Virus record (IMG/VR): IMGVR_UViG_2737471844_000002
Coordinates: 1-64,000 of that record
Reading direction: 5' to 3' (one strand)
From: a virus
Taxonomy: Duplodnaviria > Heunggongvirae > Uroviricota > Caudoviricetes
Length of the DNA stretch: 64,000 nucleotides
The translations under genes and the position numbers were made by a program. Numbering within the stretch: position 1 is the first letter of the stretch; each line of letters opens with the position of its first letter. This document shows positions 1 to 64,000 of this stretch, one piece after another. The notes under the pieces were generated by a model, which made no database searches, had not been told where the DNA came from, and saw nothing but the letters and a program-made list of their open reading frames with translations.

Positions 1-61
1 GGTATCCGTTCTGCTGAAGTGTCATGGCGTTGATTTTACGGTGACTCTTCGACAGTGAAAA

Positions 62-83
62 GAAAAAAGGCCGCAGAGCGGCC
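62..83 (-). terminator. Putative rho-independent terminator downstream of ORF 190..606
   Basis: Hairpin GGCCGCAGAGCGGCC preceded on the plus strand by an A-run (U-run on the minus strand). Confidence 0.4.
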
Positions 84-189
84 ATAAACACAAACAAAAA
101 TCAATAAGTTAGATAATTATCAAAGACTTACAGACACACAAAAACACAGCCAACCACAACAAATAACAGAGATGTGGTCACTTTGTGGA

Positions 190-606
190 TCATTCGCTCC
201 CCTCTTTTTCCTTATTTCGTTGAACGCCAATTGCGACACACGTACTAAGCAAATCTTTACATTTCTCTACGTCTTCAGACTTACGCAATTTGATGCTTTT
301 TACAGACTGCGGGCTACTGTCCGTAGCACGATACATCGTTATTTCAATATCATTTCGGTCTAAGAGTCCCATAATGGCTTTTGCAACCTCCACACCCTTC
401 TTCGCGAAATCAAAGAACAGAGCAAGTTTATATGGATTTTCGACGGAAAAAACTTCAATTTTGCTAAAACCAACATCGTGTAGAGAAAAATATTGCTCAA
501 CCTCATCTCGAAGTTCTGGATCGCATACAATGTCTATTCTCCAGTACTGACCTAAATGCAAATCGCTATTAACTGTTTTTTCCACAACATCCTCCTTACC
601 CAGCAA
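190..606 (-). CDS. Hypothetical protein (138 aa), AT-rich, overlaps integrase stop by 11 nt
   Basis: Six-frame ORF; position between integrase 3-prime end and presumed attL; no recognisable motif. Confidence 0.45.
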   Translation of the reverse strand: MLGKEDVVEKTVNSDLHLGQYWRIDIVCDPELRDEVEQYFSLHDVGFSKIEVFSVENPYKLALFFDFAKKGVEVAKAIMGLLDRNDIEITMYRATDSSPQSVKSIKLRKSEDVEKCKDLLSTCVAIGVQRNKEKEGSE

Positions 607-1570
607 TAGGATTAAATCTCACCGCATCCTGCAAGTAATCCGGCGCAAGATGGGCATAAATCATCGTTGTCTGAATCTTTGCGTGCCCCAGAATTTTCTG
701 GAGCGTCAGAATATTGCCGCCGTTCATCATGAAATGACTGGCGAAGGTGTGGCGCAGCGCATGAACAGCCTGGCCGTCAGGAACATCAGGTGCGACCGTT
801 TTGATGACATCGCGAACCAATGGATAATCCAGCGTCGGAAACACCAGTTTCCCGCCCCGTTTTTTGATCTTTTCAAACAGGCTTTCAGAAATAGGAACGG
901 TACGGTTTTTGCTGTTCTTCGTTTTTGAAAAAGTGATTCGACAATGAAGAACACGGCGCTGCTCCAGTGCCGCTACCTCGCCCCATCGCGCCCCGGTCGA
1001 CAGAAGGATTTCGACAGCCAGCCGTTCATCGGGATTTTCAGCCAGTGCATCCAGCAACTGAACACATTCAGACTTACTCAGATATCCCATTTCGCGCTCG
1101 TTAACCTTCATTCCTTTAAGGCCTTGAACGGGGTTATCGTTAAGAAAATGGCCGGATGAGATGAGTGCGGTAAACATCGCGCTTAACGCCCCAATCTCTC
1201 GATTTATGGTGCTGGGCTGTATCCCCTGCTCTATCCTGGACACACGTAGCTCGGTGAGCATCGTTGTATTAAGTTTATGCACGCACGGGTCATCCATTGC
1301 CTCACTCAAGCGCAGCAATTTAAGGCGCGTGTTATGCCCAGACTTCATTAGCTGGCCGTGGTATTTCCACCACAAGTCAATAAGCACTGACAGCGGACGG
1401 CGATCAATAGAGTTTCCTTTCCACTCATTGTTATGCTGTTGCGCCAGCACCCACCGCTCATATAAAACTGCATCCGATTTCGTTTTAAATTTTTTACGAA
1501 TGCGTTTGCCTTTACGCCCCTCCGGGCGCATGTCAAGAAGATACCCTCCCGGAATTGATTTTATGCTCAT
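596..1570 (-). CDS. int: Tyrosine recombinase / phage integrase
   Basis: C-terminal HALRHTFAS...LGHAKIQTTMIYAHL motif typical of the tyrosine recombinase catalytic domain; start trimmed to internal Met (MSIKSIPGGY) to avoid overlap with the repressor ORF. Confidence 0.9.
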   Translation of the reverse strand: MSIKSIPGGYLLDMRPEGRKGKRIRKKFKTKSDAVLYERWVLAQQHNNEWKGNSIDRRPLSVLIDLWWKYHGQLMKSGHNTRLKLLRLSEAMDDPCVHKLNTTMLTELRVSRIEQGIQPSTINREIGALSAMFTALISSGHFLNDNPVQGLKGMKVNEREMGYLSKSECVQLLDALAENPDERLAVEILLSTGARWGEVAALEQRRVLHCRITFSKTKNSKNRTVPISESLFEKIKKRGGKLVFPTLDYPLVRDVIKTVAPDVPDGQAVHALRHTFASHFMMNGGNILTLQKILGHAKIQTTMIYAHLAPDYLQDAVRFNPIAG

Positions 1571-1619
1571 TCGTGAAACCCCAGCGTTACAAGGCCACCA
1601 TGCCCCCAGCGCTCCATGA

Positions 1620-1928
1620 TTAGCCGGGCTGTGTGCCAGTCTTGCGGGGTTTTTGAGAAGGCGATGTGCTTTTTGGCCCATCAGGGGAGAGAGACGGACT
1701 GATCTGCCCAGCAGCCTCATTTGTTTTTCCCGTCATAAGCCAATTCATGTACTTAAAAAAGCGAGGGTGATTAACAATCTTGATAAGCACTTCGCCCCCT
1801 ATGTTTTCAATCCGCCCCGTTTCATAACGACGCAAAGTGCCGATAGGCACATCAATCAGGCCGCAAAATTCTTCGCGCGTTAAATCCTCTGATTCACGAA
1901 TCACTCTAATTTTTTCACCGATAAGCAT
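1620..1928 (-). CDS. XRE-family HTH repressor (P2 C / 186 cI position)
   Basis: N-terminal HTH (IRVIRESEDLTREEFCGLIDVPIGTLRRYETG); divergent from the cox-like gene across an operator palindrome; start placed at internal Met MLIGEK. Confidence 0.7.
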   Translation of the reverse strand: MLIGEKIRVIRESEDLTREEFCGLIDVPIGTLRRYETGRIENIGGEVLIKIVNHPRFFKYMNWLMTGKTNEAAGQISPSLSPDGPKSTSPSQKPRKTGTQPG

Positions 1929-1940
1929 TGACAGTGTTCC

Positions 1941-1986
1941 TATAAGTACACTAAGCTTGCGCACAAGGTGTACTTATAAGTACACC
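1941..1986. promoter_or_regulatory. Operator: perfect 20-bp palindrome GGTGTACTTATAAGTACACC (1967..1986) plus half-site TATAAGTACAC (1941..1951)
   Basis: Read directly in the divergent intergenic region between the repressor and the cox-like gene. Confidence 0.5.
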
Positions 1987-2024
1987 AAGTCACAAACAAC
2001 CACAGATAGCGCAGGTTATCACAC

Positions 2025-2303
2025 ATGGCAAAAGTCCTGAACACACACGAACAGGCAGACTTTGAGCGTTTAGCAGCGTTCTATCCCTACCGCGATGAGC
2101 ATGGGTTACCAGTACTTGAAGAAAGCCTGAAAGATTACGCAAAGCGTACCAACCAAGCTGTTAACACAGTGAAAAGACAGGCTGACAGAGGTTTAATTCC
2201 CATCAACCAGGATGAAAAGAACTCAAGACGCACAGTAAATCTCTTCGCTCTTTTCCTGAAAACAATCAGGAGCGCAGAAAAATACGTGCAGATGACAAAA
2301 TAA
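2025..2303 (+). CDS. Cox/excisionase-like regulatory protein
   Basis: Position divergent from the repressor; loose resemblance to P2 Cox as I recall it (not verified). Confidence 0.5.
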   Translation: MAKVLNTHEQADFERLAAFYPYRDEHGLPVLEESLKDYAKRTNQAVNTVKRQADRGLIPINQDEKNSRRTVNLFALFLKTIRSAEKYVQMTK

Positions 2304-2317
2304 CGAGGTGTCATTTT

Positions 2318-2656
2318 ATGCTGAAGCAACGCCGTAATTTTCGTACCGGAACAGAACGCCACGCTAACCGTTTCACTACCAGTGCATCACGCAGCAACAT
2401 CCGCTACAGCCTGAGTGATACACACGCAACGCCGGATGGCTACCCAGTAAAACAAATCGGCGAGCACGCCTGGCTGATTGAGAAAGCTGGAATCGTGATC
2501 CACAAATGCCCACGCAATCCGTTTACCGGAAACCGCATTTTTGCATTGAGCTGTGGCGACAATCAGTTCGGGCAGGATTTCACATTATACGAAGCACTTC
2601 GCACGGTTGATCGTCTGCTTCGCGGGCAAAGTTTTATTAAACAGGCTGATTTATAA
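2318..2656 (+). CDS. Hypothetical early protein (112 aa)
   Basis: ORF in the co-directional early operon. Confidence 0.5.
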   Translation: MLKQRRNFRTGTERHANRFTTSASRSNIRYSLSDTHATPDGYPVKQIGEHAWLIEKAGIVIHKCPRNPFTGNRIFALSCGDNQFGQDFTLYEALRTVDRLLRGQSFIKQADL

Positions 2657-2666
2657 CAGGTGCTTT

Positions 2667-2954
2667 ATGACCAAAGACCATGCTCAGGGTGTATTTATCC
2701 GTTTTATTGATTTTCGCGGTGAACTGTTATTACGTGCATCCGCTATTGACGGAGTGACTCCGGCGGGTAAAAACGGAGCCGACGAAGCCACTTACGTTTA
2801 TCTGAACGGCACGCGACTGCTTGTGGAACTTCCGTACCAGACCGTACGAGAAATCATTAGCGAAGCTGAAAAGGCACGCCAGGTTAATGGCGATGAACCC
2901 TATATCGAAATTATTTGTATGGATTCAGAAGCTGAAATACAGAAAGCAGATTAA
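2667..2954 (+). CDS. Hypothetical early protein (95 aa)
   Basis: ORF trimmed to ATG at 2667 to avoid overlap with the previous gene. Confidence 0.5.
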   Translation: MTKDHAQGVFIRFIDFRGELLLRASAIDGVTPAGKNGADEATYVYLNGTRLLVELPYQTVREIISEAEKARQVNGDEPYIEIICMDSEAEIQKAD

Positions 2955-2962
2955 AGGGCGTT

Positions 2963-3208
2963 GTGATGGGCAAAGAATATAAAACTCTCATTAACAAAGC
3001 ACTTGAGCGTTTTTATTTTCGCTTAAGTGCATCAGGCGCTCATGCTGAACGTGCGGCCCGTGACTCATTGACCAGAGCAATCCGAAGTCTGTATGACGTG
3101 GCTTTTTATGCTGATGATCTGGATGCACTTAACGAACTTTCCGAGCTGATCTGTGCCGCAGAATGCGGGGAACATATTGAACCGTATAAGCTGGGAAATA
3201 TCGCATGA
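2963..3208 (+). CDS. Hypothetical early protein (81 aa)
   Basis: ORF in the early operon. Confidence 0.5.
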   Translation: MMGKEYKTLINKALERFYFRLSASGAHAERAARDSLTRAIRSLYDVAFYADDLDALNELSELICAAECGEHIEPYKLGNIA

Positions 3209-3342
3209 GTATATTTATCTCATGGCTTGTTCTGATTATTTCGGTGGTCTGCGCCATTGGGATTATGCGAATTATTAATTCAGTGAAAAAGATCGAGCGT
3301 TTTTCTCTGATGAATAACGATACAAATAAAACATCAAATTAA
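3205..3342 (+). CDS. Small hydrophobic peptide (45 aa, single predicted TM helix)
   Basis: ATG overlaps upstream stop (ATGA); MSIFISWLVLIISVVCAIGIMRII then a charged tail; AT-rich; below the ORF-track length cutoff. Confidence 0.35.
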   Translation: MSIFISWLVLIISVVCAIGIMRIINSVKKIERFSLMNNDTNKTSN

Positions 3343-3409
3343 ATAAGAAAACGTGAAAACCATCCGTATTAATGGAGGTATTCGCACGCGTAAATAACGG
3401 AGATATAAA

Positions 3410-3826
3410 ATGAAAGCAAAAGAAGAAGGCATTATCGACACATTAAAAAAAATATCAGAAGCGGAAGATGAAATGGCTAAAGATGCCGTGAAGCGTAGCC
3501 AACATATGGCAGCACTTCACGCACTGACCATTGCAAAAATCACCGCTGACGCAGCCAAAATTATTGAGGAACAGGGCAAAGAAATCGACACTCTTAAAAC
3601 ACAGTCAACAGTTGCAGCCATGAATCCGTCCAGCATTGGACGCCGCATTTACATTCTTGGTTCGGCAATAATGACGCAATACACCATTATTGCCGAACTG
3701 CACGGCAAATACCTGATAACGCCTTACCACACAAAAGAGTCAGAGCTTCTGACAAATCTCCGCCTGATAGAACGCTCTCAAGCTGTATTCATTGATGACG
3801 CGCAACGTGCCGTATTTAACGCATAG
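3410..3826 (+). CDS. Hypothetical protein (138 aa), AT-rich
   Basis: Long ORF with an A-rich purine run upstream; composition differs from its neighbours. Confidence 0.5.
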   Translation: MKAKEEGIIDTLKKISEAEDEMAKDAVKRSQHMAALHALTIAKITADAAKIIEEQGKEIDTLKTQSTVAAMNPSSIGRRIYILGSAIMTQYTIIAELHGKYLITPYHTKESELLTNLRLIERSQAVFIDDAQRAVFNA

Positions 3827-3849
3827 GGTTACTGGACAAAGGGGGCGCA

Positions 3850-4053
3850 ATGGCAATTAAGCATTTTCCCGTCGTTCGCTTTACCTCCAGAGGGCGCGAA
3901 TACGAGGTCGACGAACGCCTGATTACCACTATCGACAAACATCGTTCGGAAAAGGATGCACACCACATCTACCTCACTGACGGCACTTACTTCTGCGCCA
4001 CCAACGTGGCGCGAGTAAATCTTATCCGACAGGTACAGGAGCCACGCAGATGA
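3850..4053 (+). CDS. Hypothetical protein (67 aa)
   Basis: ORF overlaps the next gene by 4 nt. Confidence 0.45.
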   Translation: MAIKHFPVVRFTSRGREYEVDERLITTIDKHRSEKDAHHIYLTDGTYFCATNVARVNLIRQVQEPRR

Positions 4054-4316
4054 CCATTCTGGACTACATCGCTACTCATCCGGGGTGTAGCGGCGGAGAG
4101 ATCGCCGCAGCACTGAATACCCCAACCACAGCCATTAATGCTGAGTTACGCCGACTTTGGCGCGGCGGCTTAGTCATCAGAACAAACCGCAGCACAGGTG
4201 GTCGCGCTCGCAAAACAGGAGGCCAGGCTTCTTACCACGTAAACCCGATGCCGTTCGGGTGCGGCAATCCACTTACTCACATGTTTAACCAGCTACTGAA
4301 GGAAGCCAGAGCATGA
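4050..4316 (+). CDS. Small putative winged-helix DNA-binding protein
   Basis: ILDYIATHPGCSGGEIAAALNTPTTAINAELRRLWRGGLV resembles a wHTH. Confidence 0.45.
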   Translation: MTILDYIATHPGCSGGEIAAALNTPTTAINAELRRLWRGGLVIRTNRSTGGRARKTGGQASYHVNPMPFGCGNPLTHMFNQLLKEARA

Positions 4317-4612
4317 GCACCATCAACCACCAGAAGCTACGCGAACTGGCATTTGCCCTGCAACGAATGGCAACGCCTCAAAAATTACTGGCATTTCGCG
4401 CAATGCTCTCGCCGTCTGCTGTGCTGGCACTGCTGAATGAGCTGGAGCACGCCAGAACCACGGCTCCTGCCATTCGCCTGACGCTCCATCATGAAATCGC
4501 TGATTTCTGCGCGACGTTGGAGGCGCCGGGCGAACCGGAAACGCCGGAAGCAATACAGCAAGAGCTGCTGCAACGCATTGACAAGGTTTTTGATTTTTTT
4601 CTGAACCAGTAA
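4313..4612 (+). CDS. Ea22/Ead-like early protein
   Basis: N-terminal pattern QKLRELA...LLAFRAML.P..VLALLNELE, recalled as typical of lambdoid Ea22-like proteins. Confidence 0.45.
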   Translation: MSTINHQKLRELAFALQRMATPQKLLAFRAMLSPSAVLALLNELEHARTTAPAIRLTLHHEIADFCATLEAPGEPETPEAIQQELLQRIDKVFDFFLNQ

Positions 4613-4733
4613 GAAACCAGAACATGCACACACAAAAAAACCGCTTGCCATGCCGCAATCAGTCAGGTTACATTTCCGCTGCACCTCATAAAACGGGTGC
4701 CGGGATTTCCACCCCGCTGACAACTACAGCGCA

Positions 4734-4756
4734 CAACCGCGCCAGCGGTTTTTTTG
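4734..4756 (+). terminator. Possible rho-independent terminator
   Basis: AACCGC-GCCA-GCGGTT hairpin followed by TTTTTTT. Confidence 0.35.
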
Positions 4757-4934
4757 TGCGTACTGTATCGCCACGTCTTTTTCGCACACGAATTATGGTG
4801 GGGCGTACGGGGCCGACTTCGGTCGGGCCGGGTTCTGTAGTTGCCGGTTGTGGAAACCCTGTACGTCTCACCACCCCGAGTTTTCCACCTCTGGATGGTG
4901 AGTTTTCAAAACTTGCAACTACAGAGGCCACACC

Positions 4935-5165
4935 ATGGCAAACCGCAAACAGCACCGCGCTATCGCGGAGCGTCGTCACATCCAGACTGAAATCAACCGC
5001 AGACTTTTCCGCGCATCACGCGTCGCGCAAATCATGCACATCAATATGCTGCATGAGCGCAGCCACGCACTATCAAACATCTATTCCGCCGCTGTTTTCA
5101 GCTATCTGGCGGATGATCTGCACGAGCTTCAACAGCTCATCCAGCAGCAAAACAAACTCCATTAA
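4935..5165 (+). CDS. Hypothetical protein (76 aa)
   Basis: Six-frame ORF. Confidence 0.4.
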   Translation: MANRKQHRAIAERRHIQTEINRRLFRASRVAQIMHINMLHERSHALSNIYSAAVFSYLADDLHELQQLIQQQNKLH

Positions 5166-5237
5166 TTCCTGTTCCGGGCCTTTCCTGCACCTTGCGGCGG
5201 GAGGCCTTCGCACATCTGTAACAAGAGGATTGCCGCA

Positions 5238-5603
5238 ATGATTCTCGCCAACGACTTTATTGAATACCTGCTCAACACAGAACGTGATCTTGCCGCTCGC
5301 GTGCGTGAACGTTATGACATGTACCTGAAATCCCTGCCTGTACCGCAGCTCGCTGACGGAAAGATTGTTATTGATGGTCGCTACATGATTGACAGCCACG
5401 AGGGAAATTACAGGCTTTACCGCATTGAAGGTGGCACCCCGTCCGTTATTGGCATTTACCAGCGCCCATCCTCTGCAATCGTCGATGTGATTGCCGACAG
5501 CATCCGCATCACACATCGCCATGCCGACACAGAAGACACCGTGCTGGAAATTCAGCGGCTGGCTACAGTCTGCCGCGACACCCTGAATGGCATGACGAAG
5601 TAA
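5238..5603 (+). CDS. Hypothetical protein (121 aa)
   Basis: Six-frame ORF directly upstream of gene A. Confidence 0.5.
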   Translation: MILANDFIEYLLNTERDLAARVRERYDMYLKSLPVPQLADGKIVIDGRYMIDSHEGNYRLYRIEGGTPSVIGIYQRPSSAIVDVIADSIRITHRHADTEDTVLEIQRLATVCRDTLNGMTK

Positions 5604-5609
5604 ATCACT

Positions 5610-5866
5610 ATGACGGCAGAGTACATCAGGGACTGGCAACAACCGCGCCACGCAGTGGGGCGTGAAGGAACGGGGATCCCCGCTCCTGAATCCGCGCTTT
5701 CCTCCTGGCTGGATGCCTACCGGGCAGAGAACGAGCGCCGCCAGGAAATGGCTGATGCGGCGTTCTCCGCCACGCCGCTGGGCAACCTGATTAATAAAAG
5801 CCTGGACGCACAGGAAAAACAGGACAAAACCATCACACTGGCAGGAGACGCCAGAAAACAGACACG
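5610..5866 (+). pseudogene. A: Replication initiator gene A, 5-prime fragment, truncated by the Mu-like insertion
   Basis: The ORF reads in frame into the gene A body at 42741 once 5867..42740 is removed; its apparent stop (5874..5876) lies inside the inserted element. Confidence 0.7.
5862..5866. repeat. Target-site duplication ACACG, left copy
   Basis: Identical 5-mer at 42736..42740. Confidence 0.6.
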
Positions 5867-6022
5867 TGTGGGGTAGTGATCAATTCTGGACTGAGTGAGA
5901 ACAGCCTGGACGAGCCTATAAGCCTTGAGTGGCGCAGGATGTGAGAGATTTTACCGATTCTGGATCGTTTTGAAGAAAATGATCAAAAGTACATTTTTTT
6001 GCGCTCAAATCTGGACTGTTTT
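5867..6022. repeat. Left end with three repeats of core TCTGGAYYG (5884..5893, 5958..5967, 6008..6017): candidate transposase binding sites
   Basis: Repeats read directly; spacing reminiscent of Mu L1-L3 as I recall it. Confidence 0.5.
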
Positions 6023-6171
6023 AATCATTAATGGCAGATAATTGATCGTGTTTTAAATGCTTTTAAAACGGGCTTTATCTGTACCCGTTTCCTTATTTTT
6101 CCTGTTTGGTTTTGTTTTGATGTGGTTGTTGCTGATTAGTTAGCAGCATGCGCCCCGCCAAAACGAGGCGT

Positions 6172-6819
6172 TCATGCTGATTTTTTACTTACAGATTTTG
6201 TTTCTTGCTCCGGTGTGACATCGGTCTGATCACCCGGCGATTGTGGTCGTATATGAGATTCAACAATTCGCAAAATCTCTCTGTCAGTATCTTCGTTTCC
6301 ATGTAATGCTACTCGGATTGCATCCTTAAGTGATTTCCTGATATTCAGACTTTGGATAGCATTCTCTTGCTCCTCCAGCGTGTTAGCGGCTTGTTTCGCT
6401 TGCCTAGTGGGTTGTTGCAGACGTTTTAGGATTCCTTTGATACCCATATCACATATTGCATTTATCAATAGTTCTTTATCTTCTGTGGACGCTCTTTTCA
6501 ATAACTCGTTAGCTAGCTCGTTTGTAATATCGGGAGAAGGCTGCGCTGTTTGGTTTGATAAAGAGTTTGCTGTGGCGGTGAGTTCCTCACCATAAGCGAG
6601 CCAATTTAAACTCACCTGCTCTTTATCTGAGATAAGGCAGGCTATTTTAAAAGAGGGTTCTGTTCCTTTATGGATGTAGTTGTTTAAGGTTGAAGGAGGG
6701 ATACCCCAGTCGCTCGCGGCAGTTCTGACACTGCGCCCACCTATTAGTTTTACTAAACGCTCTCTAAAACTTTCTTTTCCTCGGTCAACTAAAGAAAAAG
6801 CGTCATCATTTTTTGTCAT
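6172..6819 (-). CDS. Mu c-like repressor (DNA-binding)
   Basis: Leftmost gene, divergent from ner; RBS AGGAAAGGA before ATG at 6819; SVRTAASDWGIPPSTLNNYIHKG...VSLNWLAYGE resembles a phage repressor HTH. Confidence 0.6.
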   Translation of the reverse strand: MTKNDDAFSLVDRGKESFRERLVKLIGGRSVRTAASDWGIPPSTLNNYIHKGTEPSFKIACLISDKEQVSLNWLAYGEELTATANSLSNQTAQPSPDITNELANELLKRASTEDKELLINAICDMGIKGILKRLQQPTRQAKQAANTLEEQENAIQSLNIRKSLKDAIRVALHGNEDTDREILRIVESHIRPQSPGDQTDVTPEQETKSVSKKSA

Positions 6820-6952
6820 TTTTCCTTTCCTATTTAACCAATTGATTTTCAATCACAAAACCATATAAAGACCAAAAGCAAAAAGAAAATACAAAGAAAA
6901 GGCTATTTTTGCTTTACATGGGTTACATATGGATCAATACTTATATCCGAAG

Positions 6953-6985
6953 GGATAACACGGCGGTGTTATCCGCACGGATAAC
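6953..6985. promoter_or_regulatory. Operator-like inverted repeat GGATAACACGGCGGTGTTATCC plus extra GGATAAC half-site
   Basis: Read directly between the repressor and ner. Confidence 0.4.
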
Positions 6986-7001
6986 TTTTAAGGGTAACCT
7001 A

Positions 7002-7238
7002 ATGATGGTTAGAAATGAAGTAATGAACCTGGACTGGCACCGCGAGTACATTGTCGCAGCTGTGCACACCAAAGGTTTTACATTGCGTGAACTTTCTGAA
7101 CGCGCTGGTCTAAAAAAAGACTCTTTAAAAAATGCACTGTATCGCTCATGCCCTAAATATGAACGCATCATAGCCGATGCTATTGGTGTGGAACCTGCGG
7201 AGATCTGGCCAAGCCGGTATGCCAGTAAGGCGGCATAA
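7002..7238 (+). CDS. ner: Ner-like DNA-binding protein
   Basis: DWHREYIVAAV...LRELSERAGL...ADAIGVEPAEIWPSRY closely matches the Mu Ner / Nlp family as I recall it. Confidence 0.85.
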   Translation: MMVRNEVMNLDWHREYIVAAVHTKGFTLRELSERAGLKKDSLKNALYRSCPKYERIIADAIGVEPAEIWPSRYASKAA

Positions 7239-9280
7239 TGTTTTATTCAGCCAATGAACTGGCCGGTCTTACTGGTTTGCCCGGTACAGTTCAGGGGGTG
7301 CGCTGGACGCTCAATCGGATCACAGAGACGCACCCGGAATGGAAGCGCAAGCGTGAAGGCACCAAAGCATTCGAGTATCACATCGACTGCCTGCCCGCTG
7401 AAGCGCAGAAGGTTTTACGTAAGCGCCTGACTCATCAGGTTCTGGAAGATGCGCAACTGCCCGCCGTGGTTGAGCAGAAGGCAGTTAAGAACGTCACCAT
7501 TCGCGATGAACTGGAAGTGATGGTCAAATGCCCGGAGCTGGCATTACGCGAAGTTCAGGCACTGACCGACAAGCAAAAGGCCATCGCTGATGCGCGGATA
7601 TTGCTGGCTACCGAAGTGCATAAACTGCGTGAATACGCAGGAATGTCCAGGACGGCAGCGATAAAACACATTGTTGATGGTATCCGCCAGGAGGCTTTGC
7701 CCGAGCGCGTTATTGTGGCAGGTAATACCGCCAATGCCCGACAGGGTAAGCGAACTGGCGTCAGTACAGGGAGTTTACAGGAATGGTATTCCGCCTGGCT
7801 GATGGCGCGCGGTGATGCCAATCAGTTACTGGCGTTACTGTCCCCCGGTCATCATAAGGGGACACCGTGGGAGCAGGTCTGGTGGTTGAGCGATTTCTTT
7901 ATGTTCTATCGCTCATGGAAGCGCCCGACTGTTGAATATGCGTATCGTGAGTTTTCAGTCTGGTGGCATGAAAAACACGCGAATGATGCGGGAATGCTGG
8001 CGGCACTGCCTTCAGTTCACGCAGTAAGACGGGTGTTAAGCAACGTCCCGGTGATTGTTAAGGAGCGTTTCCGCTCCACCGGTTCAGCCTGGCGTTCGCT
8101 CAATCCCTTTGTGCGGCGCGACTGGAGCACATTACCGGTTAATGCGGTATGGGTCGGGGATGGTCACTGTATGAAAATGACCGCGTTTAACCCCCTGACC
8201 GGCAATATTTTCCGGCCAGAGGTGACGCTGGTTATGGATGCGGGGCAGCGCTTTGTTGTGGGCTGGTCACTGTCCCTGTCGGAAAACGTGATAGCCGTTG
8301 CTGATGCGCTGCGTCATGGCATGTCACAGCACGGGATACCGCTGATTTATTACTCCGATAACGGGGGCGGCGAAAAAAACCGGGTGCTTGATGCCGATAT
8401 TACCGGGATTTTGCCCCGGCTGGGTGTGGAGCATCACACGGGGATACCAGGTAACCCACAGGGGCGCGGGGTGATTGAAAGGCTTAACAAGGAAATTCCC
8501 CGGGATGTGGCCCTGAGTTTCCAGACGTACTGCGCAAGGGATGCAGACAAGGAAACCGTAATGATGCAGCAACGGATTATGCAGTCAGCCATTAAGGCCA
8601 CCCACAAAGGGAAAGAACTGACAAAACGGCAGGTTAAGGCGAGGGATGAAATCCCCACCTTTGAGCAACTGATGGCAGCCATAGAGCTGGAGGTCAGACG
8701 CTATAACAACCGGCCACACAGCAGCCTACCCCGCAAAGAGGATGGCGAATATTACAGCCCGGCAGCGTATCGCCGGAAACTGATAAAAGAGCAGAATGTT
8801 GAAATTGATTTCCTGTCGCCGGAAGAACTGCATGAAATGTTCAGGCCGGAAGTGACGCGCAAAACATTTCGCGGGGAAATTCAGTTATTCAACAATATTT
8901 ATTACTCATATGATCTGGCCGCAGAGCACGGGAATGAAGTCAGGGTCAGTTACGATATTCATGATGCAAACAGCGTCATTGTCCGGCGGGCTGATGGCTC
9001 TTATATCTGCGATGCCATCTGGAACGGTAACAAGGTTGATGCCTTCGCTAAACCAGTTATCGAACAAAAACTGGAGAAACGCGTCAGGGGCCGCATTGCA
9101 CGGGCCACGCAGAAAATCGAAGAGGCTAAACGCGAGCTTACCCCGGCTATTACGCAGAAGCCTGACTTTAATCTGGGATATAGACTGGAGCGCCCGGAGA
9201 AAAAGGAAAAAGAAGAACTTTATTTATTCGCATCTGAACGCGAGCGCAATTTAAAGAAAAACGGCACAAACAACCGTTAA
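7238..9280 (+). CDS. A: Mu-type DDE transposase (MuA-like)
   Basis: 680 aa, directly after ner and before the AAA+ B protein; Mu transposase domain organisation. Confidence 0.9.
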   Translation: MFYSANELAGLTGLPGTVQGVRWTLNRITETHPEWKRKREGTKAFEYHIDCLPAEAQKVLRKRLTHQVLEDAQLPAVVEQKAVKNVTIRDELEVMVKCPELALREVQALTDKQKAIADARILLATEVHKLREYAGMSRTAAIKHIVDGIRQEALPERVIVAGNTANARQGKRTGVSTGSLQEWYSAWLMARGDANQLLALLSPGHHKGTPWEQVWWLSDFFMFYRSWKRPTVEYAYREFSVWWHEKHANDAGMLAALPSVHAVRRVLSNVPVIVKERFRSTGSAWRSLNPFVRRDWSTLPVNAVWVGDGHCMKMTAFNPLTGNIFRPEVTLVMDAGQRFVVGWSLSLSENVIAVADALRHGMSQHGIPLIYYSDNGGGEKNRVLDADITGILPRLGVEHHTGIPGNPQGRGVIERLNKEIPRDVALSFQTYCARDADKETVMMQQRIMQSAIKATHKGKELTKRQVKARDEIPTFEQLMAAIELEVRRYNNRPHSSLPRKEDGEYYSPAAYRRKLIKEQNVEIDFLSPEELHEMFRPEVTRKTFRGEIQLFNNIYYSYDLAAEHGNEVRVSYDIHDANSVIVRRADGSYICDAIWNGNKVDAFAKPVIEQKLEKRVRGRIARATQKIEEAKRELTPAITQKPDFNLGYRLERPEKKEKEELYLFASERERNLKKNGTNNR

Positions 9281-9298
9281 TTTAAAAGGTATTTAATT

Positions 9299-10192
9299 AT
9301 GAGTTTAATTACGCAATTAAATGACGTAATGGCCCGTCGCGGCTTTACGCAGACCCACGTTGCCCGTGCTATTGGTCGTAGCAGCGCCGTTATCAACCAG
9401 TATTTGCAGGGCAAATATCAGGGCGATATGGCTGATATTGAAGAACGCATTTCTGCCTTTGTGACCCGTGAGCGGGAAAAGGAAAACAGCCGCCGTATTA
9501 AAGCGAAATTTGTTGCCACCGGTATGGCTGCCAAAGGACTGGAAGTGCTGGCCTATGCTCACCTGGAATGTGAAATCTGCGTACTGTATGGCGCGGCAGG
9601 TCTTGGCAAAACAATGATTCTGCGTGAATACGCCGCCAGAAACCGGGATGCGGTCCTGATTGAAGCTGACCCGGGCTATACAGCCAGAACACTGCTTGAG
9701 GAGCTGTGCCGCCAGCTGGGGGTAAAAGTTCGCGGCAATATCCACGAACTGATTGATGCATGTGTGCGAGAACTGCGTGATTCCGGTCGCCTGCTGATGG
9801 TGGACGAGGCTGAACTGCTCCCCTATCGCGCACTGGAGGTTCTGCGCCGTCTGCATGACAAAGCGGGTATCGGGATTGTCCTGGCGGGTATGCCACGCCT
9901 TCTGATTAACCTCAAGGGACGTCGCGGTGAGTTCGCCCAGTTATACAGCCGTGTGGCGCTGGCGCTTAACCTGGGTGATACGCTGGCGCAGGAAGATTTT
10001 AACCAGATAGCCACCGGGCTGATGCCGGAAGCAGCAGAGCCGGAAATCAGCGAGGCGCTTTATACACGTTCGCTGGGTAATGCCCGCCGCCTGTTCAAAC
10101 TGGCGCGTGGTGTGTACCGGATTTGTGATATCAGCGATGCGCCGGTCAGTGTGCAGGCCATTGATAAATTCGCAGAAATGTTAATTCACTGA
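9299..10192 (+). CDS. B: Transposition ATPase (MuB-like, AAA+)
   Basis: Walker A GAAGLGKT, Walker B LLMVDEAE, N-terminal HTH. Confidence 0.9.
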   Translation: MSLITQLNDVMARRGFTQTHVARAIGRSSAVINQYLQGKYQGDMADIEERISAFVTREREKENSRRIKAKFVATGMAAKGLEVLAYAHLECEICVLYGAAGLGKTMILREYAARNRDAVLIEADPGYTARTLLEELCRQLGVKVRGNIHELIDACVRELRDSGRLLMVDEAELLPYRALEVLRRLHDKAGIGIVLAGMPRLLINLKGRRGEFAQLYSRVALALNLGDTLAQEDFNQIATGLMPEAAEPEISEALYTRSLGNARRLFKLARGVYRICDISDAPVSVQAIDKFAEMLIH

Positions 10193-10431
10193 TGGAGAAT
10201 AAGACGATGGACAAGCAGACCATTAACGCCGTCCGTTCCCGTGCCCGTGTGGCCATTCACACCACCGGCGGTCGTGTAACGGGACAGCATCACCGTTTAC
10301 CTGTGGTTTATGCCTGCCCGCCCGTGGGTGGTCCTGTATGGCCGGTAACGGAAATCGTCCAGACATTCAGCGGCCTGCGCCGCGTGGTGAAAACGTCCTG
10401 TATCGACGGCTGTACCGTCGTATGGCAATGA
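10192..10431 (+). CDS. Hypothetical protein
   Basis: Six-frame ORF; start uncertain (ATG at 10207 possible). Confidence 0.4.
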   Translation: MENKTMDKQTINAVRSRARVAIHTTGGRVTGQHHRLPVVYACPPVGGPVWPVTEIVQTFSGLRRVVKTSCIDGCTVVWQ

Positions 10432-10443
10432 GAGGAAATCAGA

Positions 10444-10659
10444 ATGGCGGTTAAATTAGAAGTAATTATCTATACCAATGAAAAAGGCGCGACTTTAACC
10501 CAGATTACAGGGAGTTATTCGAAGGACGGCACTTCCGAAAGGGAGTTTCAGGTGGCAACAGGATTACATGATGTTATCAAGGAAGCACTGAGAAATGACT
10601 ACAACGGCGTGAATATTTTTTCTGAAAACGTTGCGCCTCGCGCACATAACACAAATTAA
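10444..10659 (+). CDS. Hypothetical protein (71 aa)
   Basis: Six-frame ORF. Confidence 0.45.
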   Translation: MAVKLEVIIYTNEKGATLTQITGSYSKDGTSEREFQVATGLHDVIKEALRNDYNGVNIFSENVAPRAHNTN

Positions 10660-10688
10660 TCTGTAAATATCACTGAGGTAATTTAATT

Positions 10689-11333
10689 ATGACGACTGAA
10701 AATAAAGTTAAGCAATACACGAAAACTCAAGCGCCTGAAGGTTACTGGGTGGATGCCCGTGGCGTAATGACACCTGAAAGCCTTATCAAAGATATTGACC
10801 GCGACCGCGAGCAGCTGGTCGGTGAGCTTGTGGAGATGGTGATTGCTGCCTCCGCCTCACTGCGTGAACTGAAACTGCGTGCGTTTGGTGATATTCAGGC
10901 GTTTATTGACCTGTCGGCGGAGAAATACGGCGCTGTGAAAGGCGGCAAAAAAGGCAATATCACGCTTTACAGCTTTGACGGGCGTTACAAGATTCAGCGC
11001 GCCATGCAGGACCGTATCGCGCTTGATGAACGCATTCAGACCGCGAAGGCACTGATTGATGACTGCCTGGCTGACTGGACGGAAGGAGCGCGCCCTGAAA
11101 TTAAAGCCATCATCAGTGAGGCATTCAGCACGGACAAGGAAGGCAACATTAACACCGGGCGCGTTCTGGCTCTGCGTCGTCTCGATATTACGGAGGAACG
11201 CTGGGATAACGCCATGAAACTGATTGGTGAAGCCGTCCAGGTGGTTGGCAGCAGAAGCTATATCCGCGTGTATGAGCGCGTCGGTGATTCCGACGAATAC
11301 CGCGCAATCCCGCTTGATATTGCAGGGGTTTAA
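10689..11333 (+). CDS. Conserved Mu-like early protein (DUF3164-like by recollection)
   Basis: 214 aa; position in the Mu semi-essential early region. Confidence 0.5.
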   Translation: MTTENKVKQYTKTQAPEGYWVDARGVMTPESLIKDIDRDREQLVGELVEMVIAASASLRELKLRAFGDIQAFIDLSAEKYGAVKGGKKGNITLYSFDGRYKIQRAMQDRIALDERIQTAKALIDDCLADWTEGARPEIKAIISEAFSTDKEGNINTGRVLALRRLDITEERWDNAMKLIGEAVQVVGSRSYIRVYERVGDSDEYRAIPLDIAGV

Positions 11334-11334
11334 C

Positions 11335-11568
11335 ATGCATCAGGATATCAAAGAGTACAGAGCCGGAAATAGTTGCGCGGCGTATTCGCTGGGCGCGTCC
11401 AGAGCAGAACAACGCGGCGATTATGACGAGGCAGAAAAACTGTGGCGCAAGGCAGCGCAAAGCCCGTGTAGCACCCTGCGCCGCATCTGGGCTGAACATC
11501 GTGCGGAGTTCTGCGCTAACGCTCACCTGAAAGGATGGAAGCCGCCTCATGAACGCGAAGAACTTTAA
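11335..11568 (+). CDS. Hypothetical protein (77 aa)
   Basis: ORF trimmed to ATG at 11335. Confidence 0.4.
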   Translation: MHQDIKEYRAGNSCAAYSLGASRAEQRGDYDEAEKLWRKAAQSPCSTLRRIWAEHRAEFCANAHLKGWKPPHEREEL

Positions 11569-11740
11569 TAAGCAGTATCCGGTAGGGGCTCGCTTCATGC
11601 ACACTGCACATCCTGCGTTGCGTGGTGGTCGTGTAGTGAAAACCGTTTCACCTGCCAGAGATTTTAAATGTGGTTGTGTGGTTGAAATTAATGTCGAGCC
11701 TTATTTCGTAAAAGTCGAAACACTGAAAGCACCGCATTAA
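11549..11740 (+). CDS. Hypothetical protein (63 aa)
   Basis: Six-frame ORF. Confidence 0.4.
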   Translation: MNAKNFNKQYPVGARFMHTAHPALRGGRVVKTVSPARDFKCGCVVEINVEPYFVKVETLKAPH

Positions 11741-12018
11741 TTTAATTTGTTTTTAATTGTTATTTAAAACAGGCGTAAACCCGCCAGGGCTGGCTTACGC
11801 CTGAATCTGAGGAAGTTTATTTATGAATATTGCTAAGCAAAAAAAATTCGCCCACGAAATTAATCTGACAATCGTTTGTTTTAATCGTCTTGCGACCAGT
11901 TCTCAATCGACAGCAGATGTTCATCCAGCGCCGCAGCCAGAACGAACTCCCCACGTTCCTGAAGGCCGTGCCGGAAGTTGCGTAATTCAGAATTCAGGAT
12001 GCTGAGGTTCAGACGACC

Positions 12019-12729
12019 ATGAAAGATAAATACATTGCCAAAATCAAAAAACTGTTACGCCTTGCCAGAGGAACATCAAGCCCGGAAGAAGCCGCTAACG
12101 CTATTGCAAAAGCCCAGGCTTATATGCGCCAGCATGGCATCAGCGAAAACGACGCGGAATTGTTCGATATTCAGGAGGCTGCCAGCGCGGGTGCCCCCAG
12201 TAATGCTGTGATTTCGCCGCGCTATATGCATGTTCTGTGTAGTCTGGTCAGCAATGCCTTCGGGGTTGAATGTTATATCTCCTTTAAATATCTGGAATCT
12301 GGTTCACTCAAACGTTACGTGCGTTTTTATGGTCCTGACAGCCGCCCGGAAATTGCGGCCTACGCGTTTGATGTGCTTTCCCGTCAGATGATGGCAGAGC
12401 GCAAGAAATATCAGGATAAACACTGCAAACGTTGTGGTCCGTCCACGCGGGTGGCCCGTGGCGACCAGTTCTGCGAAGGCTGGGTCTTTGGTGCCCGTGA
12501 TGTCATTGCGGTGTATGACGTCTCCCCGGAAGAAAAAATCCGCCTTGAGCTTTACAGAAAGAACCTGTACAGCACTAAGGGGCTGCGTGACGGGGATATG
12601 CGCACAGCTAAAGCGTGCCGGGGTGCAGAGTTTGCCGCTACTGCCGGTTTTATCGCCGGGAAAAACGCCAGACTGCATCAGGGGGTTAATGGTCAGAGCA
12701 ACAGACCGCTGGCACTGGGGAGGGGATAA
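12019..12729 (+). CDS. Conserved Mu-like early protein (DUF2786-like by recollection)
   Basis: N-terminal IAKIKKLLRLARGTSSPEEAANAIAKAQ motif. Confidence 0.5.
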   Translation: MKDKYIAKIKKLLRLARGTSSPEEAANAIAKAQAYMRQHGISENDAELFDIQEAASAGAPSNAVISPRYMHVLCSLVSNAFGVECYISFKYLESGSLKRYVRFYGPDSRPEIAAYAFDVLSRQMMAERKKYQDKHCKRCGPSTRVARGDQFCEGWVFGARDVIAVYDVSPEEKIRLELYRKNLYSTKGLRDGDMRTAKACRGAEFAATAGFIAGKNARLHQGVNGQSNRPLALGRG

Positions 12730-12731
12730 CG

Positions 12732-12959
12732 ATGGCTTTTAAACTTCTCAGTGTTACCGAAGCAATATACCAGCCGCCCGGAGAACGCCACGAATACAGG
12801 ATGAATGACGGCAGCGCGGCGGTTGAGTTTCCCAAATATCCGGGGGCTTCCCGGTGGCGGTTCTATGACAGTGTGGGACGCCGGATTATTAAAAGAACTG
12901 TGCACAACGCCATGAAAGCCGCCGTAGAGCGTCATAAAAGGAGGTTTAACTGTAAATGA
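12732..12959 (+). CDS. Hypothetical protein
   Basis: Six-frame ORF. Confidence 0.45.
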   Translation: MAFKLLSVTEAIYQPPGERHEYRMNDGSAAVEFPKYPGASRWRFYDSVGRRIIKRTVHNAMKAAVERHKRRFNCK

Positions 12960-13186
12960 ATATTGAGTTTTATGAACGCAATGGTACCGCAGTTATCACT
13001 ATCTCCTGCTGGTTCTGGGAATTTCGCCGTTACTGGCGGGTTGTGGATGCGGCTTTGTTTGTGGCTCCTGACGCGATACACGAAAGCAGTGGCGGCATTT
13101 TAATGATAACCGTCATCACCGGTAAAACGGTCCCGATGTTACGGGCGTTTAAAGTGGCAAAACAGGAGGCTGGCAATGGTCATTGA
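12956..13186 (+). CDS. Hypothetical protein
   Basis: Six-frame ORF overlapping neighbours by 4 nt. Confidence 0.45.
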   Translation: MNIEFYERNGTAVITISCWFWEFRRYWRVVDAALFVAPDAIHESSGGILMITVITGKTVPMLRAFKVAKQEAGNGH

Positions 13187-13466
13187 TAAAACGATAACGA
13201 TAGATATAGCCATGAATGCAGGCATCGCTCTTCTCGGTTGGTGTTACATCATGCTCCGCGCCGGGATGTGGCTGTCCCTTGTATTCCTGAAAACATGGAA
13301 TAAGCACCGTAAACAGACGCAGCAGCAGAAGGCAATGAATGCGTTTTTTGAGGCCTTCGATATCGACAGCATAGAGCCAGGAGAACCAACCCGCGTTATC
13401 CCCGTAGGTGATGTCGTGATTTTGGTATACCGAAGTGAAAAAAATAAACAGGAGGCGGCGCAGTGA
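13176..13466 (+). CDS. Hypothetical membrane protein
   Basis: Hydrophobic stretch IAMNAGIALLGWCYIMLRAGMWLSLVFL. Confidence 0.45.
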   Translation: MVIDKTITIDIAMNAGIALLGWCYIMLRAGMWLSLVFLKTWNKHRKQTQQQKAMNAFFEAFDIDSIEPGEPTRVIPVGDVVILVYRSEKNKQEAAQ

Positions 13467-13627
13467 ACCAGCAAACCAGAATAAGCGATAAGAGCCTGAC
13501 CAGACTGATTGCCGATGCGGACAAGGTGCTGGAGCGAAACACCCCCGTTGCCGATGAGGAATGGTGGCAGGATTTCCGGGCCGCAATGCTGGAACTTCAG
13601 GAACGTCGTCGGGAGGAGTTGAAGTGA
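13463..13627 (+). CDS. Small hypothetical protein (54 aa, GTG start)
   Basis: GTG overlaps upstream stop; below the ORF-track cutoff. Confidence 0.3.
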   Translation: MNQQTRISDKSLTRLIADADKVLERNTPVADEEWWQDFRAAMLELQERRREELK

Positions 13628-13887
13628 GTGAATTAAAGTGTCGAATTAATGGCAATCAGATAGAACCGTGTGCGGTACTGGCAAAAGCACTCGAATATGG
13701 AAATCCAGCCTTTAAGAGTAAAGGCATATTTATCCCGGAACGCGTGAATATAAACACCGGCGAGCCAGGCTTAGACATTGCTCAAATTCACTCCGGCCAA
13801 TATGTCGGTCGTGGTGTTGCCATGTGTTTTTGCCCGTTCTGTGGTGAAAGTCTGAAAACATGGAAAAAGGAGGCAACCAGTGAGTGA
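13624..13887 (+). CDS. Hypothetical protein with CxxC pair
   Basis: GTG start overlapping upstream stop; CFCPFCGES motif. Confidence 0.4.
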   Translation: MSELKCRINGNQIEPCAVLAKALEYGNPAFKSKGIFIPERVNINTGEPGLDIAQIHSGQYVGRGVAMCFCPFCGESLKTWKKEATSE

Positions 13888-14506
13888 AGTTAACTATCAG
13901 GCACTGCGTGAGGTGGCAGAGGCCGCGAAGGGGGATACGACGTGGCAGAACCTACAGGCTTTTCATGCTGCGGCTACGCCGGAGGTTGTGCAGGCGTTGC
14001 TGGATGAAAACGAAAGACTGTGTCGAGATCTGATAGCTCGTAATGGTGAGATTGAAGGGCTTCGGGAGTGGGCAGAAGAACTGGAGGCACGGGAGGTGGC
14101 TTTGCCAGTAGCGTCATGCATTGTTGAAGATGGATGCATGTGTGTTGATGGGTTCAGTGAGTATGTAGGTCACTCGCTGCCTGATGGAATGCATGAGCTT
14201 TATGCTGCCCCGCCAGCGCCCGTAGTGCCTGCATCACTGGAATCAGAGCCGGTGGCGTGGACTGATGAAGAGGAACTGCGCGATGTCAAGCAGTATGGTC
14301 TCGGTGAGATATTTCAGTACCCGCCAGATAAATACGCAGACTCGCGTCGTGTAATCCCGCTGTATCGCGAGCTGCCAGTGCCGGTAGTGCCGGATGAAAT
14401 GTATTGGCAGGATGCGCCAGTTGAAGGCAGCAGCAAAGCTGCTGCATACGCTACAGGTTGGAACGCTTGCCGCGCTGCCATGTTTAAAGGAAAAGGAGGT
14501 GCGTAA
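13880..14506 (+). CDS. Ea22/Ead-like protein
   Basis: NYQALREVAEAA...WQNLQAFHAAATPEVVQALLDENERL. Confidence 0.5.
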   Translation: MSEVNYQALREVAEAAKGDTTWQNLQAFHAAATPEVVQALLDENERLCRDLIARNGEIEGLREWAEELEAREVALPVASCIVEDGCMCVDGFSEYVGHSLPDGMHELYAAPPAPVVPASLESEPVAWTDEEELRDVKQYGLGEIFQYPPDKYADSRRVIPLYRELPVPVVPDEMYWQDAPVEGSSKAAAYATGWNACRAAMFKGKGGA

Positions 14507-14678
14507 TGCGTGTCGCGTTTATCGGTTTATTACCATACCCGACTCGTTTTTGGGCTTCTGCGTTAATGACAAAGCCGCATGTCCTGATGGCTGACAGCAT
14601 CATCCCTGCACCGAAACGCCGTACAGGCATTGCGGCGGCGAGACGAGCAGCAAAGAAACGCAGGAGAACAAAACGATG
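14506..14678 (+). CDS. Small hypothetical basic protein (57 aa)
   Basis: ATG overlaps upstream stop (TAATG); below the ORF-track cutoff. Confidence 0.3.
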
Positions 14679-15175
14679 AAAAACCGTAAGGCAAAAATTC
14701 TGTTAGCTCGCAGAAACGGTGTTGGGGTCTGGCGATGGTTGAGGATTAGTAACAGACGAGTGAGGTTGACGGGGTGTTGCGGGGTGATGTTGTACAGCTG
14801 TTGCAAAAAGCCCAGCGCGGCGCAAAACCGCTGGAAGAATCACACTAACGCAAAGTAATTAAATAATAACCAATAACAGACCAAAACATATGTTTTGGTC
14901 TGCCAAAAGTGATGTTTTGGTCATTATGAAGATTGAACAAATCGGAATGGCAGCTTTCAGGCAACAGGCTGAAAGCGGTGGCGTGGATGAGTTCGTCGTG
15001 CAGCGGTTCAGTGGTGTGTATCACCTCTTCGCTGTGAATCGCCGCGCCGGGGTGTCCTATTTTCTACAGGAACGCCGTGGCGATTACAAGACGTGGCTGT
15101 CTCTTGACCGTGCCGCCGCGTTCCTGTCAGGGATTGGCGTTTCACGTTTTACCGTGCGTTTTGAGGATAATAAAC

Positions 15176-15574
15176 ATGCTGAAAAAGATGATCGGGGCCA
15201 TTAAAGCCGGTCAGGCGTATCTGGGGTGGGATGATGCCCTTTATCGCCAGACGCTGGCCCGCCTGACAGGTAAAACAAGCACCACACGCTGCAACCTCGA
15301 TGAACTGCGCATCATCCGGGAATACATGCACGAACAGGGATTTCCGCGCAAAGCGCCCGCCGGTAAAGGTCGCCGCCCCCGTGTTGCAATGAGCAGAAAA
15401 TCAGTATTATCCAAAATTGAAGCGTTGCTGGCTGATGCCGGTCGTTCCTGGGTGTATGCGGAAGGACTGGCATCTCACATGTATAAGCAACATGTGATCG
15501 AATGGCTGACAGATGATCAGCTGTTTGGGGTGATGGTGGCGCTGGTAAAAGATTCAAGAAGGAGAAATCAATGA
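15176..15574 (+). CDS. GemA-like protein (Mu gp16 family)
   Basis: Position before the Mor-like gene; family assignment from memory. Confidence 0.45.
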   Translation: MLKKMIGAIKAGQAYLGWDDALYRQTLARLTGKTSTTRCNLDELRIIREYMHEQGFPRKAPAGKGRRPRVAMSRKSVLSKIEALLADAGRSWVYAEGLASHMYKQHVIEWLTDDQLFGVMVALVKDSRRRNQ

Positions 15575-16074
15575 TGAAAAAATGGTTGTTTTGTTTAGTA
15601 GGGGTTATTTTATCTTTTCCTGCAGCGGCTGAATGGTACGCAGGTGTACAGGAAGATGCATTCAACGAACAAAAAACAGCTATGCTGGTTGAGTTAGATA
15701 ATGGTCGCTTTGGTGTTGTTTTTGATTGCAACAGTGATGGTTTATTCGTATCAGTTGTAGAAAAATCAAAGAAAACTGAAAGTGTAACCAAAGAGCTTCC
15801 CGTTGATCTAATTTTCAGGATAGATAACCACCCAGCAGTGAAAATGACTGGGGTATTTACACGACGAAATGAAAATTTGTACGGGTATAGATCGGATGAT
15901 GCCAGTAGCATCAAGGAATTGTTATCTTACTTACGTAAAGCAAATGATCGTATTTTAGCCGGTGCTAAATTTTCTGATGAAAAAAGAGGGATATCGTTTG
16001 ATATCACGCCAATCGGCTCCACATCAGGTGTTAATAAATTCATCAAAGCCTGTAACATCACGATTCCAGAGTAA
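15571..16074 (+). CDS. Secreted/periplasmic protein of unknown function (signal peptide), AT-rich cargo gene
   Basis: N-terminal MMKKWLFCLVGVILSFPAAAEW looks like a signal peptide; composition visibly AT-rich; followed by a strong terminator. Confidence 0.6.
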   Translation: MMKKWLFCLVGVILSFPAAAEWYAGVQEDAFNEQKTAMLVELDNGRFGVVFDCNSDGLFVSVVEKSKKTESVTKELPVDLIFRIDNHPAVKMTGVFTRRNENLYGYRSDDASSIKELLSYLRKANDRILAGAKFSDEKRGISFDITPIGSTSGVNKFIKACNITIPE

Positions 16075-16084
16075 CCTAATAGCC

Positions 16085-16110
16085 GCCCCTGCCATGCAGG
16101 GGCTTTTTTT
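16085..16110 (+). terminator. Rho-independent terminator
   Basis: GCCCCTGC-CAT-GCAGGGGC hairpin followed by TTTTTTT. Confidence 0.7.
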
Positions 16111-16173
16111 GTGGTCTGTACAGGCGATCATGTATGGCTATAATAACAGTAAGTTACTACCGGAGACGCCATC

Positions 16174-16641
16174 ATGCAGACCTTCAGTGAAACAGATCTT
16201 CGCGATGCACAGGCACTGCTACCCGATTCCGTGCAGCAACTGATTAGCGTGATTGGCTTCCCCGCCCTGACCCGGTTAATCCGTTCTTTTGGTGGCGTGA
16301 CGTTAAGCGGTAAAACCGGCGCACACGCCGAACGCACCGGCGGTGTCCATGCCCTGTTACATGACGTGCTGACCGAAGACGAAATCAACAAACTGATCCG
16401 CTTTCTTGGCGGTGCGCCGTTTTATATTCCCCGTTGCGATCATGCGTTACGTGCCCTGCGTAACTCCCGTTTTATGGCTGATTTACAGCAACATATAAAA
16501 GGCGGATGCTCACACCGGCAGGCGCTGGCACTGCTTTGTCCACGTTACGGAATTTCAGACCGGTACGCATGGCAACTGATACACCGACGACAAAAACAGA
16601 CTTCGCTGAAAAGCCCCACCCAGGTGGGGCTTTTTGATTAA
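16174..16641 (+). CDS. Mor-like middle-operon transcriptional activator
   Basis: Mor/C family pattern FYIPRCDHALRALRN..., C-terminal HTH-like region, position before the lysis/late genes. Confidence 0.6.
   Translation: MQTFSETDLRDAQALLPDSVQQLISVIGFPALTRLIRSFGGVTLSGKTGAHAERTGGVHALLHDVLTEDEINKLIRFLGGAPFYIPRCDHALRALRNSRFMADLQQHIKGGCSHRQALALLCPRYGISDRYAWQLIHRRQKQTSLKSPTQVGLFD
16613..16635 (+). terminator. Rho-independent terminator overlapping the 3-prime end of the Mor-like gene
   Basis: GCCCCACC-CA-GGTGGGGC hairpin followed by TTTTT. Confidence 0.55.
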
Positions 16642-16666
16642 TGGGCCTCAGAAAAAGGAGACACTT

Positions 16667-16945
16667 ATGACCAACTATACGGCCCTTGCCGAGTATACGG
16701 CCTACTCAGAGCAGGCCCGGGATGCTGCCGGACGCCGCTTCGCTTATATGAAAAATCTGTCCAGCCAGCTAAACCGAATGGCCGAACAACCGGATATGAT
16801 TGTTCATGAAGAAGCGTTGCAGTGTGCCATTGCTGATATTATCGCCAGTGAAAACGAGATGCGAGCCGCTCTGGAAAAAGCAAACGCCTCTGCTCCGCTT
16901 TGCAATAAACCTCTTATTACGCCGGATTCCCTTTCCCGCTTCTGA
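16667..16945 (+). CDS. Hypothetical protein (92 aa)
   Basis: AAGGAG RBS 7 nt upstream of ATG at 16667. Confidence 0.5.
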   Translation: MTNYTALAEYTAYSEQARDAAGRRFAYMKNLSSQLNRMAEQPDMIVHEEALQCAIADIIASENEMRAALEKANASAPLCNKPLITPDSLSRF

Positions 16946-17064
16946 TTTATCACCCCGCCACGGTGGGGTGCTGAACTCCCCCAGCAGTACCTGCCACTCC
17001 ATACCGCCTATCCTGTCCACTCAGTCTGTAAAACACGCAGGGATAACACTCACAGGAGAATTTC

Positions 17065-17457
17065 ATGTCTGAACCCATTTCAGGCAGCGGCGCGGTGGCA
17101 CTGACCATTGGCGGTGCCGGTGTGTACGGCCTTATCACCAATACCGATTTCGGTGTGGTCGTGGGCGCATTTGCCGGGGCGCTGTTTGTGGTCACCCAGC
17201 AAAAAGAAATCCCGGTCTGGCGCATGATTATCCACCTGATTATCGCGTTTGTGGTCGGCGTTCTGGGGGCCGGTGTGGCGGCGTCACTGATGCAGTGGCT
17301 GACCCACTACAACGACAAACCCCTCGACGCGTTATGTGCGGTCGGTGTCTCGGCGCTCTCAATCAAGATTCTGACGTTTATTTATAAACAGGATATTTCA
17401 TCGCTGTTTGGCCTGTTTTCACGGCTGCGCGGCGGAGGGGGTGAAAATGGTAAGTAG
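17065..17457 (+). CDS. Membrane protein, holin candidate
   Basis: Multiple hydrophobic helices, immediately upstream of the endolysin. Confidence 0.5.
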   Translation: MSEPISGSGAVALTIGGAGVYGLITNTDFGVVVGAFAGALFVVTQQKEIPVWRMIIHLIIAFVVGVLGAGVAASLMQWLTHYNDKPLDALCAVGVSALSIKILTFIYKQDISSLFGLFSRLRGGGGENGK

Positions 17458-17743
17458 CGTTGCCGGCATTGTTAACGTCTGGCTGTGTGTCGCCATTGTG
17501 TTCGGGTTGTTCGTGTACCGCCGTAAAGGGGCTGTTCATAAACCTGCGGTCACCTGGGCGGCGTACTGGCTGATGCTCTGGTACGCCATCATCCCGTTCC
17601 GCTGGTTGTTTGGTACGTACACCCACTCCAGCTGGCTGGTTGTGGCGCTTAATCTGGTGTTCTGTGCGCTCATCGTGTGGGCGCACGGGAATTTGTCGAA
17701 AATCCTTTCGTTACTGAGGCATCCACATGAAATCAAAAGATGA
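17447..17743 (+). CDS. Membrane protein (lysis accessory candidate)
   Basis: Hydrophobic segments; overlaps neighbours. Confidence 0.45.
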   Translation: MVSSVAGIVNVWLCVAIVFGLFVYRRKGAVHKPAVTWAAYWLMLWYAIIPFRWLFGTYTHSSWLVVALNLVFCALIVWAHGNLSKILSLLRHPHEIKR

Positions 17744-18272
17744 CATTTTTGATGAAGTCCTGGGCAAAGAAGGCGGTTACGTCAATCACCCGGATGATAA
17801 GGGCGGCCCGACCAAATGGGGCATTACGGAAAAAGTCGCCCGCGCCCACGGATACCGTGGCGATATGCGTGAGTTAACCCGCGAACAGGCGCTGGATATC
17901 CTTGAAGCCGATTACTGGTATGGCCCGCGATTTGACCAGGTCGCCGCATTATCCCCTGATATTGCCGCAGAGCTGTGTGATACCGGTGTGAATATGGGGC
18001 CAACCGTGGCGTCCAGAATGCTTCAGCGCTGGCTGAACGTTTTCAACCTGCGCGGCAGGCTGTACCCGGATATGGATACAGACGGACGCATCGGACCTCG
18101 CACCATCAGTGCATTGCGCGCCTTCCTGAATAATCGCGGTCAGGACGGTGAGCGGGTGATGCTGACGGCCCTGAACTGCACGCAGGGTGACCGCTATCTG
18201 GAACTGGCAGAGAAACGCGAGGCTAACGAATCGTTTGTTTATGGCTGGCTGAAGGAGCGCGTGGCGGTATGA
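17727..18272 (+). CDS. Endolysin, GH108-type lysozyme with peptidoglycan-binding domain
   Basis: GGYVNHPDDKGGPTKWGIT motif recalled as typical of GH108 muramidases. Confidence 0.65.
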   Translation: MKSKDDIFDEVLGKEGGYVNHPDDKGGPTKWGITEKVARAHGYRGDMRELTREQALDILEADYWYGPRFDQVAALSPDIAAELCDTGVNMGPTVASRMLQRWLNVFNLRGRLYPDMDTDGRIGPRTISALRAFLNNRGQDGERVMLTALNCTQGDRYLELAEKREANESFVYGWLKERVAV

Positions 18273-18451
18273 CGCGTCAGCACTGGACACACAGAACGCC
18301 ACGTAAAGCCGCGCGCTGTGTTCTGGCCCTGTTTCTGGTGATGTTGCTTCCGGTGGGATGCACAGACATTAACAGGGCGGGCCAGCTGTTTGACGCGGCG
18401 GCGCAGGTCTGCCGGATTGTTGATGGCATCCGGCAGTGTTCGCAGAACTGA
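18269..18451 (+). CDS. Lipoprotein, o-spanin candidate
   Basis: Lipobox-like LLPVGC near the N-terminus; directly after the endolysin. Confidence 0.45.
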   Translation: MTRQHWTHRTPRKAARCVLALFLVMLLPVGCTDINRAGQLFDAAAQVCRIVDGIRQCSQN

Positions 18452-18472
18452 TTTTTTTGAAGGTCTGACACA

Positions 18473-18679
18473 GTGAGCATTATCAGATTTACAGAATGCG
18501 CAGGTTCAGGGAGCACCAGCGCTGTCATGGTAGTCGCTGAACGCATCACCCATTTTTACCGTCAGTGTGGTGCATATGGTGGCACGATCATTGAGCTGGA
18601 TACCGGGAAAAACGTGTATGTTCTTGAAAATCCCGACAAAGTTAAATGCCTGATTGAACAGGCTCAGAAGGTCACTTAA
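18473..18679 (+). CDS. Hypothetical protein (68 aa)
   Basis: Six-frame ORF. Confidence 0.4.
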   Translation: MSIIRFTECAGSGSTSAVMVVAERITHFYRQCGAYGGTIIELDTGKNVYVLENPDKVKCLIEQAQKVT

Positions 18680-19179
18680 TGGCGTGGTCACAGGATATCA
18701 GGGACAAAGTCCGTAACGGGTACATCTTTGACCAGCTTCCGCTGGATATCGTCGCCATGAAGTACGCCGTGCCGCACGACACCGCGCGGCGCTGGAAAAC
18801 GCAGGCGATGAAGAACGGCGATGACTGGGACAAGCTGCGGGCCGCGCACGCGCTCGCCGGTGACGGGCTGGAAAGTGTCGCCCGCACCGTGCTTATCAGT
18901 CTGGTGGTGAAGTGTCAGACGACGCTTGAACGGCTGAACCAGAACCCGGACATCCCGCCGCAGGAGTCCGTCGAACTGCTGGCGAGTCTGTCTGACAGCC
19001 TCAGTAAGGCGGTGGCCAGCAGTAAAAAAATCCTGCCGGAAACCGACCGGCTCGCCACGGCACTGGAAGTGGTGCAGCGGCTCGGCGCGTTCATCAGGGA
19101 CCGTCACCCGGCGCAGTATGCCCCGTTTCTTGAGGTGCTCGAAAGCTTCGCTAAAGAGCTTGAGGATAATTTCAGTTAA
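18679..19179 (+). CDS. Putative small terminase subunit (Mu gp27-like)
   Basis: Position upstream of the large terminase. Confidence 0.5.
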   Translation: MAWSQDIRDKVRNGYIFDQLPLDIVAMKYAVPHDTARRWKTQAMKNGDDWDKLRAAHALAGDGLESVARTVLISLVVKCQTTLERLNQNPDIPPQESVELLASLSDSLSKAVASSKKILPETDRLATALEVVQRLGAFIRDRHPAQYAPFLEVLESFAKELEDNFS

Positions 19180-19225
19180 CCACAGCGGCCCGGTTTTCCG
19201 GGCCGTCTGATATTCGGGATTTGTA

Positions 19226-19966
19226 ATGCAAAAACAGATTATTGGTAACGCAACGTTGTATTGCGGTGATGTTCTTGATGTGCTGCCGGCGTTATCTGAA
19301 CGTTTTGATGCCGTCATTACCGACCCGCCTTACAGCAGTGGTGGCACACACAAATCAGACCGCAGTATGGCCCCTTCGGACAAGTATGTCGGTCACACCC
19401 ACTATGCCGAGTTCAGCGGGGATAACCGCGACCAGCGCAGCTGGGCATACTGGAGCACCCTGTGGATGTCCGGGGCTGCCCGCCTTGTGCGCCCCGGTGG
19501 TTATTTCATGGTGTTCAGTGACTGGCGACAGCTTCCCACCATGACCGACGTTTTTCAGGCCGGTGGTGTGCTGTGGCGTGGTCTGGTTGTCTGGGATAAA
19601 ACGCAGGCTTCCCGTGCGCCACACACTGGCTATTTCCGGCATCAGGCCGAGTATGTGGTCTGGGGCAGCAACGGAAAACTCGACAAATGCCCGCACGGTG
19701 GCCCGTTCCCGGGTGTGATTACGCAGCGTGTTGTCCCGTCCGCAAAACTGCACATGACCGCAAAGCCGGTTCAGCTGATGGCCGAGCTGGTTAAACCGCT
19801 GGCACCGGATGCGCACGTTCTCGATCCGTTTATGGGAAGTGGCACCACCGCCATCCCTGTACTTGCCCGTGGCGGACGGTTTACCGGCATTGAAATGACT
19901 AACCAGTATTTTGATATCGCCTGCGCACGTATCGAAAAAGCGCAGGCAGAAGCAGCGCAGGTGTGA
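19226..19966 (+). CDS. DNA methyltransferase (N6-adenine / N4-cytosine class)
   Basis: DPPY catalytic motif (AVITDPPYSSGG) and later FMGSGTT AdoMet-binding motif. Confidence 0.8.
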   Translation: MQKQIIGNATLYCGDVLDVLPALSERFDAVITDPPYSSGGTHKSDRSMAPSDKYVGHTHYAEFSGDNRDQRSWAYWSTLWMSGAARLVRPGGYFMVFSDWRQLPTMTDVFQAGGVLWRGLVVWDKTQASRAPHTGYFRHQAEYVVWGSNGKLDKCPHGGPFPGVITQRVVPSAKLHMTAKPVQLMAELVKPLAPDAHVLDPFMGSGTTAIPVLARGGRFTGIEMTNQYFDIACARIEKAQAEAAQV

Positions 19967-19967
19967 C

Positions 19968-21608
19968 GTGGCAAAACGTAAACTTTCCATTAAAGAGTTT
20001 CAGAGAAGCCTGCAGGAGTACATCGCCAACCTCCGCCAGACCATCGAGGCTGAATGTCTGGGGTTCGATGTTAACCCGCAGGCCACACAGGCCCGCCGGG
20101 CGGCAGTCTGCGACCCGGTGACGGGCTACGATTATTTTGTCGAAAACTATTTTCCGCACTATGTCCGCAACCCGGCAAAAAGTGAGCTGCATAAATACCT
20201 GTTCAGCCGTCTGCCACAGGTTGTGGCAAGCCCGGACCCGGAGAACGACGCCATCGCCGCGCCCCGTGGTGAAGCAAAATCCACGCTGGTGACGCAGCTG
20301 TTTACCCTGTGGAACATTATCCGGGCCATTAAGCATTACCCGGTCATCATTATGGACAGTATCGACCAGGCTTATCCGATGCTGGAAGCCATTAAGGCTG
20401 AACTGGAATTTAACCCCCGTTTAAAAAACGATTTCCCGGAAGTGTGCGGACAGGGCCGTGTCTGGCGTATGGGGACCATCGTCACGGCCAACAATATCAA
20501 GGTAACCGTTGCCGGTAGTGGTAAAAAACTGCGTGGTCTGCGCCACGGCCCGTACCGTCCTGACCTGGTCATCCTCGACGACATCGAGAACGACGAGATG
20601 GTGCGTAACCCGGAGCAGCGCGACAAGCTGCATGACTGGCTCACCAGAACCGTGATGCCGCTGGGCGAGGCTGGCGGTAAAACCGATATTATTTATATCG
20701 GAACCATCCTGCATTACGACTCCGTGCTGTCGCGCACACTCAATAACCCGATGTGGAAAACGGCCCGCTTTAAGGCGGTCATTCAGTGGCCTGCCAACAT
20801 GAAGCTGTGGGACGAGTGGGAAGAACTCATCCGCAACAAACAGCCAGAAGCGGCGGAGGCACTTTATCAGCAGAACGAAGCCGACATGCTCGCCGGGTCG
20901 GTGGTGTCATGGGCGGCGCGCCCACTGCTGGCGCTGATGAAAATCCGTGTCCGTGACGGTCACGACACCTTTGATTCTGAATACCAGAACGACCCGGTCA
21001 GCGGTGAAGATGCGCTGTTTGCGGGCTGCATTAAGTTCTGGGTTAACCGTCTTGATGAATGGGTGTTTTATGGTGCTGTTGACCCCAGTCTCGGGAAGAA
21101 GAATAAAAACCGCGACCCGTCGGCCATTCTCGTGGGGGGCTTTAACCGTTTTACCGGCATTCTGGATGTGGTTGAAGCCGATATCCGCCGACGTCTGCCA
21201 AACAAACTTATCGAAGACGTGATTAAGTATCAGCGGGAATACCACTGTCTGTGCTGGTCGTTTGAGTCCGTCCAGTTTCAGGAGTTTCTGCGTACCGTGC
21301 TGGTTGAGCGTTCGGCGGCGCTGGGCGTGCCGGTTCCGGCGCTGCCGGTCATCCCGCTGGAGGATAAGGCGCTGCGCATTGAGTCCCTTCAGCCGCATAT
21401 GGCCAACGGCCTGATTCGTATCAGCCACACACATCAGACGCTGATTGACCAGCTGCGCCACTACCCCAAAGCCGACCACGATGATGGCCCGGACTGTCTG
21501 CACATGCTGTGGACGCTGGCGGTATCGCGCAGCGCAAAATTTCAGATTCACACCCCACGCAGCACCGGGCGTGACCGTGGCGGGCGTTTTGGTTCAGGAG
21601 GATGGTAA
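19968..21608 (+). CDS. Terminase large subunit (Mu gp28-like)
   Basis: Walker-A-like GEAKSTL, acidic nuclease-like C-terminus; GTG start chosen directly after the methyltransferase stop. Confidence 0.75.
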   Translation: MAKRKLSIKEFQRSLQEYIANLRQTIEAECLGFDVNPQATQARRAAVCDPVTGYDYFVENYFPHYVRNPAKSELHKYLFSRLPQVVASPDPENDAIAAPRGEAKSTLVTQLFTLWNIIRAIKHYPVIIMDSIDQAYPMLEAIKAELEFNPRLKNDFPEVCGQGRVWRMGTIVTANNIKVTVAGSGKKLRGLRHGPYRPDLVILDDIENDEMVRNPEQRDKLHDWLTRTVMPLGEAGGKTDIIYIGTILHYDSVLSRTLNNPMWKTARFKAVIQWPANMKLWDEWEELIRNKQPEAAEALYQQNEADMLAGSVVSWAARPLLALMKIRVRDGHDTFDSEYQNDPVSGEDALFAGCIKFWVNRLDEWVFYGAVDPSLGKKNKNRDPSAILVGGFNRFTGILDVVEADIRRRLPNKLIEDVIKYQREYHCLCWSFESVQFQEFLRTVLVERSAALGVPVPALPVIPLEDKALRIESLQPHMANGLIRISHTHQTLIDQLRHYPKADHDDGPDCLHMLWTLAVSRSAKFQIHTPRSTGRDRGGRFGSGGW

Positions 21609-21611
21609 TTA

Positions 21612-23207
21612 ATGGCACAGCTTGTTGATATTTACGGACGCCCGCTGAAACGTGAGGCACTCAAAACCACGCAGACGGTCAGAGTGGCGGAACGGCTGCG
21701 CATTTATCCAGACCACCCGTCGCGTGGTCTGAACATCAGAAAACTGCCGCGCATTCTGGAAGCCGCCGAGCGTGGTTATCTTCCTGCGCAGGCGATGCTG
21801 TTTGCGGATATGGAAGAGCGTGACGGGCACCTGTTCGCCGAGATGGAAAAGCGCAAAAAAGCGTTGCTGACGCTGGACTGGTCGGTGGAGCCGCCCCGCA
21901 ATACCTCGAAGGCAGAAAAGGAGCTGGCCGCCGCCGTGGATGAATGGCTGCACGGCATCCCGGACATGGAGGACATCATCCTCAACGGGATGACCAGTGT
22001 CGGTTACGGCTTCAGCTGTCAGGAAATCAGCTGGGCGTTCGTGGATAAAACGTGGTTACCGGATGCGGTGACGCTGCGCCCGCATAACTGGTTCATTACC
22101 CTGCCGGAACACAATGACGAACTCCGGCTGGATGACGGCGGTCGCGGGGAAGACGGTAAGGACGGTTCCGCGCTGTGGCCGTTCGGCTGGCTGGTTCACC
22201 GTTACAACGCCCGGTCGGGATTTCTGGGTTCATCCGGTCTGTTCCGCGTACTGGTCTGGCCGTATCTGTTCAAAAACTTTGCGCTGCGTGATATGGCGGA
22301 ATTCCTGGAGATTTACGGCCTTCCGGCGCGTATTGCGTACTATGCACAGGGCACCAGTGACGAAGACCGGGACAACATTCTCGAAGCCCTGGTCAATCTG
22401 GGCCATGAAGCGGTGGCAGCCCTGCCGCAGGGTAACGAGATTGAGTTCAAGGAGGCCGCGTCCGGCGGACCGGAGGCGTTCATGTCGATGGTGGAATGGG
22501 CAGAGCGCACCACCTCAAAAGCAATTCTGGGCAGTACGCTGACCAGCCAGGCTGACGGTAAAACCTCCACCAACGCGCTGGGTAATGTGCATAACGAGGT
22601 CCGGCACGACATTCTGGCCGCCGATGCGCGCCAGCTGTCCGGCATGTTCAGCAGCCTGATACAGATGATGGCCAGCCTGAACGGCTGGCAGGATATCCCG
22701 CCACGCCGTCTGCCGCGTCTGGTGTTTGATGTGCAGCAGGAAGCCGACATTAAGGGCGTGGCGGAAGCCGTCAGTGTGCTGGTCAACAGTGTGGGGATGA
22801 AGGATATCCCGGCGTCGTGGGTGCGCAAAAAAACCGGTATCCCCACCCCGAAAGACGGCGAAGAGGTGCTGGTGCCGGTGGCACAGCGTCTCCCTGTGCA
22901 GGCGGGCCTCAGCCAGCTGCGTGAGCGGATGAATGTTGCCGCACTCAGTCAGCAGGACAACGGGGAGGACGACCTGGCACAGAACGCCATCGACCGGGCA
23001 GAGCTTCCGGCAGAGGCCATCGCGCAGGGGATGAACGAACTGGTGGCCCCACTGGTGCAGGCCATACAGGAAGGCCGGGATGCAGACGAGGCCATGAACA
23101 TACTGGCGGAAGCCTGGCCGGAACTGCCGGATGACACGCTGCGGCAGTTGCTGACGCAGGCATTCTTTGTGGCGGATATCTGGGGGCGACTGAATGCCGA
23201 CAGCTGA
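21612..23207 (+). CDS. Portal protein (Mu gp29-like)
   Basis: 531 aa, directly after the large terminase. Confidence 0.75.
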   Translation: MAQLVDIYGRPLKREALKTTQTVRVAERLRIYPDHPSRGLNIRKLPRILEAAERGYLPAQAMLFADMEERDGHLFAEMEKRKKALLTLDWSVEPPRNTSKAEKELAAAVDEWLHGIPDMEDIILNGMTSVGYGFSCQEISWAFVDKTWLPDAVTLRPHNWFITLPEHNDELRLDDGGRGEDGKDGSALWPFGWLVHRYNARSGFLGSSGLFRVLVWPYLFKNFALRDMAEFLEIYGLPARIAYYAQGTSDEDRDNILEALVNLGHEAVAALPQGNEIEFKEAASGGPEAFMSMVEWAERTTSKAILGSTLTSQADGKTSTNALGNVHNEVRHDILAADARQLSGMFSSLIQMMASLNGWQDIPPRRLPRLVFDVQQEADIKGVAEAVSVLVNSVGMKDIPASWVRKKTGIPTPKDGEEVLVPVAQRLPVQAGLSQLRERMNVAALSQQDNGEDDLAQNAIDRAELPAEAIAQGMNELVAPLVQAIQEGRDADEAMNILAEAWPELPDDTLRQLLTQAFFVADIWGRLNADS

Positions 23208-24360
23208 CGATGTTGACCTGGGTTATGCGTATACCCTGAAACCGGAAGAAGCGATTACGTATTTCGAAAGCAAGGGATACGTTATCGGCTTCCGCTGGCA
23301 CGATGTGAGGGACATCGCCAGTGCCCGGGCGTTCACGGTGGCAGGCGTGCTGAAACTGGATGTTCTGAAGGATATCCGTGATGGCCTGACGACGACACTG
23401 GCTGATGGCGGGACGTTCCGGGAGTTTGCAGCACAACTGGAACCACTGCTGGAATCAAAAGGCTGGCTGGGTAAAAAGCTGATTGTGGACGAGGACACCG
23501 GCGAACTGCACGGCAGACAGCTGACGCCGCGCCGGTTGCGCACGATATTTGATACCAACATTCAGTCCGCCTATAACGCCGGGCGTTATCAGCAACAGAT
23601 GGCGAACGTGGCTGACCGGCCTTATTTTGAGCGCGTGGCGGTGATGGACCTTCACACCCGCCCGAAACACGCCGCCCTGAACGGTTTTACCGCCCGGGCG
23701 GATGACCCGGTCTGGGAGTATTTCTACGCGCCGGACGGATACGGATGCCGCTGCCGTATCCGGGCGCGTTCAGCGTCTGATGTGGAGAAATACGGCCTGA
23801 CGGTGCAGAGCAGCGAGGGGCGGCTGGTTGAGGTTGAACAGGAATATGGTCAGCCGGGCCAGACCATCAGAACGATGGGGCTGAAGATGCCGGACGGCTC
23901 CGTGTATACCGCCGACCCGGGCTTCGGATTTAATCCCGGTCGGGTGGCATGGCAGCCGGAACCGGAAAAATACGATTACCGCAGCGCCCGCCAGTATGTC
24001 ACCGGCACTCTGACCGGGCCGGATTTTGCCCGGGGACTGGCGAACGTCAGCGAACTGGATGCGCGCCAGCGATATCCGCTGGCCATCCGTTCACCGGAAC
24101 AGGTCGCCGCCACGGGCGCTGCACGGCAGACGGTAAACCTTACGGCTGATGTCATGAAGCGCCTCAGTGCAGCAGACACGCCCCCGACCGCCGCCGACTA
24201 TGTGCTGATGCAGCAGACCATCGAACGGGCGGAGCATGTCACACAGGACGGCAACGCGTGGCGGTATGCGTTACAGTCGGGCGACCGCTGGTCGGTGGTG
24301 ACGGTGGAGGATGACGCGCTGACAGACTGGGTTATGCAGGATACCCCGGAGGCATCATGA
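23194..24360 (+). CDS. Head morphogenesis protein (Mu F-like)
   Basis: Size and position after the portal. Confidence 0.7.
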   Translation: MPTADDVDLGYAYTLKPEEAITYFESKGYVIGFRWHDVRDIASARAFTVAGVLKLDVLKDIRDGLTTTLADGGTFREFAAQLEPLLESKGWLGKKLIVDEDTGELHGRQLTPRRLRTIFDTNIQSAYNAGRYQQQMANVADRPYFERVAVMDLHTRPKHAALNGFTARADDPVWEYFYAPDGYGCRCRIRARSASDVEKYGLTVQSSEGRLVEVEQEYGQPGQTIRTMGLKMPDGSVYTADPGFGFNPGRVAWQPEPEKYDYRSARQYVTGTLTGPDFARGLANVSELDARQRYPLAIRSPEQVAATGAARQTVNLTADVMKRLSAADTPPTAADYVLMQQTIERAEHVTQDGNAWRYALQSGDRWSVVTVEDDALTDWVMQDTPEAS

Positions 24361-24908
24361 GCAACGGTAAACTGGATATTAAGATTGATTTAAGCGCGTA
24401 TAACACCACGCTGGGGAAACTGATTCGTTCCGTGAAGGACCGGCGCGACCTGATGACTGCGCTTGCGGGTTCCATGCTGGATGCGGTTGAGACTAACCTG
24501 GAACAACAGGGTCGCCCGAAATGGATGGGCTGGAGTCCGGCTTATGCGAAGCGGCGCGGCCCCGGGCAAATCCTTCAGAAGTCCGGGCGACTGGCCGCCA
24601 GTATCCGCTCTGCGGTTAACAATAACGAGGCCACGGTCGGGACAAACGTCCGTTATGCCCGTATCCACAACGAAGGCGGCGAAATCCGCCATCAGGCACG
24701 GACGCAGAACCTGTATTTTAAGCAGTATAAAAACGGCAGCGTCAGCACCCGCTTTGTGAAAAAGCGCAACAGTAATTTTGTACAGAGCGCAACGGTCGGA
24801 GCGTATACGGTCAACATGCCCGCGCGCCCCTTTCTTCAGCTTGTACAGGACGACATCGACGAGCTGGAGAACACCGCAAACCGCTATTTTGCGCGTGTGA
24901 TTGACTGA
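24357..24908 (+). CDS. Virion morphogenesis protein (Mu G-like)
   Basis: Position; overlaps the upstream gene by 4 nt. Confidence 0.55.
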   Translation: MSNGKLDIKIDLSAYNTTLGKLIRSVKDRRDLMTALAGSMLDAVETNLEQQGRPKWMGWSPAYAKRRGPGQILQKSGRLAASIRSAVNNNEATVGTNVRYARIHNEGGEIRHQARTQNLYFKQYKNGSVSTRFVKKRNSNFVQSATVGAYTVNMPARPFLQLVQDDIDELENTANRYFARVID

Positions 24909-25108
24909 ATGGCCAGAAACGCGCTGTAATCGCCTTTGACGACATAAACGCCTCACGGATGAGGCATTACAGCACCGCACCCCATAAATGCCGTCAGAAT
25001 CGTTTTTAAAAGGGTTTTAAAAACGGTTTTATTTCCCCTTTTATCCTTTCGCGTTATGGCAGGGTGCTGAACACCCTCCACAGTACCCCGTGTTCCCCTT
25101 CCGTCATC

Positions 25109-26233
25109 ATGTCGCGTATGAAGATGAACATTGCGGCGTTAAGCCTCGAAATTACTAAAGCAACCCACAGCGAAATCCAGCTGTTTCCGGCGGGCGAGTT
25201 CAGCGCGGTGGATGGTCGCCCGTATACCGATGAAATCGAAAGCGGTAAATGGGTGCTGACTGCTGAACTGGCCGCGCAGCTTGTCGCGCAGGTGGCCGCC
25301 CGTACCACGCCTTTTGTCATTGATTACGAACATCAGACGCTGCGCGCCGTAAACAACGGCAAGCCCGCCCCGGCGGCGGGCTGGTTCAGCCAGGTGGAAT
25401 GGCGAGAAGGTGCGGGCCTGTATGCCATCGGTGTGGAGTGGACGGATAACGCGGCGGCCATGATTGCCGCCGGTGAGTACAAGTTTATTTCCCCTGTTTT
25501 TGCCTACAACAAGCGCGGCGAAGTGCTGGAGCTGTTACACGCTGCGCTGACCAATACCCCTGCGCTCGACGGTATGGACGCGGTCATGCTGGCTGCGGCC
25601 AGCCGTCTGGCGAGTCTGTCAACTGAAACGGAGACCACAACGGTGGATGAAGAACTGTTAAACGATTTGCTGTCCAGTCTGCGCTGGATGCTTAACCTCC
25701 CGGTTACCTCAACGGCGGAAGATATTAAAAGCGAGCTGCAAAAGGTCGTTGACATGATTTCGAACGGTCAGGGAACGGCGGCGGCATCCGTCAGCCTGCT
25801 GACCCTGCTGAATCAGAAAGACGAGCAAATCGCCAGTCTGTCAGCAAATGCCTATGACCCGACGAAGCATATCCCTCTGACGGCATATGAAGAACTTCAG
25901 GGACGTTATGCCGTACTGGCGCAACAGTCCGGTGAGGCCGAAGCCGGGGCACTGATTCAGGCGGCGCTGTCTGACGGGCGACTGCTTCCGGCCCAGGAAG
26001 ACTGGGCAAAAGATTACGCCAGCCGCGATATCAACGGCTTTAAGTCCTGGCTGGATAACGCACCGAAACTTGTTGCGCTCAGTCAGACCCAGACCGGCGG
26101 CAAACCACCCAAAACGCCGTCACCGGCCCCGGCGCAGATTAAAACCGGCGATGACGTCGATGTCGATATCGCCATTTGTTCCATGATGGGCGTTGATCCA
26201 GAGGATGTCGCCCGTTACGCAGGAGATGAGTAA
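25109..26233 (+). CDS. Head protease/scaffold (Mu I-like)
   Basis: Position before the major head protein; start at one of several clustered ATGs (25109..25124). Confidence 0.65.
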   Translation: MSRMKMNIAALSLEITKATHSEIQLFPAGEFSAVDGRPYTDEIESGKWVLTAELAAQLVAQVAARTTPFVIDYEHQTLRAVNNGKPAPAAGWFSQVEWREGAGLYAIGVEWTDNAAAMIAAGEYKFISPVFAYNKRGEVLELLHAALTNTPALDGMDAVMLAAASRLASLSTETETTTVDEELLNDLLSSLRWMLNLPVTSTAEDIKSELQKVVDMISNGQGTAAASVSLLTLLNQKDEQIASLSANAYDPTKHIPLTAYEELQGRYAVLAQQSGEAEAGALIQAALSDGRLLPAQEDWAKDYASRDINGFKSWLDNAPKLVALSQTQTGGKPPKTPSPAPAQIKTGDDVDVDIAICSMMGVDPEDVARYAGDE

Positions 26234-26629
26234 ATGGATCGCAATACCCCCTACCGTGACGGCGAACTGAACCCGGTGCCGGTTGCCGCTGCGACCGAAA
26301 TTTTTGGCGGTCATATGGTGGCCGTTAACGCCTCCGGTTATGCCGTTCCGGCCAGTGCCACGGCCTCACAGATTACGCTGGGCGTGTCTGATGGCTGGGT
26401 GGATAACAGCAAGGGCAGCGATGGCGACGCCACCGTTCTGGTGCGTTGCGGCAAAGCCTTTCTGATGGCGAACAGCACCTCAGATCCGGTCACGCAATCG
26501 CAGGTCGGCAAGCTGTGCTACGTGGAAGACAGCGTGACCGTGGCAAAAACCGACAACAGCAGCGCCCGTCCTGTCGCCGGGAAAGTGATCGGCATCGGTG
26601 ACGATGGCGTCTGGGTTCATTTCAGTTAA
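26234..26629 (+). CDS. Small head-associated protein (possible decoration protein)
   Basis: Between the scaffold and major head genes. Confidence 0.45.
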   Translation: MDRNTPYRDGELNPVPVAAATEIFGGHMVAVNASGYAVPASATASQITLGVSDGWVDNSKGSDGDATVLVRCGKAFLMANSTSDPVTQSQVGKLCYVEDSVTVAKTDNSSARPVAGKVIGIGDDGVWVHFS

Positions 26630-26639
26630 GGAGCGAAAC

Positions 26640-27548
26640 GTGATAGTCAACGTTAAAAACGTCAAACAGATTTTTATCAATCTGAAGGCCACCTTCCAGA
26701 AAGCCTTCGACCAGTCGCCAACTGACTGGCAGAAGGTGGCAATGGAAGTGCCATCAAACGGCAAGGAAAACGACTACAGCTGGTTAAGTCGTTTCCCGAA
26801 AATGCGCGAGTGGATTGGTGACAAGGTCGTCAAATCACTGGCGGCATTTAACTACACCATCCGTAACAAGGACTGGGAAGCCACGGTTGAAGTCGATCGT
26901 AACGACATCGAGGACGACCAGATTATGGGCTATGCCCTTCAGGCGAAAGGGGCCGGACAGTCGGCAGCAGAGCTACCGGCAGATATTGTGGCGTCCCTTA
27001 TCAGTAACGGTTTTACCAATCCCTGTTACGACGGTCAGATGTTCTTTGATACCGACCACCTGGTCGCCGGTAAATCGGTGTCCAACAAAGGCACCAGAAA
27101 ACTCAAAGTTGGCTCGCTTGCCGAGGCGAAAGCCTCCTACGGTACCGCCCGTACGGCCATGCGTAGTCTGAAAGATGACGAAGGCGCATCCCTCAAAATT
27201 CGCCCGAATCTGCTGGTTGTGCCACCGGCGCTGGAGGATGACGCGAACTACCTGATGACCGCCGAGAAGTTCCCGGACGGCACGCCGAACCCGTACCGCA
27301 ATACCGCCGAAGTGCTGGTGATGCCGGAGCTGGCGTCGGATTCTGCGTGGTTCCTGTTTGACACCACCAAACCGGTGAAACCGCTGATTTATCAGCTGCG
27401 TAAAAAGCCTGTTTTTGTGGAGCAGACGGACTACAACAGCGACAACGTGTTCAAGCGTAAGAAGTTCCTGTTTGGTGCCGAAGCGCGCTGTAACGGCGGT
27501 TACGGCTTCTGGCAGATGGCATTTGGTTCTGATGGTACGACGGAGTAA
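26640..27548 (+). CDS. Major head subunit (Mu T-like)
   Basis: AAGGAG RBS then GTG at 26640; about 300 aa. Confidence 0.7.
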   Translation: MIVNVKNVKQIFINLKATFQKAFDQSPTDWQKVAMEVPSNGKENDYSWLSRFPKMREWIGDKVVKSLAAFNYTIRNKDWEATVEVDRNDIEDDQIMGYALQAKGAGQSAAELPADIVASLISNGFTNPCYDGQMFFDTDHLVAGKSVSNKGTRKLKVGSLAEAKASYGTARTAMRSLKDDEGASLKIRPNLLVVPPALEDDANYLMTAEKFPDGTPNPYRNTAEVLVMPELASDSAWFLFDTTKPVKPLIYQLRKKPVFVEQTDYNSDNVFKRKKFLFGAEARCNGGYGFWQMAFGSDGTTE

Positions 27549-27551
27549 TGC

Positions 27552-27893
27552 ATGGAAAAGGTGATTGAAATTACCGCCCGCCGTGAGGGTTTTCGCCGCT
27601 GCGGTGTGGCACACAGTGCAACCACGAAGGCATGGCCTGTGGATGCGTTCACCCCGGAACAGCTGGCGGTGCTGAAGGCTGACCCCATGCTGATTGTGGT
27701 GGAGCGCGATAAAGCGTCCGGCCAGAACGACGCGGCCCAAAGTGATGAACTGGCCGCACAGCTGGATGCCGAGCGTCAGAAAGTCAGCGAACTGACGGCG
27801 CAACTGGAAGAAGAACGCCAGAAAGTCAGTGAACTGACCGCACAGCTGAACGCCGCACAGAAAACACAAAAAGCGGACAAAAAGGAGAAGTAA
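27552..27893 (+). CDS. Hypothetical head-region protein with duplicated coiled-coil segment
   Basis: RQKVSELTAQL repeated twice. Confidence 0.45.
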   Translation: MEKVIEITARREGFRRCGVAHSATTKAWPVDAFTPEQLAVLKADPMLIVVERDKASGQNDAAQSDELAAQLDAERQKVSELTAQLEEERQKVSELTAQLNAAQKTQKADKKEK

Positions 27894-27896
27894 CCC

Positions 27897-28328
27897 ATGT
27901 CTTACGCCACACCGGAACAGTTCATCAGGGCGTTCAGTGAACGCGAGGCGCGCACACTGACAGATGAAGACATGACGGGATTCATCGACGAAGAAAAGCT
28001 GGCCTCCGCGCTTGCGCGTGCCAGTGCCCAGATTGATGGCTATCTGGTGGGGCGTTACCGGACCCCGTGGCCTGACAGCCCGGGGATTCTGGTGGGTTAC
28101 TGCTGCGATATCGCCCGCTATCACCTGGCGACCGATTACCGTATCAGCTCAGAAGAAATTCAGATGCGCTACCGGGACGCCATCCGCTTTCTGGAGAAAG
28201 TCGCGGCAGGACAAATCAACCTCGGGCGGGATACGTCCGGCAGTGTGATCCAGTCATCGTCACAGGTGCGTATCCGCTCCGGCTCCCGTCAGTTCGGGCG
28301 TGAGTCCACGCGGGGAGGTGCATTCTGA
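27897..28328 (+). CDS. Head-tail joining protein (Mu gp36-like)
   Basis: Position; family assignment from memory. Confidence 0.45.
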   Translation: MSYATPEQFIRAFSEREARTLTDEDMTGFIDEEKLASALARASAQIDGYLVGRYRTPWPDSPGILVGYCCDIARYHLATDYRISSEEIQMRYRDAIRFLEKVAAGQINLGRDTSGSVIQSSSQVRIRSGSRQFGRESTRGGAF

Positions 28329-28381
28329 TTACTGAAATTGAACGGGCGCTGGTTGAGCGTCTGCGTTGTGGTCTGGGGCAT

Positions 28382-28963
28382 ATGGTGCGGGAAGTCCGCA
28401 CCTATGCCGGTGAACTGGATGAAGACCCGGGCCGGATTGTTCGCAGCCTTCCGGCAGCCTGGGTGACGTTCGGTGGTATCGTGAAAACCGAACGCTATTC
28501 CACGTCACGCCGGAAATACATTGCCACCGGACGCTTTGTGGTTGTGGTGGGTGATTACAACACCCGCAGCGAACAGAGCGCCAGACAGGGAGGCACCGTC
28601 CGGGATGAGGTCGGGACAAACCAGCTGGTTGAATCCGTCCGTCGCCTGCTGACCGGTCAGGATTTGGGACTGGAGATTGATTATTTCGAACCCGGGCGGG
28701 TCAGGACGCTGTTTAACACCGGCGTGGCAGAGCGGGCAATGTCCGTGTTTGCCTGTGAGTTCGATACCCGCTGGGTGGAGCACGCGCTGGAGAACGGCAA
28801 ATGGCCGGAGCGTGGCGCAGAAGCGGACCGCCTCTTCAACCGCTACTACGGCAGGCTGTCAGACCCTGCCCCGGATTTACTGCGAATTGGTACGCAATAC
28901 GGTGCAGATATCTGTGGTCTGGATGAATTAAGAGAGCAACAGCATGAACAAAATGAAGGTTAA
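28382..28963 (+). CDS. Head-tail region protein (Mu gp37-like)
   Basis: Position; start uncertain. Confidence 0.45.
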   Translation: MVREVRTYAGELDEDPGRIVRSLPAAWVTFGGIVKTERYSTSRRKYIATGRFVVVVGDYNTRSEQSARQGGTVRDEVGTNQLVESVRRLLTGQDLGLEIDYFEPGRVRTLFNTGVAERAMSVFACEFDTRWVEHALENGKWPERGAEADRLFNRYYGRLSDPAPDLLRIGTQYGADICGLDELREQQHEQNEG

Positions 28964-29186
28964 GGCGGCTCCCGGGGTGAAGTTCCCGATGGAGGATAAC
29001 GCCCGGAAATACATCACCACGGAAGCGGTGACCGTTGAGAACACCGCTTATTACCGGCGCGCCGTTCAGGACGGTGACCTGATTCTGGTGAAAGATGAGC
29101 CTGAAATCACCGTGACGGCTGAACAGGACGCCGTGCAGGTAAAAGCGAAGGCGAAGAGAGAGAAACAGGTGGATTCCGATGAGTGA
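28944..29186 (+). CDS. Small conserved protein before the tail sheath
   Basis: Position. Confidence 0.45.
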   Translation: MNKMKVKAAPGVKFPMEDNARKYITTEAVTVENTAYYRRAVQDGDLILVKDEPEITVTAEQDAVQVKAKAKREKQVDSDE

Positions 29187-30600
29187 AATTCAGTTTGACA
29201 CCATTTCGGGCGGTATCCGTAAGCCCGGTGTGCATTTTGAGTTTAATACCCGGCTGGCCGTTAACACGCTGCCGGGTAATGAACAGCGTGTTCTGGTGAT
29301 TGGCCCGATGCTGTCAGGCGGCACCGCCACGCCCCTGAATGCCGTTTCCGTGTATTCCGAAGACGAAGCGGATTTGTATTTCGGGGCCGGTTCGCTGGCC
29401 GCTGCAATGGCGCGCGCGGCCATTAATGCCAACAGCTATCTGCAACTGGATGTTATCGGTATTGCAGACAGTGGCGCAGGAAAGGCAGCAACCGGCGCGG
29501 TTACCGTCAACGGTACGGCAATCAGCAGCGGAACACTGTCGGTATGGGTTGCCGGTGAGCAGGTTTCGGTGGATGTGGAAACCGGTGATGGACCGTCGAA
29601 AATCATTCCGGCACTGGTGGAAGCAATGACGCATACGCCCTCGCTTCTGGTGACGGGGGAATACAAATCGGAAGCCTCTCAGCTGACGGTGACCACCCGG
29701 ACCAAAGGAGCCTGGGGGAATGACATCACCCTGTCAGCATCCACCACGGCAGGTGGTCTGACCGTGAGCGCCACGCCGATGGCGAACGGTGAAATGGACC
29801 CGGATATTCAGCCCGCACTGGATGCGGTCTTTGCCGCCGGTCACAACATTCTGATTTGTCCGTTCAGTACCACGCCAGCCCTTGCCGCCCTGAAGCAGCA
29901 TCTGGAGAAAACCGGGAACGCGATGGAACAGCGCGGCGCGATTGGCTGTGTGGGCTGGACGGGCAGTCTCGGAAACGGGATCACCCTGGCAGCAGGTGTG
30001 AACAGCGGGCGCGTGTCCGTCCCCTGGTATCGCGGCTCCGTGAAGCTGCCAGCGGTGCTGGCCGCCATCTACGGCGCTGTGATGGCGGGCGAGGAAGACC
30101 CGGCGCGTCCGCTGAACTCGCTGGCACTGTCCGGACTGGATGTGGTCGCCATGTCACAGCGTGAAAGCCGTAACGAGCAGGAAAACGCCCTGCATAACGG
30201 CCTGACGCCGGTTGAGGTTGGCCCGGGTAACACGGTGCAGATTGTGCGTGCGGTCAGTACATACACGGTTAACGCACAGGGCGTGACTGACGTCTCGTTA
30301 CTGGATATCACGTCCATCAGAACGCTGGACTACACCCGCAAGGCGTGTCGCGAGCGCATCAGCCTTCGCTTCCCGCGCGAAAAACTCAGCACCCGCACTA
30401 TCGCCAAAGTGGAAAGCGAACTGTATGACGTGCTGATCAAGCTGGAGGAAGCGGAGATTCTGGAGAACGTGGAAGCGAACAAGGCAAAGCTGCGCGTTCA
30501 GCGAAACGGGAAAGATGCAAACCGTCTCGACTGCGTGGTTCCGGCGGATGTGGTTAACGGCCTGCATGTGTTTGCCGGCCGCATCGACATGATTTTGTAA
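29179..30600 (+). CDS. Tail sheath protein
   Basis: 473 aa, followed by the tube gene; contractile-tail gene order. Confidence 0.8.
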   Translation: MSEIQFDTISGGIRKPGVHFEFNTRLAVNTLPGNEQRVLVIGPMLSGGTATPLNAVSVYSEDEADLYFGAGSLAAAMARAAINANSYLQLDVIGIADSGAGKAATGAVTVNGTAISSGTLSVWVAGEQVSVDVETGDGPSKIIPALVEAMTHTPSLLVTGEYKSEASQLTVTTRTKGAWGNDITLSASTTAGGLTVSATPMANGEMDPDIQPALDAVFAAGHNILICPFSTTPALAALKQHLEKTGNAMEQRGAIGCVGWTGSLGNGITLAAGVNSGRVSVPWYRGSVKLPAVLAAIYGAVMAGEEDPARPLNSLALSGLDVVAMSQRESRNEQENALHNGLTPVEVGPGNTVQIVRAVSTYTVNAQGVTDVSLLDITSIRTLDYTRKACRERISLRFPREKLSTRTIAKVESELYDVLIKLEEAEILENVEANKAKLRVQRNGKDANRLDCVVPADVVNGLHVFAGRIDMIL

Positions 30601-30612
30601 GGAGCGCGGTAA

Positions 30613-30987
30613 ATGTCCATTAAAGAATATGTCGGCTCGATTGTGCTGGAGGTGGACAGCCAGGAAATCGAGATCACCGACTTTGATGTTCAGATCAACA
30701 CCGGGCGAAAGCTGGTCAAGACCATGAACAAAACCGGCAGGGCCAAAGGCTTTGCCCGTGGCATTGCCACTTACGATATTTCTGTTTCGGCGGTTATCCC
30801 TGATACCAACGAGCCGGACTGGGAAAATCTGGAAGGTGTGAAAATCTCAATTTATCCGCTCAGTAACAGCGGTAAGCGCACCTCCTATCTGGACTGCTTT
30901 ACTGTTGAAGTGGGTGAGAAATACACCGTCGACAGTGAAGCGAAAATTGATATCAAAATGGCTGCACTCAGGAAGGTGACGGGATGA
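30613..30987 (+). CDS. Tail tube protein
   Basis: 124 aa directly after the sheath. Confidence 0.7.
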   Translation: MSIKEYVGSIVLEVDSQEIEITDFDVQINTGRKLVKTMNKTGRAKGFARGIATYDISVSAVIPDTNEPDWENLEGVKISIYPLSNSGKRTSYLDCFTVEVGEKYTVDSEAKIDIKMAALRKVTG

Positions 30988-31367
30988 CTTTGATTAATAC
31001 ACAGACCGGCGAGCTGTCTGATGGCGTGGTGTTTAACGGCACCGTTCATAAAAACTTTGAGCTGCGTCTGCCGGTCATGCGTGATAACGGGCAGGCACTG
31101 GAAGAAACTGAAGAACGCTTTCAGACGGTGGATGGCTTCGCGGCGGATTATTACTACCGCTGTGCGGTGATGGCGGCAACGCTGGTCCGTCTGGGGGATA
31201 TTCCGCAGGAAGAACTGACGGCGGAGCTGTTACACGACAACATGACGCCGGACGATTTTAATATTCTGCTGGCATCACGCAACGTCCTGAAGGTAAAGCG
31301 GAACGGCGGGAATCCCGGCTCGCCGGACTCCGGCTCGCAGTCCTCATCCTCGGGCGCTACGGAATAA
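30984..31367 (+). CDS. Tail assembly chaperone (possible frameshift extension to about 31530)
   Basis: Position between the tube and tape-measure genes. Confidence 0.5.
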   Translation: MTLINTQTGELSDGVVFNGTVHKNFELRLPVMRDNGQALEETEERFQTVDGFAADYYYRCAVMAATLVRLGDIPQEELTAELLHDNMTPDDFNILLASRNVLKVKRNGGNPGSPDSGSQSSSSGATE

Positions 31368-31529
31368 CCGAAGAGCAAATCATGACCATGAGCCGTCCCG
31401 AGTTGGACGGCTGGCTTGCCGCCGTTGACAGGCTGAACGGCGGCGGCTCAGGAAGGAAGGACACCTCACAGACCACCCGCCAGTCATTTAAATCCCTCAG
31501 AAAGAAACGCAGAAAAGGTAAGCAGAAAA

Positions 31530-33812
31530 ATGGCCGGTAATTTCAAAGTTGGCATGACCCTGACTGCGAAGGACGAAGCCTCGCAGGTTCTGGAAAAGGG
31601 ACAAAAACAGGTTATCAAAGCCACCGAAGGTGTAACAAAGGCAACCCGGAAGGCAGGCGCAGAGCAGAAGCGTACCGAGCAGGAAAGCATTAACAGCACG
31701 AAAAAGGCCGCAAAAGAGATACAGCGTGCCGCCCGTGCCCGGGAAACGCTCGGTATTCGTGCAGAGCGTGAGATCCGGCGTGAAATTTATCTGACGGTTG
31801 CCAGTTATAACCGTCTGGCCCGCGCCGGTTTTGAATCTGCGCAGGAGCAGGAGCGCGCCATGCAGGCCACCCGGGAAAAAGCCCGGGCACTCAAGCGCGA
31901 ACTGGATGGCGTTACTCAGGCTCAGATGAAGATGGCGAAAACGCCTGTTATCCCTGAACAGGGACGTTTTGCCCGTGCGGCTGCATTTGGCGGGAATGCC
32001 GTGACAATAGGCGGAGGTATCGCGGCAGGTGCTGCCATTATGGCGCAGCCAGTCAAAAAGCAGATGAGCTACGAACGCCAGCTGGCAATGATGGCCAATA
32101 CCGCCTTCAGTGATGGCGGTCTGGAGGGGCGCAGGGCTGGTCTTGAGCAGATGAAAAGCAGCATCCGTAACGCAGTGACCTATGGTGGCGGCACGAAAGA
32201 GGATGCGGCCGAAACGCTGGATGCCCTGCTGAAAGATGGCGGTATTTCATTTGAAACAGCCAGTAAGTGGCTGCCTGAACTGATGAAATACGCCACGGCT
32301 TCTGGTGCATCAGCGACAGACCTGGCTAATGTGATGCTTAAGGGCAAAAAGACGTTTGGATTCAGGGATGAAGATATTTCCACCGTTCTGAATATGGCAA
32401 TTGCAGCGGGCAAAGAAGGCAGCTTTGAGCTGAGCGACATGGCCCGATGGTTATCTTCGCAGCTGGGGTCAGCGTCAGCTGCGGGGATGAGAGGCAAGGA
32501 TGATTTTGTCAAGATTCTGGCACTGAATGAAGCTGCCGCCATCACGGCGGGAAGCAGTGATGAGGCCGGAAATAACGTGTTTAACCTGCTGGCTAAACTG
32601 ACCAGCCACGATATTGAAACAGCGGCAAAGAGCATTGATTACAACGGTAAAGGAATTGATTTTTCCGGCACGCTGGTTCAGGCGCGTGAACATGGACTTG
32701 ATCCGATAGATGCGCTGTCCAGCCTGATAGACAAAATCGTTGCCAGCGATAAACGCTTTCAGGAGTTGCAAAAGAAACTGGCCTCCGCCCGGGATAAGGG
32801 CGAGCAGACAGCTGTTTATGATTCGATGGCAAAACTCCTTGAAGGCTTTGGTGTCGGGAAACTGGTTGCAGACCAACAGGCGTTAAAAGCGTTGCTGGCT
32901 TACCGTAACAACCCGGAATACCGGAAAAAGGTTGAAGACGCGATTAATCAGCAGCGCACCCTGCCGGAAGGCCAGCGCGCGGGTGATGTGGATTTTAACT
33001 TCATATCCGGCCTCAATGACTTTAAAACCGAACAAGCTAAAAACACGTTTGAATTTTCACAAATGGACAGCGTGAAAAAGCTGGCTGATGCGTCCGGTAC
33101 TGTGGCCGATGCCATAAGCTGGGCGGGTGAAAAATTTCCGGGGCTGACCACAGCAGTGGTGGGTGCCACGACCGCCATTGAAGCGATGACCGCAGCGGCT
33201 CTGACATGGGCCGGGATCAAAATCCTGACCGGGGGTAAACCTGGTGGCAAGGCTGGCGAGGTTGTCGGTGATGTCATTGAAAACACGGTCAAAAAAGGCA
33301 AAGGATTTAAAATCCCCGGCATTGCCGGTAGCCTGCTTTCTTTCGGTGGCACCGTTACGGCACTGGCCACCGCAACCAGCCCGGAAGAAGACGCCGCCGT
33401 CGAAGGAAGCGAGGAGCGCTGGAAAAATATACGGGCTAAATATCCTCAGTGGCTGATTGATGCTGCCCGTGAAAAATATCAGCCGTGGTGGCAGTTTGGC
33501 GAAGGTTACTCAACAGAAAACGAGAAATGGATCCAGCAGTATCTTGACGAACTGAAAAAAACCGGGGTTATCGCCGGTGATTCTCTGCCGACACCAGAAC
33601 AAGTCCGACAGCAAGCCGGAATGGCAGCGTCTGAAACGGCATCAAAGCAACCCAGACGCATCACCCAGCCGGAATACCTCACGCACTGGGGACCACCTGC
33701 CAGCCCCATTAATTTCACCACACAACTGGTGCTCGATGGTCAGGTCATAGCGGAGGCAGTGAACAAATACAACCTTCAGGACGGCAACAGAGGCACGGGA
33801 GGAACTTACTGA
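31530..33812 (+). CDS. Tail tape measure protein
   Basis: 760 aa, Ala/Gly-rich and coiled-coil. Confidence 0.8.
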   Translation: MAGNFKVGMTLTAKDEASQVLEKGQKQVIKATEGVTKATRKAGAEQKRTEQESINSTKKAAKEIQRAARARETLGIRAEREIRREIYLTVASYNRLARAGFESAQEQERAMQATREKARALKRELDGVTQAQMKMAKTPVIPEQGRFARAAAFGGNAVTIGGGIAAGAAIMAQPVKKQMSYERQLAMMANTAFSDGGLEGRRAGLEQMKSSIRNAVTYGGGTKEDAAETLDALLKDGGISFETASKWLPELMKYATASGASATDLANVMLKGKKTFGFRDEDISTVLNMAIAAGKEGSFELSDMARWLSSQLGSASAAGMRGKDDFVKILALNEAAAITAGSSDEAGNNVFNLLAKLTSHDIETAAKSIDYNGKGIDFSGTLVQAREHGLDPIDALSSLIDKIVASDKRFQELQKKLASARDKGEQTAVYDSMAKLLEGFGVGKLVADQQALKALLAYRNNPEYRKKVEDAINQQRTLPEGQRAGDVDFNFISGLNDFKTEQAKNTFEFSQMDSVKKLADASGTVADAISWAGEKFPGLTTAVVGATTAIEAMTAAALTWAGIKILTGGKPGGKAGEVVGDVIENTVKKGKGFKIPGIAGSLLSFGGTVTALATATSPEEDAAVEGSEERWKNIRAKYPQWLIDAAREKYQPWWQFGEGYSTENEKWIQQYLDELKKTGVIAGDSLPTPEQVRQQAGMAASETASKQPRRITQPEYLTHWGPPASPINFTTQLVLDGQVIAEAVNKYNLQDGNRGTGGTY

Positions 33813-35161
33813 TGGGCTGGGCTGAAAACCTGCAAAACGCCTCCTTTCGTGGCGTGCAGTTTGATGTGCTGAACACGGATGAACAAATCAGCCGCGACCA
33901 TGCGGTCTATGAATACCCGTTTGTTGACGGGGCGGATTTGCACGACCTCGGACGCAAGGCGCGACCGTTCCGCATGACGGCGTTCCTGTGGGGAGAGTAT
34001 TACGAATATAAACTTGAAAAGCTGATCGCCGCCCTGGACGAAGGCGGTGCTGGTGAGCTGATTCACCCGGTTTATGGCTCCGTACCATCGGTGATTGTGA
34101 CCGGCTACAGTATTCGCCATGACGCAGAAAGCCCGGACAGCTGCACCATCGACATGAGTTTTCTGGAGAACCGCACCGGCAGCGCGTTGTTCAGCACCCC
34201 GTTACCGGAGCTGTTTGCACAGCAGTTATTTGAAGAACTGGATAAGTTACTGGCACAGTTAAGCGAATTATTTGACGCTGTTACGGCCCCATTAAAGACC
34301 ATTAACAGCGTGATTAAAAAAATCCAGACGGTACGCGCCACGCTGGTGAATACCCTGCTGACGTTCAAAAGCGATTTTCTCTCATCCATCGACAATATGA
34401 TGTCGCTGGCCAGCGAACCAGGAAAGTTCATCGGCGGGCTGGCAGAGGTGCTGGAAATCCACACGTCAGATGTCGGGCACGCGGTGCCGGTGCTGGAGCG
34501 TACTGATTCCGCCACCACGACCGGACTGACCGGGGAAGACAGCGTCGCCAGTTCTGCGACAGTGATGACCTGCTGGAATGAGGTGATGGCAGATATGGAT
34601 GAGCTGGTCGCGCTGCCGGTCGCACTGGTCAGCGGTGATAAAACGCCGTCTGTGGCACTTCCGCCGGATGCGTCCGTGGAAGACGTGCAGGACGTGAAAG
34701 CGGCTTATGCGGTTTTGGCAGCCTCAGAGCTGGCCAGCGTGGCGACGGCGATACTGTCAGATGAGGCCCAGTCAGAGCCGCTTATACCGGCGGATATCGG
34801 GCGACTGGTCGGGGATGTGCGCACCCGCTTACAAGCAGCCATCACGCTGTTCCGTGAACGCTATGAAGGCGAACGCGAACGGATAACCGAAACCGCATCA
34901 CCGCTGGGGCTGATGTACCCGGAAATCATTCAGAGCATGAAGAACGTGGCGGCATCCGTGCAGGATGTCGGCCTGCTGGTTCTGTCTCGCCGCCCACCAC
35001 TGACGCAGAAACAGGTGCAGGCGGACAGTTGCCTGCTGTTGCTGGCGTGGCAGTGGTACGGTGATTACAGCCGTGCGGCAGAGCTGCAACGTCTGAACCC
35101 GCAGCTGCGTGACCCGAACAACATAACTGCCGGGATGGTGATTAATGCCTATGCAAAATAA
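33812..35161 (+). CDS. DNA circularisation protein (Mu N-like)
   Basis: Position after the tape measure. Confidence 0.65.
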   Translation: MGWAENLQNASFRGVQFDVLNTDEQISRDHAVYEYPFVDGADLHDLGRKARPFRMTAFLWGEYYEYKLEKLIAALDEGGAGELIHPVYGSVPSVIVTGYSIRHDAESPDSCTIDMSFLENRTGSALFSTPLPELFAQQLFEELDKLLAQLSELFDAVTAPLKTINSVIKKIQTVRATLVNTLLTFKSDFLSSIDNMMSLASEPGKFIGGLAEVLEIHTSDVGHAVPVLERTDSATTTGLTGEDSVASSATVMTCWNEVMADMDELVALPVALVSGDKTPSVALPPDASVEDVQDVKAAYAVLAASELASVATAILSDEAQSEPLIPADIGRLVGDVRTRLQAAITLFRERYEGERERITETASPLGLMYPEIIQSMKNVAASVQDVGLLVLSRRPPLTQKQVQADSCLLLLAWQWYGDYSRAAELQRLNPQLRDPNNITAGMVINAYAK

Positions 35162-36356
35162 CGATGACAAAATCAGCCTGGTCATTGCCGGAAGGTCGCA
35201 TTCTGACTGGAGCAGTTATCGTATTGACAGCGATTTCCTGAAAGCCGCCGACGGCTGGCAGCTTCAGCTGGGACTGCCTGAAAAGGTGTTCCCGGCGGAT
35301 ATCGTCCGGGGTGCGCCGGTCCGTTTGCAGGTGGGAGACGAGACGGTCCTCAGTGGTCGCGTGGACAGCGTGCGCCGCAGTGTATCCCGTCAGAGCTGCA
35401 CGCTGACCCTGTCCGGGCGTGATGATGCCGCCATCCTGGTGGACTGTGCCGCACCGGTGTTCAGCGCCAATCAGCTGACGCTGGACGAGGTCATCGACAG
35501 GATTGTCAGACCGCTGGGGATACAGCGCATCCGTATTCAGGCGTCCGGTGTGTCACGTAATGACAAGGTCGTTATAGAGCCGGGGATGCGTGCGTGGGAT
35601 GCACTGGCTAAAGCTGCCGCCGGTCGCGGCTTATGGCCGTGGTTTGAGCCTGACGGTACGCTGGTTGTGGGTGGCCCTGACTACACCACCACGCCGGTGG
35701 ATACACTGATTATGAAGCTGGACGGCACCGGGAACAACTTGATGGAGCTGGACGATACCCGGTCCATTAACGGCTGTTTCTCCGAGCTGACGGTGCTGGC
35801 CCAGAGCCACGCCCGCCGCGCAGACAGCAAGAAACAGGTGGCCGTGGTGCCGCTGGATATCTGGAACGAGGACGGCAGCGTGCGCACATTATCCGGGCAG
35901 GACAGCGGTAATACAGGCAGTGGTCAGACAGGCATTCATAACATGAAAGCCGTGGCCACCGACCCCACCGTGGATTATTACCGCCCGCAGATAATCACCC
36001 AGGGCGACACCAGTAACATGGAGCAGGTGAACTGGCGCGCAAAAAAAATGATGAGTGATGCCCGCCTGTCGGGGCTGGATATCGTCGCACTGGTTGCAGG
36101 CCATCGCACGGCGGATGGTGTCCTGTGGCAGCCCGGCCAGCGTGTGCGGATTGTCAGCGAACCCCACGGCATCGATGCCATTTTTTTTCTGATGGGCCGC
36201 GAGTTCAGCGGAGGCCGGAGCGGGCAGACAACCCGGCTCCGCTTTAAGGAGGATGGCGTGTGGATACCTGATGCCTTCCCGCGCGAGAAGAAACGCCATC
36301 ACCGCAGGGGCAAAAAGAAAAAAGAGGTCGCCATTGTTAAGGTCTGGGAGAAATGA
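35145..36356 (+). CDS. Baseplate hub protein (Mu P / P2 D-like)
   Basis: Position and size. Confidence 0.65.
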   Translation: MPMQNNDDKISLVIAGRSHSDWSSYRIDSDFLKAADGWQLQLGLPEKVFPADIVRGAPVRLQVGDETVLSGRVDSVRRSVSRQSCTLTLSGRDDAAILVDCAAPVFSANQLTLDEVIDRIVRPLGIQRIRIQASGVSRNDKVVIEPGMRAWDALAKAAAGRGLWPWFEPDGTLVVGGPDYTTTPVDTLIMKLDGTGNNLMELDDTRSINGCFSELTVLAQSHARRADSKKQVAVVPLDIWNEDGSVRTLSGQDSGNTGSGQTGIHNMKAVATDPTVDYYRPQIITQGDTSNMEQVNWRAKKMMSDARLSGLDIVALVAGHRTADGVLWQPGQRVRIVSEPHGIDAIFFLMGREFSGGRSGQTTRLRFKEDGVWIPDAFPREKKRHHRRGKKKKEVAIVKVWEK

Positions 36357-37006
36357 TGTGGGACAAGGTTAATCAGCGCATACAGCAGGCACTGGCCGCC
36401 GTTCGCCAGGCATTCAGGGTGGTGACCGGTACGGTGGACAGTTCGACCAAAGTACAGCTACTTCAGCTGAACGGGCTGGCAGGCGAACAGCTGGACGGTG
36501 CGGAGTATTTTCAGCATTACGGCCTCACCACATCCCCGCCGCCCGGCTCGATGGGTATTGCCGTTCCGCTGAATGGTAATACCTCCCATACCGTCGTCGT
36601 GGCCACAGAGCACGGCGCATATCGCCTGACGGAACTGAAACCCGGCGAGGTGGCGCTGTATACCGACGAAGGCGCGAAAATCGTACTGAAGCGCGGGCGG
36701 GTTATTGAGCATGAATGTGATGTTTATCGCGTGAAATGCAAACGCTATGAGGTTGAGGCAGAGGAGAACGCCGCATTCACGACACCGTTACTGACAGTCA
36801 GCGATAAGCTGACTGTGGAAGGTAAAATCACCGGCAACGGTGGCATGGCCATCCGTGGAGGCAAGAAATACGCTGCCACCTTTGAAGGCAATATCAACCA
36901 TGTGGGCGGTGTGATTACCTCCGTTGACGTCACCATTAATGGCGTTAAAATCGGAACACACAAACACGATACCCCTCACGGCATATCCGGCCTGCCGCAT
37001 AATTAA
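36353..37006 (+). CDS. Baseplate spike protein (V-like)
   Basis: Position; resembles the P2-like V protein at 59666..60247 in its C-terminal part. Confidence 0.6.
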   Translation: MMWDKVNQRIQQALAAVRQAFRVVTGTVDSSTKVQLLQLNGLAGEQLDGAEYFQHYGLTTSPPPGSMGIAVPLNGNTSHTVVVATEHGAYRLTELKPGEVALYTDEGAKIVLKRGRVIEHECDVYRVKCKRYEVEAEENAAFTTPLLTVSDKLTVEGKITGNGGMAIRGGKKYAATFEGNINHVGGVITSVDVTINGVKIGTHKHDTPHGISGLPHN

Positions 37007-37059
37007 GTGCTGAACACCCTCACCTGATTCTGACCTGTCCATGCTGCCAGACTGGCGGC

Positions 37060-37410
37060 ATGGACCAGACGATTTCACCTGCAACCGGCGACTACGAACG
37101 CCGCCGGATTTACACACTCCATAACGCGGTTTATCTGCGACTGGCGACACCGCTTGGCAGTTACTGGGCGGATGCGTCGCTGGGGTCACGCCTGCACGAG
37201 CTGAAGCGGGAAAAAGACGTTCCCCGTGTTCACAGACTGGCGGCGCAGTATGCCAGCCAGGCACTTCAGCCACTGCTCGATGACGGGCGGGCAAAATCCA
37301 TTACCGTTGACACGAAAGCGGGCCAGCGCGGCTGGCTGTTGCTGTTAATCACCGTCACGGATAACGCGGGCACACCGCAGACGTTTGAACACCCTGTGAG
37401 GATTATGTAA
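37060..37410 (+). CDS. Baseplate wedge protein (W / gp25-like)
   Basis: Position and size. Confidence 0.55.
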   Translation: MDQTISPATGDYERRRIYTLHNAVYLRLATPLGSYWADASLGSRLHELKREKDVPRVHRLAAQYASQALQPLLDDGRAKSITVDTKAGQRGWLLLLITVTDNAGTPQTFEHPVRIM

Positions 37411-38489
37411 TGCCGTTTCCTGTTCCGGGCGTTGCTGAAAACACAGAACGCCAGCTACGTGATATCGCTAACGCCCTGCCGGGAGAAACCATAGACACCG
37501 GCGCTGACAGCGATTACCGCATTCGTGCAAATGCTGTATCCGGCGTGGCGGAGGGGCTTTTTATGCATCAGGGATGGATCCTCCGTCAGGTGTTTCCTGA
37601 CACGGCAGACCCTGAATATCTGGAGCTGCACTGTCGCACGCGCAATGTTTTTCGTAAAAAAGCAACGGCCTCATCCGGTCCGGTGGTGATTACCGGCACA
37701 CCCGGTAAGACGCTGCCAGCCGGTGCGGAAATTCGTGGTGAAGGTGTCAGCGTGGCCACCACAGCAGACTGCACCATCGGTGATGAAGGCAGCGCAGAGG
37801 TGACGGTAAAAAGCACCGCTACGGGGGCACAGACGAACGCATCCGCGACGCAGACGGCAACGCTGGTCAGTCCGCCGGAAGGCATCAACAGCACGGTGAC
37901 GATTAAATCCCTGACCGGCGGAACGGACAGGGAAAGCGACGCTGACCTGCTGGCGCGTTATCTGGATATTCTGCGCAGGCCGCCCGCTGGCGGTAATAAA
38001 TATGATTACAAACGCTGGGCGCTGGAGGTGGATGGCGTTACGTCTGCATATGTGGAGCCATTGCGCAGAGGGAAAGGTACTGTTGATGTGGCCATTACGT
38101 CAGCCAATGACATCCCCTCGCAGGAACTGATTAATGCCGTGCTGGCACATATTGAGGAAGTCCGCCCGGTGACAGCGAAGGACACGATGGTACTGGCTCC
38201 GACGAAAAAAGCCGTTGATTTCGTTGTCCGGGTAAAAACCAGCGGCCTGACCGTTGAGCAGATAAAACCGCAGATAACTGGCGTTATCACGGATTTCATG
38301 AACCGACTGGCGCCGGGGCAGGAATTAATTATTTCACAACTGGAAACCCAGATTTCACTCATTTCCGGTGTGAGTGACAGAAAAATAATCACGCCTGACG
38401 GGAATGTAAAAGCCGTGATTAATGCGTCAACGTGGGAATGGTTGCGTCCGGGGGATATTGATATTCAGCCATTTCCCCGGGAGGGTTAA
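37410..38489 (+). CDS. Baseplate J-like protein
   Basis: Position and size. Confidence 0.7.
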   Translation: MPFPVPGVAENTERQLRDIANALPGETIDTGADSDYRIRANAVSGVAEGLFMHQGWILRQVFPDTADPEYLELHCRTRNVFRKKATASSGPVVITGTPGKTLPAGAEIRGEGVSVATTADCTIGDEGSAEVTVKSTATGAQTNASATQTATLVSPPEGINSTVTIKSLTGGTDRESDADLLARYLDILRRPPAGGNKYDYKRWALEVDGVTSAYVEPLRRGKGTVDVAITSANDIPSQELINAVLAHIEEVRPVTAKDTMVLAPTKKAVDFVVRVKTSGLTVEQIKPQITGVITDFMNRLAPGQELIISQLETQISLISGVSDRKIITPDGNVKAVINASTWEWLRPGDIDIQPFPREG

Positions 38490-38492
38490 TTC

Positions 38493-39065
38493 GTGAATAC
38501 AGTCGATTTATTCCGCGCCATGCTGCCGCCGGTCAGTTATGACCTGAACGGGAAATATATTTCCGCGGAGCTGACAGCCGAGGCTAACGTCATGGAGGCC
38601 GTGAAGGCCTCAGCGGCGCGCGTTCTGGCACAAATCACCCCGTTGCAGGCATCGATGACGCTGTCCGACTGGGAGCGCGTGTACGGTGTTGTCCCCCGTG
38701 AAGGGGCAACCCAACAGGAGCGGCGGCAGAACATCCTGGTAAAAATGGCGGCAACGGGCGGGCTGTCCATTCCCTATTTTAAAAATCTGGCCGCAAGCCT
38801 GGGATACACCATAACGATAACCGAACCACGAGCCTTTCGCACCGGGGTAAATCGTTGCGGTGACCGTCTGTTTATCCCTGAAATGCGCTGGGTATGGCAG
38901 GTCAATGTTATTGGTGCAAAAACGCCGGTATACCGTTTCAGAACGGGCGCATCTGCAACAGGTGAGCCGCTGACGGCCTTTGGTGAATCCATTTTAGAAA
39001 ATACCTTTAAAGACCTTAAACCGGCTTTTACAGACTGTTATTTCACGTATGAGGATAAGCAGTAA
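38493..39065 (+). CDS. Tail protein I-like
   Basis: Position and size. Confidence 0.6.
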
Positions 39066-39994
39066 TGCAGAATTTAATTCCTCCGGTGAATACGCCGGAT
39101 CAATTGTTTCACGATGGTGACCCCACTCAGGGCATTGAGGGCACTATTGTTTATGCTGAACACATGAATAATCAGCAGGGAGCCATTCGTGACCTGCAAC
39201 AGGAAATTATTAATGTGCTCCGTGCGGCTGATATATCACCGGACCCGAAGAAACAAAATCAACTGCTTGATGCTATATCGCAATATGTCGGGAAAAAAGT
39301 TCCTGACGCATCATTAACGAAGAAGGGCATCGTTCAGCTCAGTAGCGCAACAGACAGTGATTCAGAAACGGAAGCAGCCACACCAAAGGCAGTAAAATCA
39401 CTGGCGGAAAAAATAACAGAATTGCAGGGAGTGGCTTTACCGGTAGGTACCCCAATACCGTGGCCGTCTGATTCAGTGCCACCCGGCTATGCCTTAATGC
39501 AGGGGCAGAGCTTTGATAAAGGCTCTTACCCTAAACTTGCAGCTGCCTACCCATCCGGGATTATCCCGGATATGCGGGGCTGGACAATTAAGGGTAAGCC
39601 TGCCAGTGGTCGTGCTGTATTGTCTCAGGAGCAGGACGGCATTAAATCACACGCCCACAGTGCCAGTGCATCCAGTACGGATTTGGGGACGAAAACCACA
39701 TCGTCGTTTGACTACGGAACTAAATCAACAAATAACACAGGTGGTCATAATCACGGTGTTGGTGAAAATGTTTCTGTCAGTGCCGGCAGTGGCAAAACAG
39801 TAAATATGAGTACCGGCACCGTAAATCTTTACACCAAATCTGCTGGCGCTCATGCGCACACTGTCGGCATTGGTGCTCATGTGCACACTGTTGCTATTGG
39901 TTCACACGGACACACCGTCACTGTTAACGCTACTGGTAACGCAGAAAACACCGTCAAAAACATCGCATTTAACTATATTGTGAGGCTTGCATAA
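39065..39994 (+). CDS. Tail fibre protein
   Basis: [21 protein letters not shown] collar motif; Gly/Thr/His-rich C-terminus; segment shared with the P2-like H gene. Confidence 0.8.
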
Positions 39995-40569
39995 TGACTT
40001 TTAAAATGAGCGATAAAGCACGGACCATGCGTGTATTTAATTTTCTTGAAGATACAAAAGAATTTATCGGCAGTGGTGACGCTTATATACCGCCTCATAC
40101 CGGATTACCCGCAAACTGTACGGATATTGTACCGCCGGAAATTCCCGAAGGTTTTACGGCAATGTTTGATACTGCTGACAATTCATGGCGTCTGGTAGAA
40201 GACCATCGGGGGGAAACAGTTTATTCAACGGAAACCGGAAATGCAGTCCCGATATCTGAACTGGGGGAACTTCCTGAAAATGTCACATTTATTGCACCAG
40301 ACGGAGAATACCAGCGCTGGGATGGCAGTCAGTGGGTGACGGATGAAGAGGCGAAGCGTGATGCGCTGATTAATCAGGCGGCAGAAAAGAAAACCAGCCT
40401 GCTGAAACAGACTGGAGAACAAATCGCAATCTTACAGGATGCTGTTGATTTTGGTGAAGCAACACCAGAGGAACAGGAGCAACTGACAGCCCTCAGAAAA
40501 TTACGAATAAAGTTAAATCGTATTCAACCGGAAAATGCACCAGATATCGACTGGTCAGACTTTGAATAA
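39994..40569 (+). CDS. Tail fibre assembly chaperone
   Basis: Directly follows the fibre gene (ATGA overlap). Confidence 0.7.
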   Translation: MTFKMSDKARTMRVFNFLEDTKEFIGSGDAYIPPHTGLPANCTDIVPPEIPEGFTAMFDTADNSWRLVEDHRGETVYSTETGNAVPISELGELPENVTFIAPDGEYQRWDGSQWVTDEEAKRDALINQAAEKKTSLLKQTGEQIAILQDAVDFGEATPEEQEQLTALRKLRIKLNRIQPENAPDIDWSDFE

Positions 40570-40614
40570 ATTCCACAGCCGCCAGCAGGCGGCTTTTTAT
40601 CATTCAGAGGCTCT

Positions 40615-42039
40615 ATGTCTGTATTAATTTCAGGGGCGCTGATTAATGGCGCTGGCGTTCCGATGGCGGAATGCAAAATTTATTTAGATGCACTGGTTAA
40701 TACCAGTGAAGTGGTCACTGAGTCATTTGCGGTTATTGAAACCGATGCGGCGGGACAGTATGCCTTTGAAGCACAAAAAGGCAAATACACCGTACACATC
40801 AAGCAAAAGAACGGCCCCAAGTGCTGCGTGGGTGACATTTCGGTTTACGACGACTCAAAGCCCGGCACGCTGAACGACTTTCTGACTGCCCTTGATGAAA
40901 GCGATTTAAAGCCGGATGTAGTGAAACGCTTTGAGGAACTGGCGCAACAGGCACAGCAGAGCGCGGAAGCCGCCGCTGGCAGCGAACAACAGGCAGGACA
41001 ACACGCCACTGATGCACAGCAGATTAAGGCCGACTGTCAGGCGCTGGCGAAAGACGTACAGCAGAACGCCGACGCGGTTGCGGAGGGTAAACAACAGGTC
41101 GAAAATCTGGTCTCACAGGTTGAGAATGCCGCCGAGGAGGTAAAAAAGGACGCTGAAGCTGCTAAACAGGCCGCATCTGATGCAGAGCATGTCAGGGAGG
41201 ATATTGACACCGCGTTATCTGCGACACTGAAAACGGCGAATCGTTTATCAGAGCTGGCTGATGAAGGTGAAGAGGCTCAGCAGGAATCCCGTGATAATCT
41301 TGGACTGAAAAGCGCTGCCACAATGACGCCACAGAGCGACATTCGTGACCGGACTGAAGGTCGTCTGGCGACACCTGGCGCATTTGGTTTTGGGCATATT
41401 TTTTTGCCCGCAGAGCGGATCCGTTTTAACACAGAGGATGATTTTCTGTCCTGGGTAAGGAATGCGACGCCGGGTGAATATTTTGTTGAGGGTGGCAGTA
41501 AAATCATATCCGGAGGTGTGTTGTTTAACGGGGTGGTCAGCATCCGGTGGGTTGAGGCACGCAATAATCCACCGGAACCGCGATATACATCAAAGGCCAT
41601 TATTTTCTACGGTATCAATGGCGATGTTTATTACAGCCGCTACTGGACAACAGGTAATGGTTATCTGACTGGCTGGGAAAATCTGAAAATTACCTCACAG
41701 GACATTATCTCTCTTCTGTCCGGTATTGCTCCCGGTACCACGGACGGCTGGTACGGTGCAGGCAGTCTTGTACTGGCGGCTTATAACGGTAAGGGAGACG
41801 CAGACACCGACCGCCGGATAAAACGCGGTTACAGCTATCCGGGGTCACGCCTGAGCGCGGTTGAATTTATGTGTCACGGCACGACCGGTAGCGGGGTTGG
41901 ATATAACGGCAGCGTTTCCGTATATGTGCGGAGTTCTGGTGGTGGTATGCCGGGGTCATATCGGGCACTGTCAGGTGATGGGCTCGGGTCTGCCGGGTCA
42001 GCCAGTGTCATGATTGGTTTGTTCATACGTATTGCGTAG
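40615..42039 (+). CDS. Second tail fibre-like protein
   Basis: Long Ala/Gln-rich coiled coil then Gly-rich C-terminal domain; followed by a second chaperone. Confidence 0.55.
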   Translation: MSVLISGALINGAGVPMAECKIYLDALVNTSEVVTESFAVIETDAAGQYAFEAQKGKYTVHIKQKNGPKCCVGDISVYDDSKPGTLNDFLTALDESDLKPDVVKRFEELAQQAQQSAEAAAGSEQQAGQHATDAQQIKADCQALAKDVQQNADAVAEGKQQVENLVSQVENAAEEVKKDAEAAKQAASDAEHVREDIDTALSATLKTANRLSELADEGEEAQQESRDNLGLKSAATMTPQSDIRDRTEGRLATPGAFGFGHIFLPAERIRFNTEDDFLSWVRNATPGEYFVEGGSKIISGGVLFNGVVSIRWVEARNNPPEPRYTSKAIIFYGINGDVYYSRYWTTGNGYLTGWENLKITSQDIISLLSGIAPGTTDGWYGAGSLVLAAYNGKGDADTDRRIKRGYSYPGSRLSAVEFMCHGTTGSGVGYNGSVSVYVRSSGGGMPGSYRALSGDGLGSAGSASVMIGLFIRIA

Positions 42040-42046
42040 GTGTTTT

Positions 42047-42613
42047 ATGGAAATAAAACGCATCGAAAATGCGCGTTATCTTGAAAATGGCGCGATTGAC
42101 TGCGGGGTGTTGTTTGATGGCATGGATGAACCGGTTCCGTATACGGCAACTGCCACGGATACAGCAGAGACAGGGCAGCGAGTCTGGCAGGAGCTGCAAA
42201 GTGGGAGATGGGGAGAAATAACGCCGTTCACCGTCACGCCAGAGATGCTGGAAGCAGCAAAAGCAGCCAAACGCCGGGAAATTGAAGCATGGCGCACAGA
42301 ACAGGAGGCGCAGCCATTCATTTTTGAATGGAACGGCCATAGCTGGAACGGGGGACCGGATTCTATGGCCCGTCTTTACCCGGTGGTGATGTCAGCAAAA
42401 TCAGTCACGGCACGGAAATCTATGGTATGGGGTGATGCGGAAAATCAGCAGGTAAAGTTGTCAATGCAACAACTGGATGAACTGCTTACTGCAATGGTTC
42501 AGGCGCAGGTCGATCGCAATGACGAGATTTATCGCCGTCAGCGGGAGATGAAGGAAACACTGGCGGGGCTGGATGACCTGAACACCATCAGAAGTCTGCC
42601 CATCAGTGAATAA
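42047..42613 (+). CDS. Second tail fibre assembly chaperone
   Basis: Position after the second fibre gene. Confidence 0.65.
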   Translation: MEIKRIENARYLENGAIDCGVLFDGMDEPVPYTATATDTAETGQRVWQELQSGRWGEITPFTVTPEMLEAAKAAKRREIEAWRTEQEAQPFIFEWNGHSWNGGPDSMARLYPVVMSAKSVTARKSMVWGDAENQQVKLSMQQLDELLTAMVQAQVDRNDEIYRRQREMKETLAGLDDLNTIRSLPISE

Positions 42614-42649
42614 AAACGTAAGTGGTCAAATAAAGTGCTGTATCACCTT

Positions 42650-42735
42650 ATTTTGCGCTTTATTCTGGATTTTTTTTATTATGTCAACCGTTCAAAATAA
42701 AGCGCTAAATAGTCCAGAAAAAATCGCGAAGTTAC
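42650..42735. repeat. Right end of the Mu-like element with inverted copy of the terminal motif (AGTCCAGAA at 42711..42719)
   Basis: Reverse complement of the right terminus matches the left terminus in register at 17 of 26 positions when the right terminus is taken as 42736. Confidence 0.5.
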
Positions 42736-42740
42736 ACACG
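42736..42740. repeat. Target-site duplication ACACG, right copy
   Basis: Identical to 5862..5866. Confidence 0.6.
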
Positions 42741-45291
42741 CGGCGCGGTGGATGAAGCCATGGCCTCGCTGCGCCTGCTGCCGTCCTATCTGCGCGATCC
42801 GCTTATTCGCCACCTCTCCTTCCTTCGCAAAAAACAGGAAGCCGATCGCCGGAAAGGCAAAAAGAGCTGGCAGGCGGAACGCTATGCACGCGGAACCCTG
42901 CGCAAAATATTCGAACGTCTGGATCGCACTGACGGACGCTGGCTGACACCGGGTTATCGCTCCCTTGCCGGACGCGAACGCCTGGACGATTTGCTTTACC
43001 TGCCGCAGCTCAACAAACACCAGATACAGACGTTGGCCACCATGACGGCGGCGATGTTCAGCAGCACCTTCGAAAAGCTCTGCGATGGCTTTGGCGCCAG
43101 AGATGGCGAGCTGACCATGGATGTAATGTTGAAGGCTTACCGGATGCTGGCTCGTATCGCATTACGCCTGCACATCATGCCGCCACATTACGAAGCCCTG
43201 AACAAGAGCGAACCGGATACGGAACTGCTGCCGGGCGCAATCCTTCGCCTGACCTGTGCGGACTGGTGGAAACGCAAACTGTGGCTGTTACGTTGCGAGT
43301 GGAGAGAAGAACAACTCCGCGCCGCCTGTCTGGTTTCCAGAAAAACATCGCCTTATCTGAGCCAGGACGCGTTAAGCGAGTTTCGCGCACAGCGCGAGAA
43401 AACACGCGATTTCCTGAAAAGTTTCATGCTGGAAAACGAAGACGGGTTCACGATTGATCTCGAGACAGTGTATTACGCGGGAGTAAGTAACCCGGTTCAC
43501 CGTAAGGCAGAAATGATGGCCACCATGAAGGGGCTGGAACTTCTGGCCGAAGCCCGTGGTGACAAAGCGGTGTTTCTGACTGTCACCTGCCCGTCAAAAT
43601 ACCACGCAACAACGGAGAACGGTCATCCGAATCCCAAATGGAACGGGGCCACCATGCGCGACTCCAGCGATTACCTGGTTAACACGTTTTTTGCGGCGGT
43701 CCGCAAGAAACTGAACCGCGACGGCCTGCGCTGGTATGGCATCCGCACGGTGGAGCCTCACCATGACGGCACCGTGCACTGGCATATGATGGTCTTTGCC
43801 CATCCGGAAGAAATCGACACCATTGTGTCCCACACCCGCGATATTGCCATTCAGGAAGATCGTCACGAGCTGGGCGATGATATTACTCCGCGCTTTAAGG
43901 CGGAGTATGTCGACGGCTCAAAAGGCACGCCAACCAGCTACATCGCCACCTACATCGGAAAAAACCTGGACAGCCGCGCCGTGGATGGCATCGCCCCGAA
44001 AACAGGCAAACCACGCGTTGACCACGAAACCGGAAAATCAATGGCCGAGAGCGTGGAGCGCGCCATCGGCTGGGCGCGCCTTCACCGGGTCCGCCAGTTC
44101 CAGTTCTTTGGCATCCCCTCCCGTCAGGTGTGGCGTGAACTGCGCCGCCTTGCCAGCCAGATGGCACGCAACCCGGAAGGCCCGCAACGGCTGAAGGACG
44201 ACGCAATGGATGCGGTACTCGCTGCCGCTGATGCCGGGTGTTTTGCCTCCTACATTGAAAAACAGGGTGGCGTACTTGTTCCACGCAAGGACTACCTGAT
44301 TCGCACCGCCTACGACCTCGCAGATGAGCTGAACGATTACGGCGAACAGAGCGTACAGATTTACGGGATCTGGTCACCACTCATCGGGGAATCCTCCCGT
44401 GTGTGCACGCACCCGGATAACTGGAAGCTGGTAAGACGTAAACCGGAAGCGGAAGACAGCGCCCGCGAAAATTGTTTTGACCTTCAGGGCGGCCCTGCCG
44501 CCCCTTGGACTCGTGGCAATAACTGTCCCCGTGTACAGGAAACGGACAACAACGGGACAGAACAGCCGGAAGAACGGCCAGCACCGTGGCCGCAGCTTCC
44601 TGACGGCGTTGATGTGGATGAATGGATGCGCTCACTGAAACGGCACGAACGCCGGGCGCTGATGCGTTCGCTGCGTGACAAACAGGCCAAAAACAGCAGT
44701 GATGAAATGCAGAACTGGACACAGAGCCGCAAACAGCCACAGCCTTTGCCTGATAAACACGAATTACTCGCTAAAGAATGGCGGGAGTCTGCCGAATCTC
44801 TCGGCCTGCATATCGGTGAACAGCAGATGCAGCACCTGTTACGGGGCGGCAGCCTGTACGTTGACGGCAGCATCATTGCACCGCAGGGATTTGAAATTGT
44901 ACGCAAACCGGATACCCGCCCGGACAGCCGAATCACGCAGCTCTGGCAGCGCCTGAGCCGTAATCACGGCGTAAGCAGCACGGAGATCCGCCATAACCCG
45001 GTCGCCAGCTATCTGGCACAGCTCGGGGCATCAGACCCCGAAGCCGCCGCACGCCTGGCATCCACACTTCAGCAGGACCAGAACACCATGAAAACACCCG
45101 TTACCGTGCTTTCTGACATGCTGCGCGCCATTCGTGACGCAGAGCACGCACAGAGAATCAGTGAAACCACTGAACACGCCCGCCGCAAAGCAGACCTGCT
45201 GCGGGGTAGCCTGACCAGTGGCAACAAAAAACAGACAGAAACGGGATTCACAAATCCCGCAAATGAGCAAAAAACGCGCCGCGATATATGA
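42741..45291 (+). pseudogene. A: Replication initiator gene A (P2 gpA-like rolling-circle endonuclease), 3-prime part separated from its 5-prime end by the Mu-like insert
   Basis: TVTCPSKYH and VEPHHDGTVHWHMMVF motifs match my recollection of P2 gpA; frame continuous with 5610..5866. Confidence 0.8.
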
Positions 45292-45367
45292 AGCGCGCAC
45301 AAAACAGGCGAAAGCGGGATTTAAAAATCCCGTAAACGGTTAATTAACCAACATAAGGAAAATCGAC

Positions 45368-46327
45368 ATGAAAATTTGTATCGACGACGGCTCCACCAAC
45401 ATCAAGCTGGCATGGACTGAAAACGGCGAACGCCGCAACGCCATCAGCCCGAACAGCTTCAAGTCGGAATGGTCTGCGCCGTTCGGTGGCTCGCAGCCTG
45501 CGAACTACATGCTTGATGGCGTGCGCTATGGTTTTGATCCGGTCAGCGATCGCTTTGTCCAGACGACCGACACGCAATACCAGTACAGCGATGTGAATGT
45601 CATTGCCATTCATCACGCGCTGGTCAAATCAGGCATCACGCCACAGGAAGTGGATGTTGTTGTCACCCTGCCACTGAGCGAATATTTCGACACTAACGCC
45701 CAGCCGGACATGGCCAACATCAACCGCAAAAAAGCGAACGTTATGCGCCCGGTGGAGTACCAGAACGGTGAGGCATTCACTATCCGTAACGTGCGGGTTA
45801 TGCCTGAATCCATTCCGGCTGGCTTTAAGGCACTGGCTGACATGAGTCCGTTTGAATCCCTGCTGATTGTGGATTTGGGCGGAACCACGCTGGATGTGGC
45901 AAAGGTTCAGGGGCAACTGGCAGGTATCAGCCAGGTGTTTTGCGATCCACACGTAGGCGTTTCTCTGATGGCCGATGCCGTACTGTCGGTGATGGCCACT
46001 AACGGTATGCGCACCAGTCACCACATAGCCAATACCATTATCGAACATCGCCATGATGAAGCCTGGCTGCGCCAGCACATCCACAATGACGCGCATTACG
46101 CCAGCCTGATGGCGGTTATTCGTGAAAAGGAAGAAACACTGAAACAACGTGTTATCCGCGCGCTGGCGGTTTTTTCGGGTTACGGGCGGGTGATGGTTGT
46201 CGGTGGAGGGGCGGAGATTGTGGCACCCGCTATCCGCGAAGCCTGCGGAGTTAATGCGACTTTCATCGCGGACGGGGTGCCACAGTTTGCTCTGGTTAAT
46301 GGGCTGTACGCAATGGACAAGGAGTAA
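45368..46327 (+). CDS. parM: ParM/StbA-like actin-type partition ATPase
   Basis: IDDGSTNIKL...ISPNSFK.EW...QYSDVNVIAIHHAL..SG....EVD...TLPL matches ParM/StbA as I recall it. Confidence 0.75.
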   Translation: MKICIDDGSTNIKLAWTENGERRNAISPNSFKSEWSAPFGGSQPANYMLDGVRYGFDPVSDRFVQTTDTQYQYSDVNVIAIHHALVKSGITPQEVDVVVTLPLSEYFDTNAQPDMANINRKKANVMRPVEYQNGEAFTIRNVRVMPESIPAGFKALADMSPFESLLIVDLGGTTLDVAKVQGQLAGISQVFCDPHVGVSLMADAVLSVMATNGMRTSHHIANTIIEHRHDEAWLRQHIHNDAHYASLMAVIREKEETLKQRVIRALAVFSGYGRVMVVGGGAEIVAPAIREACGVNATFIADGVPQFALVNGLYAMDKE

Positions 46328-46331
46328 ACCA

Positions 46332-46643
46332 ATGACGACTCCAACCAGACGGATAAGTTTCTATCTGAAGCCCACCGCCGTCAAGAACGAAGGAGAAGCA
46401 TGCGCCTGGCTGGACAGCCTTACACCAGAAGCCCGCAAAAGCGGCCAACGCGTGGCTTTTCTGGCCGGGCTGGCACTTCTGAAAATGAATCCGGCAGAGG
46501 CTTACCGACTGGCTGCATGGGCTGATGATGAGGTGTTATCAGTGACACAAACCAAGACAGAACGCCCCGCGTCACAGCCAGTATCAACCGCACAGATAAC
46601 CAGTCAGATGGCCGGAAATATCCGGGCGTTATTTCCTGAATAA
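46332..46643 (+). CDS. ParR/StbB-like partition adaptor candidate
   Basis: Small protein 4 nt after the parM-like gene. Confidence 0.4.
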   Translation: MTTPTRRISFYLKPTAVKNEGEACAWLDSLTPEARKSGQRVAFLAGLALLKMNPAEAYRLAAWADDEVLSVTQTKTERPASQPVSTAQITSQMAGNIRALFPE

Positions 46644-47021
46644 CATCAGGGCGTATTCGCCCTGCCACCAATCCCATAACATAAAGAACGGGGTGCAAAT
46701 CACTATGCACCCCGTTCCAATACAAACCATCAGAAGATCTACACATCTTTCTCAAATGGCCAAGTAATCGAGCTGGTTCAGGAATAAGCAGGCTGCCAAC
46801 ACAAGTGAAGGAGATAAAACTGTAGAACTGATCAATCGTTGGAAACAAGTATTGACAGTATGTTCGAGTAACCCAACTGGATAGATTTTATGCTGATTAT
46901 CCATACAGTAAAAAAGTGAGGATACTCTTTGAATTACGCCAGCAAGAGTGGTAACATTAGTCAATGATTTTCATTAATGTAGTTACCAGCTTACACAAGC
47001 TGATGTTTTATTGGGGGTTTT

Positions 47022-48104
47022 ATGGTAAACGTGAGGGAGGATGAACTTTTCAAACTCATCGAGCAAGGCATCAAAGGCAACGCAAATGCATTTACACTCC
47101 TATGCAGAAAGATGATTAACAACATCCGTAAAAATGATGAGGCTTTAGCTTCTAAGCTGGCTTCGTTAGTTGCTGAGGGAACAGTATTACGTGGGGCATC
47201 TAGTAAGGCTCCTATGCCTGTGGATGGAGACTCCAGACGAAACCTTTTGCAGGAAACATCTGTCAACGCAATTGTTGAAGAACCTGTATGGAATACGGAT
47301 ATCTCAAAGAAGCTGGAGTCAATTGTTAACGAAAGAGAGAATGCGGTTTCTTTGTTCAAAGCTGGTCTTGAACCTGTGAAGACGGTTTTACTTTCTGGCC
47401 CGCCAGGCGTAGGCAAAACAATGTCCGCACATTGGCTTGCTGCAAAGTTAAATTTACCTCTTTTAACATTGGATCTCTCATCTGTAATGAGTTCTCTTTT
47501 GGGAAAAACAGGTAATAATATTAAATCCGTTATGGATTATGCCAAAGAGAAACCATGTGTCCTTTTGCTTGATGAATTTGATGCTGTTGCAAAAAGACGT
47601 GATGATGACAGGGACGTTGGAGAATTAAAACGTTTAGTTACTGTACTCCTACAGACCATAGATGAGTGGCCAGCGACCTCGCTTCTTGTTGCTGCGACTA
47701 ATCACCCTGATATCTTAGATCCGGCTGTTTGGCGTCGATTTGAGCACATCCTTAAATTTAATATGCCATCAGTAGAACTGATAGATAGATATTTAGTCAA
47801 TCATAATATTGAACCTGAACTATCTAAAAAACTTGCACCATTATTAGATGGCATGTCCTTTGCCATCATTAACCGTATTTTGAATTTCTCCAAAAAGAAT
47901 GAGGTACTTAGAAATATTCCATTTGAAAGCTCATTAATAGAAGCCGTAATTACGGAGAGGGTTTCATTGGATGAGTTTAGCGATAATGATCTCAATATAA
48001 TTAAATATCATTTTGACGGTTTTTCAAATAGGAAGATAGCTGAATTAGTTGGTGTTTCACATCCAACAATCGCGAATAAATTACAAAAGTGGGGGATTAA
48101 ATGA
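47022..48104 (+). CDS. AAA+ ATPase with C-terminal HTH (IetA-like)
   Basis: Walker A GPPGVGKT, Walker B LLLDEFD, sensor/Arg-finger ATNHPDILDPAVWRRF, C-terminal NRKIAELVGVSHPTIANKL; AT-rich. Confidence 0.85.
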   Translation: MVNVREDELFKLIEQGIKGNANAFTLLCRKMINNIRKNDEALASKLASLVAEGTVLRGASSKAPMPVDGDSRRNLLQETSVNAIVEEPVWNTDISKKLESIVNERENAVSLFKAGLEPVKTVLLSGPPGVGKTMSAHWLAAKLNLPLLTLDLSSVMSSLLGKTGNNIKSVMDYAKEKPCVLLLDEFDAVAKRRDDDRDVGELKRLVTVLLQTIDEWPATSLLVAATNHPDILDPAVWRRFEHILKFNMPSVELIDRYLVNHNIEPELSKKLAPLLDGMSFAIINRILNFSKKNEVLRNIPFESSLIEAVITERVSLDEFSDNDLNIIKYHFDGFSNRKIAELVGVSHPTIANKLQKWGIK

Positions 48105-50305
48105 TGGAAAGGAACTTACTTTTAGGTAACGGTCATGTTCTGACAAAAAAGGAACCTTTGCCTAAAGGAAGGGATGGTAAGCGCTATCCCTATACTCTTG
48201 AAGAAGTAAGGGAGCATTTAAACCCAGAGATTGATACTTTACTCTCACGCTTTCGCAGTTTGGATGATGCGGCTAAGCCAAGGGGGGAGAGTGTATTCAA
48301 TTTAACTTTACACCCAGCGTTTTTGGGTAAAAGCTACTTTCCGGAAGGATTGCTTAGAGCGACAGGTTTACGGGATGTCGGTAGCCGTCAGGTAATCATT
48401 CGCCCACGGAAAGCGGCACGTCAGTGCGATCAGAATAAGGACTTAGTAACGGCGCAACTGTTTGTTAGCGGTGATGATGATGCCGTTATAAGATTTAAGG
48501 AAATTTTAAATTCCCCTACAGCTCCGAAGGGCGTACAAAAGGATTTGATCGAAATTGAAAGTGTTAGCTTTTTTGAAGGAAAAGAGAGAGCACGCAATTT
48601 TGAGCATGCGAAAAGTGATTTGATAAAATTTGAAGTGGTTCTTCATGCTGGGGTTGAAGACGATGATATCGTTAAAGCCTATATTAGCTATGCGGCACAA
48701 TATGATGTCTCTGTTGATTACAAAAGTAGAATCCAAGTTGGTGGGCTGACTTTCATCGTTGCACACGCGCGACCTGAAGATATGAAAAAAACACTCGATT
48801 TTTCATTAATCCGCGTTGTGCGGCCGATGCCGTCTCTCAGGTGTACTCAGCCGAACATTGTCAGAAAGTTATCTAATATAGTTACACCGGAGCTCCCTAA
48901 TTCTAAAGCTGTTCTTGAATCCGAACGTATTGCCATTTTTGATGGTGGCTTGGGGACAGCTGACTTGAGTAATTGGGTTACGGAATACGTGTATCCAGAC
49001 ACCAAAGAAACAAGCGGATTATTATTGCAGCACGGTAATGAAGTGACATCCACTTTCTTATTCGGACGTGTCGAGGAAAATGCACCTTCTTTTAAAAGAC
49101 CGTTTATGAATGTAGATCATTATAGAGTTCTTTCACCGACATCAGGTGACAATGGCAATTGGGATTTATTTGATGTCCTTAAGAAAATACAGTCCGTTCT
49201 TGATAGTGGTGACTATAAGTTCGCTAATCTAAGTATTGGTCCTCATCTTCCAATTGGTGATGATGAGGTTCATGTATGGACTGCTGTTTTAGACCAAATC
49301 TGTGCTAAGCATGGGATATTACTTACTGTTGCTGTTGGGAATGATGGCAATGAGGACGGTGATGCAGCGAGAATACAACCTCCTTCCGATATGGTAAACG
49401 CGCTAGCGATTGGTGCTGCTGATCGTAGCGGTGAAAAATGGGGGCGGGCACCATATAGCTGTATTGGGCCAGGCAGAAGCCCCGGATTCGTTAAACCTGA
49501 TGGTGTTATTTTTGGTGGAAGCGACGACGAGCCTTTTTACACTTACAACCCTCTGCTTGGTTCTATAGTTGGAGTTCAAGGAACCAGTTATGCCTCTCCA
49601 TTAGCATTGAGAACGGCCGCTGGAGTTGCGGCTCTATCAGGAACTCCATTGAACACCATTGCATTGAAAGCGTTGCTTGTTCATCATGCTGAAACATCAA
49701 GAAAATATTCGCGTGAACATATCGGTTGGGGACGGTTTAGTGAGGATCCTAACGTTTTAATCGATTGTCCAAATGATACTGCTACAGTAATTTACTATGG
49801 TTCATTAGCAAAAAATAAATATTTAAGGGCACCGATCCCATTCCCTGATGTTCCCTTTGACGAAGCATTTGAGCTTACCGCTACTTTATGCATTCAAACC
49901 CCAGTAGATCCTGAACATTCAGTAAACTATACAAGGGCCGGTATGCAGGTAACTTTCCGCCCAAGATTCGGCCTTGACGATACCGATACAGATGATTTCT
50001 TTGGTCAAAAAAGCCAGTATAAGACTGAAAGGGAGTGTAGGAGTGAAGGTCATAAATGGGAAACTTGTTTGCACAGAAGCAAAAAGTTCAGTGCTGATAC
50101 ATTATTAAGCGATCCAGTTTTTGATATACGGTATCATGCCCGAGATTCTTCGCGCCATGTTAAGGGAGTTTCAGCCCCTGATATGCAATATGCGATGGTA
50201 ATAAGCGTAAGGGTAAAAGACTTTGATTTATATAATGTTATTCGCCAGCGATATACAATTCTGAATCCTATTCAACTGCGCACACAAATTTCTCTCGACA
50301 CGTAA
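48101..50305 (+). CDS. S8 subtilisin-like serine peptidase (IetS-like)
   Basis: Asp IAIFDGG, His QHGNEVTS, Asn VAVGNDGNE, Ser GTSYASP; start overlaps the ATPase stop (ATGA); AT-rich. Confidence 0.85.
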   Translation: MMERNLLLGNGHVLTKKEPLPKGRDGKRYPYTLEEVREHLNPEIDTLLSRFRSLDDAAKPRGESVFNLTLHPAFLGKSYFPEGLLRATGLRDVGSRQVIIRPRKAARQCDQNKDLVTAQLFVSGDDDAVIRFKEILNSPTAPKGVQKDLIEIESVSFFEGKERARNFEHAKSDLIKFEVVLHAGVEDDDIVKAYISYAAQYDVSVDYKSRIQVGGLTFIVAHARPEDMKKTLDFSLIRVVRPMPSLRCTQPNIVRKLSNIVTPELPNSKAVLESERIAIFDGGLGTADLSNWVTEYVYPDTKETSGLLLQHGNEVTSTFLFGRVEENAPSFKRPFMNVDHYRVLSPTSGDNGNWDLFDVLKKIQSVLDSGDYKFANLSIGPHLPIGDDEVHVWTAVLDQICAKHGILLTVAVGNDGNEDGDAARIQPPSDMVNALAIGAADRSGEKWGRAPYSCIGPGRSPGFVKPDGVIFGGSDDEPFYTYNPLLGSIVGVQGTSYASPLALRTAAGVAALSGTPLNTIALKALLVHHAETSRKYSREHIGWGRFSEDPNVLIDCPNDTATVIYYGSLAKNKYLRAPIPFPDVPFDEAFELTATLCIQTPVDPEHSVNYTRAGMQVTFRPRFGLDDTDTDDFFGQKSQYKTERECRSEGHKWETCLHRSKKFSADTLLSDPVFDIRYHARDSSRHVKGVSAPDMQYAMVISVRVKDFDLYNVIRQRYTILNPIQLRTQISLDT

Positions 50306-50312
50306 TTTTTAT

Positions 50313-50334
50313 GGCCGCGAAAGCGGCCTTTTTT
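50313..50334 (+). terminator. Rho-independent terminator after the peptidase gene
   Basis: GGCCGCGAAAGCGGCC hairpin followed by TTTTTT. Confidence 0.7.
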
Positions 50335-50758
50335 CTGTAATTTTTTTATGAATTTACATGCACGATAGTGCACAAATTTGCACAATTTTTTTGAACGAAT
50401 TTTTGCCCTTCTGGCCCGCGTGGCGGCTGGATCCGTCAGGGATCCGTGCGTGCACAAAAAAACGCGCTTTTTCTGCGCGCAGGTGACGGGGGAACAGCCC
50501 GCGTTTCAGGGGGTAAATAGCATTCCCTGAACGATGTCGCAGCGACACAACAGAATGGCTGTATTTCTCACGCTGAACGTGAAAAAGGCGTGAGGGATTC
50601 TGATTTGATGGGGTGAAAGGTAAGGCCGTCAAAATCGCACTGAGGCGGCGAAGAACATGCAGTCAACGCGGTGGGATTGCGTAAAAGTCTGACCGCCGAT
50701 GATGGCAATAAGCAGAAAAGCGTCGTGAAATTATCTGATTGATACAGGAGCTGGAGAG

Positions 50759-50787
50759 CCGGGGCATAAATTTTTTATGCCCCGGCG
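50759..50787. terminator. Strong 13-bp-stem hairpin between the cargo region and gene Q
   Basis: GCCGGGGCATAAA-TTT-TTTATGCCCCGGC. Confidence 0.35.
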
Positions 50788-50810
50788 AAGCAGCAGACAA
50801 GCGAAGCGCG

Positions 50811-51857
50811 TCAGGATGTGGGCTGGGTATCTAACAGTGCGTAAGGGTTAAAGCGGATCACCTCTTCGCCAAGCCAGTCATTGATGTGCTTCATGGCCTC
50901 CATGACGGGCATCAGCTCGTTAATTGCGTAAACCCGCGCGGCCTTCTCCACATCACCAAACGCACTTTTTTCACCCGGCATCGCCCCCATCAGTTGCGGC
51001 GGAACGCGGTGCGCAGCCAGCACATCATCACGGGATGCCGCCTTAACATTCATGAACTCATCCTTTGCGGTGATCTGCTGGAACGGCAAAATTTGCACAC
51101 CTTCTTTGCCACCGTTGGGCGCATGAATGAGCACGTTTTTAAATGCACCACCACCACGCGCACCCTGTAACGTTTCTTTCAGGGAGTCCATGCTTTCGCG
51201 GTTTACCTGCGCTGCACCGATGTAGATGATGCACCCGGCGTGGGATCCGTTGTCGTAATACAGTTTTCTGAACATGTCCGCCGAATGAGACAGGCTGGCC
51301 GAGAGTAATGCGCCGAGATATTCCGGCATGCCGTAGATTTCCTGGTTAATGTCAGGATTCATCAGGTGGCACACTTTGCCAGGGCGAAACTGAAACGCAT
51401 CCTTGCCATCCTGCACATACCACCATGATTCAAGATCGCTTCCGCGTCGCATGTATTTCGCCAGGGCGTGCCGTAATTTAAGCGGTTCGCCGAGCATATT
51501 GCTTCGAAGCTCAAGGAATGCGTTACCGAACACAAACCAGTCCAGCGCCAGCGCCGAGAAATCCTGCCGGGAAAGCAGCGGGTGCGGAATATAGCAGCCG
51601 AGCAATACATTGCGCTTAAAGTAAAGCGCAGACTGATGCCAGGACGTTTGCCGGGCAGCTCTTGCCAGACCGTACCAGTCCACCGGGGTTTCATACCACC
51701 GCCCGTTATCAGCACAGTACATATTGTCCAGCAGGTCATGCCCGGTCAGGCGATAAGGACCATCAAATGTGAATGCACTGAGCGATGATTCTTTCCTGAG
51801 CGCATCAGCGAGATCAATGCGTGAACTCATGCGCACTTTTTTATTTTTTCTGCTCAT
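50811..51857 (-). CDS. Q: Portal protein (P2 Q-like)
   Basis: 348 aa, minus strand, adjacent to the large terminase, P2 order. Confidence 0.8.
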   Translation of the reverse strand: MSRKNKKVRMSSRIDLADALRKESSLSAFTFDGPYRLTGHDLLDNMYCADNGRWYETPVDWYGLARAARQTSWHQSALYFKRNVLLGCYIPHPLLSRQDFSALALDWFVFGNAFLELRSNMLGEPLKLRHALAKYMRRGSDLESWWYVQDGKDAFQFRPGKVCHLMNPDINQEIYGMPEYLGALLSASLSHSADMFRKLYYDNGSHAGCIIYIGAAQVNRESMDSLKETLQGARGGGAFKNVLIHAPNGGKEGVQILPFQQITAKDEFMNVKAASRDDVLAAHRVPPQLMGAMPGEKSAFGDVEKAARVYAINELMPVMEAMKHINDWLGEEVIRFNPYALLDTQPTS

Positions 51858-53608
51858 CAGAACTCCATAACCGTGAAACGCTCGTTTTCTCCTTCGCCGC
51901 CAATCGGTTCGTTAATGACAGCAAGCATGGTTGCCCACGCAAGGTCGCCGTGGCTGATCCCCCTCGCGCGGTCCGTTTCGTAAGTGATAAAGCCGCCCGG
52001 TGTTTTCACCTTACGCACGGCGTTAAAGGCCGCGACCAGCTCGCGTTCGGCGCGATCGTATTCCCAGCGCCCGGCACGCATTATTTGCAGCATTTTCAGT
52101 ACCAGCGACCGTTTTGATGACAGCGTGAAGGTGTACGGAATAGCAGCAGGGAAAAACCGTTTCACTATCTGATAAACAGCCTCCCCGTTCCCGCCCGTCA
52201 CATCAATGCCGATGTGTTCCACGTTGTAGCGACACGTGAACTCTTCAATGACTCTGGCCTGTTCTTCAAACTCCAGCCCCTGAACGCGTCGCGTCTCCAC
52301 CGTTCGAAAACGGCCACCAGGAACAGCCGGAGGAACCACCACGGACAAAGCGCCGCTGTCGCCGTTGCCACTGCTGCCGTTTGCGTCATACCCAATCCAT
52401 ACCGGACGATTCCCCATCGGGCGGGGAGCAAAAGGTTTCCAGTCTTTCCAGTCGTCGTATCCGTCAACACCGCAGCCAATCAGGATATTCAGGTTAAATG
52501 CCGATTCCCCTTCGCGGACAAACTCACACATATAGAGATTGAGGAACTCGTCTTCGGTGTTTTCATCACGAATTTCGTCGATATCGGTGTGTTTCCAGCC
52601 GTGATTAACCACATCTTCCAGCGTGACAATTTGCCGCCATGTCCGGTCAGGGCAGATAAGCCCGTTATGCAGCGTTTTCCAGTCCACAAAAAAACGCTGG
52701 CGTTTATGCGAGGCCTTTTTCTCGTTCCAGCGGTCGCCATTCCAGTAGGCGTATGCCTCGTGCGTTTCGGTGGATGGCGTGGAGAAGTAGGTGCGCCGCA
52801 GTCCGCTGAGGGTTGCCATAGCGCCAGCCACCTTGCGCAGTTCAGCAAAGCGACTGACCCAGAAAAATTCATCAAAATAAAAATTGCCCGTATAGGACTG
52901 TGCCGACGCAGCAGAAGTGCCGAGAAAATGCAGCTCTGCGCCGTTGGAGAGGATGATTTTATCGCCCCCTTTCAGCTCCACATCAACTTCAGCCGCGGCC
53001 TTCTGAATAATGCTTTTAAACTGGAACGCCTGACGACGCGACGCAGACAAAAAAATCTGGTTACGCTGGTAAGGTTGCGCCACATCGTCACGCAGCGCCA
53101 TCAGCAGCGCTTCCTGTGCAAAATACCAGGTCGCCCCAATCTGTCGGGATTTCAGGATCATCCTGTTACGTATCCCGGCTTCCCTGCAAAGGGTCAGGGA
53201 GTCAAACCAGCCCCGCTGATGCCACTCCAGCCTGCTGATGATTTTTTCCCGCAGTGCGGCAATCTGTTCCGGCGTGAAATGATTTTTGAGTTTTTTCGCC
53301 CGGCCTTTCTTTCCTGCGGCCATCACATCCGGCTGGCCATCATGCAGCTTTTTAAGCTGCCGGGTCAGCAGGTCTATTTCCTTAAAGTCACCGCCTGTTT
53401 TATTCTGTTTTTCAGTAAGCTGGATGAGGCGCGCATCGATGGACTGCGTGACACGCTGCACGGGTGGCGTTTCATCCCACTGGTCGCGTTTTTTCCACGC
53501 ATAAATCGTGTTCGGGTTTATTCCCATCAGACGTGATATTTCTGCGGGCGGATAACCCTGCCAGTAAAGTTGCCGCGCACGCTGGCGCACAAAAGCGTCC
53601 TGAATCAT
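51857..53608 (-). CDS. P: Terminase large (ATPase) subunit (P2 P-like)
   Basis: 583 aa, minus strand, divergent from the capsid operon. Confidence 0.85.
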   Translation of the reverse strand: MIQDAFVRQRARQLYWQGYPPAEISRLMGINPNTIYAWKKRDQWDETPPVQRVTQSIDARLIQLTEKQNKTGGDFKEIDLLTRQLKKLHDGQPDVMAAGKKGRAKKLKNHFTPEQIAALREKIISRLEWHQRGWFDSLTLCREAGIRNRMILKSRQIGATWYFAQEALLMALRDDVAQPYQRNQIFLSASRRQAFQFKSIIQKAAAEVDVELKGGDKIILSNGAELHFLGTSAASAQSYTGNFYFDEFFWVSRFAELRKVAGAMATLSGLRRTYFSTPSTETHEAYAYWNGDRWNEKKASHKRQRFFVDWKTLHNGLICPDRTWRQIVTLEDVVNHGWKHTDIDEIRDENTEDEFLNLYMCEFVREGESAFNLNILIGCGVDGYDDWKDWKPFAPRPMGNRPVWIGYDANGSSGNGDSGALSVVVPPAVPGGRFRTVETRRVQGLEFEEQARVIEEFTCRYNVEHIGIDVTGGNGEAVYQIVKRFFPAAIPYTFTLSSKRSLVLKMLQIMRAGRWEYDRAERELVAAFNAVRKVKTPGGFITYETDRARGISHGDLAWATMLAVINEPIGGEGENERFTVMEF

Positions 53609-53762
53609 TGCTCCCCCTGAGTCATTACAGGAAGATTACCCGCGCGCGAAACCGTTCTCCTTAACCCCCTGTTCTGGCCGTTTTCTTACAACAAAAGCCC
53701 TTTGTATCAGCCTGTTACGCTTTGCCATCATGACTGAAGAACCAGTCAGAGGGGCAAAAACT

Positions 53763-54599
53763 ATGGCTAATGAAAAAAAGACATCCCGCAAAAAGTTTCG
53801 CGTGGCTGTCTCCGGATCAACTGTTGATGGCCGCGAAATCAGCCCGGTACATCTGCGTGAAGCCGCCGAGAACTTCAACCCGGATGTTTACGCTGCCCGC
53901 GTGAACGTTGAGCACTATCTCTCGCCATGCCCGTCAAGCGAATTTTCCGCAATGGGCGATGTCACCGCGCTGAGTACGGAAGATATTACGGAAGGCCCGC
54001 TGGCCGGACGTACTGCGCTGTATGCAGAAATCGAACCGACCGAGCGCATGAAGCAGCTTGTCGCTGACGGCAAGAAAATCTATTCCAGTATCGAACTGCA
54101 CCCGCAGTTCTCCGTTAACGGGCGCGCCTATCTGGTCGGGCTGGCGATGACCGACACCCCGGCAAGCCTGGGCACTGAGCGCCTGAAATTTACGGCACAG
54201 CAACGTCAGGCGGTGATGACGTTCAACAGTGTCCAGGGTGAAGCACCGCTTATCTCCGAAGCCATCGAGTCTGAAATCATCGAAATGGCAGAACAACGCC
54301 AGGAAGAAGGCACCCAGTGGTTTAACCGCGTAATGGGGATTATTGGTCGTGGCCGCAAAGCGGATGGCGCCAGTTTCTCCCGTATTCAGGAAGCGGTGGA
54401 AGGTGTCGCAACGTCACAGGCCGACATTATCGACCGTTTTAATGTGCTGGAAACCCGCCATCAGCAGGACAGCCAGAAAATCACTTTACTGACCACAGAG
54501 CTGGCAGCACTGAAGGAAAAACTGCGCACGCAGGACGGCGATCCGCAGAACCGGTTCACCGCAACAGGTGCAGCCTCCGACCAGCTGGCTGACTTCTGA
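53763..54599 (+). CDS. O: Capsid scaffolding protein (P2 O-like)
   Basis: Position before the major capsid gene; start trimmed to MANEKK. Confidence 0.7.
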   Translation: MANEKKTSRKKFRVAVSGSTVDGREISPVHLREAAENFNPDVYAARVNVEHYLSPCPSSEFSAMGDVTALSTEDITEGPLAGRTALYAEIEPTERMKQLVADGKKIYSSIELHPQFSVNGRAYLVGLAMTDTPASLGTERLKFTAQQRQAVMTFNSVQGEAPLISEAIESEIIEMAEQRQEEGTQWFNRVMGIIGRGRKADGASFSRIQEAVEGVATSQADIIDRFNVLETRHQQDSQKITLLTTELAALKEKLRTQDGDPQNRFTATGAASDQLADF

Positions 54600-54622
54600 T
54601 AAGACAAAGGAGCAAATTTTTT

Positions 54623-55675
54623 ATGAATCTGGTGATGTCAGATATTACCCGCAACAAGCTGGGTTGCTATATGGCGCAGCAGGCGTCGCTTAATAATATC
54701 CCGGTTTCCGCACTGGTATCGCGATTTACCGTAGAACCCTCGGTGCAGCAGCGTTTTGAAAACGCCTCAAAGGAAAGTACCGAATTTACGAAAAGAATTA
54801 ACGTGATCGGCGTGACCGACCAGAAAGGCGAAAAAATCCTCCCGGATACCACAGGACCGATTGCGCGCACGAATACCAGTTATGACGGCACAAAACGCCG
54901 TAACCCGAATAACGTGGTTGATCTGAAAAACCGCAAATACCAGTGCGAACAGGTGAACTACGACACGTTTATTTCGTATCCGCAGCTTGATGCCTGGTCG
55001 GCACACCCTGATTTTCAGTCCCGCATCAGCGCACAGATTGCCCGACAGGTGGCACTTGACCGCATCATGATCGGTTTCAACGGCACGTCTCACGCGGATG
55101 AGTCCAACTTCAGCACCAACAAGTTGCTTCAGGACGTTAACGTGGGGTGGCTGGAGCACATCAGAACCGACGCCAGCGAACGCGTTATGAATGACGTGAC
55201 GCTGACCTCCCGTAACATGGACAACACCGTGGCGCACGCGGGTAAGTATGCGAACGCTGATGCACTGGTACAGGACGCGCGCTCATCCCTGCTGGATGAA
55301 TGGCACAAGGAAGCTGACGACCTCGTGGTGATTATGGGGCGCAACCTGTTTAACTCGCTGCGTCTGCCCGTGCTGAACAGCATCAGCGGCCAGAATCCCA
55401 ATGCGGAATTACTTGCCGGGCAGCTCATTCTGTCATCGCGCACCATTGGCGGTCTGGGCGTGTTCCTTGCGCCGTTCTTCCCGGATTCAACGATGCTGAT
55501 CACCTCGTTCAACAACCTGTCGATTTACTGGCAGAAAGGTTCAATGCGTCGTCTGATGAAAGATGAACCGGAATACAACCGCATCGCCACCTACCAGTCC
55601 ATCAATGACGCTTATGTCGTTGAAGACTATGGCAAGTGCGCGATGGTCACTGGCCTGAAGTTCGCCGACAGCTAA
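54623..55675 (+). CDS. N: Major capsid protein (P2 N-like)
   Basis: 350 aa after the scaffold gene. Confidence 0.8.
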   Translation: MNLVMSDITRNKLGCYMAQQASLNNIPVSALVSRFTVEPSVQQRFENASKESTEFTKRINVIGVTDQKGEKILPDTTGPIARTNTSYDGTKRRNPNNVVDLKNRKYQCEQVNYDTFISYPQLDAWSAHPDFQSRISAQIARQVALDRIMIGFNGTSHADESNFSTNKLLQDVNVGWLEHIRTDASERVMNDVTLTSRNMDNTVAHAGKYANADALVQDARSSLLDEWHKEADDLVVIMGRNLFNSLRLPVLNSISGQNPNAELLAGQLILSSRTIGGLGVFLAPFFPDSTMLITSFNNLSIYWQKGSMRRLMKDEPEYNRIATYQSINDAYVVEDYGKCAMVTGLKFADS

Positions 55676-55720
55676 TCAACTCACGGCGGGCATCATGCCC
55701 GCCTGTAACGGAGAGAAAAA

Positions 55721-56521
55721 ATGATTACTCCTGCACAGCAACACTGGCAGAACGTGATGGCACAGCGCGCAGGCCGGGCGAATGAAGGCGTGGACCACGC
55801 CGCGCGTACCGCGCATGAAGAGGTGCTGTATCGTCTGCGTCTGGCACAGGCCCGGCTTAAGGGCGTACAGGCCAGAAGCGCCAAAGCCGCCATCAAAAAA
55901 GAGTTGTTGCCGGACTTTTCCGGCTGGATTGAGGGAACACTGGAGGCTGACGGCGGGCAGCAGGATGAAGTGATTGCCACGCTGATGGTGTGGGCGATTG
56001 ACTGCGGCGATCTTCCGCTGGCGCTGCGTATTGGTGCATATGTGGTCCGTCACAACCTCATCATGCCGGATAACTTTGGACGTACTGCTGCTACGGTACT
56101 GACCGAAGAAATCTGCAACCCGGTACTGACGCAGGCCGGGACGGATGCCGACGCGGATTTGTCCGCCTTTATCGAACCACTGGATACCCTCCGGGAGATT
56201 GTCGCCGACCAGGACATGCCGGACGAAGTGCGCGCCAAATTATGCAAGGCGTGCGCCTTTGCCCGCCGTGGCCTGACCGATGCGGACAGCATGGCCTCAT
56301 CACTGAAGCTGCTGCGCGAAGCGATGCACCTGAACCCGAACGCAGGTGTGAAACGCGAGATTGCAACCCTTTCCCGCGCTCTGAAAAAAGCCGATTCCGC
56401 AGCCGCACCAGAAGATGCCAGCACACCGCAGGCGCAGGACGAAAGCAGCAAAAGTAAAAAGACAACGCGGAAGCCTGCAACACGAAAAACCACCGCGACG
56501 CAGAAGGCGAAGCGCGGTTAA
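55721..56521 (+). CDS. M: Terminase small/endonuclease subunit (P2 M-like)
   Basis: Position after the capsid gene. Confidence 0.7.
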   Translation: MITPAQQHWQNVMAQRAGRANEGVDHAARTAHEEVLYRLRLAQARLKGVQARSAKAAIKKELLPDFSGWIEGTLEADGGQQDEVIATLMVWAIDCGDLPLALRIGAYVVRHNLIMPDNFGRTAATVLTEEICNPVLTQAGTDADADLSAFIEPLDTLREIVADQDMPDEVRAKLCKACAFARRGLTDADSMASSLKLLREAMHLNPNAGVKREIATLSRALKKADSAAAPEDASTPQAQDESSKSKKTTRKPATRKTTATQKAKRG

Positions 56522-56613
56522 CGACTGACCCCGTCAGCGGGCGGCGTGCGCGGTGTTCCGGTTTGACTCCGTGACCGTTTACACCGCGCACCCACCGCCC
56601 GATTTTTTCAGGA

Positions 56614-57117
56614 GTGAACCCCATGAGTATGGTTGCCAGAACCAACCCCGGACCCGCAGAGGACGACATCACCGATACCGATGATGGTGATACCAGTATT
56701 TCAGCGGGTGCATTCTGGCCGGATATTGTGCTGCGTGAGCTGCGTCTGGCGGTACGACTGCCGGGGCGCGTGACCACCTCCCGCCTGCTGCATACCGCCA
56801 CCGGAGCTGTGGCACACGTTACCCGCGAGCTGGAAGCATGGCAGCAGGAACAGCAGGCGGCTGGCCATCAGACGCTGGCCGATGTTCCGGCACCCGTAAT
56901 TAACGGAGAAAGCGTCAATCTCTGGCACTGGCGCAATGCTGTTTATACCGCCACGCGCGCCCTGATTCTGGAGCGTTATCGTGATGCAGACACAACGGAC
57001 AAGGGCGACCGCCGGGCGGACGCACTGGATATACAGACATCGGATTTGTGGCGTGATGTGAGCTGGGCCATCTCTGACATTCTGTGCCGCCCGCGAATCT
57101 TTGCGGAGTTGTGCTGA
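56614..57117 (+). CDS. L: Head completion protein (P2 L-like)
   Basis: Position. Confidence 0.6.
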   Translation: MNPMSMVARTNPGPAEDDITDTDDGDTSISAGAFWPDIVLRELRLAVRLPGRVTTSRLLHTATGAVAHVTRELEAWQQEQQAAGHQTLADVPAPVINGESVNLWHWRNAVYTATRALILERYRDADTTDKGDRRADALDIQTSDLWRDVSWAISDILCRPRIFAELC

Positions 57118-57317
57118 TGAAAGTGAAGGCACTGGAAGGCGACACCGTGGATTCGCTCTGTTTCCGGTACTACGGCACGACGCAGGGCGTCACCGAAAAG
57201 GTGCTGGATGCTAACCCCGGACTCTGTCAGCAGGTATTTCTGGACGCCGGGCAGGACGTGGAGATGCCGGAGCCGGAGAAGAAGAAACGAGAAATGATTC
57301 AGTTGTGGGGGGAGTAG
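57117..57317 (+). CDS. X: Tail protein X-like (LysM-like)
   Basis: 67 aa, ATG overlapping the L stop. Confidence 0.55.
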   Translation: MKVKALEGDTVDSLCFRYYGTTQGVTEKVLDANPGLCQQVFLDAGQDVEMPEPEKKKREMIQLWGE

Positions 57318-57319
57318 CA

Positions 57320-57643
57320 GTGAGCACCATTCAAACAGGGATCACAGAGCAGGTTATTGCGTGGCTCTTTGACCACCTGCCAACGGTGTATGCAGTAGGC
57401 GCGGCAGTCAGCATTTCCGCGCTGATGAGTCTTTATGACGGACGAACACTGGTTCAGACCGTAACGGGATCGCTGGCGTGCGGCGTTCTTGCCATGGCCG
57501 TGGCCGGGTCGTTGCGCTTCTTCGGGTTTCCTGAAGATGCTGTGACGTTTATCGGCGCATCAATCGGTTTTATGGGGGCAGAGAAAGCACGCGACAAGGT
57601 TATTGCGGCCTTTAATCGCAGGGTGAAGGAGAAGGACGAATGA
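57320..57643 (+). CDS. Holin candidate
   Basis: Hydrophobic helices; upstream of the endolysin; GTG start. Confidence 0.5.
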   Translation: MSTIQTGITEQVIAWLFDHLPTVYAVGAAVSISALMSLYDGRTLVQTVTGSLACGVLAMAVAGSLRFFGFPEDAVTFIGASIGFMGAEKARDKVIAAFNRRVKEKDE

Positions 57644-58032
57644 GCAACACATTTAAATTCAGCAGCCGGAGCGAAAATAATTTGCAGGGCGTAAATCCTG
57701 ATCTGGTGAAAGTGACCCGGCGGGCACTGGAAATCTCGGAAGTGGATTTTGGTATCACCGAAGGGTTGCGCAGCCGTTACCGCCAGAAGCAACTGGTGGC
57801 CACGGGTAAGAGCCAGACCATGAACAGCCGCCACCTTACGGGTCATGCCGTGGATGTTGTGGCTTATATCGGCAGCCAGGTGTCATGGGAATGGCCGCTG
57901 TACGAAAAAATCGCAACCGCATTCAGACAGGCCAGCCGGGAACTGAATATTCCGGTGGAATGGGGCGGCGACTGGAAGACCCTGAAAGACGGACCGCATT
58001 TTCAGTTACCACACGGAGCCTATCCGGCATGA
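57640..58032 (+). CDS. Endolysin, M15-family peptidase type
   Basis: SRHLTGHAVDVV and DGPHFQL motifs consistent with a zinc D-Ala-D-Ala carboxypeptidase-like fold. Confidence 0.65.
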   Translation: MSNTFKFSSRSENNLQGVNPDLVKVTRRALEISEVDFGITEGLRSRYRQKQLVATGKSQTMNSRHLTGHAVDVVAYIGSQVSWEWPLYEKIATAFRQASRELNIPVEWGGDWKTLKDGPHFQLPHGAYPA

Positions 58033-58436
58033 AGCTCTGGCCCACGCTTGGCGTCGCTTTCCTTCTGATTGCCGCATGGGGAACATCCATGCGTCTGTCG
58101 TGGTCGCTGGGCCGGGAGAACGCCAGAAACGAAGCGCAGGCCAGCACCCTGAAAAGTACCGTCGACACCCTGAATATCATCAGCACCGGGGTACAGGATA
58201 TGCAGCAGGTGCTGGCGCAACTCCGCGTGGAAAATCAGCAACGCAATCAGGACGGAGAAGCCAGACGTGAACAGCTACGCAACGATATTGCAAAAGATGA
58301 ATGCGCCCACGCTTTGCCTGACGCTCGTTTTACTGACAGGTTGCGCAGGCACGCAGAACGCGCCACGGCCAGCGCCGTCAGTCCGGCTTATACCGCAGAC
58401 GCTGACCATACCGGTAACGCCTCCCCCCTTCCCTGA
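58029..58436 (+). CDS. i-spanin (LysB/Rz-like) candidate
   Basis: N-terminal TM helix then coiled coil; position after the endolysin. Confidence 0.45.
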   Translation: MKLWPTLGVAFLLIAAWGTSMRLSWSLGRENARNEAQASTLKSTVDTLNIISTGVQDMQQVLAQLRVENQQRNQDGEARREQLRNDIAKDECAHALPDARFTDRLRRHAERATASAVSPAYTADADHTGNASPLP

Positions 58437-58587
58437 TACTCCCACATGGGGAAATCTCGGTATATGGGGCGACCGCCTTCTGGATGCACTGGAAACCTGT
58501 AACGCGGATAAACGGGCCATTGAATTACTGGAACAGCGCAGGCTGCAACGACTGAACAACGAGGATAACAACCATGCTGAAAACTGA
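58297..58587 (+). CDS. o-spanin lipoprotein (LysC/Rz1-like) candidate
   Basis: Lipobox LLTGC; overlaps the 3-prime end of the i-spanin gene in another frame. Confidence 0.45.
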   Translation: MNAPTLCLTLVLLTGCAGTQNAPRPAPSVRLIPQTLTIPVTPPPFPDTPTWGNLGIWGDRLLDALETCNADKRAIELLEQRRLQRLNNEDNNHAEN

Positions 58588-59041
58588 TTCCCTGCGTGAA
58601 GCCATGACCCGTTCATGCCGATGGTGTCAGGCCAACCCGGAAAAATTCACCATTTTCGTGGAGAGCGGCAATATTGAAACGACCGGAGAAACTCCCTCGT
58701 TTGTTTACCACTATCAGATGGTGATGTTTGTCATGGATTACGCCGGAGAGCTGGACGACCTCACGCTGCCGCTGCTGGCGTGGTTATCCGAAAATCAGCC
58801 ACAGTTGTTGCTCAATCCGGAGCGTAATCAGGACATCAAATTTTCTGCCGTTATCAATGACGATGACAGCGCCGATCTCCTGTTTACGCTCCCCCTGCGG
58901 GAACGCGTTCGCATCACGCGCAGCAGTCAGGGTACACCGCAGGCAGAACACCTGCCGGAGCCAGAACCCCGCCTGCCCTCTTCCGCAGGCGACTGGTCGT
59001 ATGTATTCCAGGATGTGACGTGGGGTGAAAGCGATGGATAA
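58574..59041 (+). CDS. R: Tail completion protein (P2 R-like)
   Basis: Position. Confidence 0.6.
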   Translation: MLKTDSLREAMTRSCRWCQANPEKFTIFVESGNIETTGETPSFVYHYQMVMFVMDYAGELDDLTLPLLAWLSENQPQLLLNPERNQDIKFSAVINDDDSADLLFTLPLRERVRITRSSQGTPQAEHLPEPEPRLPSSAGDWSYVFQDVTWGESDG

Positions 59042-59669
59042 GGCATTCATCCGCGTGGATGAAACCTTTGAGGCCATCCGCGACAGCCTGAATCAGCAGG
59101 CCATCAATAACATCGCCAGAAAGCTGGCACAGGATTTACGCCGCGCCCAGCAGGCGCGCATCCGGTCACAGAAAGCGCCGGACGGGACCGCATGGACACC
59201 ACGCAGACGCCGCGTAACCCGGATACAGGAGCGCATTCGCTTTATCTGGAATAACGAAGCACGCACGCTGAAAAACTGGCATTACGACACGGGGAAATAC
59301 GGGCGAACCATCACCGGGTGGGATGAGGATAAAAACAGCATCCGCACGTTTTACCGGGATGACATCGACCGCTTTCTGAAAATACGCACCCGGCGCATCA
59401 ACCAGGACAGCACAAAGCGCGTTCCCATGTTCGTAAAACTGCGCACCGCCCGCTACCTGAAAGCCCGTGCAGATGCTTCCGGTGTGACGGTGGGTTACAG
59501 CGGCGTGGCCGCACGTATTGCACGCGTTCATCAGTTCGGTGAGCGCGATCAGGTTGCGCCGGGCATTTTCACCGATTACCCGGTACGTGAGCTGCTGGGT
59601 ATCAGCCAGGCAGATGAGCGCCTGATTTATAACACGGTGCTGGGCCGGATTGCGGAGGCTGTACGGTGA
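59025..59669 (+). CDS. S: Tail completion protein (P2 S-like)
   Basis: Position. Confidence 0.6.
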   Translation: MKAMDKAFIRVDETFEAIRDSLNQQAINNIARKLAQDLRRAQQARIRSQKAPDGTAWTPRRRRVTRIQERIRFIWNNEARTLKNWHYDTGKYGRTITGWDEDKNSIRTFYRDDIDRFLKIRTRRINQDSTKRVPMFVKLRTARYLKARADASGVTVGYSGVAARIARVHQFGERDQVAPGIFTDYPVRELLGISQADERLIYNTVLGRIAEAVR

Positions 59670-60247
59670 GCGCAGAACTCATGCGACTGCTGAGCAACAT
59701 CATCCGCACCGGGATCATCTCTGAAGTTGATGAGAAGTCCTGGCGCGTGCGCGTTCGCAGCGGCGAACTGGAAACAGGCTGGTTGCGCTGGAATACCACG
59801 CGCGCGGGAGCCTTCAATGTGTGGCTGCCGCCATCACCCGGCGAACAGGTGGTAATTGCCTGCATTGGCGGCAACCCGGAAACCGCCATGATAATTGGCA
59901 GCCTATGGAGTGATGCCAGTCCGGCACCCGGCAAAAGCCTGAAAGAAATCGTGGTCAGCGCGCCGGATGGCGCGGTGTTCCGCTACGACGCGGACGCAGG
60001 CGCACTGAGTGCCAGCGGCATGAAAACGGCCACTTTGCAGGCATCCGTCAGCGTGAAACTGGATACGCCCGTCGTGGAATGCACAAACCTTCTGAGAACA
60101 GCGACGCTTGACGTCACAAAAGGAGGAAAGATGAGCGGCAATATCACGCACAGCGGCGGCAACTTCACCTCAAACGGCATTACCGTGCATACGCATAAAC
60201 ACGGTGGCGTGAAAGGCGGCAGCGATTCGACAGGAGGCCCGCAGTGA
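59666..60247 (+). CDS. V: Baseplate assembly/spike protein (P2 V-like)
   Basis: Position and size. Confidence 0.7.
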   Translation: MSAELMRLLSNIIRTGIISEVDEKSWRVRVRSGELETGWLRWNTTRAGAFNVWLPPSPGEQVVIACIGGNPETAMIIGSLWSDASPAPGKSLKEIVVSAPDGAVFRYDADAGALSASGMKTATLQASVSVKLDTPVVECTNLLRTATLDVTKGGKMSGNITHSGGNFTSNGITVHTHKHGGVKGGSDSTGGPQ

Positions 60248-60594
60248 CAACCCGCTACACAGGAATGAATCCGGACGGGACGGGAAACCTGAACGATACG
60301 GAGCACCTGAAACAGTCAGTCAGGGACATCCTGACCACCCCGCTGGCAAGCCGGGTTATGCGACGGGAATATGGCAGCCTTGTGCCTGATTTGATTGACG
60401 AACCCATGAATAACACCACGCGTCTGCAATGCATGAGTGCTGCCGTGATTGCGCTGACACGATGGGAACCCCGCATTGCCCTGGACGCCATCGACGTTGT
60501 CTGGAAAGCGGGAGGCCGCGCCGGGGTGACGCTGTCGGGCACTGTCATGCAGACCATGCAGAATGTTGAATTAACCATCACGCTGAGGGAGTAA
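60244..60594 (+). CDS. W: Baseplate wedge protein (P2 W-like)
   Basis: Position and size. Confidence 0.7.
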   Translation: MTTRYTGMNPDGTGNLNDTEHLKQSVRDILTTPLASRVMRREYGSLVPDLIDEPMNNTTRLQCMSAAVIALTRWEPRIALDAIDVVWKAGGRAGVTLSGTVMQTMQNVELTITLRE

Positions 60595-60597
60595 ATC

Positions 60598-61494
60598 ATG
60601 CCCGCCGTTGACCTTTCCCAGTTACCGGAACCCGCCATCATCGCGGAGCCTGACTTTGAAGCAATTCTGGCTGACACAAAGGCCATGATGATTGCGGCTT
60701 ATCCCGCCGAACAGCGTGAAGCCGTTTCCGCCGCGCTGGAGCTGGAATCGGAACCCCTTAACGTTATCGCTCAAACCATGTCGTTTCGTGAAATGCTGTT
60801 ACGCCAGCGGGTTAACGAGGGTGCACGCGCCTGCATGTTAAGCCACAGCGCCGGGACAGACCTGGACAACCTCGCGGGCAATATGAACACAAAGCGCCTG
60901 GTTATCACTCCGGCAACGGATACCACCGACGCGGTGATGGAGAGCGACACCTCGCTGAGACTGCGGGCGCAGCGGGCGTACGACGGCCTGAGTGTTGCTG
61001 GCCCGTCAGGTGCATACGAGTATTTTGCCCGCAGCGCCAGCGGTCTGGTGCGTGATGCGCGGGCTATCAGTCCGTCTCCGGCAAATGTGACGGTTTCCAT
61101 CCTGTCCACTGAAGGCGACGGCACGGCAACGGAGGCGTTGCTTAATACCGTTCGCGCCGTTCTGAATGCAGAGGATACCCGCCCGGTGGCCGACCGCCTG
61201 ACCGTACAGAGCGCCAGCATCGTGACATGGCGGCTGAATGCAAAACTGTACTTTTACCCCGGTCCGGAATCCGAACCTATTCTGGCCGCGGCGGAATCGT
61301 CGTTCAGGAAGTGGCTGTCTGAGCAGGGGCTTATCGGTCAGGACGTGGCGTTGTCAGCCATTGCTGCCGCACTGCATGTGCACGGTGTGCAACGCGTGGA
61401 GATAATCGAACCCACACAAAATATGGCCATCAGCGACATACAGGCGGCGCGCTGTGAGTCATTCACCATCAGCGAAGGTGGGCGTAATGAGTAA
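60598..61494 (+). CDS. J: Baseplate protein (P2 J-like)
   Basis: Position and size. Confidence 0.75.
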   Translation: MPAVDLSQLPEPAIIAEPDFEAILADTKAMMIAAYPAEQREAVSAALELESEPLNVIAQTMSFREMLLRQRVNEGARACMLSHSAGTDLDNLAGNMNTKRLVITPATDTTDAVMESDTSLRLRAQRAYDGLSVAGPSGAYEYFARSASGLVRDARAISPSPANVTVSILSTEGDGTATEALLNTVRAVLNAEDTRPVADRLTVQSASIVTWRLNAKLYFYPGPESEPILAAAESSFRKWLSEQGLIGQDVALSAIAAALHVHGVQRVEIIEPTQNMAISDIQAARCESFTISEGGRNE

Positions 61495-62017
61495 TTCACT
61501 GTTACCGCCATCAGCCAGCAATTTCATGCATTGTGCCGAAGCTGTCGGAACGCGCATTACAGACATTCCGGTAGACCTCAACACGCTGTGGTCGCCGGAC
61601 ACCTGCCCGGTGCATCTGCTGCCTTATCTCGCCTGGGCATTTTCCGTTGACCGCTGGGATCGCAACTGGCCGGAAGAGACAAAGCGACAGGTGATTCGTG
61701 ATGCATGGCTGATACACCGACACAAAGGGACCATCAGCGCACTGCGCCGGGCCATTGAGCCGCTGGGATACCTCATTCGCGTGTCTGAGTGGTGGGAGTT
61801 CGGCGGAGAACCGGGAACATTTACTGTTGAAGTCGGCACGCTGGACAGTGGCGTGACGGAGGAAATGTATCTGGAAATGGAGCGGTTGATTGCTGATGCC
61901 CGCCCGGTCAGCCGCCACATGACAGGGCTGAATATCATTCAGGAGATTCAGGGAGATATTTTCGCGGCGGCAGCAACTTACGACGGCGAAGTCATTACCA
62001 TTTATCCGGACGATTAA
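61487..62017 (+). CDS. I: Tail protein (P2 I-like)
   Basis: ATG at 61487 overlapping the J stop. Confidence 0.65.
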
Positions 62018-62019
62018 GC

Positions 62020-64000
62020 ATGAGTACCACAACACGTAAATTTAAAACCGTTATCACCGATACGGGTGCCAAAAAATTAGCTCAGGCAGCCGCGCCAGAT
62101 GGTAAGCCTGTCCGCCTGACTCATATGGCCGTGGGCGACGGTGGCGGTACATTGCCCACACCAGACAGTAAGCAGACCCGTCTGGTGCATGAGGTGTGGC
62201 GACATACTGTTAATCGCGTCATCCTGGACGCAACACATCAGAACCGCATTATTGCAGAGCTGGTTATTCCTCCAGAAACGGGCGGATTCTGGATCCGGGA
62301 AATTGGTGTGTTTGATGAGCACGGCGATTTAATCGCGGTGGGCAATACTGCCGAAAGTTACAAGCCAGCCGTTGCCGAAGGGTCCGGTCGTGCACAAACA
62401 TTTCGCACCATTCTGACCGTATCCAGCACTGCCACTGTGGCGCTTACCGTGGATAACACCATGGTGATGGCCACAGTGGATTACGTGGATAACAAACTGA
62501 AAGAGCATGAACAGTCACGACGTCACCCGGATGCCTCGCTGACCGCAAAAGGCTTTGTTCAACTCAGTAGCGCCACTAACAGCGATTCTGAAACGCTGGC
62601 TGCAACGCCGAAAGCGGTTAAGGTCGCGTATGATCTTGCTAACGGAAAATATACAGCGCAGGATGCCACAACAGCGCGAAAAGGCCTTGTCCAGCTTAGT
62701 AGTGCAACCAACAGTACATCTGAAACGCTGGCGGCAACATCAAATGCAGTAAAAGCTGCCTATGACAATGCTGAAAAACGTCTGCAGAAAGCTAAGAATG
62801 GTGAGGATATCTCTGACAAAGACACCTTTACGAAAAATATCGGTGCCTGCCGTGCATATAGTGCAGAGCTGAATATTGGTGGAGATAGTGAAGCATGGAC
62901 AACTGCGCAGTTGATTTTTTGGCTAGAGAGTCAGGGGGCATTTAACCATCCTTACTGGATGTGCAAAGGCTCATGGGCTTATGCAAGTAATAAGGTCATT
63001 ACAGATACAGGTTGCGGAAATATTTGTCTTGCAGGTGCTGTTGTGGAAGTTATTGGCACCCGCGGCGCAATGACCATACGCATTACCACACCGAGTACAT
63101 CCAGCGGTGAAGGCATCCCTAATGCTCAATTTACTTATATTAATCATGGTGATGCTTATGCTCCTGGCTGGCGAAGGGACTATAACTCCAGGAATAAGCC
63201 AACAGCATCAGAGATCGGGGCGTTACCGTCAGATGGGACAGCAGTATCGTCAGTTAATCTGGCTTCAAAAGGTCGGCTGACCGCCCTGACAGATAATATG
63301 CAGGGGGCCACAGGTCTGGAGTTATACGAGGCGTATAACAACGGATATCCAACAGCGTATGGAAATATCATTCACCTGAAAGGGATGACAGCCGTTGGCG
63401 AAGGCGAATTACTCATCGGCTGGAGTGGTATAAGCGGTGCTCATGCTCCGGCATTTATTCGTTCACGACGGGATACGACCGACGCAAACTGGTCGCCGTG
63501 GGCGCAGCTTTACACCTCGGCTCATCCTCCTGAAGAGTTTTATCCAGTCGGTGCACCGATTCCGTGGCCATCAGATACCGTTCCGTCTGGTTATGCCCTG
63601 ATGCAGGGGCAGACTTTTGACAAATCTGCATACCCGAAACTTGCAGTCGCTTATCCGTCAGGCGTGATCCCTGATATGCGTGGCTGGACTATCAAGGGCA
63701 AACCTGCCAGTGGTCGTGCCGTATTGTCTCAGGAACAGGACGGCATTAAATCGCACACCCACAGCGCCAGCGCATCCAGTACTGATTTGGGGACGAAAAC
63801 CACATCGTCGTTTGATTACGGTACTAAAACGACCAGTTCATTTGATTACGGCACAAAAACCACAAATAGCGCAGGAGCTCATTCACACAATATACCTGTT
63901 GGTCACACTGGCGCGGGGAATGGTGTATCAGCCGGTTATAACGCTGCGTTAGGTACTGGTACCACGTCGAGCGCAGGAGGGCATGCTCACAATGTATATA
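62020..64000 (+). CDS. H: Tail fibre protein (P2 H-like), 3-prime end beyond the window
   Basis: Open frame from ATG at 62020 to the window end; two [15 protein letters not shown] collar repeats; C-terminal region shares sequence with the Mu-like fibre gene. Confidence 0.8.

Follow-up and report, generated by a model that had tools for sequence, protein, structure and literature searches.

In the Stx2e phage phiP27 (genes L54-L57, NC_003356) and in Rac-SA53 (tail1-tail4, KU052037), Mu-type baseplate genes are followed by a fibre, a Tfa, a StfN-type fibre and a DUF4376 gene, and this order runs through to the element end. For Alteromonas V22/A5 and Campylobacter CJIE1, DUF4376 proteins have been described that act as chaperones of fibres. 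In the cryo-EM structure of Mu, the N-terminus of gp49 sits on a docking loop of gp48, and this loop, which Mu gp48 carries once per wedge, serves the Mu S fibre (PMC11915804). In Ur-lambda, twelve StfN domains ring the gpV/gpM junction of a non-contractile tail (PMC12617516). The Vibrio myophage XM1 has six gp40 trimers attached at the neck via their N-terminal domain; gp40 is said to reinforce head-tail attachment, and the authors suggest a role in host sensing or attachment (PMC10457771). Two long tail fibres are present on the Mu-like baseplate of Shigella phage Sf14 (PMC11821841).

The window analysed here, a stretch of 64,000 nucleotides of viral DNA, contains an E. coli Mu-like transposable prophage of 36,870 bp (5867..42736, + strand, TG...CA termini), the right end of which has a gene order identical to that of phiP27 and Rac-SA53. 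Mu-transpos_C, HTH_Tnp_Mu_1, AAA_22, gpT, Gp36, Gp37 and Gp48 were all present, and a sheath gene (Phage_sheath_1) points to a contractile tail. The element sits inside gene A of a P88-like prophage: excising 5867-42740 in silico gave an intact 935-aa gpA ORF, the first 140 aa of which are 99.3% identical to gpA of phage P88. Insertion at this non-att site together with the TG...CA termini fits a Mu-like transposable phage; the flanking repeat is 4 bp (CACG) compared with the 5 bp typical of Mu. At position 18, TTCTGGACT is common to the two ends. The element reaches its right terminus (...CGCGAAGTTACA) at 42736, 123 bp past the stop of the DUF4376 gene where the original prediction had put it at about 120 bp, and the same terminus was found in three relatives, each with unrelated flanks. 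The features of the element, and of its right end in particular, are as follows.

5867..42736, + strand: whole Mu-like prophage, with Mu-type transposase, B-like ATPase, gpT, Gp36, Gp37 and Gp45-48 family proteins
38493..39065, + strand: baseplate wedge protein of the Mu gp48 family (Pfam Phage_Mu_Gp48, E = 4.8e-31)
39065..39994, + strand: fibre 1, 309 aa (Pfam Phage_fiber_2 and Collar domains)
39994..40569, + strand: chaperone 1 (Tfa1), lambda Tfa-type assembly protein, 191 aa (Caudo_TAP, E = 5.5e-33)
40577..40604, + strand: terminator-like hairpin from a terminator scan, a 7-bp GC-rich stem with a 4-nt loop, then TTTTATCATT
40615..42039, + strand: fibre 2, 474 aa (phage_tail_N, PF08400, E = 1.7e-47)
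40615-40899, + strand: collar-type anchor domain of fibre 2, aa 1-95, lambda StfN-like
40912-41250, + strand: long helix of fibre 2, aa 100-212, predicted from the AF2 model
41377-42036, + strand: globular tip of fibre 2 in the AF2 model, aa 255-474
42047..42613, + strand: probable chaperone 2, DUF4376 protein, 188 aa from ATG (DUF4376, E = 3.3e-15)
42614..42736, no strand assigned: element right end, with inverted GCGC..TTCTGGA copies (putative transposase sites) and the terminus ...GTTACA

The four ORFs from fibre 1 to the DUF4376 gene all lie on the + strand, and the predicted arrangement of two fibre-plus-chaperone pairs in the same orientation was thus recovered. The genes are tightly packed: the stop of the gp48-family gene overlaps the fibre 1 start as TAATG, the Tfa1 start overlaps the fibre 1 stop, and the DUF4376 gene starts 8 nt past the fibre 2 stop codon, which overlaps an AGGTG ribosome site. 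Both genes of cassette 2 have ribosome sites and are closely coupled; the mechanical ORF of the DUF4376 gene begins at a TTG at 42014. An Rfam scan of 38000-43200 returned a sole sub-threshold match, IS009 inside Tfa1, which was dismissed at 23.7 bits as far under the gathering score of 117.

Fibre 1 combines a Mu S-type N-terminal region (residues 44-111, 41% identical to residues 47-141 of Mu S) with a lambda Stf-type distal tip containing a collar domain and His-x-His repeats (residues 109-309, 55% identical to lambda orf-314, the Stf C-terminus). Tfa1 is 56% identical over 187 aa to lambda orf-194 (Tfa), and at the nucleotide level cassette 1 shares about 80% identity with lambda stf/tfa. 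Fibre 2 is built differently. Its PDB sequence matches were the Ur-lambda Stf N-terminus (9e7m, E = 2.9e-16) and, for aa 2-206, the collar spike gp40 of XM1 (7kjk, E = 2.9e-07); the N-terminal domain of the AF2 model was superimposed on 9e7m with a TM score of 0.90 and an rmsd of 2.1 Å. A StfN collar domain followed by a predicted coiled-coil helix is the lambda-type Stf architecture. The tip was modelled with a pLDDT of about 80-90 for aa 260-360 and lower elsewhere, which is moderate confidence, and a PDB fold search with the model gave no significant match; with such a fold and no known relative, the fibre 2 tip is here no more than a putative receptor-binding domain.

Both fibres are directly followed by a small protein with a Tfa-type domain, Caudo_TAP in one case and DUF4376 in the other. 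The DUF4376 protein matched phrog_1141 (E = 2.1e-83), and phrog_1807 was matched by both it and Tfa1; from its sequence, it is probably the assembly helper of fibre 2. The two chaperones had no detectable similarity by BLASTP (E = 0.47) and a repeat search found no direct repeats between the cassettes, and the idea of a tandem duplication of one cassette was therefore dropped. Judged by these comparisons, the cassettes are two different kinds of module and not duplicates or alternatives of one fibre. Their predicted virion anchors differ as well, being a Mu S-type N-terminus in one and a lambda StfN/XM1 gp40-type collar in the other, and the fibres are best read as distinct appendages.

No part of an invertible switch of the Mu/P1/e14 type (Din family: Gin, Cin, Pin) was found, be it invertase, crossover sites or opposed cassettes. 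Gin and Hin gave only noise in tblastn against all 64 kb (best E = 0.74), and phmmer with Mu Gin and Mu Mom (NC_000929) against the window ORFs of at least 60 aa returned nothing; with Mu Gin, phmmer did recover Gin in the Mu control and a Gin-like invertase in the Erwinia locus L016. The expectation that the right end lacks a recombinase was thereby borne out, and a mom-type modification gene is absent as well. The search for inverted crossover sites that had been proposed as a check gave the same picture: the best match to a 26-bp gix probe in 38401-42800 had 10/26 mismatches, equal to shuffled sequence, compared with 0 mismatches at both borders of the Mu G segment. A generic repeat search detected only weak inverted pairs (71-76% complementarity). 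No cassette is oppositely oriented, and the two fibres have separate starts and separate N-terminal anchors. Two assemblies and every relative examined showed the cassettes in the same orientation as the window.

The hairpin at 40577..40604 lies in the 45-bp spacer that separates the cassettes. Relatives whose Tfa is of the lambda type keep this hairpin; where the Tfa is of the Mu-U type, an unrelated hairpin and T-run take its place, and good ribosome sites beside the hairpin are conserved with both hairpin types. In phiP27, the fibre cassettes are not separated by a hairpin. A sigma-70 scan upstream of fibre 2 found no promoter, the pattern TTAT-N6-ATAA, which we take to be that of the Mu C-site, has zero occurrences in the whole element, and a comparison of the late intergenic gaps with the 3' end of Tfa1 gave no convincing shared 8-mer. 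With a terminator-like hairpin in front of it and no promoter found, cassette 2 could be expressed at a low level or conditionally.

The layout is not peculiar to this element: it is the standard right end of an E. coli Mu-like lineage and is shared with phiP27 and Rac-SA53. A gp48-family gene, a fibre, a Tfa, a phage_tail_N fibre and a DUF4376 gene, co-directional and at the element end, make up the phiP27-type module, and the four-gene module followed by the element end was found in phiP27, Rac-SA53, E. coli C5 and STEC316. The same layout occurs in all 10 close Mu-like relatives (IMG/VR loci with a gp48 identity of at least 88%) that reach far enough and have a StfN-type fibre in the second slot; an unrelated ORF fills this slot in two other close relatives, L029 and L031. 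Neither Gin, by phmmer with the Mu protein, nor Mom was found in any close relative. Cassette 2 has matches in about 4% of complete E. coli genomes. A third cassette in the relative L032 was rejected, as it lies outside the right terminus of that element and belongs to a neighbouring prophage. A survey of genome contigs for gp48 by a degenerate pattern yielded only 18 mostly distant loci and thus says little on frequency; among them, an Erwinia tracheiphila locus carries an inverted second set and an invertase, and two enterobacterial loci carry Mom without an invertase.

Both genes of cassette 2 are under purifying selection: dN/dS was 0.20 for fibre 2 against its E. coli C5 orthologue and 0.07 for the DUF4376 gene, similar to baseplate genes. 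Across the lineage, identity is 88-99% for the anchor of fibre 2 (aa 1-95) and only 30-52% for the tips, with the exception of the E. coli C5 copy, which has the same tip (97%). In other E. coli prophages (clusters P0049-P0053), the fibre 2 tip is also joined to a P2-H-type anchor (PF12571).

Taken together, the right end probably encodes a fixed two-appendage module for host recognition that lacks an invertible switch. Fibre 1 would be the equivalent of Mu S, whose N-terminus docks to the gp48 wedge loop in Mu. Fibre 2 would be a lambda Stf-like side-fibre module that is complete in itself, with an Ig-like N-terminal domain whose homologues oligomerise as a collar, around the tail ring in Ur-lambda and around the neck in XM1, followed by a presumably trimeric coiled coil and an exchangeable globular tip folded with the DUF4376 helper. 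Since the anchors differ, the two fibres need not compete and can share one virion; from the anchors we infer that both may be displayed on it at different docking sites, with two receptor specificities available at once, compared with Mu, which alternates between two through Gin. The anchors would stay constant in the lineage while tips and helpers are swapped by recombination, so that specificity evolves, and the hairpin between the cassettes would attenuate transcription and not stop it fully. Co-display, the docking site of fibre 2 and receptor binding by its tip all belong to this inferred part. In a contractile tail the sheath covers the tube, and the docking site of the lambda type is therefore not available to fibre 2. 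More tentatively, and with less confidence than even odds would express, the side fibres could form a collar at the neck or above the baseplate, so that two receptors are contacted from two heights, with the hairpin setting the fibre ratio and G inversion replaced throughout the lineage by permanent dual display.

The original prediction had proposed that two co-expressed fibres broaden the host range. Both cassettes are intact and under purifying selection, and simultaneous use is plausible; with a hairpin between the cassettes and no separate cassette-2 promoter in our scan, co-expression is only a possibility. The idea fits two fibres with different anchors but not two forms of the Mu fibre used in place of inversion, and the host range may be broader as a result. 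That two interchangeable baseplate fibres compete for the same six wedge sites, with mixed virions in place of G inversion, appears quite unlikely. The two genes are indeed intact, share a strand and come right behind the baseplate genes, and Sf14 carries two long fibres on its Mu-like baseplate (PMC11821841), but in sequence and fold fibre 2 has the StfN/XM1 gp40 collar domain instead of a N-terminus of the Mu S or P2 H type, the S-type N-terminus is present in fibre 1 alone, and Mu has a single gp48 docking loop per wedge. An inversion switch driven in trans, by an invertase of the host or of a co-resident prophage such as Pin, is conceivable in principle, as Din-family invertases can complement one another. 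It is nevertheless extremely improbable here: the best gix/hix match is at chance level, both cassettes are complete same-strand genes with their own starts, and no inverted orientation was seen in the window, the two assemblies or the relatives.

Two further explanations concern cassette 2 itself. It is unlikely to be a largely silent passenger behind an operon terminator, kept mainly as material for recombination. The GC-rich hairpin and T-run right after Tfa1, in a place that also closes the fibre operons of Mu and lambda, the lack of a promoter-like site in the scanned region upstream of fibre 2 and the replacement of the slot in L029 and L031 would agree with such a role; the dN/dS values of 0.07-0.20, however, do not, nor do the ribosome sites conserved beside both hairpin types or the presence of the same module in phiP27 without a hairpin, and a constant anchor behind differing tips is what is expected if the anchor must fit the virion. 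We also give little credence to a structural or sensing role of fibre 2 as a whisker or collar at the neck, in which it would, for example, stabilise the head-tail joint or retract fibres instead of being a second receptor-binding protein. XM1 gp40 shares anchor and coiled coil with it, sits on the neck and is said to reinforce the head-tail attachment, but the XM1 authors themselves suggest host sensing or attachment, and the fibre 2 tip is hypervariable among close relatives, is exchanged with P2-H-type baseplate fibres and has a dedicated chaperone, all of which are hallmarks of a receptor-binding tip.

The layout is not new, as it is common in E. coli prophages and was already deposited in the phiP27 record, and collar-anchored spikes on a simple myophage are already known from XM1; none of our findings overturns current understanding. 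E. coli Mu-like prophages do not as a rule have the canonical Mu arrangement, an invertible G segment with mom; in one of their lineages, two unlike fibres form a fixed pair in its place. Should both be displayed, two surface structures would be recognised at once, which would bear on the prediction of prophage host range from sequence and on the engineering of Mu- or P2-type particles with two specificities; the pattern of constant anchors and swappable tips gives exact junctions for this, at about aa 95 in fibre 2 and about aa 120 in fibre 1. The arrangement also raises the structural question of where a collar domain of the lambda StfN type binds on a sheathed tail.

Compared with phiP27, fibre 2 is 50% and the DUF4376 protein 71% identical, with 63% identity between the fibre 2 anchors. 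Identity falls to 23-41% for the sheath and baseplate proteins, and no similarity to phiP27 was detectable for gp36 and gp37 of the neck. Unlike the element described here, phiP27 and Rac-SA53 integrate at att sites, and phiP27, which has an HK97-type head module unlike that of Mu as well as a cos site, is not transposable. The module occupies the place of the Mu G segment (S-U / U'-S', gin, com-mom), directly after gp48, and shares with it the S-type N-terminal region of fibre 1 and the principle that tip and chaperone can be exchanged behind an anchor that stays constant. It differs from Mu in having no gin, gix sites, inverted second cassette or mom, and its second fibre does not correspond to an alternative S C-terminus, since the gene is complete and has another anchor.

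Sf14 sets a precedent for the joint display of two fibre types on a simple Mu-like baseplate; the Sf14 fibres, however, have no chaperone genes and are both apparently attached to the baseplate. XM1 likewise has a simple Mu-like baseplate, and gp40 (PDB 7KJK) a homologous N-terminal domain and coiled coil; attachment at the neck is shown for gp40 and would be one possibility for fibre 2. The gp40 tip is tailspike-like, unlike that of fibre 2, which has no PDB match. Of the neck proteins of our element, gp36 had PDB matches to a DUF1320 protein and to gene product J of Mu, with no XM1 chain among them, and gp37 had no match. With Ur-lambda Stf/Tfa, the element shares the fibre 2 N-terminal domain (38% identity to StfN over 129 aa, then a coiled coil) and, in cassette 1, the homologous fibre tip and Tfa. 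Unlike in lambda, the anchor and tip of one lambda protein are here split between two fibres of a contractile-tailed phage, and the helper of fibre 2 would be a DUF4376 protein in place of Caudo_TAP.

The original prediction had described two fibre-plus-chaperone pairs in direct tandem on one strand at the right end of the Mu-like element, and four co-directional ORFs were indeed found at 39065-42613:

39065-39994, + strand: fibre 1, 309 aa (Pfam Phage_fiber_2 and Collar)
39994-40569, + strand: chaperone 1 (Tfa1), 191 aa (Caudo_TAP, E 5.5e-33)
40615-42039, + strand: fibre 2, 474 aa (phage_tail_N, PF08400, residues 1-134, E 1.7e-47)
42047-42613, + strand: DUF4376 protein, putative chaperone 2, 188 aa from ATG (DUF4376, E 3.3e-15)

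All four proteins fall into tail fibre or fibre assembly families in PHROGs, in agreement with Pfam. One-base overlaps (TAATG) join gp48, the baseplate wedge gene just before fibre 1, to fibre 1 and fibre 1 to Tfa1; a spacer of 45 bp separates the two cassettes, and the DUF4376 gene, with AGGTG ahead of its start, begins 8 nt past the fibre 2 stop. DUF4376 proteins are fibre chaperones according to the literature on Alteromonas phages V22 and A5, and in Campylobacter CJIE1 the fibre acts as receptor-binding protein only with the DUF4376 gene co-expressed. We also considered cassette 2 as a repeat of cassette 1; the two chaperones had no detectable similarity (BLASTP E 0.47), and no direct repeat was significant. 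The cassettes are distinct modules.

An inversion system of the Mu type was not detected. Searching the whole 64 kb for Gin/Hin by tblastn gave no match (best E 0.74), and neither Mu Gin nor Mom, both detected by phmmer in the Mu control, was found in the window. The gix probe, which matched both Mu G-segment borders perfectly, aligned to 38401-42800 with 10 mismatches in 26 positions at best, the level of shuffled sequence. Generic inverted repeats in the region were weak (71-76% complementarity), and the orientation of the cassettes was identical in two assemblies and in all relatives examined. Gin and Mom were likewise absent from all 13 IMG/VR relatives whose gp48 is at least 88% identical. 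The proposed lack of a recombinase ORF was confirmed by these searches, which also gave no crossover sites and no Mu-type DNA-modification gene. Two constitutively encoded fibres in place of inversion are a reasonable reading, and this reading is strengthened because the two fibres bear different anchors.

Near the N-terminus, residues 44-111 of fibre 1 are 41% identical to the constant region of Mu S, which in Mu docks onto a gp48 loop (PMC11915804). The fibre 1 tip resembles the C-terminus of lambda Stf (55% identity), and chaperone 1 resembles lambda Tfa (56% identity). Across the lineage fibre 1 conserves its Mu S-type N-terminus, and two tip-and-chaperone types occur. In E. coli STEC316 fibre 1 (L003 5666-6700) is annotated in RefSeq as two partial pseudogenes; the sequence is a single ORF of 344 aa spanning the N- and C-terminal parts.

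Fibre 2 matches lambda Stf at the opposite end, with residues 1-129 being 38% identical to lambda orf-401. Sequence searches of the PDB aligned residues 1-93 with the N-terminal domain of Ur-lambda Stf (StfN; 9e7m, E 2.9e-16) and residues 2-206 with gp40, the protein that forms the collar spike in the Vibrio myophage XM1 (7kjk, E 2.9e-07). The AlphaFold2 model (40 homologues, mean pLDDT 67.8) consists of a beta-sandwich (2-77), a single long helix (100-212) and a globular domain (about 255-474); the modelled N-terminal domain superposed on 9e7m with a TM score of 0.90 and an rmsd of 2.1 Å, 7kjk being the second match. In Ur-lambda a collar of 12 StfN domains around the gpV/gpM junction bears four trimeric fibres (PMC12617516), and in XM1 six gp40 trimers attach to the neck via the N-terminal domain homologous to that of fibre 2 (PMC10457771). 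Because its N-terminus matches these two proteins, fibre 2 is predicted to be a side fibre held by a collar domain, rather than a duplicate of the baseplate fibre. Comparing the neck proteins with the PDB for a clue to the docking partner, gp36 matched Mu gene product J and no XM1 chain, and gp37 gave no match. The modelled tip of fibre 2 had no significant match in a PDB fold search.

Comparison with relatives points to a conserved anchor and an exchanged tip. The fibre 2 anchor (aa 1-95) is 88-99% identical within the lineage, while shafts and tips share only 30-52% identity, with the exception of the copy in E. coli C5, which has the same tip; outside the lineage the anchor is 63% identical in phiP27 and Rac-SA53 and 42% in lambda. 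The anchor therefore follows the phage backbone, while the tip is swapped. Other E. coli prophages carry the fibre 2 tip (89-91% identity) fused to an anchor of the P2-H type (PF12571), as would be expected for a receptor-binding tip, and we regard the tip as a candidate for this function. Compared with the C5 orthologues, fibre 2 has a dN/dS of 0.20 and the DUF4376 gene one of 0.07 (baseplate genes, 0.07-0.13). Together, dN/dS, anchor conservation and tip exchange are sequence evidence that cassette 2 is likely functional and part of this phage.

Tfa1 is followed by a terminator-like hairpin (AGCCGCC-AGCA-GGCGGCT followed by TTTTATCATT, 40577-40604), which precedes the ribosome site of fibre 2. 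Relatives with a Mu-U-type chaperone have an unrelated hairpin with a T-run at the same spot, so that each cassette 1 type has its own GC-rich hairpin (window 40577-40604; L002, the C5 locus, 7019-7045; L003, the STEC316 locus, 7285-7312), immediately 3' of the first chaperone stop; the ribosome site of fibre 2 follows after about 10 nt. A hairpin also directly follows U in Mu and tfa in lambda; none was found in the corresponding spacer of phiP27. A promoter scan upstream of cassette 2 found none; we infer that cassette 2 is transcribed by read-through with attenuation at the hairpin.

The element as a whole is a transposable prophage of the Mu kind. Its left part encodes a Mu-type transposase, a B-like ATPase and a CI-type repressor; the element also carries gpT, Gp36, Gp37, the sheath protein, Gp48 and, in precomputed Pfam calls for the identical contig, Gp45-47-family baseplate proteins. 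The termini TGT...ACA lie at 5867 and 42736, and both ends carry TTCTGGACT at position 18. The right terminus (...CGCGAAGTTACA) also occurs in three relatives with unrelated flanks, which places the element end 123 bp past the last gene, in line with the predicted 120 bp or so. In silico removal of 5867-42740 joined 5610-5876 and 42741-45291 into an unbroken P2-type replication protein of 935 aa, whose residues 1-140 match gpA of phage P88 in one continuous stretch (99.3% identity). Since the deletion restores a P88-type gpA, the site into which the Mu-like phage transposed is gene A of a P88-like prophage (Xuanwuvirus, P2-family) in its E. coli host; with this replication endonuclease interrupted, the P88-like prophage is probably replication-defective. 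The usual Mu target duplication is 5 bp; here the direct repeat around the element is only 4 bp (CACG, 5862-5866 / 42737-42741), the P88 site without insertion being CAGGCACGCGG. The terminal ...GTTACA is constant in the three relatives, so the missing base does not stem from a miscalled end.

Immediately past gpA, the P88-like prophage carries an actin-like segregation protein, ParM (StbA), and a small Plasmid_stab_B-like protein (45368-46643), a plasmid-type partition pair within an integrated prophage; the variable region past gpA contains an IetA/IetS anti-phage defence pair (47022-50305; PADLOC E 3.6e-89 and 6.6e-41). The H-type fibre of this prophage (62020-64000, running off the window) is 64% identical over 159 aa to fibre 1 and shares its type of tip, with a collar and His-x-His. 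The two co-resident prophages thus have related tips, and recombination between them is possible.

The layout is not peculiar to this element. E. coli C5 and STEC316 contain close relatives with the same four genes; the STEC316 copy ends inside the aga operon, and the C5 copy is truncated at its right end by ISEc12 (IS21-family; L002 9125-11512), 70 bp past the DUF4376 gene. The order fibre, Tfa, StfN-type fibre was found in 10 of the 13 IMG/VR relatives, and the DUF4376 gene in all six that extend far enough. In two others (L029 5123-6223 and L031 11322-12422) the second slot is taken by an unrelated large ORF of at least 366 aa, cut by the contig end, that lacks a phage_tail_N domain; the remaining contig stops too early. 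An apparent third cassette in another relative (L032 13419-15070, fibre and Mu-U-type chaperone) lies outside the element, which ends 2 bp earlier; it probably belongs to another prophage, the target of the sister Mu-like prophage's transposition. Nucleotide matches to cassette 2 occur in 209 of 5,426 complete E. coli genomes, and a protein search returned 1,320 related clusters, chiefly from E. coli, Citrobacter and Salmonella. The tail proteins of phiP27 are only distantly similar to those of the element, and its neck proteins have no detectable similarity. phiP27 has the same gene order, L53 (gp48 family), L54, L55, L56 and L57 followed by attR, and Rac-SA53 likewise has tail1-tail4 followed by att; the architecture is thus already sequenced, annotated and widespread.

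Follow-up and report, generated by a model that had tools for sequence, protein, structure and literature searches.

Two tail-fibre genes in the window (the whole stretch of 64,000 nucleotides analysed here), one in a Mu-like prophage and the other gene H of a P2-like prophage related to phage P88, very probably end in the same tip cassette, a widespread and exchangeable module of the T4 gp37/lambda Stf type, and very probably owe their likeness to shared ancestry of that cassette and not to exchange between the two prophages. The segment common to both genes consists of the Pfam Collar domain (PF07484) and the initial strand of the stem in a fibre tip of T4 gp37 type. Coordinates of the genes, their domains and the two prophages are collected in Table 1.

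Two fibre genes share a collar and a proximal stem strand

Comparison of positions 39000-42700 with 62000-64000 using blastn yielded three same-strand matches and otherwise noise only. The principal match pairs 39436-39724 with 63539-63828 at 82.4% identity over 290 nt with one gap (E = 4e-81). This confirms the similarity of about 300 bp between the Mu-like fibre gene and H described in the initial annotation, whose coordinates were right to approximately 10-20 nt. The two shorter matches connect 39323-39397 with 62680-62754 (74.7% identity, E = 7e-9) and 39323-39396 with 62548-62621 (74.3% identity, E = 2e-8). The two fibre genes are carried by a single E. coli chromosome, point the same way and agree in codon phase.

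At the protein level, residues 509-603 of H correspond to residues 126-220 of the Mu-like fibre nearly unchanged, with 73 of 82 residues identical in the first ungapped block. Directly after the shared block H carries a 10-residue duplication, beyond which the two proteins diverge. Past 39725 and 63829 the sequence is rich in Gly, Thr, Ser and His and aligns poorly between the two genes.

Table 1 Positions of the two prophages, their fibre genes and the shared segments within the window.
Feature	Position	Strand	Basis and remarks
Mu-like transposable prophage, 36.9 kb	5867..42736	+	TG...CA termini, MuA/MuB domains, Mu gp48; inserted into the P88-like prophage
Mu-like prophage tail-fibre gene, 309 aa	39065..39994	+	ORF; Mu-type N-terminus, one fibre repeat, gp37/Stf-type tip
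Phage tail fibre repeat PF03406, residues 83-114	39311..39406	+	Pfam; the 'collar motif' of the initial annotation
Sub-block A, Collar domain, fibre residues 126-175	39440..39589	+	PF07484; partner 63544-63693
Sub-block B, proximal stem strand with the first HxH box, residues 176-220	39590..39724	+	Partner 63694-63828
Variable middle of the tip, about residues 221-262	39725..39850	+	Poor alignment to H, lambda-type Stf and 2XGF; counterpart of distal stem plus receptor tip in T4 gp37 (limits after PMC6957217 and PMC9659904)
Conserved C-terminal stem strand, three HxH boxes	39851..39994	+	Near-identical to the C-termini of PhiR29_1 Stf, P1-like fibre and T4 gp37
Tail-fibre assembly chaperone, Tfa/gp38-like	39994..40569	+	PF02413, E = 5.5e-33
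Rest of the P88-like prophage; starts with the 3' portion of the split gene for the replication endonuclease and reaches H	42737..64000	+	P88 match; left part is 1-5866
H tail-fibre gene of the P88-like (P2-like) prophage	62020..63999	+	660 codons visible, continues beyond the window; mosaic
Two tandem PF03406 fibre repeats in H	62536..62790	+	Pfam, blastn; end of the second repeat approximate
Shared-block partner in H	63544..63828	+	Collar 63544-63693; first HxH box and proximal stem 63694-63828

The fibre proteins differ in their N-termini and probably share a tip type

Domains and related prophages support the view that both genes encode tail fibres and that they belong to a Mu-like and a P2-like prophage, respectively. 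Residues 1-117 of the Mu-like fibre share 37% identity with the fibre of the Mu-like phage SuMu. They are followed by a Collar domain at residues 128-175 (PF07484, E = 1e-10), and a single PF03406 repeat scores 59.5 bits against a gathering cut-off of 22. Compared by sequence with solved structures, the protein matches the receptor-binding tip of T4 gp37 (PDB 2XGF, E = 1e-74) over residues 124-309. The match consists of two conserved stretches, residues 124-226 and approximately 262-309, flanking a divergent middle, and the same flank-variable-flank pattern appears when the Mu-like fibre is compared with lambdoid Stf and with the P1-like fibre. Five HxH motifs are present in the 309 residues, at positions 196, 228, 263, 272 and 281. 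The Tfa encoded downstream is 56% identical to lambdoid and P1-like Tfa.

H begins with the P2-type N-terminal domain PF12571 and continues with two PF03406 repeats (133.2 bits across two stretches) and a Collar domain at residues 511-558 (PF07484, E = 2.5e-11). Its visible part holds three HxH motifs, at residues 579, 621 and 655. By analogy with its 95%-identical P1-like relative, H would carry the full tip cassette, of which the N-terminal flank alone lies inside the window. A 'collar motif' had previously been pointed out in both genes. It does recur, with one copy in the Mu-like fibre and two in H, but its name is wrong: it is the PF03406 fibre repeat. The true Collar forms the first half of the 290-nt block.

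Beyond the chaperone gene the Mu-like prophage carries a second fibre cassette in tandem on the same strand (40615-42613), coding for a 474-aa protein with PF08400 ('prophage tail fibre N-terminal') and then a DUF4376 protein. Identity of this cassette is 95% with a related Mu-like prophage and 77% with phage phiP27. The 120 bp that separate the last Mu-like gene from the right end of the prophage encode no invertase, and the region corresponding to the invertase of P88 falls past the end of the window. Since an invertase does not follow the second cassette, both Mu-like fibre sets may be made together.

A Mu-like prophage is nested within a P88-like prophage

MuA and MuB are encoded at 7238-10192 (PF09299, PF02316 and rve; AAA_22). 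Mu-type tail and baseplate genes are represented by Mu gp48 (Pfam) and, under the PGAP names used in a related prophage, by a gpT head protein, a DNA circularization protein, gp46 and gp47. The ends of the element read TGTGGGG...GTTACA, and at each end the motif TTCTGGACT is found at positions 18-26. Insertions of Mu are typically flanked by 5 bp of duplicated target, and the target site is non-specific. Here 4 bp (CACG) are duplicated without ambiguity, as are 4 bp (CCCT) in E. coli STEC316; the fifth base in the window, an A, could be part of the duplication or of the terminal CA (5862-5866 / 42736-42741). At the corresponding fifth base STEC316 has G on the left and A on the right (STEC316 locus L003 6712-6721; also compared, locus L007 3921-3927).

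Window positions 2354-5866 match P88 2089-6213, and the match resumes from window position 42737 with P88 from 6210, a position inside the P88 replication endonuclease gene (5957-8779). The same P88-like prophage is also found, uninterrupted, in E. coli JNEC-KY180, between ihfA and btuC, with the replication gene intact and hence with an empty site; matches to it have identities of 99.8% (window 1-5866) and 99.0%. The interruption of the P88 match at 6210 together with this empty site indicates that the Mu-like prophage, whose junctions lie at 5862-5870 and 42731-42741, splits the replication gene of the P88-like prophage, and judging from the disrupted gene the outer prophage is probably replication-defective. 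The two phages had been described as co-resident. Both are indeed present, but they are nested and not just neighbours, which had been missed. Among the complete E. coli genomes of the collection, none reads across the right-hand junction of Mu-like and P88-like DNA, and exact searches for both junctions among species-representative genomes gave no match.

The remainder of the outer prophage is 97.1% identical to P88 across 76% of 42500-64000, and it is collinear with P88 through the genes for replication, head, lysis and baseplate; the P88 group belongs to the Peduoviridae, Xuanwuvirus. Between its partition genes and its portal gene, the P88-like prophage carries as cargo a 3.7-kb stretch (46685-50359) that is missing from the otherwise near-identical JNEC-KY180 prophage. 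Two genes in this stretch (47022-50305) match the anti-phage defence pair IetA (AAA ATPase, E = 4e-89) and IetS (subtilase-like, E = 7e-41).

For the Mu-like backbone, no named phage reaches at least 85% nucleotide identity over more than 1% of its length. A search of positions 5867-30000 against 50,697 deposited phage genomes returned no close relative, just fragments of at most 350 nt. Chromosomes of STEC, porcine and bovine E. coli isolates carry related prophages, which cover about half of 30000-50000 at 93-95% identity.

The similarity is old and each copy has closer relatives elsewhere

Across the first 82 ungapped codons, 37 of the 48 nucleotide differences fall at third positions, with a pS of 0.64, a dS of about 1.4 and a dN/dS of about 0.04. 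The two halves of the block differ in depth. Sub-block A is 74% identical between the genes with a saturated pS of 0.79 and a pN of 0.084, whereas sub-block B is 92% identical with a pS of 0.32. The same contrast is obtained when the Mu-like copy is compared with lambda and with PhiR29_1, where sub-block B has 90-93% identity; on these alignments, it is a property of the whole family and not specific to this pair.

Over a core of 246 nt, identity is 99.6% between the Mu-like copy and a Mu-like prophage that sits at another chromosomal site, the aga locus, in STEC316. It is 95-97% between the H copy and a P1-like and a lambdoid fibre, and 80% between the two copies in the window. In STEC316, the closest relative of the 309-aa fibre gene (STEC316 locus 3100-4035) is annotated as two partial pseudogene fragments. 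The tip module is present in 3866 of 5426 complete E. coli genomes and in 335 phage records, including lambda, T4-like, P1-like and Fels-1 phages, usually as two conserved pieces around a gap.

That the similarity arose by chance or from the composition of Gly/Thr/Ser-rich fibre sequence has practically no likelihood. Sequence of this composition, also rich in His, does lie beyond 39725 and 63829 and aligns poorly, but the block itself gives an E value of 4e-81, differs mostly at third codon positions and extends over PF07484 in both proteins (E = 1e-10 and 2.5e-11), an ordinary globular domain with a solved homologue. It is thus not confined to a short low-complexity Gly/Thr region, and we ruled this reading out. 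A recent direct exchange, with gene conversion or homologous recombination in this host passing the segment from one co-resident prophage to the other, would agree with the location of both genes on one chromosome, with their matching orientation and codon phase and with the 92% identity of sub-block B, which includes an exact run of 32 nt. We nevertheless regard it as very unlikely, because overall identity is 82%, synonymous sites in the collar are saturated and relatives of each copy are found at 95-99.6% in other phages and strains. The high identity of sub-block B does not distinguish this pair either, as the Mu-like copy reaches 90-93% there against lambda or PhiR29_1 and the pattern is family-wide. 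A more recent recombination event may have involved sub-block B in one of the lineages; its pS of 0.32 is well below that of sub-block A, yet the Mu-like copy gives the same value against every other allele tested.

The saturated synonymous sites of the collar and the closer relatives elsewhere argue that the two prophages drew separately on a common pool. An exchange between the co-resident phages, as the initial annotation had implied, has no support, given a collar pS of 0.79 and relatives at 99.6% and 95-97% compared with 80% for the pair itself. As for the direction of transfer, comparison with the fibres of related phages gives the same picture, in that neither prophage was the donor to the other.

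Mosaic breakpoints lie beside the fibre repeat

Relative to the Mu-like prophage of E. coli C5, homology extends up to 39396, is lost and returns from 40603. The unit that is swapped in C5 (39397-40602) corresponds exactly to the tip and the chaperone, and the break coincides with the 3' end of the fibre repeat. H is likewise a mosaic. It is 94% identical to P88 until 62772, the match ending within 62766-62772, a few bases past the second fibre repeat. Positions 62795-63186 match D108 S', P1/P7 S and the alternative fibre segment that P88 carries in inverted orientation, at 88-90% identity; positions 62660-63828 are collinear with lambdoid Stf at 86.6%; and the last 460 nt (63541-64000) are 95.4% identical to a P1-like fibre. 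The alternative segment of P88 that matches the middle of H (88%) lies on the minus strand at P88 26468-26859. Relative to P88, the constant part of H is here joined to the other variable segment.

A search for a crossover repeat at the P88 breakpoint in H found none, and neither fibre gene contains a gix/cix-type core. Invertase crossover sites were therefore rejected as the source of the breakpoints. The fibre-repeat motif, which the P1 S record M81956.1 annotates as 'repeated element a', sits at segment junctions here as in the known mosaic fibre genes. The position of the breakpoints beside the fibre repeat, as far as the alignments go, agrees with the old view that short conserved motifs are joints between fibre modules.

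The shared segment is a marginal substrate for recombination

As a consequence of the nesting, two alleles of the fibre cassette lie in direct orientation on one molecule, 24.1 kb apart. The initial annotation had described the repeat as a substrate for homologous recombination. This holds marginally: the block is 82% identical overall, and a single exact run of 32 nt, the longest in the entire block, lies within the 135 nt of sub-block B, while the longest run inside the first 82 codons is 17 nt. These values were judged against published limits, according to which RecA needs at least 31-34 nt for pairing and Red-beta 23-27 nt, a divergence of 4% is enough to depress recombination on E. coli plasmids 10,000-fold, and phage recombinases tolerate a divergence of 12-17% (PMC3945230).

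A single crossover between the direct repeats would yield an in-frame hybrid fibre but would also delete 24,104 bp, and with them the Mu-like chaperone gene, the second fibre cassette, the right transposition end and most of the P88-like genome. One crossover would thus destroy both prophages. For an exchange to be useful, another crossover would have to occur, either in the chaperone gene or in the C-terminal flank, both of which lie past the end of the window in the case of H.

We consider it very improbable that the similarity, although old, is active now and that the direct repeats drive deletions or hybrid fibre genes in this strain. The 32-nt run is within or above the minimal pairing lengths of RecA and Red-beta, and phage recombinases accept a divergence of 12-17% (PMC3945230). 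The copies are in frame, so that a crossover would give an in-frame chimera. On the other hand, this run is the sole one of such length and is confined to a 135-nt stretch, recombination on E. coli plasmids is reduced 10,000-fold at 4% divergence (PMC3945230), neither phage would survive the 24,104-bp deletion, and the second flank required for a clean cassette swap is beyond the window. There is equally little chance of a double crossover, through the conserved DNA of sub-block B and the equivalent flank past the window, by which a presumably active Mu-like phage would acquire tip and chaperone from the probably defective P2-like one. If this happened, the locus would be a natural and testable case of host-range switching through capture from a defective prophage.

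A probable common tip cassette on lineage-specific attachment domains

Under the reading that we prefer, shared ancestry of a common cassette, the module would begin with a trimerising Collar and an HxH stem strand, continue into a variable insert that forms the receptor-contacting tip, return through a conserved stem strand and be followed by the gene for a Tfa/gp38-like chaperone. Each lineage would join this cassette to its own baseplate-attachment N-terminus, Mu-type in one case and the P2 H N-terminal domain in the other, and the junction would run through the conserved 'phage tail fibre repeat'. The scaffold would derive from the common gene pool of enterobacterial phages and would be held by purifying selection. 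By analogy with the characterized relatives, the tips are predicted to form trimers and bind iron and to depend on their chaperones, with receptor specificity set by the insert.

The initial annotation had also suggested that the two phages share receptor-binding modules. The two fibre genes do contain homologous coding segments, but the shared part is scaffold, made up of the collar and the proximal stem, and the proteins diverge at the region matching T4 tip residues 932-959. Receptor contact in T4 lies just past the shared block, where the fibres diverge. On the same analogy, the Mu-like fibre and H probably bind different receptors.

Beyond annotation the feature has little significance. 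It is one more instance, in nested prophages, of the long-known, textbook mosaicism of fibre modules, and it makes a clean worked example of modular fibre evolution: attachment domains are lineage-specific, a conserved repeat serves as the joint, the tip cassette is common, and the conserved part is scaffold and not the determinant of specificity. The prophages are probably without a common receptor, and the repeat should not be taken as a sign of recent exchange between phages in this strain.

Comparison with known systems

The closest parallels are the T4 gp37 tip and lambda Stf-Tfa, which have the same succession of Collar, HxH stem, variable insert and conserved C-terminal stem, followed by a gp38/Tfa-type chaperone. 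In T4 gp37, residues 932-959 form the receptor tip as an insertion into the stem (PMC6957217). The T4/lambda family of receptor-binding proteins comprises more than 200 phages, in which conserved flanks (gp37 812-931 and 966-1026) surround a specificity insert and a gp38-like chaperone always follows (PMC9659904; Magaziner & Salmond 2022), and for stf genes an ancient transfer between phages that are otherwise unrelated has been documented (PMC3945230, with its references 71-73). In size and layout the 309-aa fibre is like PhiNP ORF6 (282 aa), the studied short member of this family (PMC9659904).

Protein identity between tips is 69-71%, with 141 of 205 positions identical to the P1-like fibre and 152 of 214 to lambdoid Stf. 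In contrast to T4 gp37, where the variable insert has approximately 65 aa, the insert here has approximately 36 aa and resembles no compared sequence. A further difference from the T4/lambda family lies in the N-terminal attachment parts, which are Mu-type and P2-type here. Judged by their sequences, the Mu-like fibre fits this receptor-binding-protein family on each testable feature and H does so as far as it is visible in the window.

Tetart et al. (1998) are said to have found that adhesin specificity in T-even phages is swapped by recombination between conserved His-box motifs. Correspondingly, sub-block B, which flanks the variable tip and includes the initial HxH box, shows markedly stronger conservation of synonymous sites than the collar does in all alleles compared. 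Such conservation would be expected of a recurrent crossover site, of which one flank is visible for H. Mosaic tail-fibre genes were reportedly described in P2 (H), Mu (S/S'), P1 (S), lambda (stf) and T-even phages by Haggard-Ljungquist, Halling & Calendar (1992) and by Sandmeier (1994). There as here, fibre segments are common to unrelated phages, and nothing essential differs in the pair of genes described here.

Follow-up and report, generated by a model that had tools for sequence, protein, structure and literature searches.

The DNA analysed was a stretch of 64,000 nucleotides from a Caudoviricetes virus (the window), and it contained a partition gene pair, parM and parR, which is a fixed backbone module of the P88-like (Xuanwuvirus, P2-family) temperate phages. 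The pair forms the last genes of the A block, directly before the defence hotspot, and it is not recent cargo. By family matches and intact ATP motifs, the two genes were classified as ParM/ParR of the R1 type (type II, StbA/StbB). The genes and their surroundings are as follows:

45368-46327, + strand: parM, actin-fold segregation ATPase, 319 aa (Pfam, structure alignment, ATP motifs)
46332-46643, + strand: parR, small ribbon-helix-helix (RHH) type adaptor, 103 aa (Pfam, PHROG, PDB profile match)
5610-5867, + strand: 5' part of gene A, aa 1-86 (tblastn, 98.8% over 86 aa; junction sequences)
42724-45291, + strand: 3' part of gene A, encoding P88-type residues 81-940 (Phage_GPA 6e-131; tblastn with P88 gpA)
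46647-46664, + strand: GC-rich hairpin CAGGGCGTATTCGCCCTG, immediately following the stop codon of parR
47022-50305, + strand: IetA/IetS anti-phage defence pair in the variable A-Q hotspot, given as context outside the module

Profile searches against Pfam showed that ParM matched StbA_N (2.1e-82) and the ParM C-terminal domain (6.3e-69), both far over the cut-offs, and that ParR matched Plasmid_stab_B/StbB (6.7e-24, score 84 with a cut-off of 25 bits). ParM aligned end to end with the R1 ParM structure 1mwk (E 6e-93) and was assigned to phrog_691, "partition protein" (3e-90), and ParR was assigned to phrog_2515 (2e-58). Sequence alignment showed that the phosphate-1, connect, phosphate-2 and adenosine motifs were all present in ParM, with the nucleotide motifs kept as IDDGSTNIK (aa 5-13), MPESIPAG (145-152), VDLGGTTLD (168-176) and VVGGGAE (277-283). 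The match to both families and the presence of the ATP motifs were the two points on which the earlier note had staked its reading of a ParM/ParR-like partition module, and that reading is borne out. Its coordinates and the 4-nt spacing of the genes were correct to the base, and the gene just upstream (ending at 45291) was indeed gene A, which encodes the replication endonuclease gpA (Phage_GPA 6e-131).

The gap between the parM stop and the parR start reads ACCA. The parR ATG at 46332 is internal to a longer mechanical ORF (46197-46643) and is preceded by the ribosome-binding site AAGGAG at 46319-46324, and that of parM is AAGGAA at 45355-45360. The best PDB match of the ParR family profile was the RHH domain of pB171 ParR/StbB (2JD3, E 0.015), and the AlphaFold2 monomer model of ParR was of low confidence (pLDDT 56.6). 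An alignment of 19 ParR variants showed an invariant N-terminal RRISFYLKP and an invariant C-terminal NIRALFPE joined by a variable linker; in the form NI(R/Q)xxFPE the C-terminal motif was invariant in 19/19 variants, at identities down to about 55%. The putative DNA-contacting RRISFYLKP N-terminus was invariant in both ParR types. The C-terminal motif could be aligned by sequence with the KKNAMKLIN and RKNVQHLFP C-termini of the R1 and pEL60 proteins, and in R1 ParR the ParM-binding peptide is reportedly the C-terminal 17 residues.

Alignment with ParMRC of plasmid R1 gave 46.5% identity along the whole of ParM, which shares every nucleotide-binding motif, and 34% identity for ParR, which has the same strand/helix core at its N-terminus and a C-terminal KN(A/I)xxL(I/F) peptide that matches. 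The order of parM and parR and their tight spacing were also the same. The phage ParR is 14 aa shorter than R1 ParR because an internal segment is missing, and the R1 replicon is a low-copy plasmid whereas the replicon carrying parMR here is an integrating phage. Among the closest plasmid ParMs were those of IncL/M-type plasmids (53.5% aa identity to pEL60 of Erwinia amylovora); the best identity among at least 5000 plasmid records was 52.6% aa. The C-terminus of pEL60 ParR, RKNVQHLFPDDD, resembles the phage NIRALFPE, although pEL60 ParR, at 147 aa, contains an additional long linker. Outside the P88-like lineage, a ParM homologue turned up in just one phage record, that of the P1-like phage-plasmid D6 (47.8% aa, StbA-type partition), a genome of 91 kb of the plasmid-prophage type, whereas P88-like phages integrate. 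The ParM search of genome contigs gave 3 loci, and the diversity described here was drawn from phage, E. coli and plasmid records together with the encoding contigs.

The closest relatives were P88 gp17/gp18 and their Xuanwuvirus orthologues, annotated as "plasmid segregation protein ParM / partition protein" (PHROG 691, 2515), which are the same genes in the same position after A, with the same upstream spacer and palindromes. Compared with P88-type loci, the window differs in its downstream cargo (IetAS) and in a Mu-like interruption of gene A. The survey of related P2-like phages proposed in the earlier note showed the same layout throughout the P88-like relatives. In all relatives examined the order was A, ParM, ParR, variable genes and portal Q, and the 76-nt A-parM spacer was identical in length in every one of them. 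Fourteen phage records matched at 94-97% nt identity, and both gene order and near-identical sequence place the pair in the Xuanwuvirus (P88-like Peduoviridae) backbone. ParM was 95-99.4% identical (aa) to its orthologues in the Xuanwuvirus phages P88, P884B11, phiSM, 520873, PhiR44_2 and Chuche; for the isolated, plaque-forming phages P88, phiSM, PhiR44_2, Chuche and 569R5 the aa identity was 98-100% and the nt identity 94-97%.

A large number of complete E. coli genomes (1307 of 5426, about 24%) contained parMR, and the carriers include O157:H7, O104:H4, O26, ST131 and EPEC E2348/69. The matching gene A 3' end was found in 1355 genomes, so that about 96% of the genomes with this A type carry the pair and about 4% do not. 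The GC content of parMR (54-55%) equals that of the backbone, while the adjoining true cargo (IetAS) has 37-44%. Backbone GC, the fixed position, the roughly 96% linkage to the A type, the strong constraint on ParM (dN/dS 0.066 over 55 pairs, dS up to 0.21) and the absence of a close plasmid ParM together show that the module is not recent cargo. The suggestion that it was cargo picked up from a plasmid can therefore stand for the deep past only; as a recent event it conflicts with the GC content, the fixed spacer, the 1307/1355 linkage and plasmid ParM identities of about 53% at most. For delimitation of the P2 A-Q defence hotspot, parMR should count as backbone and not as cargo.

Broken copies do occur, with parM of phage 503458 frameshifted into 4 pieces and a truncated copy in H103. 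Together with the genomes of this A type that lack parMR, they would fit a pair that has no function today, left over from an old recombination between plasmid and phage and now decaying. That reading is scarcely credible given the dN/dS of ParM, the invariance of the ParR motifs across the 19 variants, and the fact that all isolated infectious phages of this genus retain the pair. The dN/dS of ParR was 0.31-0.38, with the linker variable.

In P88-type loci the conserved backbone ends at the hairpin at 46647-46664, with variable cargo next; homology with P88 stops at query position 1465, which is window position 46664, and the hairpin is missing from some lineages. A role expressed in the lysogen, of benefit to host or prophage but without segregation of phage DNA, was considered at this boundary, namely exclusion of or incompatibility with related phages or plasmids, or a ParR acting chiefly as a regulator at the palindromes described below. 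The module borders the A-Q defence hotspot, and in some lineages parR and the first gene of the hotspot lie within 15-20 nt of each other, as in an operon; RHH repressors typically use palindromic operators, which would suit the regulatory version. Nevertheless such a role is very unlikely, as ParM and ParR matched no PADLOC family while their neighbours matched IetA (3.6e-89) and IetS (6.6e-41; NCBIfam IteA/IteS). The pair is moreover invariant though the content of the hotspot turns over, its GC is that of the backbone and unlike that of defence cargo, and a purely regulatory ParR would leave the constraint on ParM unexplained.

The region upstream of parM contained the following elements:

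45242-45259, no strand: palindrome 1, CGGGATTCACAAATCCCG, core of a 39-nt repeat unit (45225-45263) within the final codons of gene A; candidate site for ParR
45315-45332, no strand: palindrome 2, CGGGATTTAAAAATCCCG, core of a 39-nt repeat unit (45298-45336) within the 76 nt that separate A and parM; candidate site for ParR
45338-45349, no strand: AT-rich palindrome of 12 bp, GGTTAATTAACC, close upstream of the ribosome-binding site of parM; weak candidate operator
44497-44530, + strand: homologue of the P2 ori nick region, GCCGCCCCTTGGACTCGTGGCAATAACTGT (in P2, GCCGCGCCTCGGAGTCCTGTCAATAACTGT), within gene A (protein and DNA alignment)

Searches showed no tandem repeat around parMR and no iteron family in 45000-47100, while the same tools recovered the 11-bp iterons of R1 and the roughly 10-nt iterons of pEL60 as positive controls. 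The earlier note had seen no obvious centromere-like repeat array, and on arrays the searches agree with it, but it had overlooked the two palindromes. Both are 18 bp long with the pattern CGGGATT-N4-AATCCCG and lie 73 bp apart (about 7 helical turns). The pattern had 2 matches in the window against 0.32 expected, and these two were the only copies in the whole P88 genome.

Palindrome 1 was conserved in 11 Escherichia/Salmonella/Citrobacter loci, and in Hafnia it was kept as a perfect 16-mer with diverged flanks. The arms of palindrome 2 were invariant across the 11 Escherichia/Salmonella/Citrobacter loci, with changes restricted to the 4-nt spacer; this palindrome was kept in Hafnia and had one arm mismatch in Cronobacter. 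The Hafnia locus demonstrated unchanged palindrome spacing while parM nt identity was 87.7%. From this conservation we infer that the two palindromes are a candidate minimal centromere. It is equally possible that they form RNA hairpins or bind a different protein; the arms vary too little for sequence to tell these roles apart. Both tblastn of ParR against plasmids and the homologue search gave the phage lineage only, and thus no plasmid ParR sharing the DNA-reading strand with which to cross-check the centromere. The count of two palindromes is far below the 10 iterons of R1.

Two other assignments were set aside. The AT-rich palindrome reads GATTAATTAATC in other loci, two symmetric changes that preserve the dyad and were promising for an operator, but it was downgraded and is of doubtful significance because Hafnia and Cronobacter do not keep the dyad. 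The palindromes were ruled out as the replication origin, since the homologue of the P2 nick region sits at 44497-44530 in gene A, which puts the predicted origin about 750 nt away from them. The P2 record has its nick site annotated at 29892, also within gene A; as a direct pattern with up to 3 mismatches the P2 nick sequence gave no match in the search, and the homologous region came from alignment instead.

A scan for sigma-70-like promoters on the + strand of 44900-47100 found none by simple consensus matching, which weak or non-sigma-70 promoters would escape; as positive control it recovered TTTACA-17-AATAAT between the pEL60 iterons. The parC of R1 extends over about 160 bp with 5+5 direct iterons of 11 bp around its own promoter, and the upstream region of pEL60 has 240 nt with iterons of about 10 nt, GTATTTTTCT, on both sides of a promoter matching the consensus at 10/12 positions. 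The phage locus, in contrast, has a 76-nt spacer with two 18-bp palindromes and no iterons or recognisable promoter. Two hallmarks of type II systems were accordingly absent here: the direct-iteron array of parC upstream of parM and, by consensus scan, a ParR-autoregulated promoter inside parC.

The preferred reading is that parMR is functional, expressed from the early operon and centred on the palindromes, and that it acts on extrachromosomal phage circles and does not serve upkeep of a plasmid prophage; its chance is put at about even. In this proposal parMR would be transcribed together with the early/replication genes, and co-transcription with gene A is inferred solely from the missing consensus promoter. 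P2-type gene A belongs to the early operon, which is shut off by the immunity repressor in lysogens. If co-transcribed with these genes, ParM and ParR would be made only while the phage genome is extrachromosomal, that is after infection or after induction and excision. Dimers of ParR would bind both CGGGATT-N4-AATCCCG palindromes upstream of parM as the minimal centromere, the conserved C-terminal peptide of ParR would capture ParM filaments, and the monomeric circles that A-dependent rolling-circle replication produces may be moved or separated as the filaments grow. It is such monomeric circles that P2-type phages package. The benefit might be better replication or packaging, or a copy delivered to both daughter cells before integration, comparable to AlpA/AlpC in prophage CGP3; long-term plasmid lysogeny would not be the purpose of the genes.

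A more specific version is possible though the balance leans against it: parMR would be a type II system adapted to the phage, in which the plasmid-style parC with its iterons and autoregulated promoter has been lost. It would work from a two-palindrome minimal centromere under early-operon control, and it would move or separate gpA rolling-circle monomers or seed both daughters. On this version an actin-like cytoskeleton would be routine in the life cycle of these prophages, which about 1/4 of E. coli genomes contain.

The earlier note had raised the idea that this phage lineage may persist as an episome. Both the observation of parMR and the episome idea are already known, as the genes are annotated in RefSeq and PHROGs and about 1/4 of P2-like phages were described in print as carrying the partition pair, with plasmid maintenance as the guessed role (Rousset et al. 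2022, PMC9122126). On that account parMR would let P88-like phages persist as low-copy episomes, in a stable or prolonged carrier state, if integration fails or attB is absent. A complete partition pair under selection agrees with it, as does a 34.4-kb circle, pZ1323PEC0009-2, which is an entire P88-like phage with integrase present. P88-like genomes also have a hok/gef-type gene, a family typical of plasmid post-segregational killing; alongside a partition pair this resembles a plasmid stability kit, which fits the episome better than it fits action on transient circles.

The assemblies do not support the idea, and plasmid-prophage maintenance is considered unlikely. Of 1455 copies in complete E. 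coli genomes, 1453 were chromosomal; of the two on plasmids, at least one was carried by a 129-kb plasmid, far above phage genome size (record H62). An intact attP was found in 0/440 genomes with one integrase type, that of pZ1323; this test is blind to the pZ1323PEC0009-2 record itself because the origin of the record sits at attP. That record was the lone stand-alone circle (1/72,556 PLSDB records). Its segment from parR to the portal gene had a 99.9% match in the chromosome of another strain from the same study; no identical full-length match was found in the E. coli collection, outside which the strain's own assembly lies. A 26.7-kb Shigella boydii "plasmid" was rejected as an episome, being a linear, IS-ridden fragment.

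Annotations of the P88, pZ1323 and SK1144 copies showed no plasmid-type replicon, the rolling-circle initiator A being their sole annotated replication gene. Neither extrachromosomal maintenance with plasmid replication functions, as in a phage-plasmid, nor residence on an autonomous low-copy replicon, as in type II systems, was thus seen across complete E. coli genomes, PLSDB and the attP search. The repression of gene A in P2-type lysogens and the absence here of the promoter and iteron array of autonomous ParMRC cassettes also speak against an episome.

Against the premise that a partition system is superfluous to an integrated phage stands a known counter-example, AlpA/AlpC of prophage CGP3 of Corynebacterium glutamicum (PMC4446434). 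AlpAC consists of an actin-like ATPase and a co-transcribed DNA-binding adaptor carried by an integrated prophage; it is induced early, the adaptor binds upstream of its own operon, and the system is needed for efficient replication of the excised, circular phage DNA (PMC4446434, PMC5539076). AlpAC and parMR resemble each other in gene organisation and prophage setting only; their host phyla and phage types are different. The two are not closely homologous: ParM of the window scored 25.9 bits against Pfam ALP_N, below the cut-off of 26.3, and by sequence it is therefore not a member of the Alp family. By analogy AlpAC would be the best functional model for parMR. If parMR organises phage DNA during replication or lysogenisation, this would be a second case of a phage-encoded actin system after CGP3 AlpAC, far more widespread and in a genetically tractable host, and its centromere would be unusually small.

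In the window itself, tblastn and the junction sequences showed a Mu-like prophage of 36.9 kb inserted within gene A, which it splits in two. The prophage in this window cannot replicate because of this split, and its parMR is a passenger. The integrase was located at 596-1720, and the 19.2 kb at 42787-61949 were 97.9% identical to the SK1144 prophage.

The replication gene block of the P88-like (P2-family) prophage, a phage nearly always found integrated, closes with a complete ParM/ParR pair that is under selection and has neither a recognisable promoter of its own nor an iteron array. The earlier note had called such a pair just downstream of gene A, the phage replication gene, with a gap of 4 nt, and the Pfam matches and coordinates confirmed this exactly:

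45355-45360, AAGGAA, good ribosome-binding site of parM
45368-46327, plus strand, parM, ORF of 319 aa
46319-46324, AAGGAG, good ribosome-binding site of parR
46332-46643, plus strand, parR, 103 aa, ATG at 46332, 4 nt after parM

ParM matched Pfam StbA_N (2.1e-82) and the ParM C-terminal domain (6.3e-69), aligned end to end with the solved structures of ParM from plasmid R1 (1mwk and others, E 6e-93), and kept the nucleotide-binding motifs IDDGSTNIK, MPESIPAG, VDLGGTTLD and VVGGGAE, while ParR matched Plasmid_stab_B (StbB/ParR family, 6.7e-24). Both doubts that had been attached to the call, proteins outside these families and missing ATP-binding residues, were thus removed. The gene immediately upstream of parM, ending at 45291, encodes a gpA-type replication endonuclease. 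The two genes are already annotated in phage relatives as "plasmid segregation protein ParM" and "partition protein", and PHROGs families exist for both.

Alignment of 19 phage-lineage ParR variants (identity down to about 55%) showed a linker of high variability and three conserved elements: an invariant N-terminal RRISFYLKP, corresponding to the strand with which RHH proteins read DNA, a helical core (AFLAGLAL) and a C-terminal NIRALFPE. The best PDB match of the family profile was the RHH domain of pB171 ParR (2JD3, E 0.015). Compared with the reference ParMRC systems of plasmids R1 and pEL60 (IncL/M), amino acid identity was 46.5% and 53.5% for ParM, and 34% and 30% for ParR, respectively; the R1 ParR reference sequence had a 100% identity match in more than 1000 plasmids. 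The phage NIRALFPE aligned with the C-termini of R1 ParR (KKNAMKLIN) and pEL60 ParR (RKNVQHLFP), and in R1 the ParR C-terminal peptide binds ParM. At least two ParR types with a mutual identity of about 52% were observed, each together with a ParM that hardly varies and an upstream region that does not differ, and homology broke inside parR at about 46386 and 46477, which suggests either recombination within parR or fast evolution of the linker beside the hotspot.

The upstream regions of R1 and pEL60 span 160-240 nt and contain a clear promoter flanked on either side by direct iterons of 10-11 bp, whereas the spacer between gene A and parM in the phage is only 76 nt. Iterons and promoter were both recovered in the plasmid regions by the tools applied to the phage, but around the phage parMR these gave no repeat, whether tandem or iterated, and on the coding strand no sigma-70-like site. 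The absence of an obvious centromere-like repeat array upstream, as first remarked from the sequence, therefore stood, with a two-copy palindromic unit of 39 nt as the sole repeat near the module:

45225-45263, 39-nt repeat, copy 1, in the last codons of gene A
45298-45336, 39-nt repeat, copy 2, in the gene A-parM spacer

At the centre of both copies stands an 18-bp palindrome, CGGGATT-N4-AATCCCG; a distance of 73 bp, about seven helical turns, separates the two. Neither the 35.8-kb P88 genome nor the 64-kb window contains a further copy of the palindrome, against a chance expectation of 0.32 for the window. Across 11 loci palindrome 2 varied in its 4-nt centre but not in its arms, and a Hafnia lineage (parM 87.7% nucleotide identity) kept both palindromes and their spacing with diverged sequence between the sites; one Cronobacter copy had a mismatch in palindrome 2. 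The two palindromes are proposed as putative ParR binding sites and a candidate centromere, although the conservation would fit an RNA hairpin, or binding by some other protein, equally well. As a replication origin they were rejected, as the P2 record places the nick site within gene A (window homologue at 44497-44530). Conservation of an AT-rich palindrome at 45338-45349 was confined to Escherichia and Salmonella. An ORF at 45218-45343 (+1 frame relative to gene A), which reads 39-nt copy 2, encodes ...KQAKAGFKNPVNG, and this product resembles the gpA C-terminus, ...KQTETGFTNPANE (region 45225-45343), so that the spacer looks like a duplicated 3' end of gene A.

Fourteen phage records were 94-97% identical to 1.5 kb around the module, and all those assigned to a genus belonged to Xuanwuvirus (P88-like Peduoviridae). 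Phages with the matching region include P88, P884B11, phiSM (Citrobacter rodentium), 520873, PhiR44_2, Chuche and 569R5; the protein search found a ParM homologue in just one further phage, the P1-like D6 (48% identity). In all relatives examined, gene A was followed in turn by parM, parR, variable genes and portal gene Q, with gene content between parR and Q varying among phages. The GC content of parMR (54-55%) was that of gene A and the structural genes, against 37-44% in the downstream cargo. This cargo region, the variable A-Q defence-gene hotspot, holds here:

47022-50305, IetA/IetS defence pair (IetA AAA ATPase, 360 aa; IetS S8 peptidase, 734 aa)

The pair scored below the NCBIfam equivalog cut-offs, though the PADLOC matches were strong (IetA 3.6e-89, IetS 6.6e-41). 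Of 5426 complete E. coli genomes, 1307 contained the module and 1355 the 3' end of this gene A type (at least 80% coverage), a linkage of roughly 96%. Across 11 loci, dN/dS was 0.066 for ParM (dS up to 0.21) and 0.31-0.38 for ParR, with changes concentrated in the linker; that the pair is a functionless relic is very improbable. ParM homologues occurred in at least 5000 plasmid records; six of these reached at least 99% identity, all six with a phage gene A beside parM, while the remaining plasmid ParMs were below 60% (best 52.6%). Composition, gene A linkage, selection and the lack of a recent plasmid donor show that parMR is part of the phage backbone. The pair is therefore derived from a plasmid-type ParMR but is old and fixed in the phage lineage; the earlier suggestion of cargo from a plasmid holds for its origin, which is ancient, and fails for recent acquisition.

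The gpA-gpQ locus of E. coli P2-like prophages was surveyed by Rousset et al. 2022 (PMC9122126), who noted the module in about a fourth of P2-like phages and suggested plasmid maintenance, so both parMR in these prophages and the episome hypothesis were already in print, and parMR is a known, widespread backbone module. The corresponding phiSM gene is listed as a "fitness" factor in a Citrobacter prophage paper (PMC6456863). No experimental work on the P88-like parMR was found in the literature.

The preferred reading, held with about even confidence, is that parMR acts on free phage circles. The pair would be transcribed together with gene A and hence made only while the phage genome is free in the cell; by way of the palindromes ParR would attach the circles to filaments of ParM, which would then move or separate them. 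An exclusion or regulatory role expressed in the lysogen appears improbable. The closest functional precedent is AlpA/AlpC, the actin system of the integrated Corynebacterium prophage CGP3, which is induced early, has an adaptor that binds upstream of its own operon, and is needed if the excised circle is to replicate efficiently (PMC4446434). The main rival, maintenance as a plasmid prophage, is unlikely: a 34.4-kb circular record comprises a whole P88-like phage and a hok/gef gene is present in P88-like phages, but of 1455 module copies in complete E. coli genomes 1453 were chromosomal and 2 plasmid-borne, an intact attP was found in 0 of 440 genomes with the integrase type of that circle, and no plasmid replicon is annotated in the P88, pZ1323PEC0009-2 or SK1144 copies. 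Persistence of the lineage as an episome, as once supposed, is thus unsupported by the genome data.

The circular record (NZ_CP148288.1, PLSDB) is a 34,461-bp "plasmid" of an E. coli strain isolated from a cat; it carries the integrase, gene A and parMR along with the full set of structural genes, and is the only stand-alone phage circle among 72,556 plasmid records. The hok/gef-family toxin gene, a second function of plasmid-stability type, lies near ogr/attP (P88, 34928-35068; pZ1323PEC0009-2, the same circle, 1291-1431), outside the 64-kb window. Plasmid R1 has both hok/sok and parMRC. P88-like gene A and parMR segments also occurred within large plasmids or plasmid-labelled replicons of 129-542 kb (NZ_CP110658.1, NZ_CP114132.1, NZ_MK439959.1 and CP054248.1 from PLSDB, and the E. 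coli plasmid NZ_CP183151.1), at least one of which (NZ_CP110658.1) carried a second ParM homologue. In one 226-kb contig, assigned by its label to the Gram-positive genus Vagococcus (Vagococcus sp. WN89Y, NZ_JBQPOM010000071.1), this Escherichia-type prophage region was present with a 98% identical ParM; contamination or mislabelling of the assembly is the most likely cause.

Window positions 1-3387 and 42787-61949 matched an intact P88-like prophage, that of E. coli SK1144, at 96-98% identity. Gene A is in two pieces, codons 1-86 at 5610-5867 and codons 81-940 at 42724-45288, and the copy is a prophage within a prophage:

5868-42723, Mu-like transposable prophage, 36.9 kb, inserted in gene A, junctions at about 5867/5868 and 42723/42724
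6172-6852, minus strand, CI-type repressor
7238-9280, MuA-type transposase
9299-10192, MuB-like AAA ATPase
40615-42039, tail fibre gene (structural)
42014-42613, tail fibre assembly gene, last structural gene

A 4-5-bp target duplication, (A)CACG, is present on both sides of the Mu-like prophage. As gene A is split, the P88-like prophage of the window is unable to replicate, and the insertion separates its parMR from the early promoter. None of the 5426 complete E. coli genomes searched contained the junction between the Mu-like prophage and gene A. The ParM protein is identical to that of the SK1144 copy, which suggests that the insertion is recent.

Follow-up and report, generated by a model that had tools for sequence, protein, structure and literature searches.

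A very probable ietAS anti-phage defence cassette in the gpA-gpQ hotspot of a P88-like Escherichia coli prophage

Introduction

What is a gene for an AAA+ ATPase, followed at once by a gene for a subtilisin-like S8 peptidase, doing between the replication and portal genes of a P2-type prophage, and what might the two products do to each other? The question is raised by a pair of genes at positions 47022–50305 of the window, that is, of the whole stretch of 64,000 nucleotides analysed here (IMG/VR virus record IMGVR_UViG_2737471844_000002), to which all nucleotide positions refer. The pair is very probably an ietAS cassette for anti-phage defence, which a P88-like (Peduoviridae, P2-family) E. 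coli prophage carries as accessory cargo in its cos-proximal gpA-gpQ hotspot. The copy described here is an ordinary one that has been catalogued before. The features of the locus and the parts of the two proteins are collected in Table 1.

Table 1. Features of the ietAS locus (window positions) and parts of the encoded proteins (residues)
Feature	Position	Strand	Remarks
Replication gene A (gpA-like), 3' part	42737..45291	+	Left border of hotspot; intact gene encodes 940 aa in locus L006
parM	45368..46327	+	PHROG partition protein, E 3e-90; RefSeq annotation; also hotspot cargo
parR-like partition gene	46332..46643	+	PHROG partition protein, E 2e-58; RefSeq annotation; also hotspot cargo
Mobile ietAS cassette	46761..50500	+	Promoter region, ietA, ietS and terminator; extent of the phiT5282H nucleotide match
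Candidate sigma-70 promoter	46929..46957	+	TTGAAT-17 nt-TAACAT; read by eye, 8/12 consensus positions
Dyad GGTAAC-N26-GTTACC	46950..46987	.	Candidate operator for IetA HTH; overlaps -10 element
Small hairpin	46987..47002	+	CAGCTTacacAAGCTG; between dyad and ribosome-binding site
ietA	47022..48104	+	360 aa; AAA+ ATPase with C-terminal HTH
ietS	48101..50305	+	734 aa; cytoplasmic S8 peptidase
Intrinsic terminator	50313..50338	+	GGCCGCgaaaGCGGCC followed by T-run; 8 nt 3' of ietS stop codon
Portal gene (gpQ-like)	50811..51857	-	Right border of hotspot
IetA, N-terminal region	1–110		Without annotation
IetA, AAA+ module	~111–300
IetA, C-terminal HTH	~326–360
IetS, N-tail	1–32		Conserved, low confidence
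IetS, helix	33–53
IetS, predicted first module	63–157		Beta-alpha-beta-beta-alpha-beta
IetS, predicted second module	175–242		Beta-alpha-beta-beta-alpha-beta
IetS, linker	243–271
IetS, S8 catalytic domain	272–545
IetS, C-terminal domain	546–734		Beta-rich

Results

Family assignment of the gene pair

The two open reading frames are exact and co-oriented, with a 4-nt overlap (ATGA), and each start has a G-rich Shine-Dalgarno sequence in front of it. Their GC contents (0.39 for ietA and 0.43 for ietS) contrast with those of the flanks (0.54 and 0.56), in agreement with the initial annotation, which had described two coupled, AT-rich genes. The same annotation had taken the pair for a variant of the known Iet family and had proposed a PADLOC or DefenseFinder search as a check. 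The outcome of this check is positive, with matches that run nearly from end to end: IetA matches the PADLOC profile PDLC02196 with an E-value of 3.6e-89 (residues 7–356 on profile positions 5–370 of 374) and IetS matches PDLC02197 with an E-value of 6.6e-41 (residues 22–707 on positions 24–718 of 749), three further PADLOC models matching IetA and five matching IetS. The top NCBIfam matches are IteA_antiphage (NF042959) for the ATPase and IteS_antiphage (NF042956) for the peptidase. Judged by these profiles, both proteins are members of the Iet families. The NCBIfam equivalog cutoffs are missed in both cases (253 vs. 510 bits for IteA, 115.7 vs. 900 bits for IteS), so that the pair belongs to a divergent subfamily distinct from the reference pair that was tested, while membership of the wider family stands.

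The assignment is corroborated by published catalogues. The copy of the pair in EPEC E2348/69 is 99.9% identical, and its coordinates are those of an ‘ietAS’ call, NC_011601.1:1875494-1878777, in the PADLOC table of the supplement of Wu et al. Moreover, Rousset et al. (2022) give WP_000248600 and WP_000970615 the name ietAS in their curated set of systems from the P2-like phage gpA-gpQ hotspot, and their Table S5B places the label ‘ietAS (Gao et al, 2020)’ on the identical protein pair, IetA sequence included. Where the initial annotation had singled out the HTH and the peptidase's long N-terminal region as the special parts of the system, this view could not be maintained: both parts lie inside the family models and are typical of relatives, in which they align over their full length down to approximately 42–55% identity.

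Identity with the experimentally tested ietAS of ECOR52 (Wu et al.) is out, as the cloning primers FN0414/FN0415 find no match in the window or in the E24377A locus, and our literature search found no published phage test or phenotype for the present variant. In RefSeq the two products carry the generic labels ‘AAA family ATPase’ and ‘S8 family peptidase’, and the PHROG families of both are annotated as of ‘unknown function’. The HTH-bearing Iet subfamily is common on phage contigs.

Genomic context and mobility of the cassette

The interval between gpA and gpQ has been described as a defence hotspot of P2 (Rousset et al., 2022), with a partition system at this site in about one quarter of P2-like phages. 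In the window the gene order is A, parM, parR, ietA, ietS and then Q on the opposite strand. The initial annotation had placed the pair between gene A and the packaging genes; the P2 cargo slot is correct, but parM and parR intervene, and gene A is present as its 3' fragment because a Mu-like prophage of 36.9 kb is inserted in it. This break in the carrier prophage is a new detail of the present analysis. The content of the slot differs among similar prophages: the cassette is found in 32 of 5426 complete E. coli genomes, whereas its flanks are common to 1424, and in P88 the slot is occupied by unrelated small ORFs.

The limits of the cassette follow from comparison with the Enterobacter phage phiT5282H, which belongs to another genus of the Peduoviridae and matches positions 462–4201 of the query (46300–50800 of the window) with 95.8% nucleotide identity. 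The low-GC stretch coincides with the matched interval, and the resulting extent of the cassette, approximately 46761–50500, is likewise a detail not described before. This comparison shows that the ietAS cassette moves between phages. It also occurs in a lambdoid prophage, at one prophage edge and beside CBASS, and a close homologue belongs to a Plesiomonas replicon of 396 kb whose annotation is that of a plasmid. In 76 of the 83 related loci, ietA is immediately followed by the gene for an IetS relative.

The direct adjacency of ietAS to parM and parR brings in a different reading, in which the pair is mainly an addiction module that stabilizes the phage genome by post-segregational killing, together with parMR, when the phage persists as a plasmid, defence being secondary. 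Indeed, according to a later paper, the original description of Iet was that of a toxin-antitoxin system stabilizing the plasmid pTiC58, partition genes may permit maintenance of such prophages as plasmids (Rousset et al., 2022), and the Plesiomonas replicon offers a possible instance of a plasmid-borne relative. On the other hand, phiT5282H has this cassette but no parMR, every one of the 32 E. coli copies is located on a chromosome, homologues occur in defence contexts such as that beside CBASS, and other Iet systems protect against phages. We consider addiction as the main role to be improbable, while noting that the two roles are mutually compatible. The insertion of the Mu-like prophage, for its part, would fit an inactive ietAS remnant that is kept only since its prophage is dead. 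This is highly improbable in view of two intact ORFs with 100% nucleotide identity to copies in three other genomes, the presence of every catalytic residue, and a candidate promoter and a terminator of the cassette's own. That the pair serves the phage's own development as protease and chaperone, for example in virion maturation or host takeover, as its phage origin, its place next to packaging genes and the uninformative PHROG families might suggest, hardly deserves credence, since the scarcity of the cassette among the approximately 1424 genomes with the same flanks means that the phage has no need of it, P88 fills the slot with unrelated ORFs, the composition of the cassette is foreign to the phage, and the pair occurs outside phages too and matches defence-system models.

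Transcription signals

Together, ietA and ietS form a single self-contained transcription unit, for which the promoter listed in Table 1 is a candidate. With 8 of 12 consensus positions it is missing from the list of the promoter scanner because the threshold was 9 of 12; that list contained 10 promoters vs. 9.0 expected in shuffled sequence and was thus no better than chance. In all close relatives the dyad has a spacer of 26 nt and a fixed position, -72 relative to the ietA ATG; both features recur in locus L003, whose IetA is 51% identical and whose upstream DNA is otherwise unrelated. Its arms mostly covary (GGTAAC/GTTACC vs. GGTAAG/CTTACC, with one mixed case, L013), and the exact dyad occurs once in 667 kb of control sequence. 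The dyad overlaps the candidate promoter, and we propose, as a new possibility, that it may be the operator of IetA. A general operator of the IetA family was considered and rejected: the exact motif does not occur in the 65 remaining unique upstream regions, which come from more distant relatives; two looser cases apart, it is restricted to the close clade and L003, and the distant loci display an unspecific two- to threefold excess of dyads over mononucleotide shuffles.

The ATPase IetA

The description of the first product as a classic AAA+ ATPase with a C-terminal HTH is confirmed by a match of Pfam AAA (PF00004) to residues 122–247 with an E-value of 9.6e-31. Walker A (G126PPGVGKT133, including K132 and T133), Walker B (L181LLDEF186, including D184 and E185), sensor-1 N227 and the arginine candidates R238 and R239 are invariant in 40 homologues. 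Against Pfam HTH_50 the HTH reaches 26.7 bits, slightly short of the cutoff of 27 bits, and it is backed by the homologues, nearly all of which give HTH_23/HTH_50 matches; its invariant residues are G333, S335, R337, I339, A340, H347, P348 and T349. A profile search of the PDB retrieves p97/Cdc48 for the ATPase module with an E-value of 7e-53, and pore-loop 1 (S158-L159-L160-G161) aligns with KLAG of p97 D1 and MWFG of D2. By these matches the module is of the classical Cdc48/p97-like AAA+ clade. The N-terminal region of 110 residues is specific for the family, without any Pfam match at E ≤ 10, and the full length of IetA matches phrog_3757.

The peptidase IetS

In the second product, Pfam Peptidase_S8 covers residues 288–544 with an E-value of 4e-17. 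The complete catalytic set claimed initially is indeed present: the triad D281/H311/S496 and the oxyanion residue N414 are invariant in 43 homologues. All predicted catalytic residues of both proteins are thus intact. IetS has neither a signal peptide nor a membrane segment and so is not secreted, and a role as secreted subtilase or virulence factor was rejected.

The N-terminal region of about 270 residues had been noted as having no recognizable function, and at the level of sequence profiles this holds: residues 1–270 have no Pfam match at E ≤ 10, Inhibitor_I9 included. Taking the N- and C-terminal regions of IetS and the N-terminal region of IetA together, the Pfam search at this limit returned nothing but one chance-level match. 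Structural models are more informative. The top structural match of the full-length IetS model is unautoprocessed pro-subtilisin, with 315 aligned residues, and pro-domains top the list of matches to the model of the N-terminal region. This suggests, with moderate support, a new reading of the N-terminal region as two subtilase pro-domain-like modules. The preceding N-tail is conserved in homologues yet modelled at low confidence. That the N-terminal module might be a portable sensor domain was unsupported: it is N-terminal without exception among the top 150 of 878 clusters, the full-length members being approximately 723–766 aa in length and shorter matches being taken as fragments.

Discussion

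A tentative mechanism

In other Iet systems, IetS is described as a toxic serine protease and IetA as its ATP-dependent antitoxin, ietA mutants not being clonable; the active site of the protease is needed for defence, which resembles an abortive infection that a phage protein triggers. A sequence search of the PDB detected no solved Iet structure, and the literature searched yielded neither a structural nor a mechanistic study. On this background we put forward a model that is tentative and, on balance, rather doubtful: IetS would be a zymogen licensed by an ATP-dependent, Cdc48-like hexamer of IetA through the tandem pro-domain-like modules and the N-tail, not through simple binding, and IetA would also repress its own operon via the HTH at the dyad.

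In the wider reading of the present copy as a defence cassette, IetS would be made as a cytoplasmic, zymogen-like enzyme, and the two modules, the flexible N-tail, or both, might keep it inactive or offer IetA a grip. IetA, as a Cdc48/p97-type hexameric unfoldase, might hold, remodel or unfold IetS at the expense of ATP and so keep it harmless; that IetA restrains IetS and does not activate it is presumed by analogy, the direction being borrowed from other Iet systems. Binding of the HTH to GGTAAC-N26-GTTACC over the -10 element could provide autoregulation of the operon, as in type II antitoxins. Infection by a competing phage would then inactivate or titrate IetA or halt its supply, and the freed IetS could cut essential host or phage proteins, whereby the infection would abort. 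If true, the licensing of IetS by an unfoldase, as in the tentative model above, would provide Iet with its first mechanistic model.

The discovery value of the locus is little, because these proteins had been entered under the name ietAS for this very hotspot in 2022 and defence finders call the locus. What remains is of practical value: the database labels are generic, and the subfamily is common on phage contigs. Concrete hypotheses are offered by the pro-domain-like reading of the N-terminal part of IetS, by its conserved N-tail and by the candidate operator, and the variant is available in E2348/69, a model strain, as well as in a phage that has been isolated.

Comparison with known systems

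As regards its position, the cassette resembles old and tin (Rousset et al., 2022), which occupy the same cos-proximal slot of variable content between the replication and portal genes; their proteins are unrelated to ietAS, and position alone is common. As regards the single proteins, IetA shares Walker A, Walker B, sensor-1, the arginine pair and pore-loop 1 with the Cdc48/p97/VCP unfoldases, but differs from them in having one AAA+ module, an N-terminal region of its own (110 aa), a C-terminal HTH and a non-aromatic pore loop. Similarly, subtilase zymogens with an I9-type pro-domain (pro-subtilisin E, Tk-SP, PCSK9, CspB) have a beta-alpha-beta-beta-alpha-beta module just upstream of the catalytic domain, such as is predicted with moderate support for IetS. 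IetS, however, would have a pair of these modules as well as a conserved N-tail and a helix, shows no match to I9 at the sequence level, and is cytoplasmic.

As a pair, the genes resemble ietAS itself (Gao et al., 2020; IetA/IetS in PADLOC, IteA/IteS in NCBIfam), likewise a two-gene operon in which the gene for the S8 peptidase comes after that for the AAA+ ATPase; the best-matching models, of 374 and 749 positions, are close in length to the present proteins, and the matches take in both the HTH tail and the peptidase's N-terminal region. IetA/IetS of the Agrobacterium plasmid pTiC58 (Yamamoto et al., 2009), likened here by its description only, is the same gene pair with a presumed logic of protease toxin and ATPase antitoxin; it is plasmid-borne and described as a determinant of stability and incompatibility. 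The ietHAS locus of the E. coli E24377A type, which combines an SNF2 helicase with the AAA+ and S8 genes beside a type III RM system, is also called ietAS by PADLOC and has the same AAA+/S8 pairing. It differs from the present locus by the extra SNF2 gene, by an IetA of 326 aa that is 31% identical, lacks the HTH tail and has an aromatic pore loop (FLG vs. LLG here), and by an IetS of 795 aa that is 22% identical, in the catalytic core only.

Identity of the ietAS pair

The initial annotation described two AT-rich, translationally coupled genes and read them as an ietAS-like defence module, probably a variant of a known family. The observation is confirmed: both reading frames lie at the positions proposed, on the plus strand (see the table), they overlap in a 4-nt ATGA motif with a G-rich ribosome-binding site upstream of each start, and their GC contents of 0.39 (ietA) and 0.43 (ietS) contrast with 0.54–0.56 in the phage DNA on both flanks. 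The pair forms an operon with intact motifs. Screening against defence-system HMMs identified ORF 1 as PADLOC IetA (PDLC02196, E-value 3.6e-89, residues 7–356 on profile positions 5–370 of 374) and ORF 2 as PADLOC IetS (PDLC02197, E-value 6.6e-41, residues 22–707 on positions 24–718 of 749), several additional Iet models matching each of them. The best NCBIfam matches, 'anti-phage ATPase IteA' and 'S8 family anti-phage peptidase IteS', score far below their equivalog cutoffs (253 vs. 510 bits and 116 vs. 900 bits, respectively), so that the window pair is a divergent relative of the NCBIfam reference pair.

Of 5426 complete E. coli genomes, 32 carry the cassette, with 97.5–100% identity and on the chromosome in every case. 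The carriers include the EPEC reference strain E2348/69 (NC_011601.1:1875494-1878777), and exactly this interval is listed as 'ietAS' by Wu et al. in their supplementary PADLOC table (bioRxiv 10.1101/2022.08.21.504612). The full 360-residue IetA of the window is printed in the curated system table of Rousset et al. (2022, PMC9122126) under the label 'ietAS (Gao et al, 2020)', directly preceding system 8 (306 occurrences), and RefSeq uses WP_000248600 and WP_000970615, the pair named ietAS by these authors, on loci 99.9–100% identical to the window pair. The profile matches, the published PADLOC call and the curated entry show that the window pair is ietAS and support its reading as a member of a known family. 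Since the locus and the proteins already appear in these publications, the finding is not new; what value it retains, as a tractable system in which to study the Iet mechanism, is modest.

Features of the window and of IetS (nucleotide positions in the window; residues where IetS is named)
Feature	Position	Strand	Remark
isrK	4681-4755		Rfam, 63.6 bits, above gathering score
C4 antisense RNA	4791-4878		Rfam, 80.5 bits, above gathering score
CI-type repressor	6172-6852	minus	Mu-like prophage
MuA-type transposase	7238-9280		Mu-like prophage
MuB-like ATPase	9299-10192		Mu-like prophage
Mu portal	21612-23207		Mu-like prophage
Mu F	23194-24360		Mu-like prophage
Candidate promoter TTGAAT-17-TAACAT	46929-46957		read by eye; sub-threshold for promoter scanner
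Dyad GGTAAC-N26-GTTACC	46950-46987		overlaps proposed -10 element
ietA (ORF 1)	47022..48104	+	360 aa
ietS (ORF 2)	48101..50305	+	734 aa
Intrinsic terminator	50313-50338		clean; after the ietS stop codon
IetS N-tail	1-32		conserved yet low-confidence in model
IetS helix	33-53		AlphaFold model
IetS first beta-alpha-beta-beta-alpha-beta module	63-157		AlphaFold model
IetS second beta-alpha-beta-beta-alpha-beta module	175-242		AlphaFold model
IetS linker	243-271		AlphaFold model
IetS S8 catalytic domain	272-545		
IetS C-terminal domain	546-734		beta-rich; AlphaFold model

Carrier prophage and mobility of the cassette

The carrier is a P88-like prophage (Xuanwuvirus, Peduoviridae) in which replication gene A is followed by parM, a parR-like gene, ietA and ietS, with the portal and terminase genes on the opposite strand. 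The cos-proximal gpA–gpQ interval of P2-like phages is a hotspot for which 1,650 gene arrangements are reported, and it also holds a partition system in about one quarter of these phages (Rousset et al. 2022, PMC9122126). A primary role of ietAS in stabilizing the phage genome jointly with parMR is possible, and would be compatible with defence. The flanks are common to 1424 genomes and the cassette is restricted to the 32 carriers, the same slot in phage P88 being occupied by four small ORFs; this sporadic presence contradicts a function of ietAS in phage development. That the window copy is a decayed remnant is contradicted by its intact and widely identical sequence.

The ietAS cassette is mobile, the unit being window positions 46761–50500 with the candidate promoter, ietA, ietS and the terminator. 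In the Enterobacter phage phiT5282H, of a different genus (Novemvirus), the cassette is 95.8% identical and has gene A and the portal gene as its immediate neighbours, the parMR genes being absent; the match is confined to this unit. In more distant members of the subfamily the pair adjoins a CBASS operon (locus L003), sits at one edge of a Klebsiella P2/HP1-like prophage (L004) or, in a lambdoid prophage of Plesiomonas (L005), separates the lysis genes from the packaging genes. IMG/VR contains 165 IetA relatives. In 76 of the 83 loci examined, the distance from the ietA end to an IetS relative is between -43 and +51 nt; three of the other seven retain little or no downstream DNA.

Two hairpins at window 46647–46717, one of them the perfect 12-bp inverted repeat GAACGGGGTGCA/TGCACCCCGTTC (46686–46717), separate the parR-like stop codon from the cassette just outside its left edge, and may represent a parMR transcription terminator or a recombination boundary. 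A perfect 13-bp palindrome of the cos-proximal region, GCCGGGGCATAAA/TTTATGCCCCGGC (50758–50786), just 3' of the stop codon of the minus-strand portal gene, is likely a terminator.

A 36.9-kb Mu-like transposable prophage (window 5867–42736) lies within replication gene A of the carrier, with junctions at 5862–5866 and 42735–42739 and a flanking duplication, ACACG, of 5 bp (possibly 4 bp). This insertion splits the P88-like prophage into a left arm (1–5866) and a right arm (from 42737), and the split prophage is presumably unable to replicate. The isrK and C4 antisense RNA matches belong to the left arm; they lie in its early region, within a segment that does not align to the related prophages at L001 and in E. 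coli A1 (L006). The same ietAS prophage occupies different chromosomal sites by strain, beside yhbY in VG35A2 and beside btuC in A1. In A1 the IS66-family element ISCro1 interrupts the portal gene adjoining the cassette (L006 17789–20722), a second, independent route of inactivation of the carrier that leaves ietAS intact and 100% identical.

IetA and its candidate operator

IetA had been described as an AAA+ ATPase with a C-terminal HTH, and both parts hold. The Pfam AAA domain covers residues 122–247 (E-value 9.6e-31), with Walker A (126–133), Walker B (D184/E185), sensor-1 (N227) and the pair R238/R239 present. Against Pfam HTH_50 the HTH reaches 26.7 bits, slightly under the 27-bit cutoff, and is nevertheless credible because nearly all IetA homologues match HTH_23 or HTH_50 and eight tail residues are invariant. 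By sequence, the ATPase module belongs to the classical Cdc48/p97 clade (E-value 7e-53); its pore-loop-1 position, S158-L159-L160-G161, aligned to KLAG of p97 D1 and MWFG of p97 D2, is kept across the family without an aromatic residue. A search of the PDB by sequence detected no solved structure of any Iet protein.

Every close relative has the dyad upstream of ietA at exactly -72 from the ATG, with the 26-nt spacer kept. So does L003, a locus with only 51% identity in IetA and with unrelated sequence in the rest of its upstream DNA. The arms of the dyad mostly covary (GGTAAG/CTTACC in the related loci L014, L005 and L003; one mixed case, L013), and the exact dyad was found once in 667 kb of control sequence. 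It is absent from the more distant ietA loci examined, two looser matches excepted; if an operator, it would be specific to the clade of the window ietAS. We infer that the IetA HTH may bind this candidate operator.

IetS and its N-terminal region

The complete catalytic set attributed to the peptidase is present, the Peptidase_S8 domain (residues 288–544) being accompanied by D281, H311, S496 and the oxyanion N414. In agreement with the absence of recognizable function noted for the N-terminal 270 residues or so, residues 1–270 gave zero Pfam matches even at E<=10, I9 included; neither IetA nor IetS has a signal peptide or membrane segment. The AlphaFold model of full-length IetS is confident (pLDDT 82, pTM 0.86) and shows two modules of the same fold in this region. 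Their reading as tandem pro-domain-like modules is a reasonable interpretation of the model and not an established fact: structural scores are moderate, and ribosomal protein S6 and ACT domains, which are generic ferredoxin-like folds, score alike. The extreme N-terminus (window 48101–48196) shows the strongly conserved NLLLGxGExLT...K27-x-x-P30-Y31; given this conservation and the low model confidence, the partner ATPase may use it as a handle.

The HTH and the long N-terminal region had been singled out as the parts of the pair that merit characterization; both are family traits conserved at full length. IetA homologues at 48–55% identity align over 98–100% of the query, almost all with an HTH match, and IetS homologues at 41–55% identity mostly over 98–100%, with a constant length of about 730 aa. 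Many residues of the IetS N-terminal region are invariant, namely N5, G11, L14, K27, P30, Y31, L70-H71-P72 and G94-S95, as well as R238, R241, R247 and R255. A profile of residues 1–270 recovered 878 clusters (50% identity) among 1.84 billion representatives, full-length members having about 723–766 aa and shorter matches being taken as fragments by assumption; in all of the best 150 clusters the module begins at most 13 residues from the start, and among them the module was never seen fused to a different kind of effector.

Possible mechanism and comparison with other Iet systems

Other Iet systems pair a protease acting as toxin with an ATPase acting as antitoxin; construction of ietA mutants failed, defence needs the protease active site, and the mechanism is explicitly called unknown (NAR 2026). 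A Bacillus ietAS shows abortive-infection behaviour, for which the phage protein SPbeta yosG is the trigger. From this literature and the anatomy of the window pair, a mechanism may be proposed in which IetS would be made as a self-restrained, zymogen-like enzyme that an IetA hexamer holds harmless at the expense of ATP, probably gripping the N-terminal tail or the pro-domain-like modules, while the IetA HTH would repress the operon. An infecting phage that disables or outpaces IetA would then allow IetS to cleave essential proteins, and the infection would abort.

The Iet locus of E. coli E24377A (L002 1030–11001) is of another type: unlike the window pair, it has an SNF2 gene upstream of a 326-aa ATPase and a 795-aa peptidase, its IetA is only 31% identical and lacks the HTH, and its IetS is 22% identical in the catalytic core only. 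It adjoins a type III RM system, with an RM-like methyltransferase and a helicase downstream, in agreement with the reported co-localization of RM III with ietAS, and resembles the ietHAS variant of NAR 2026.
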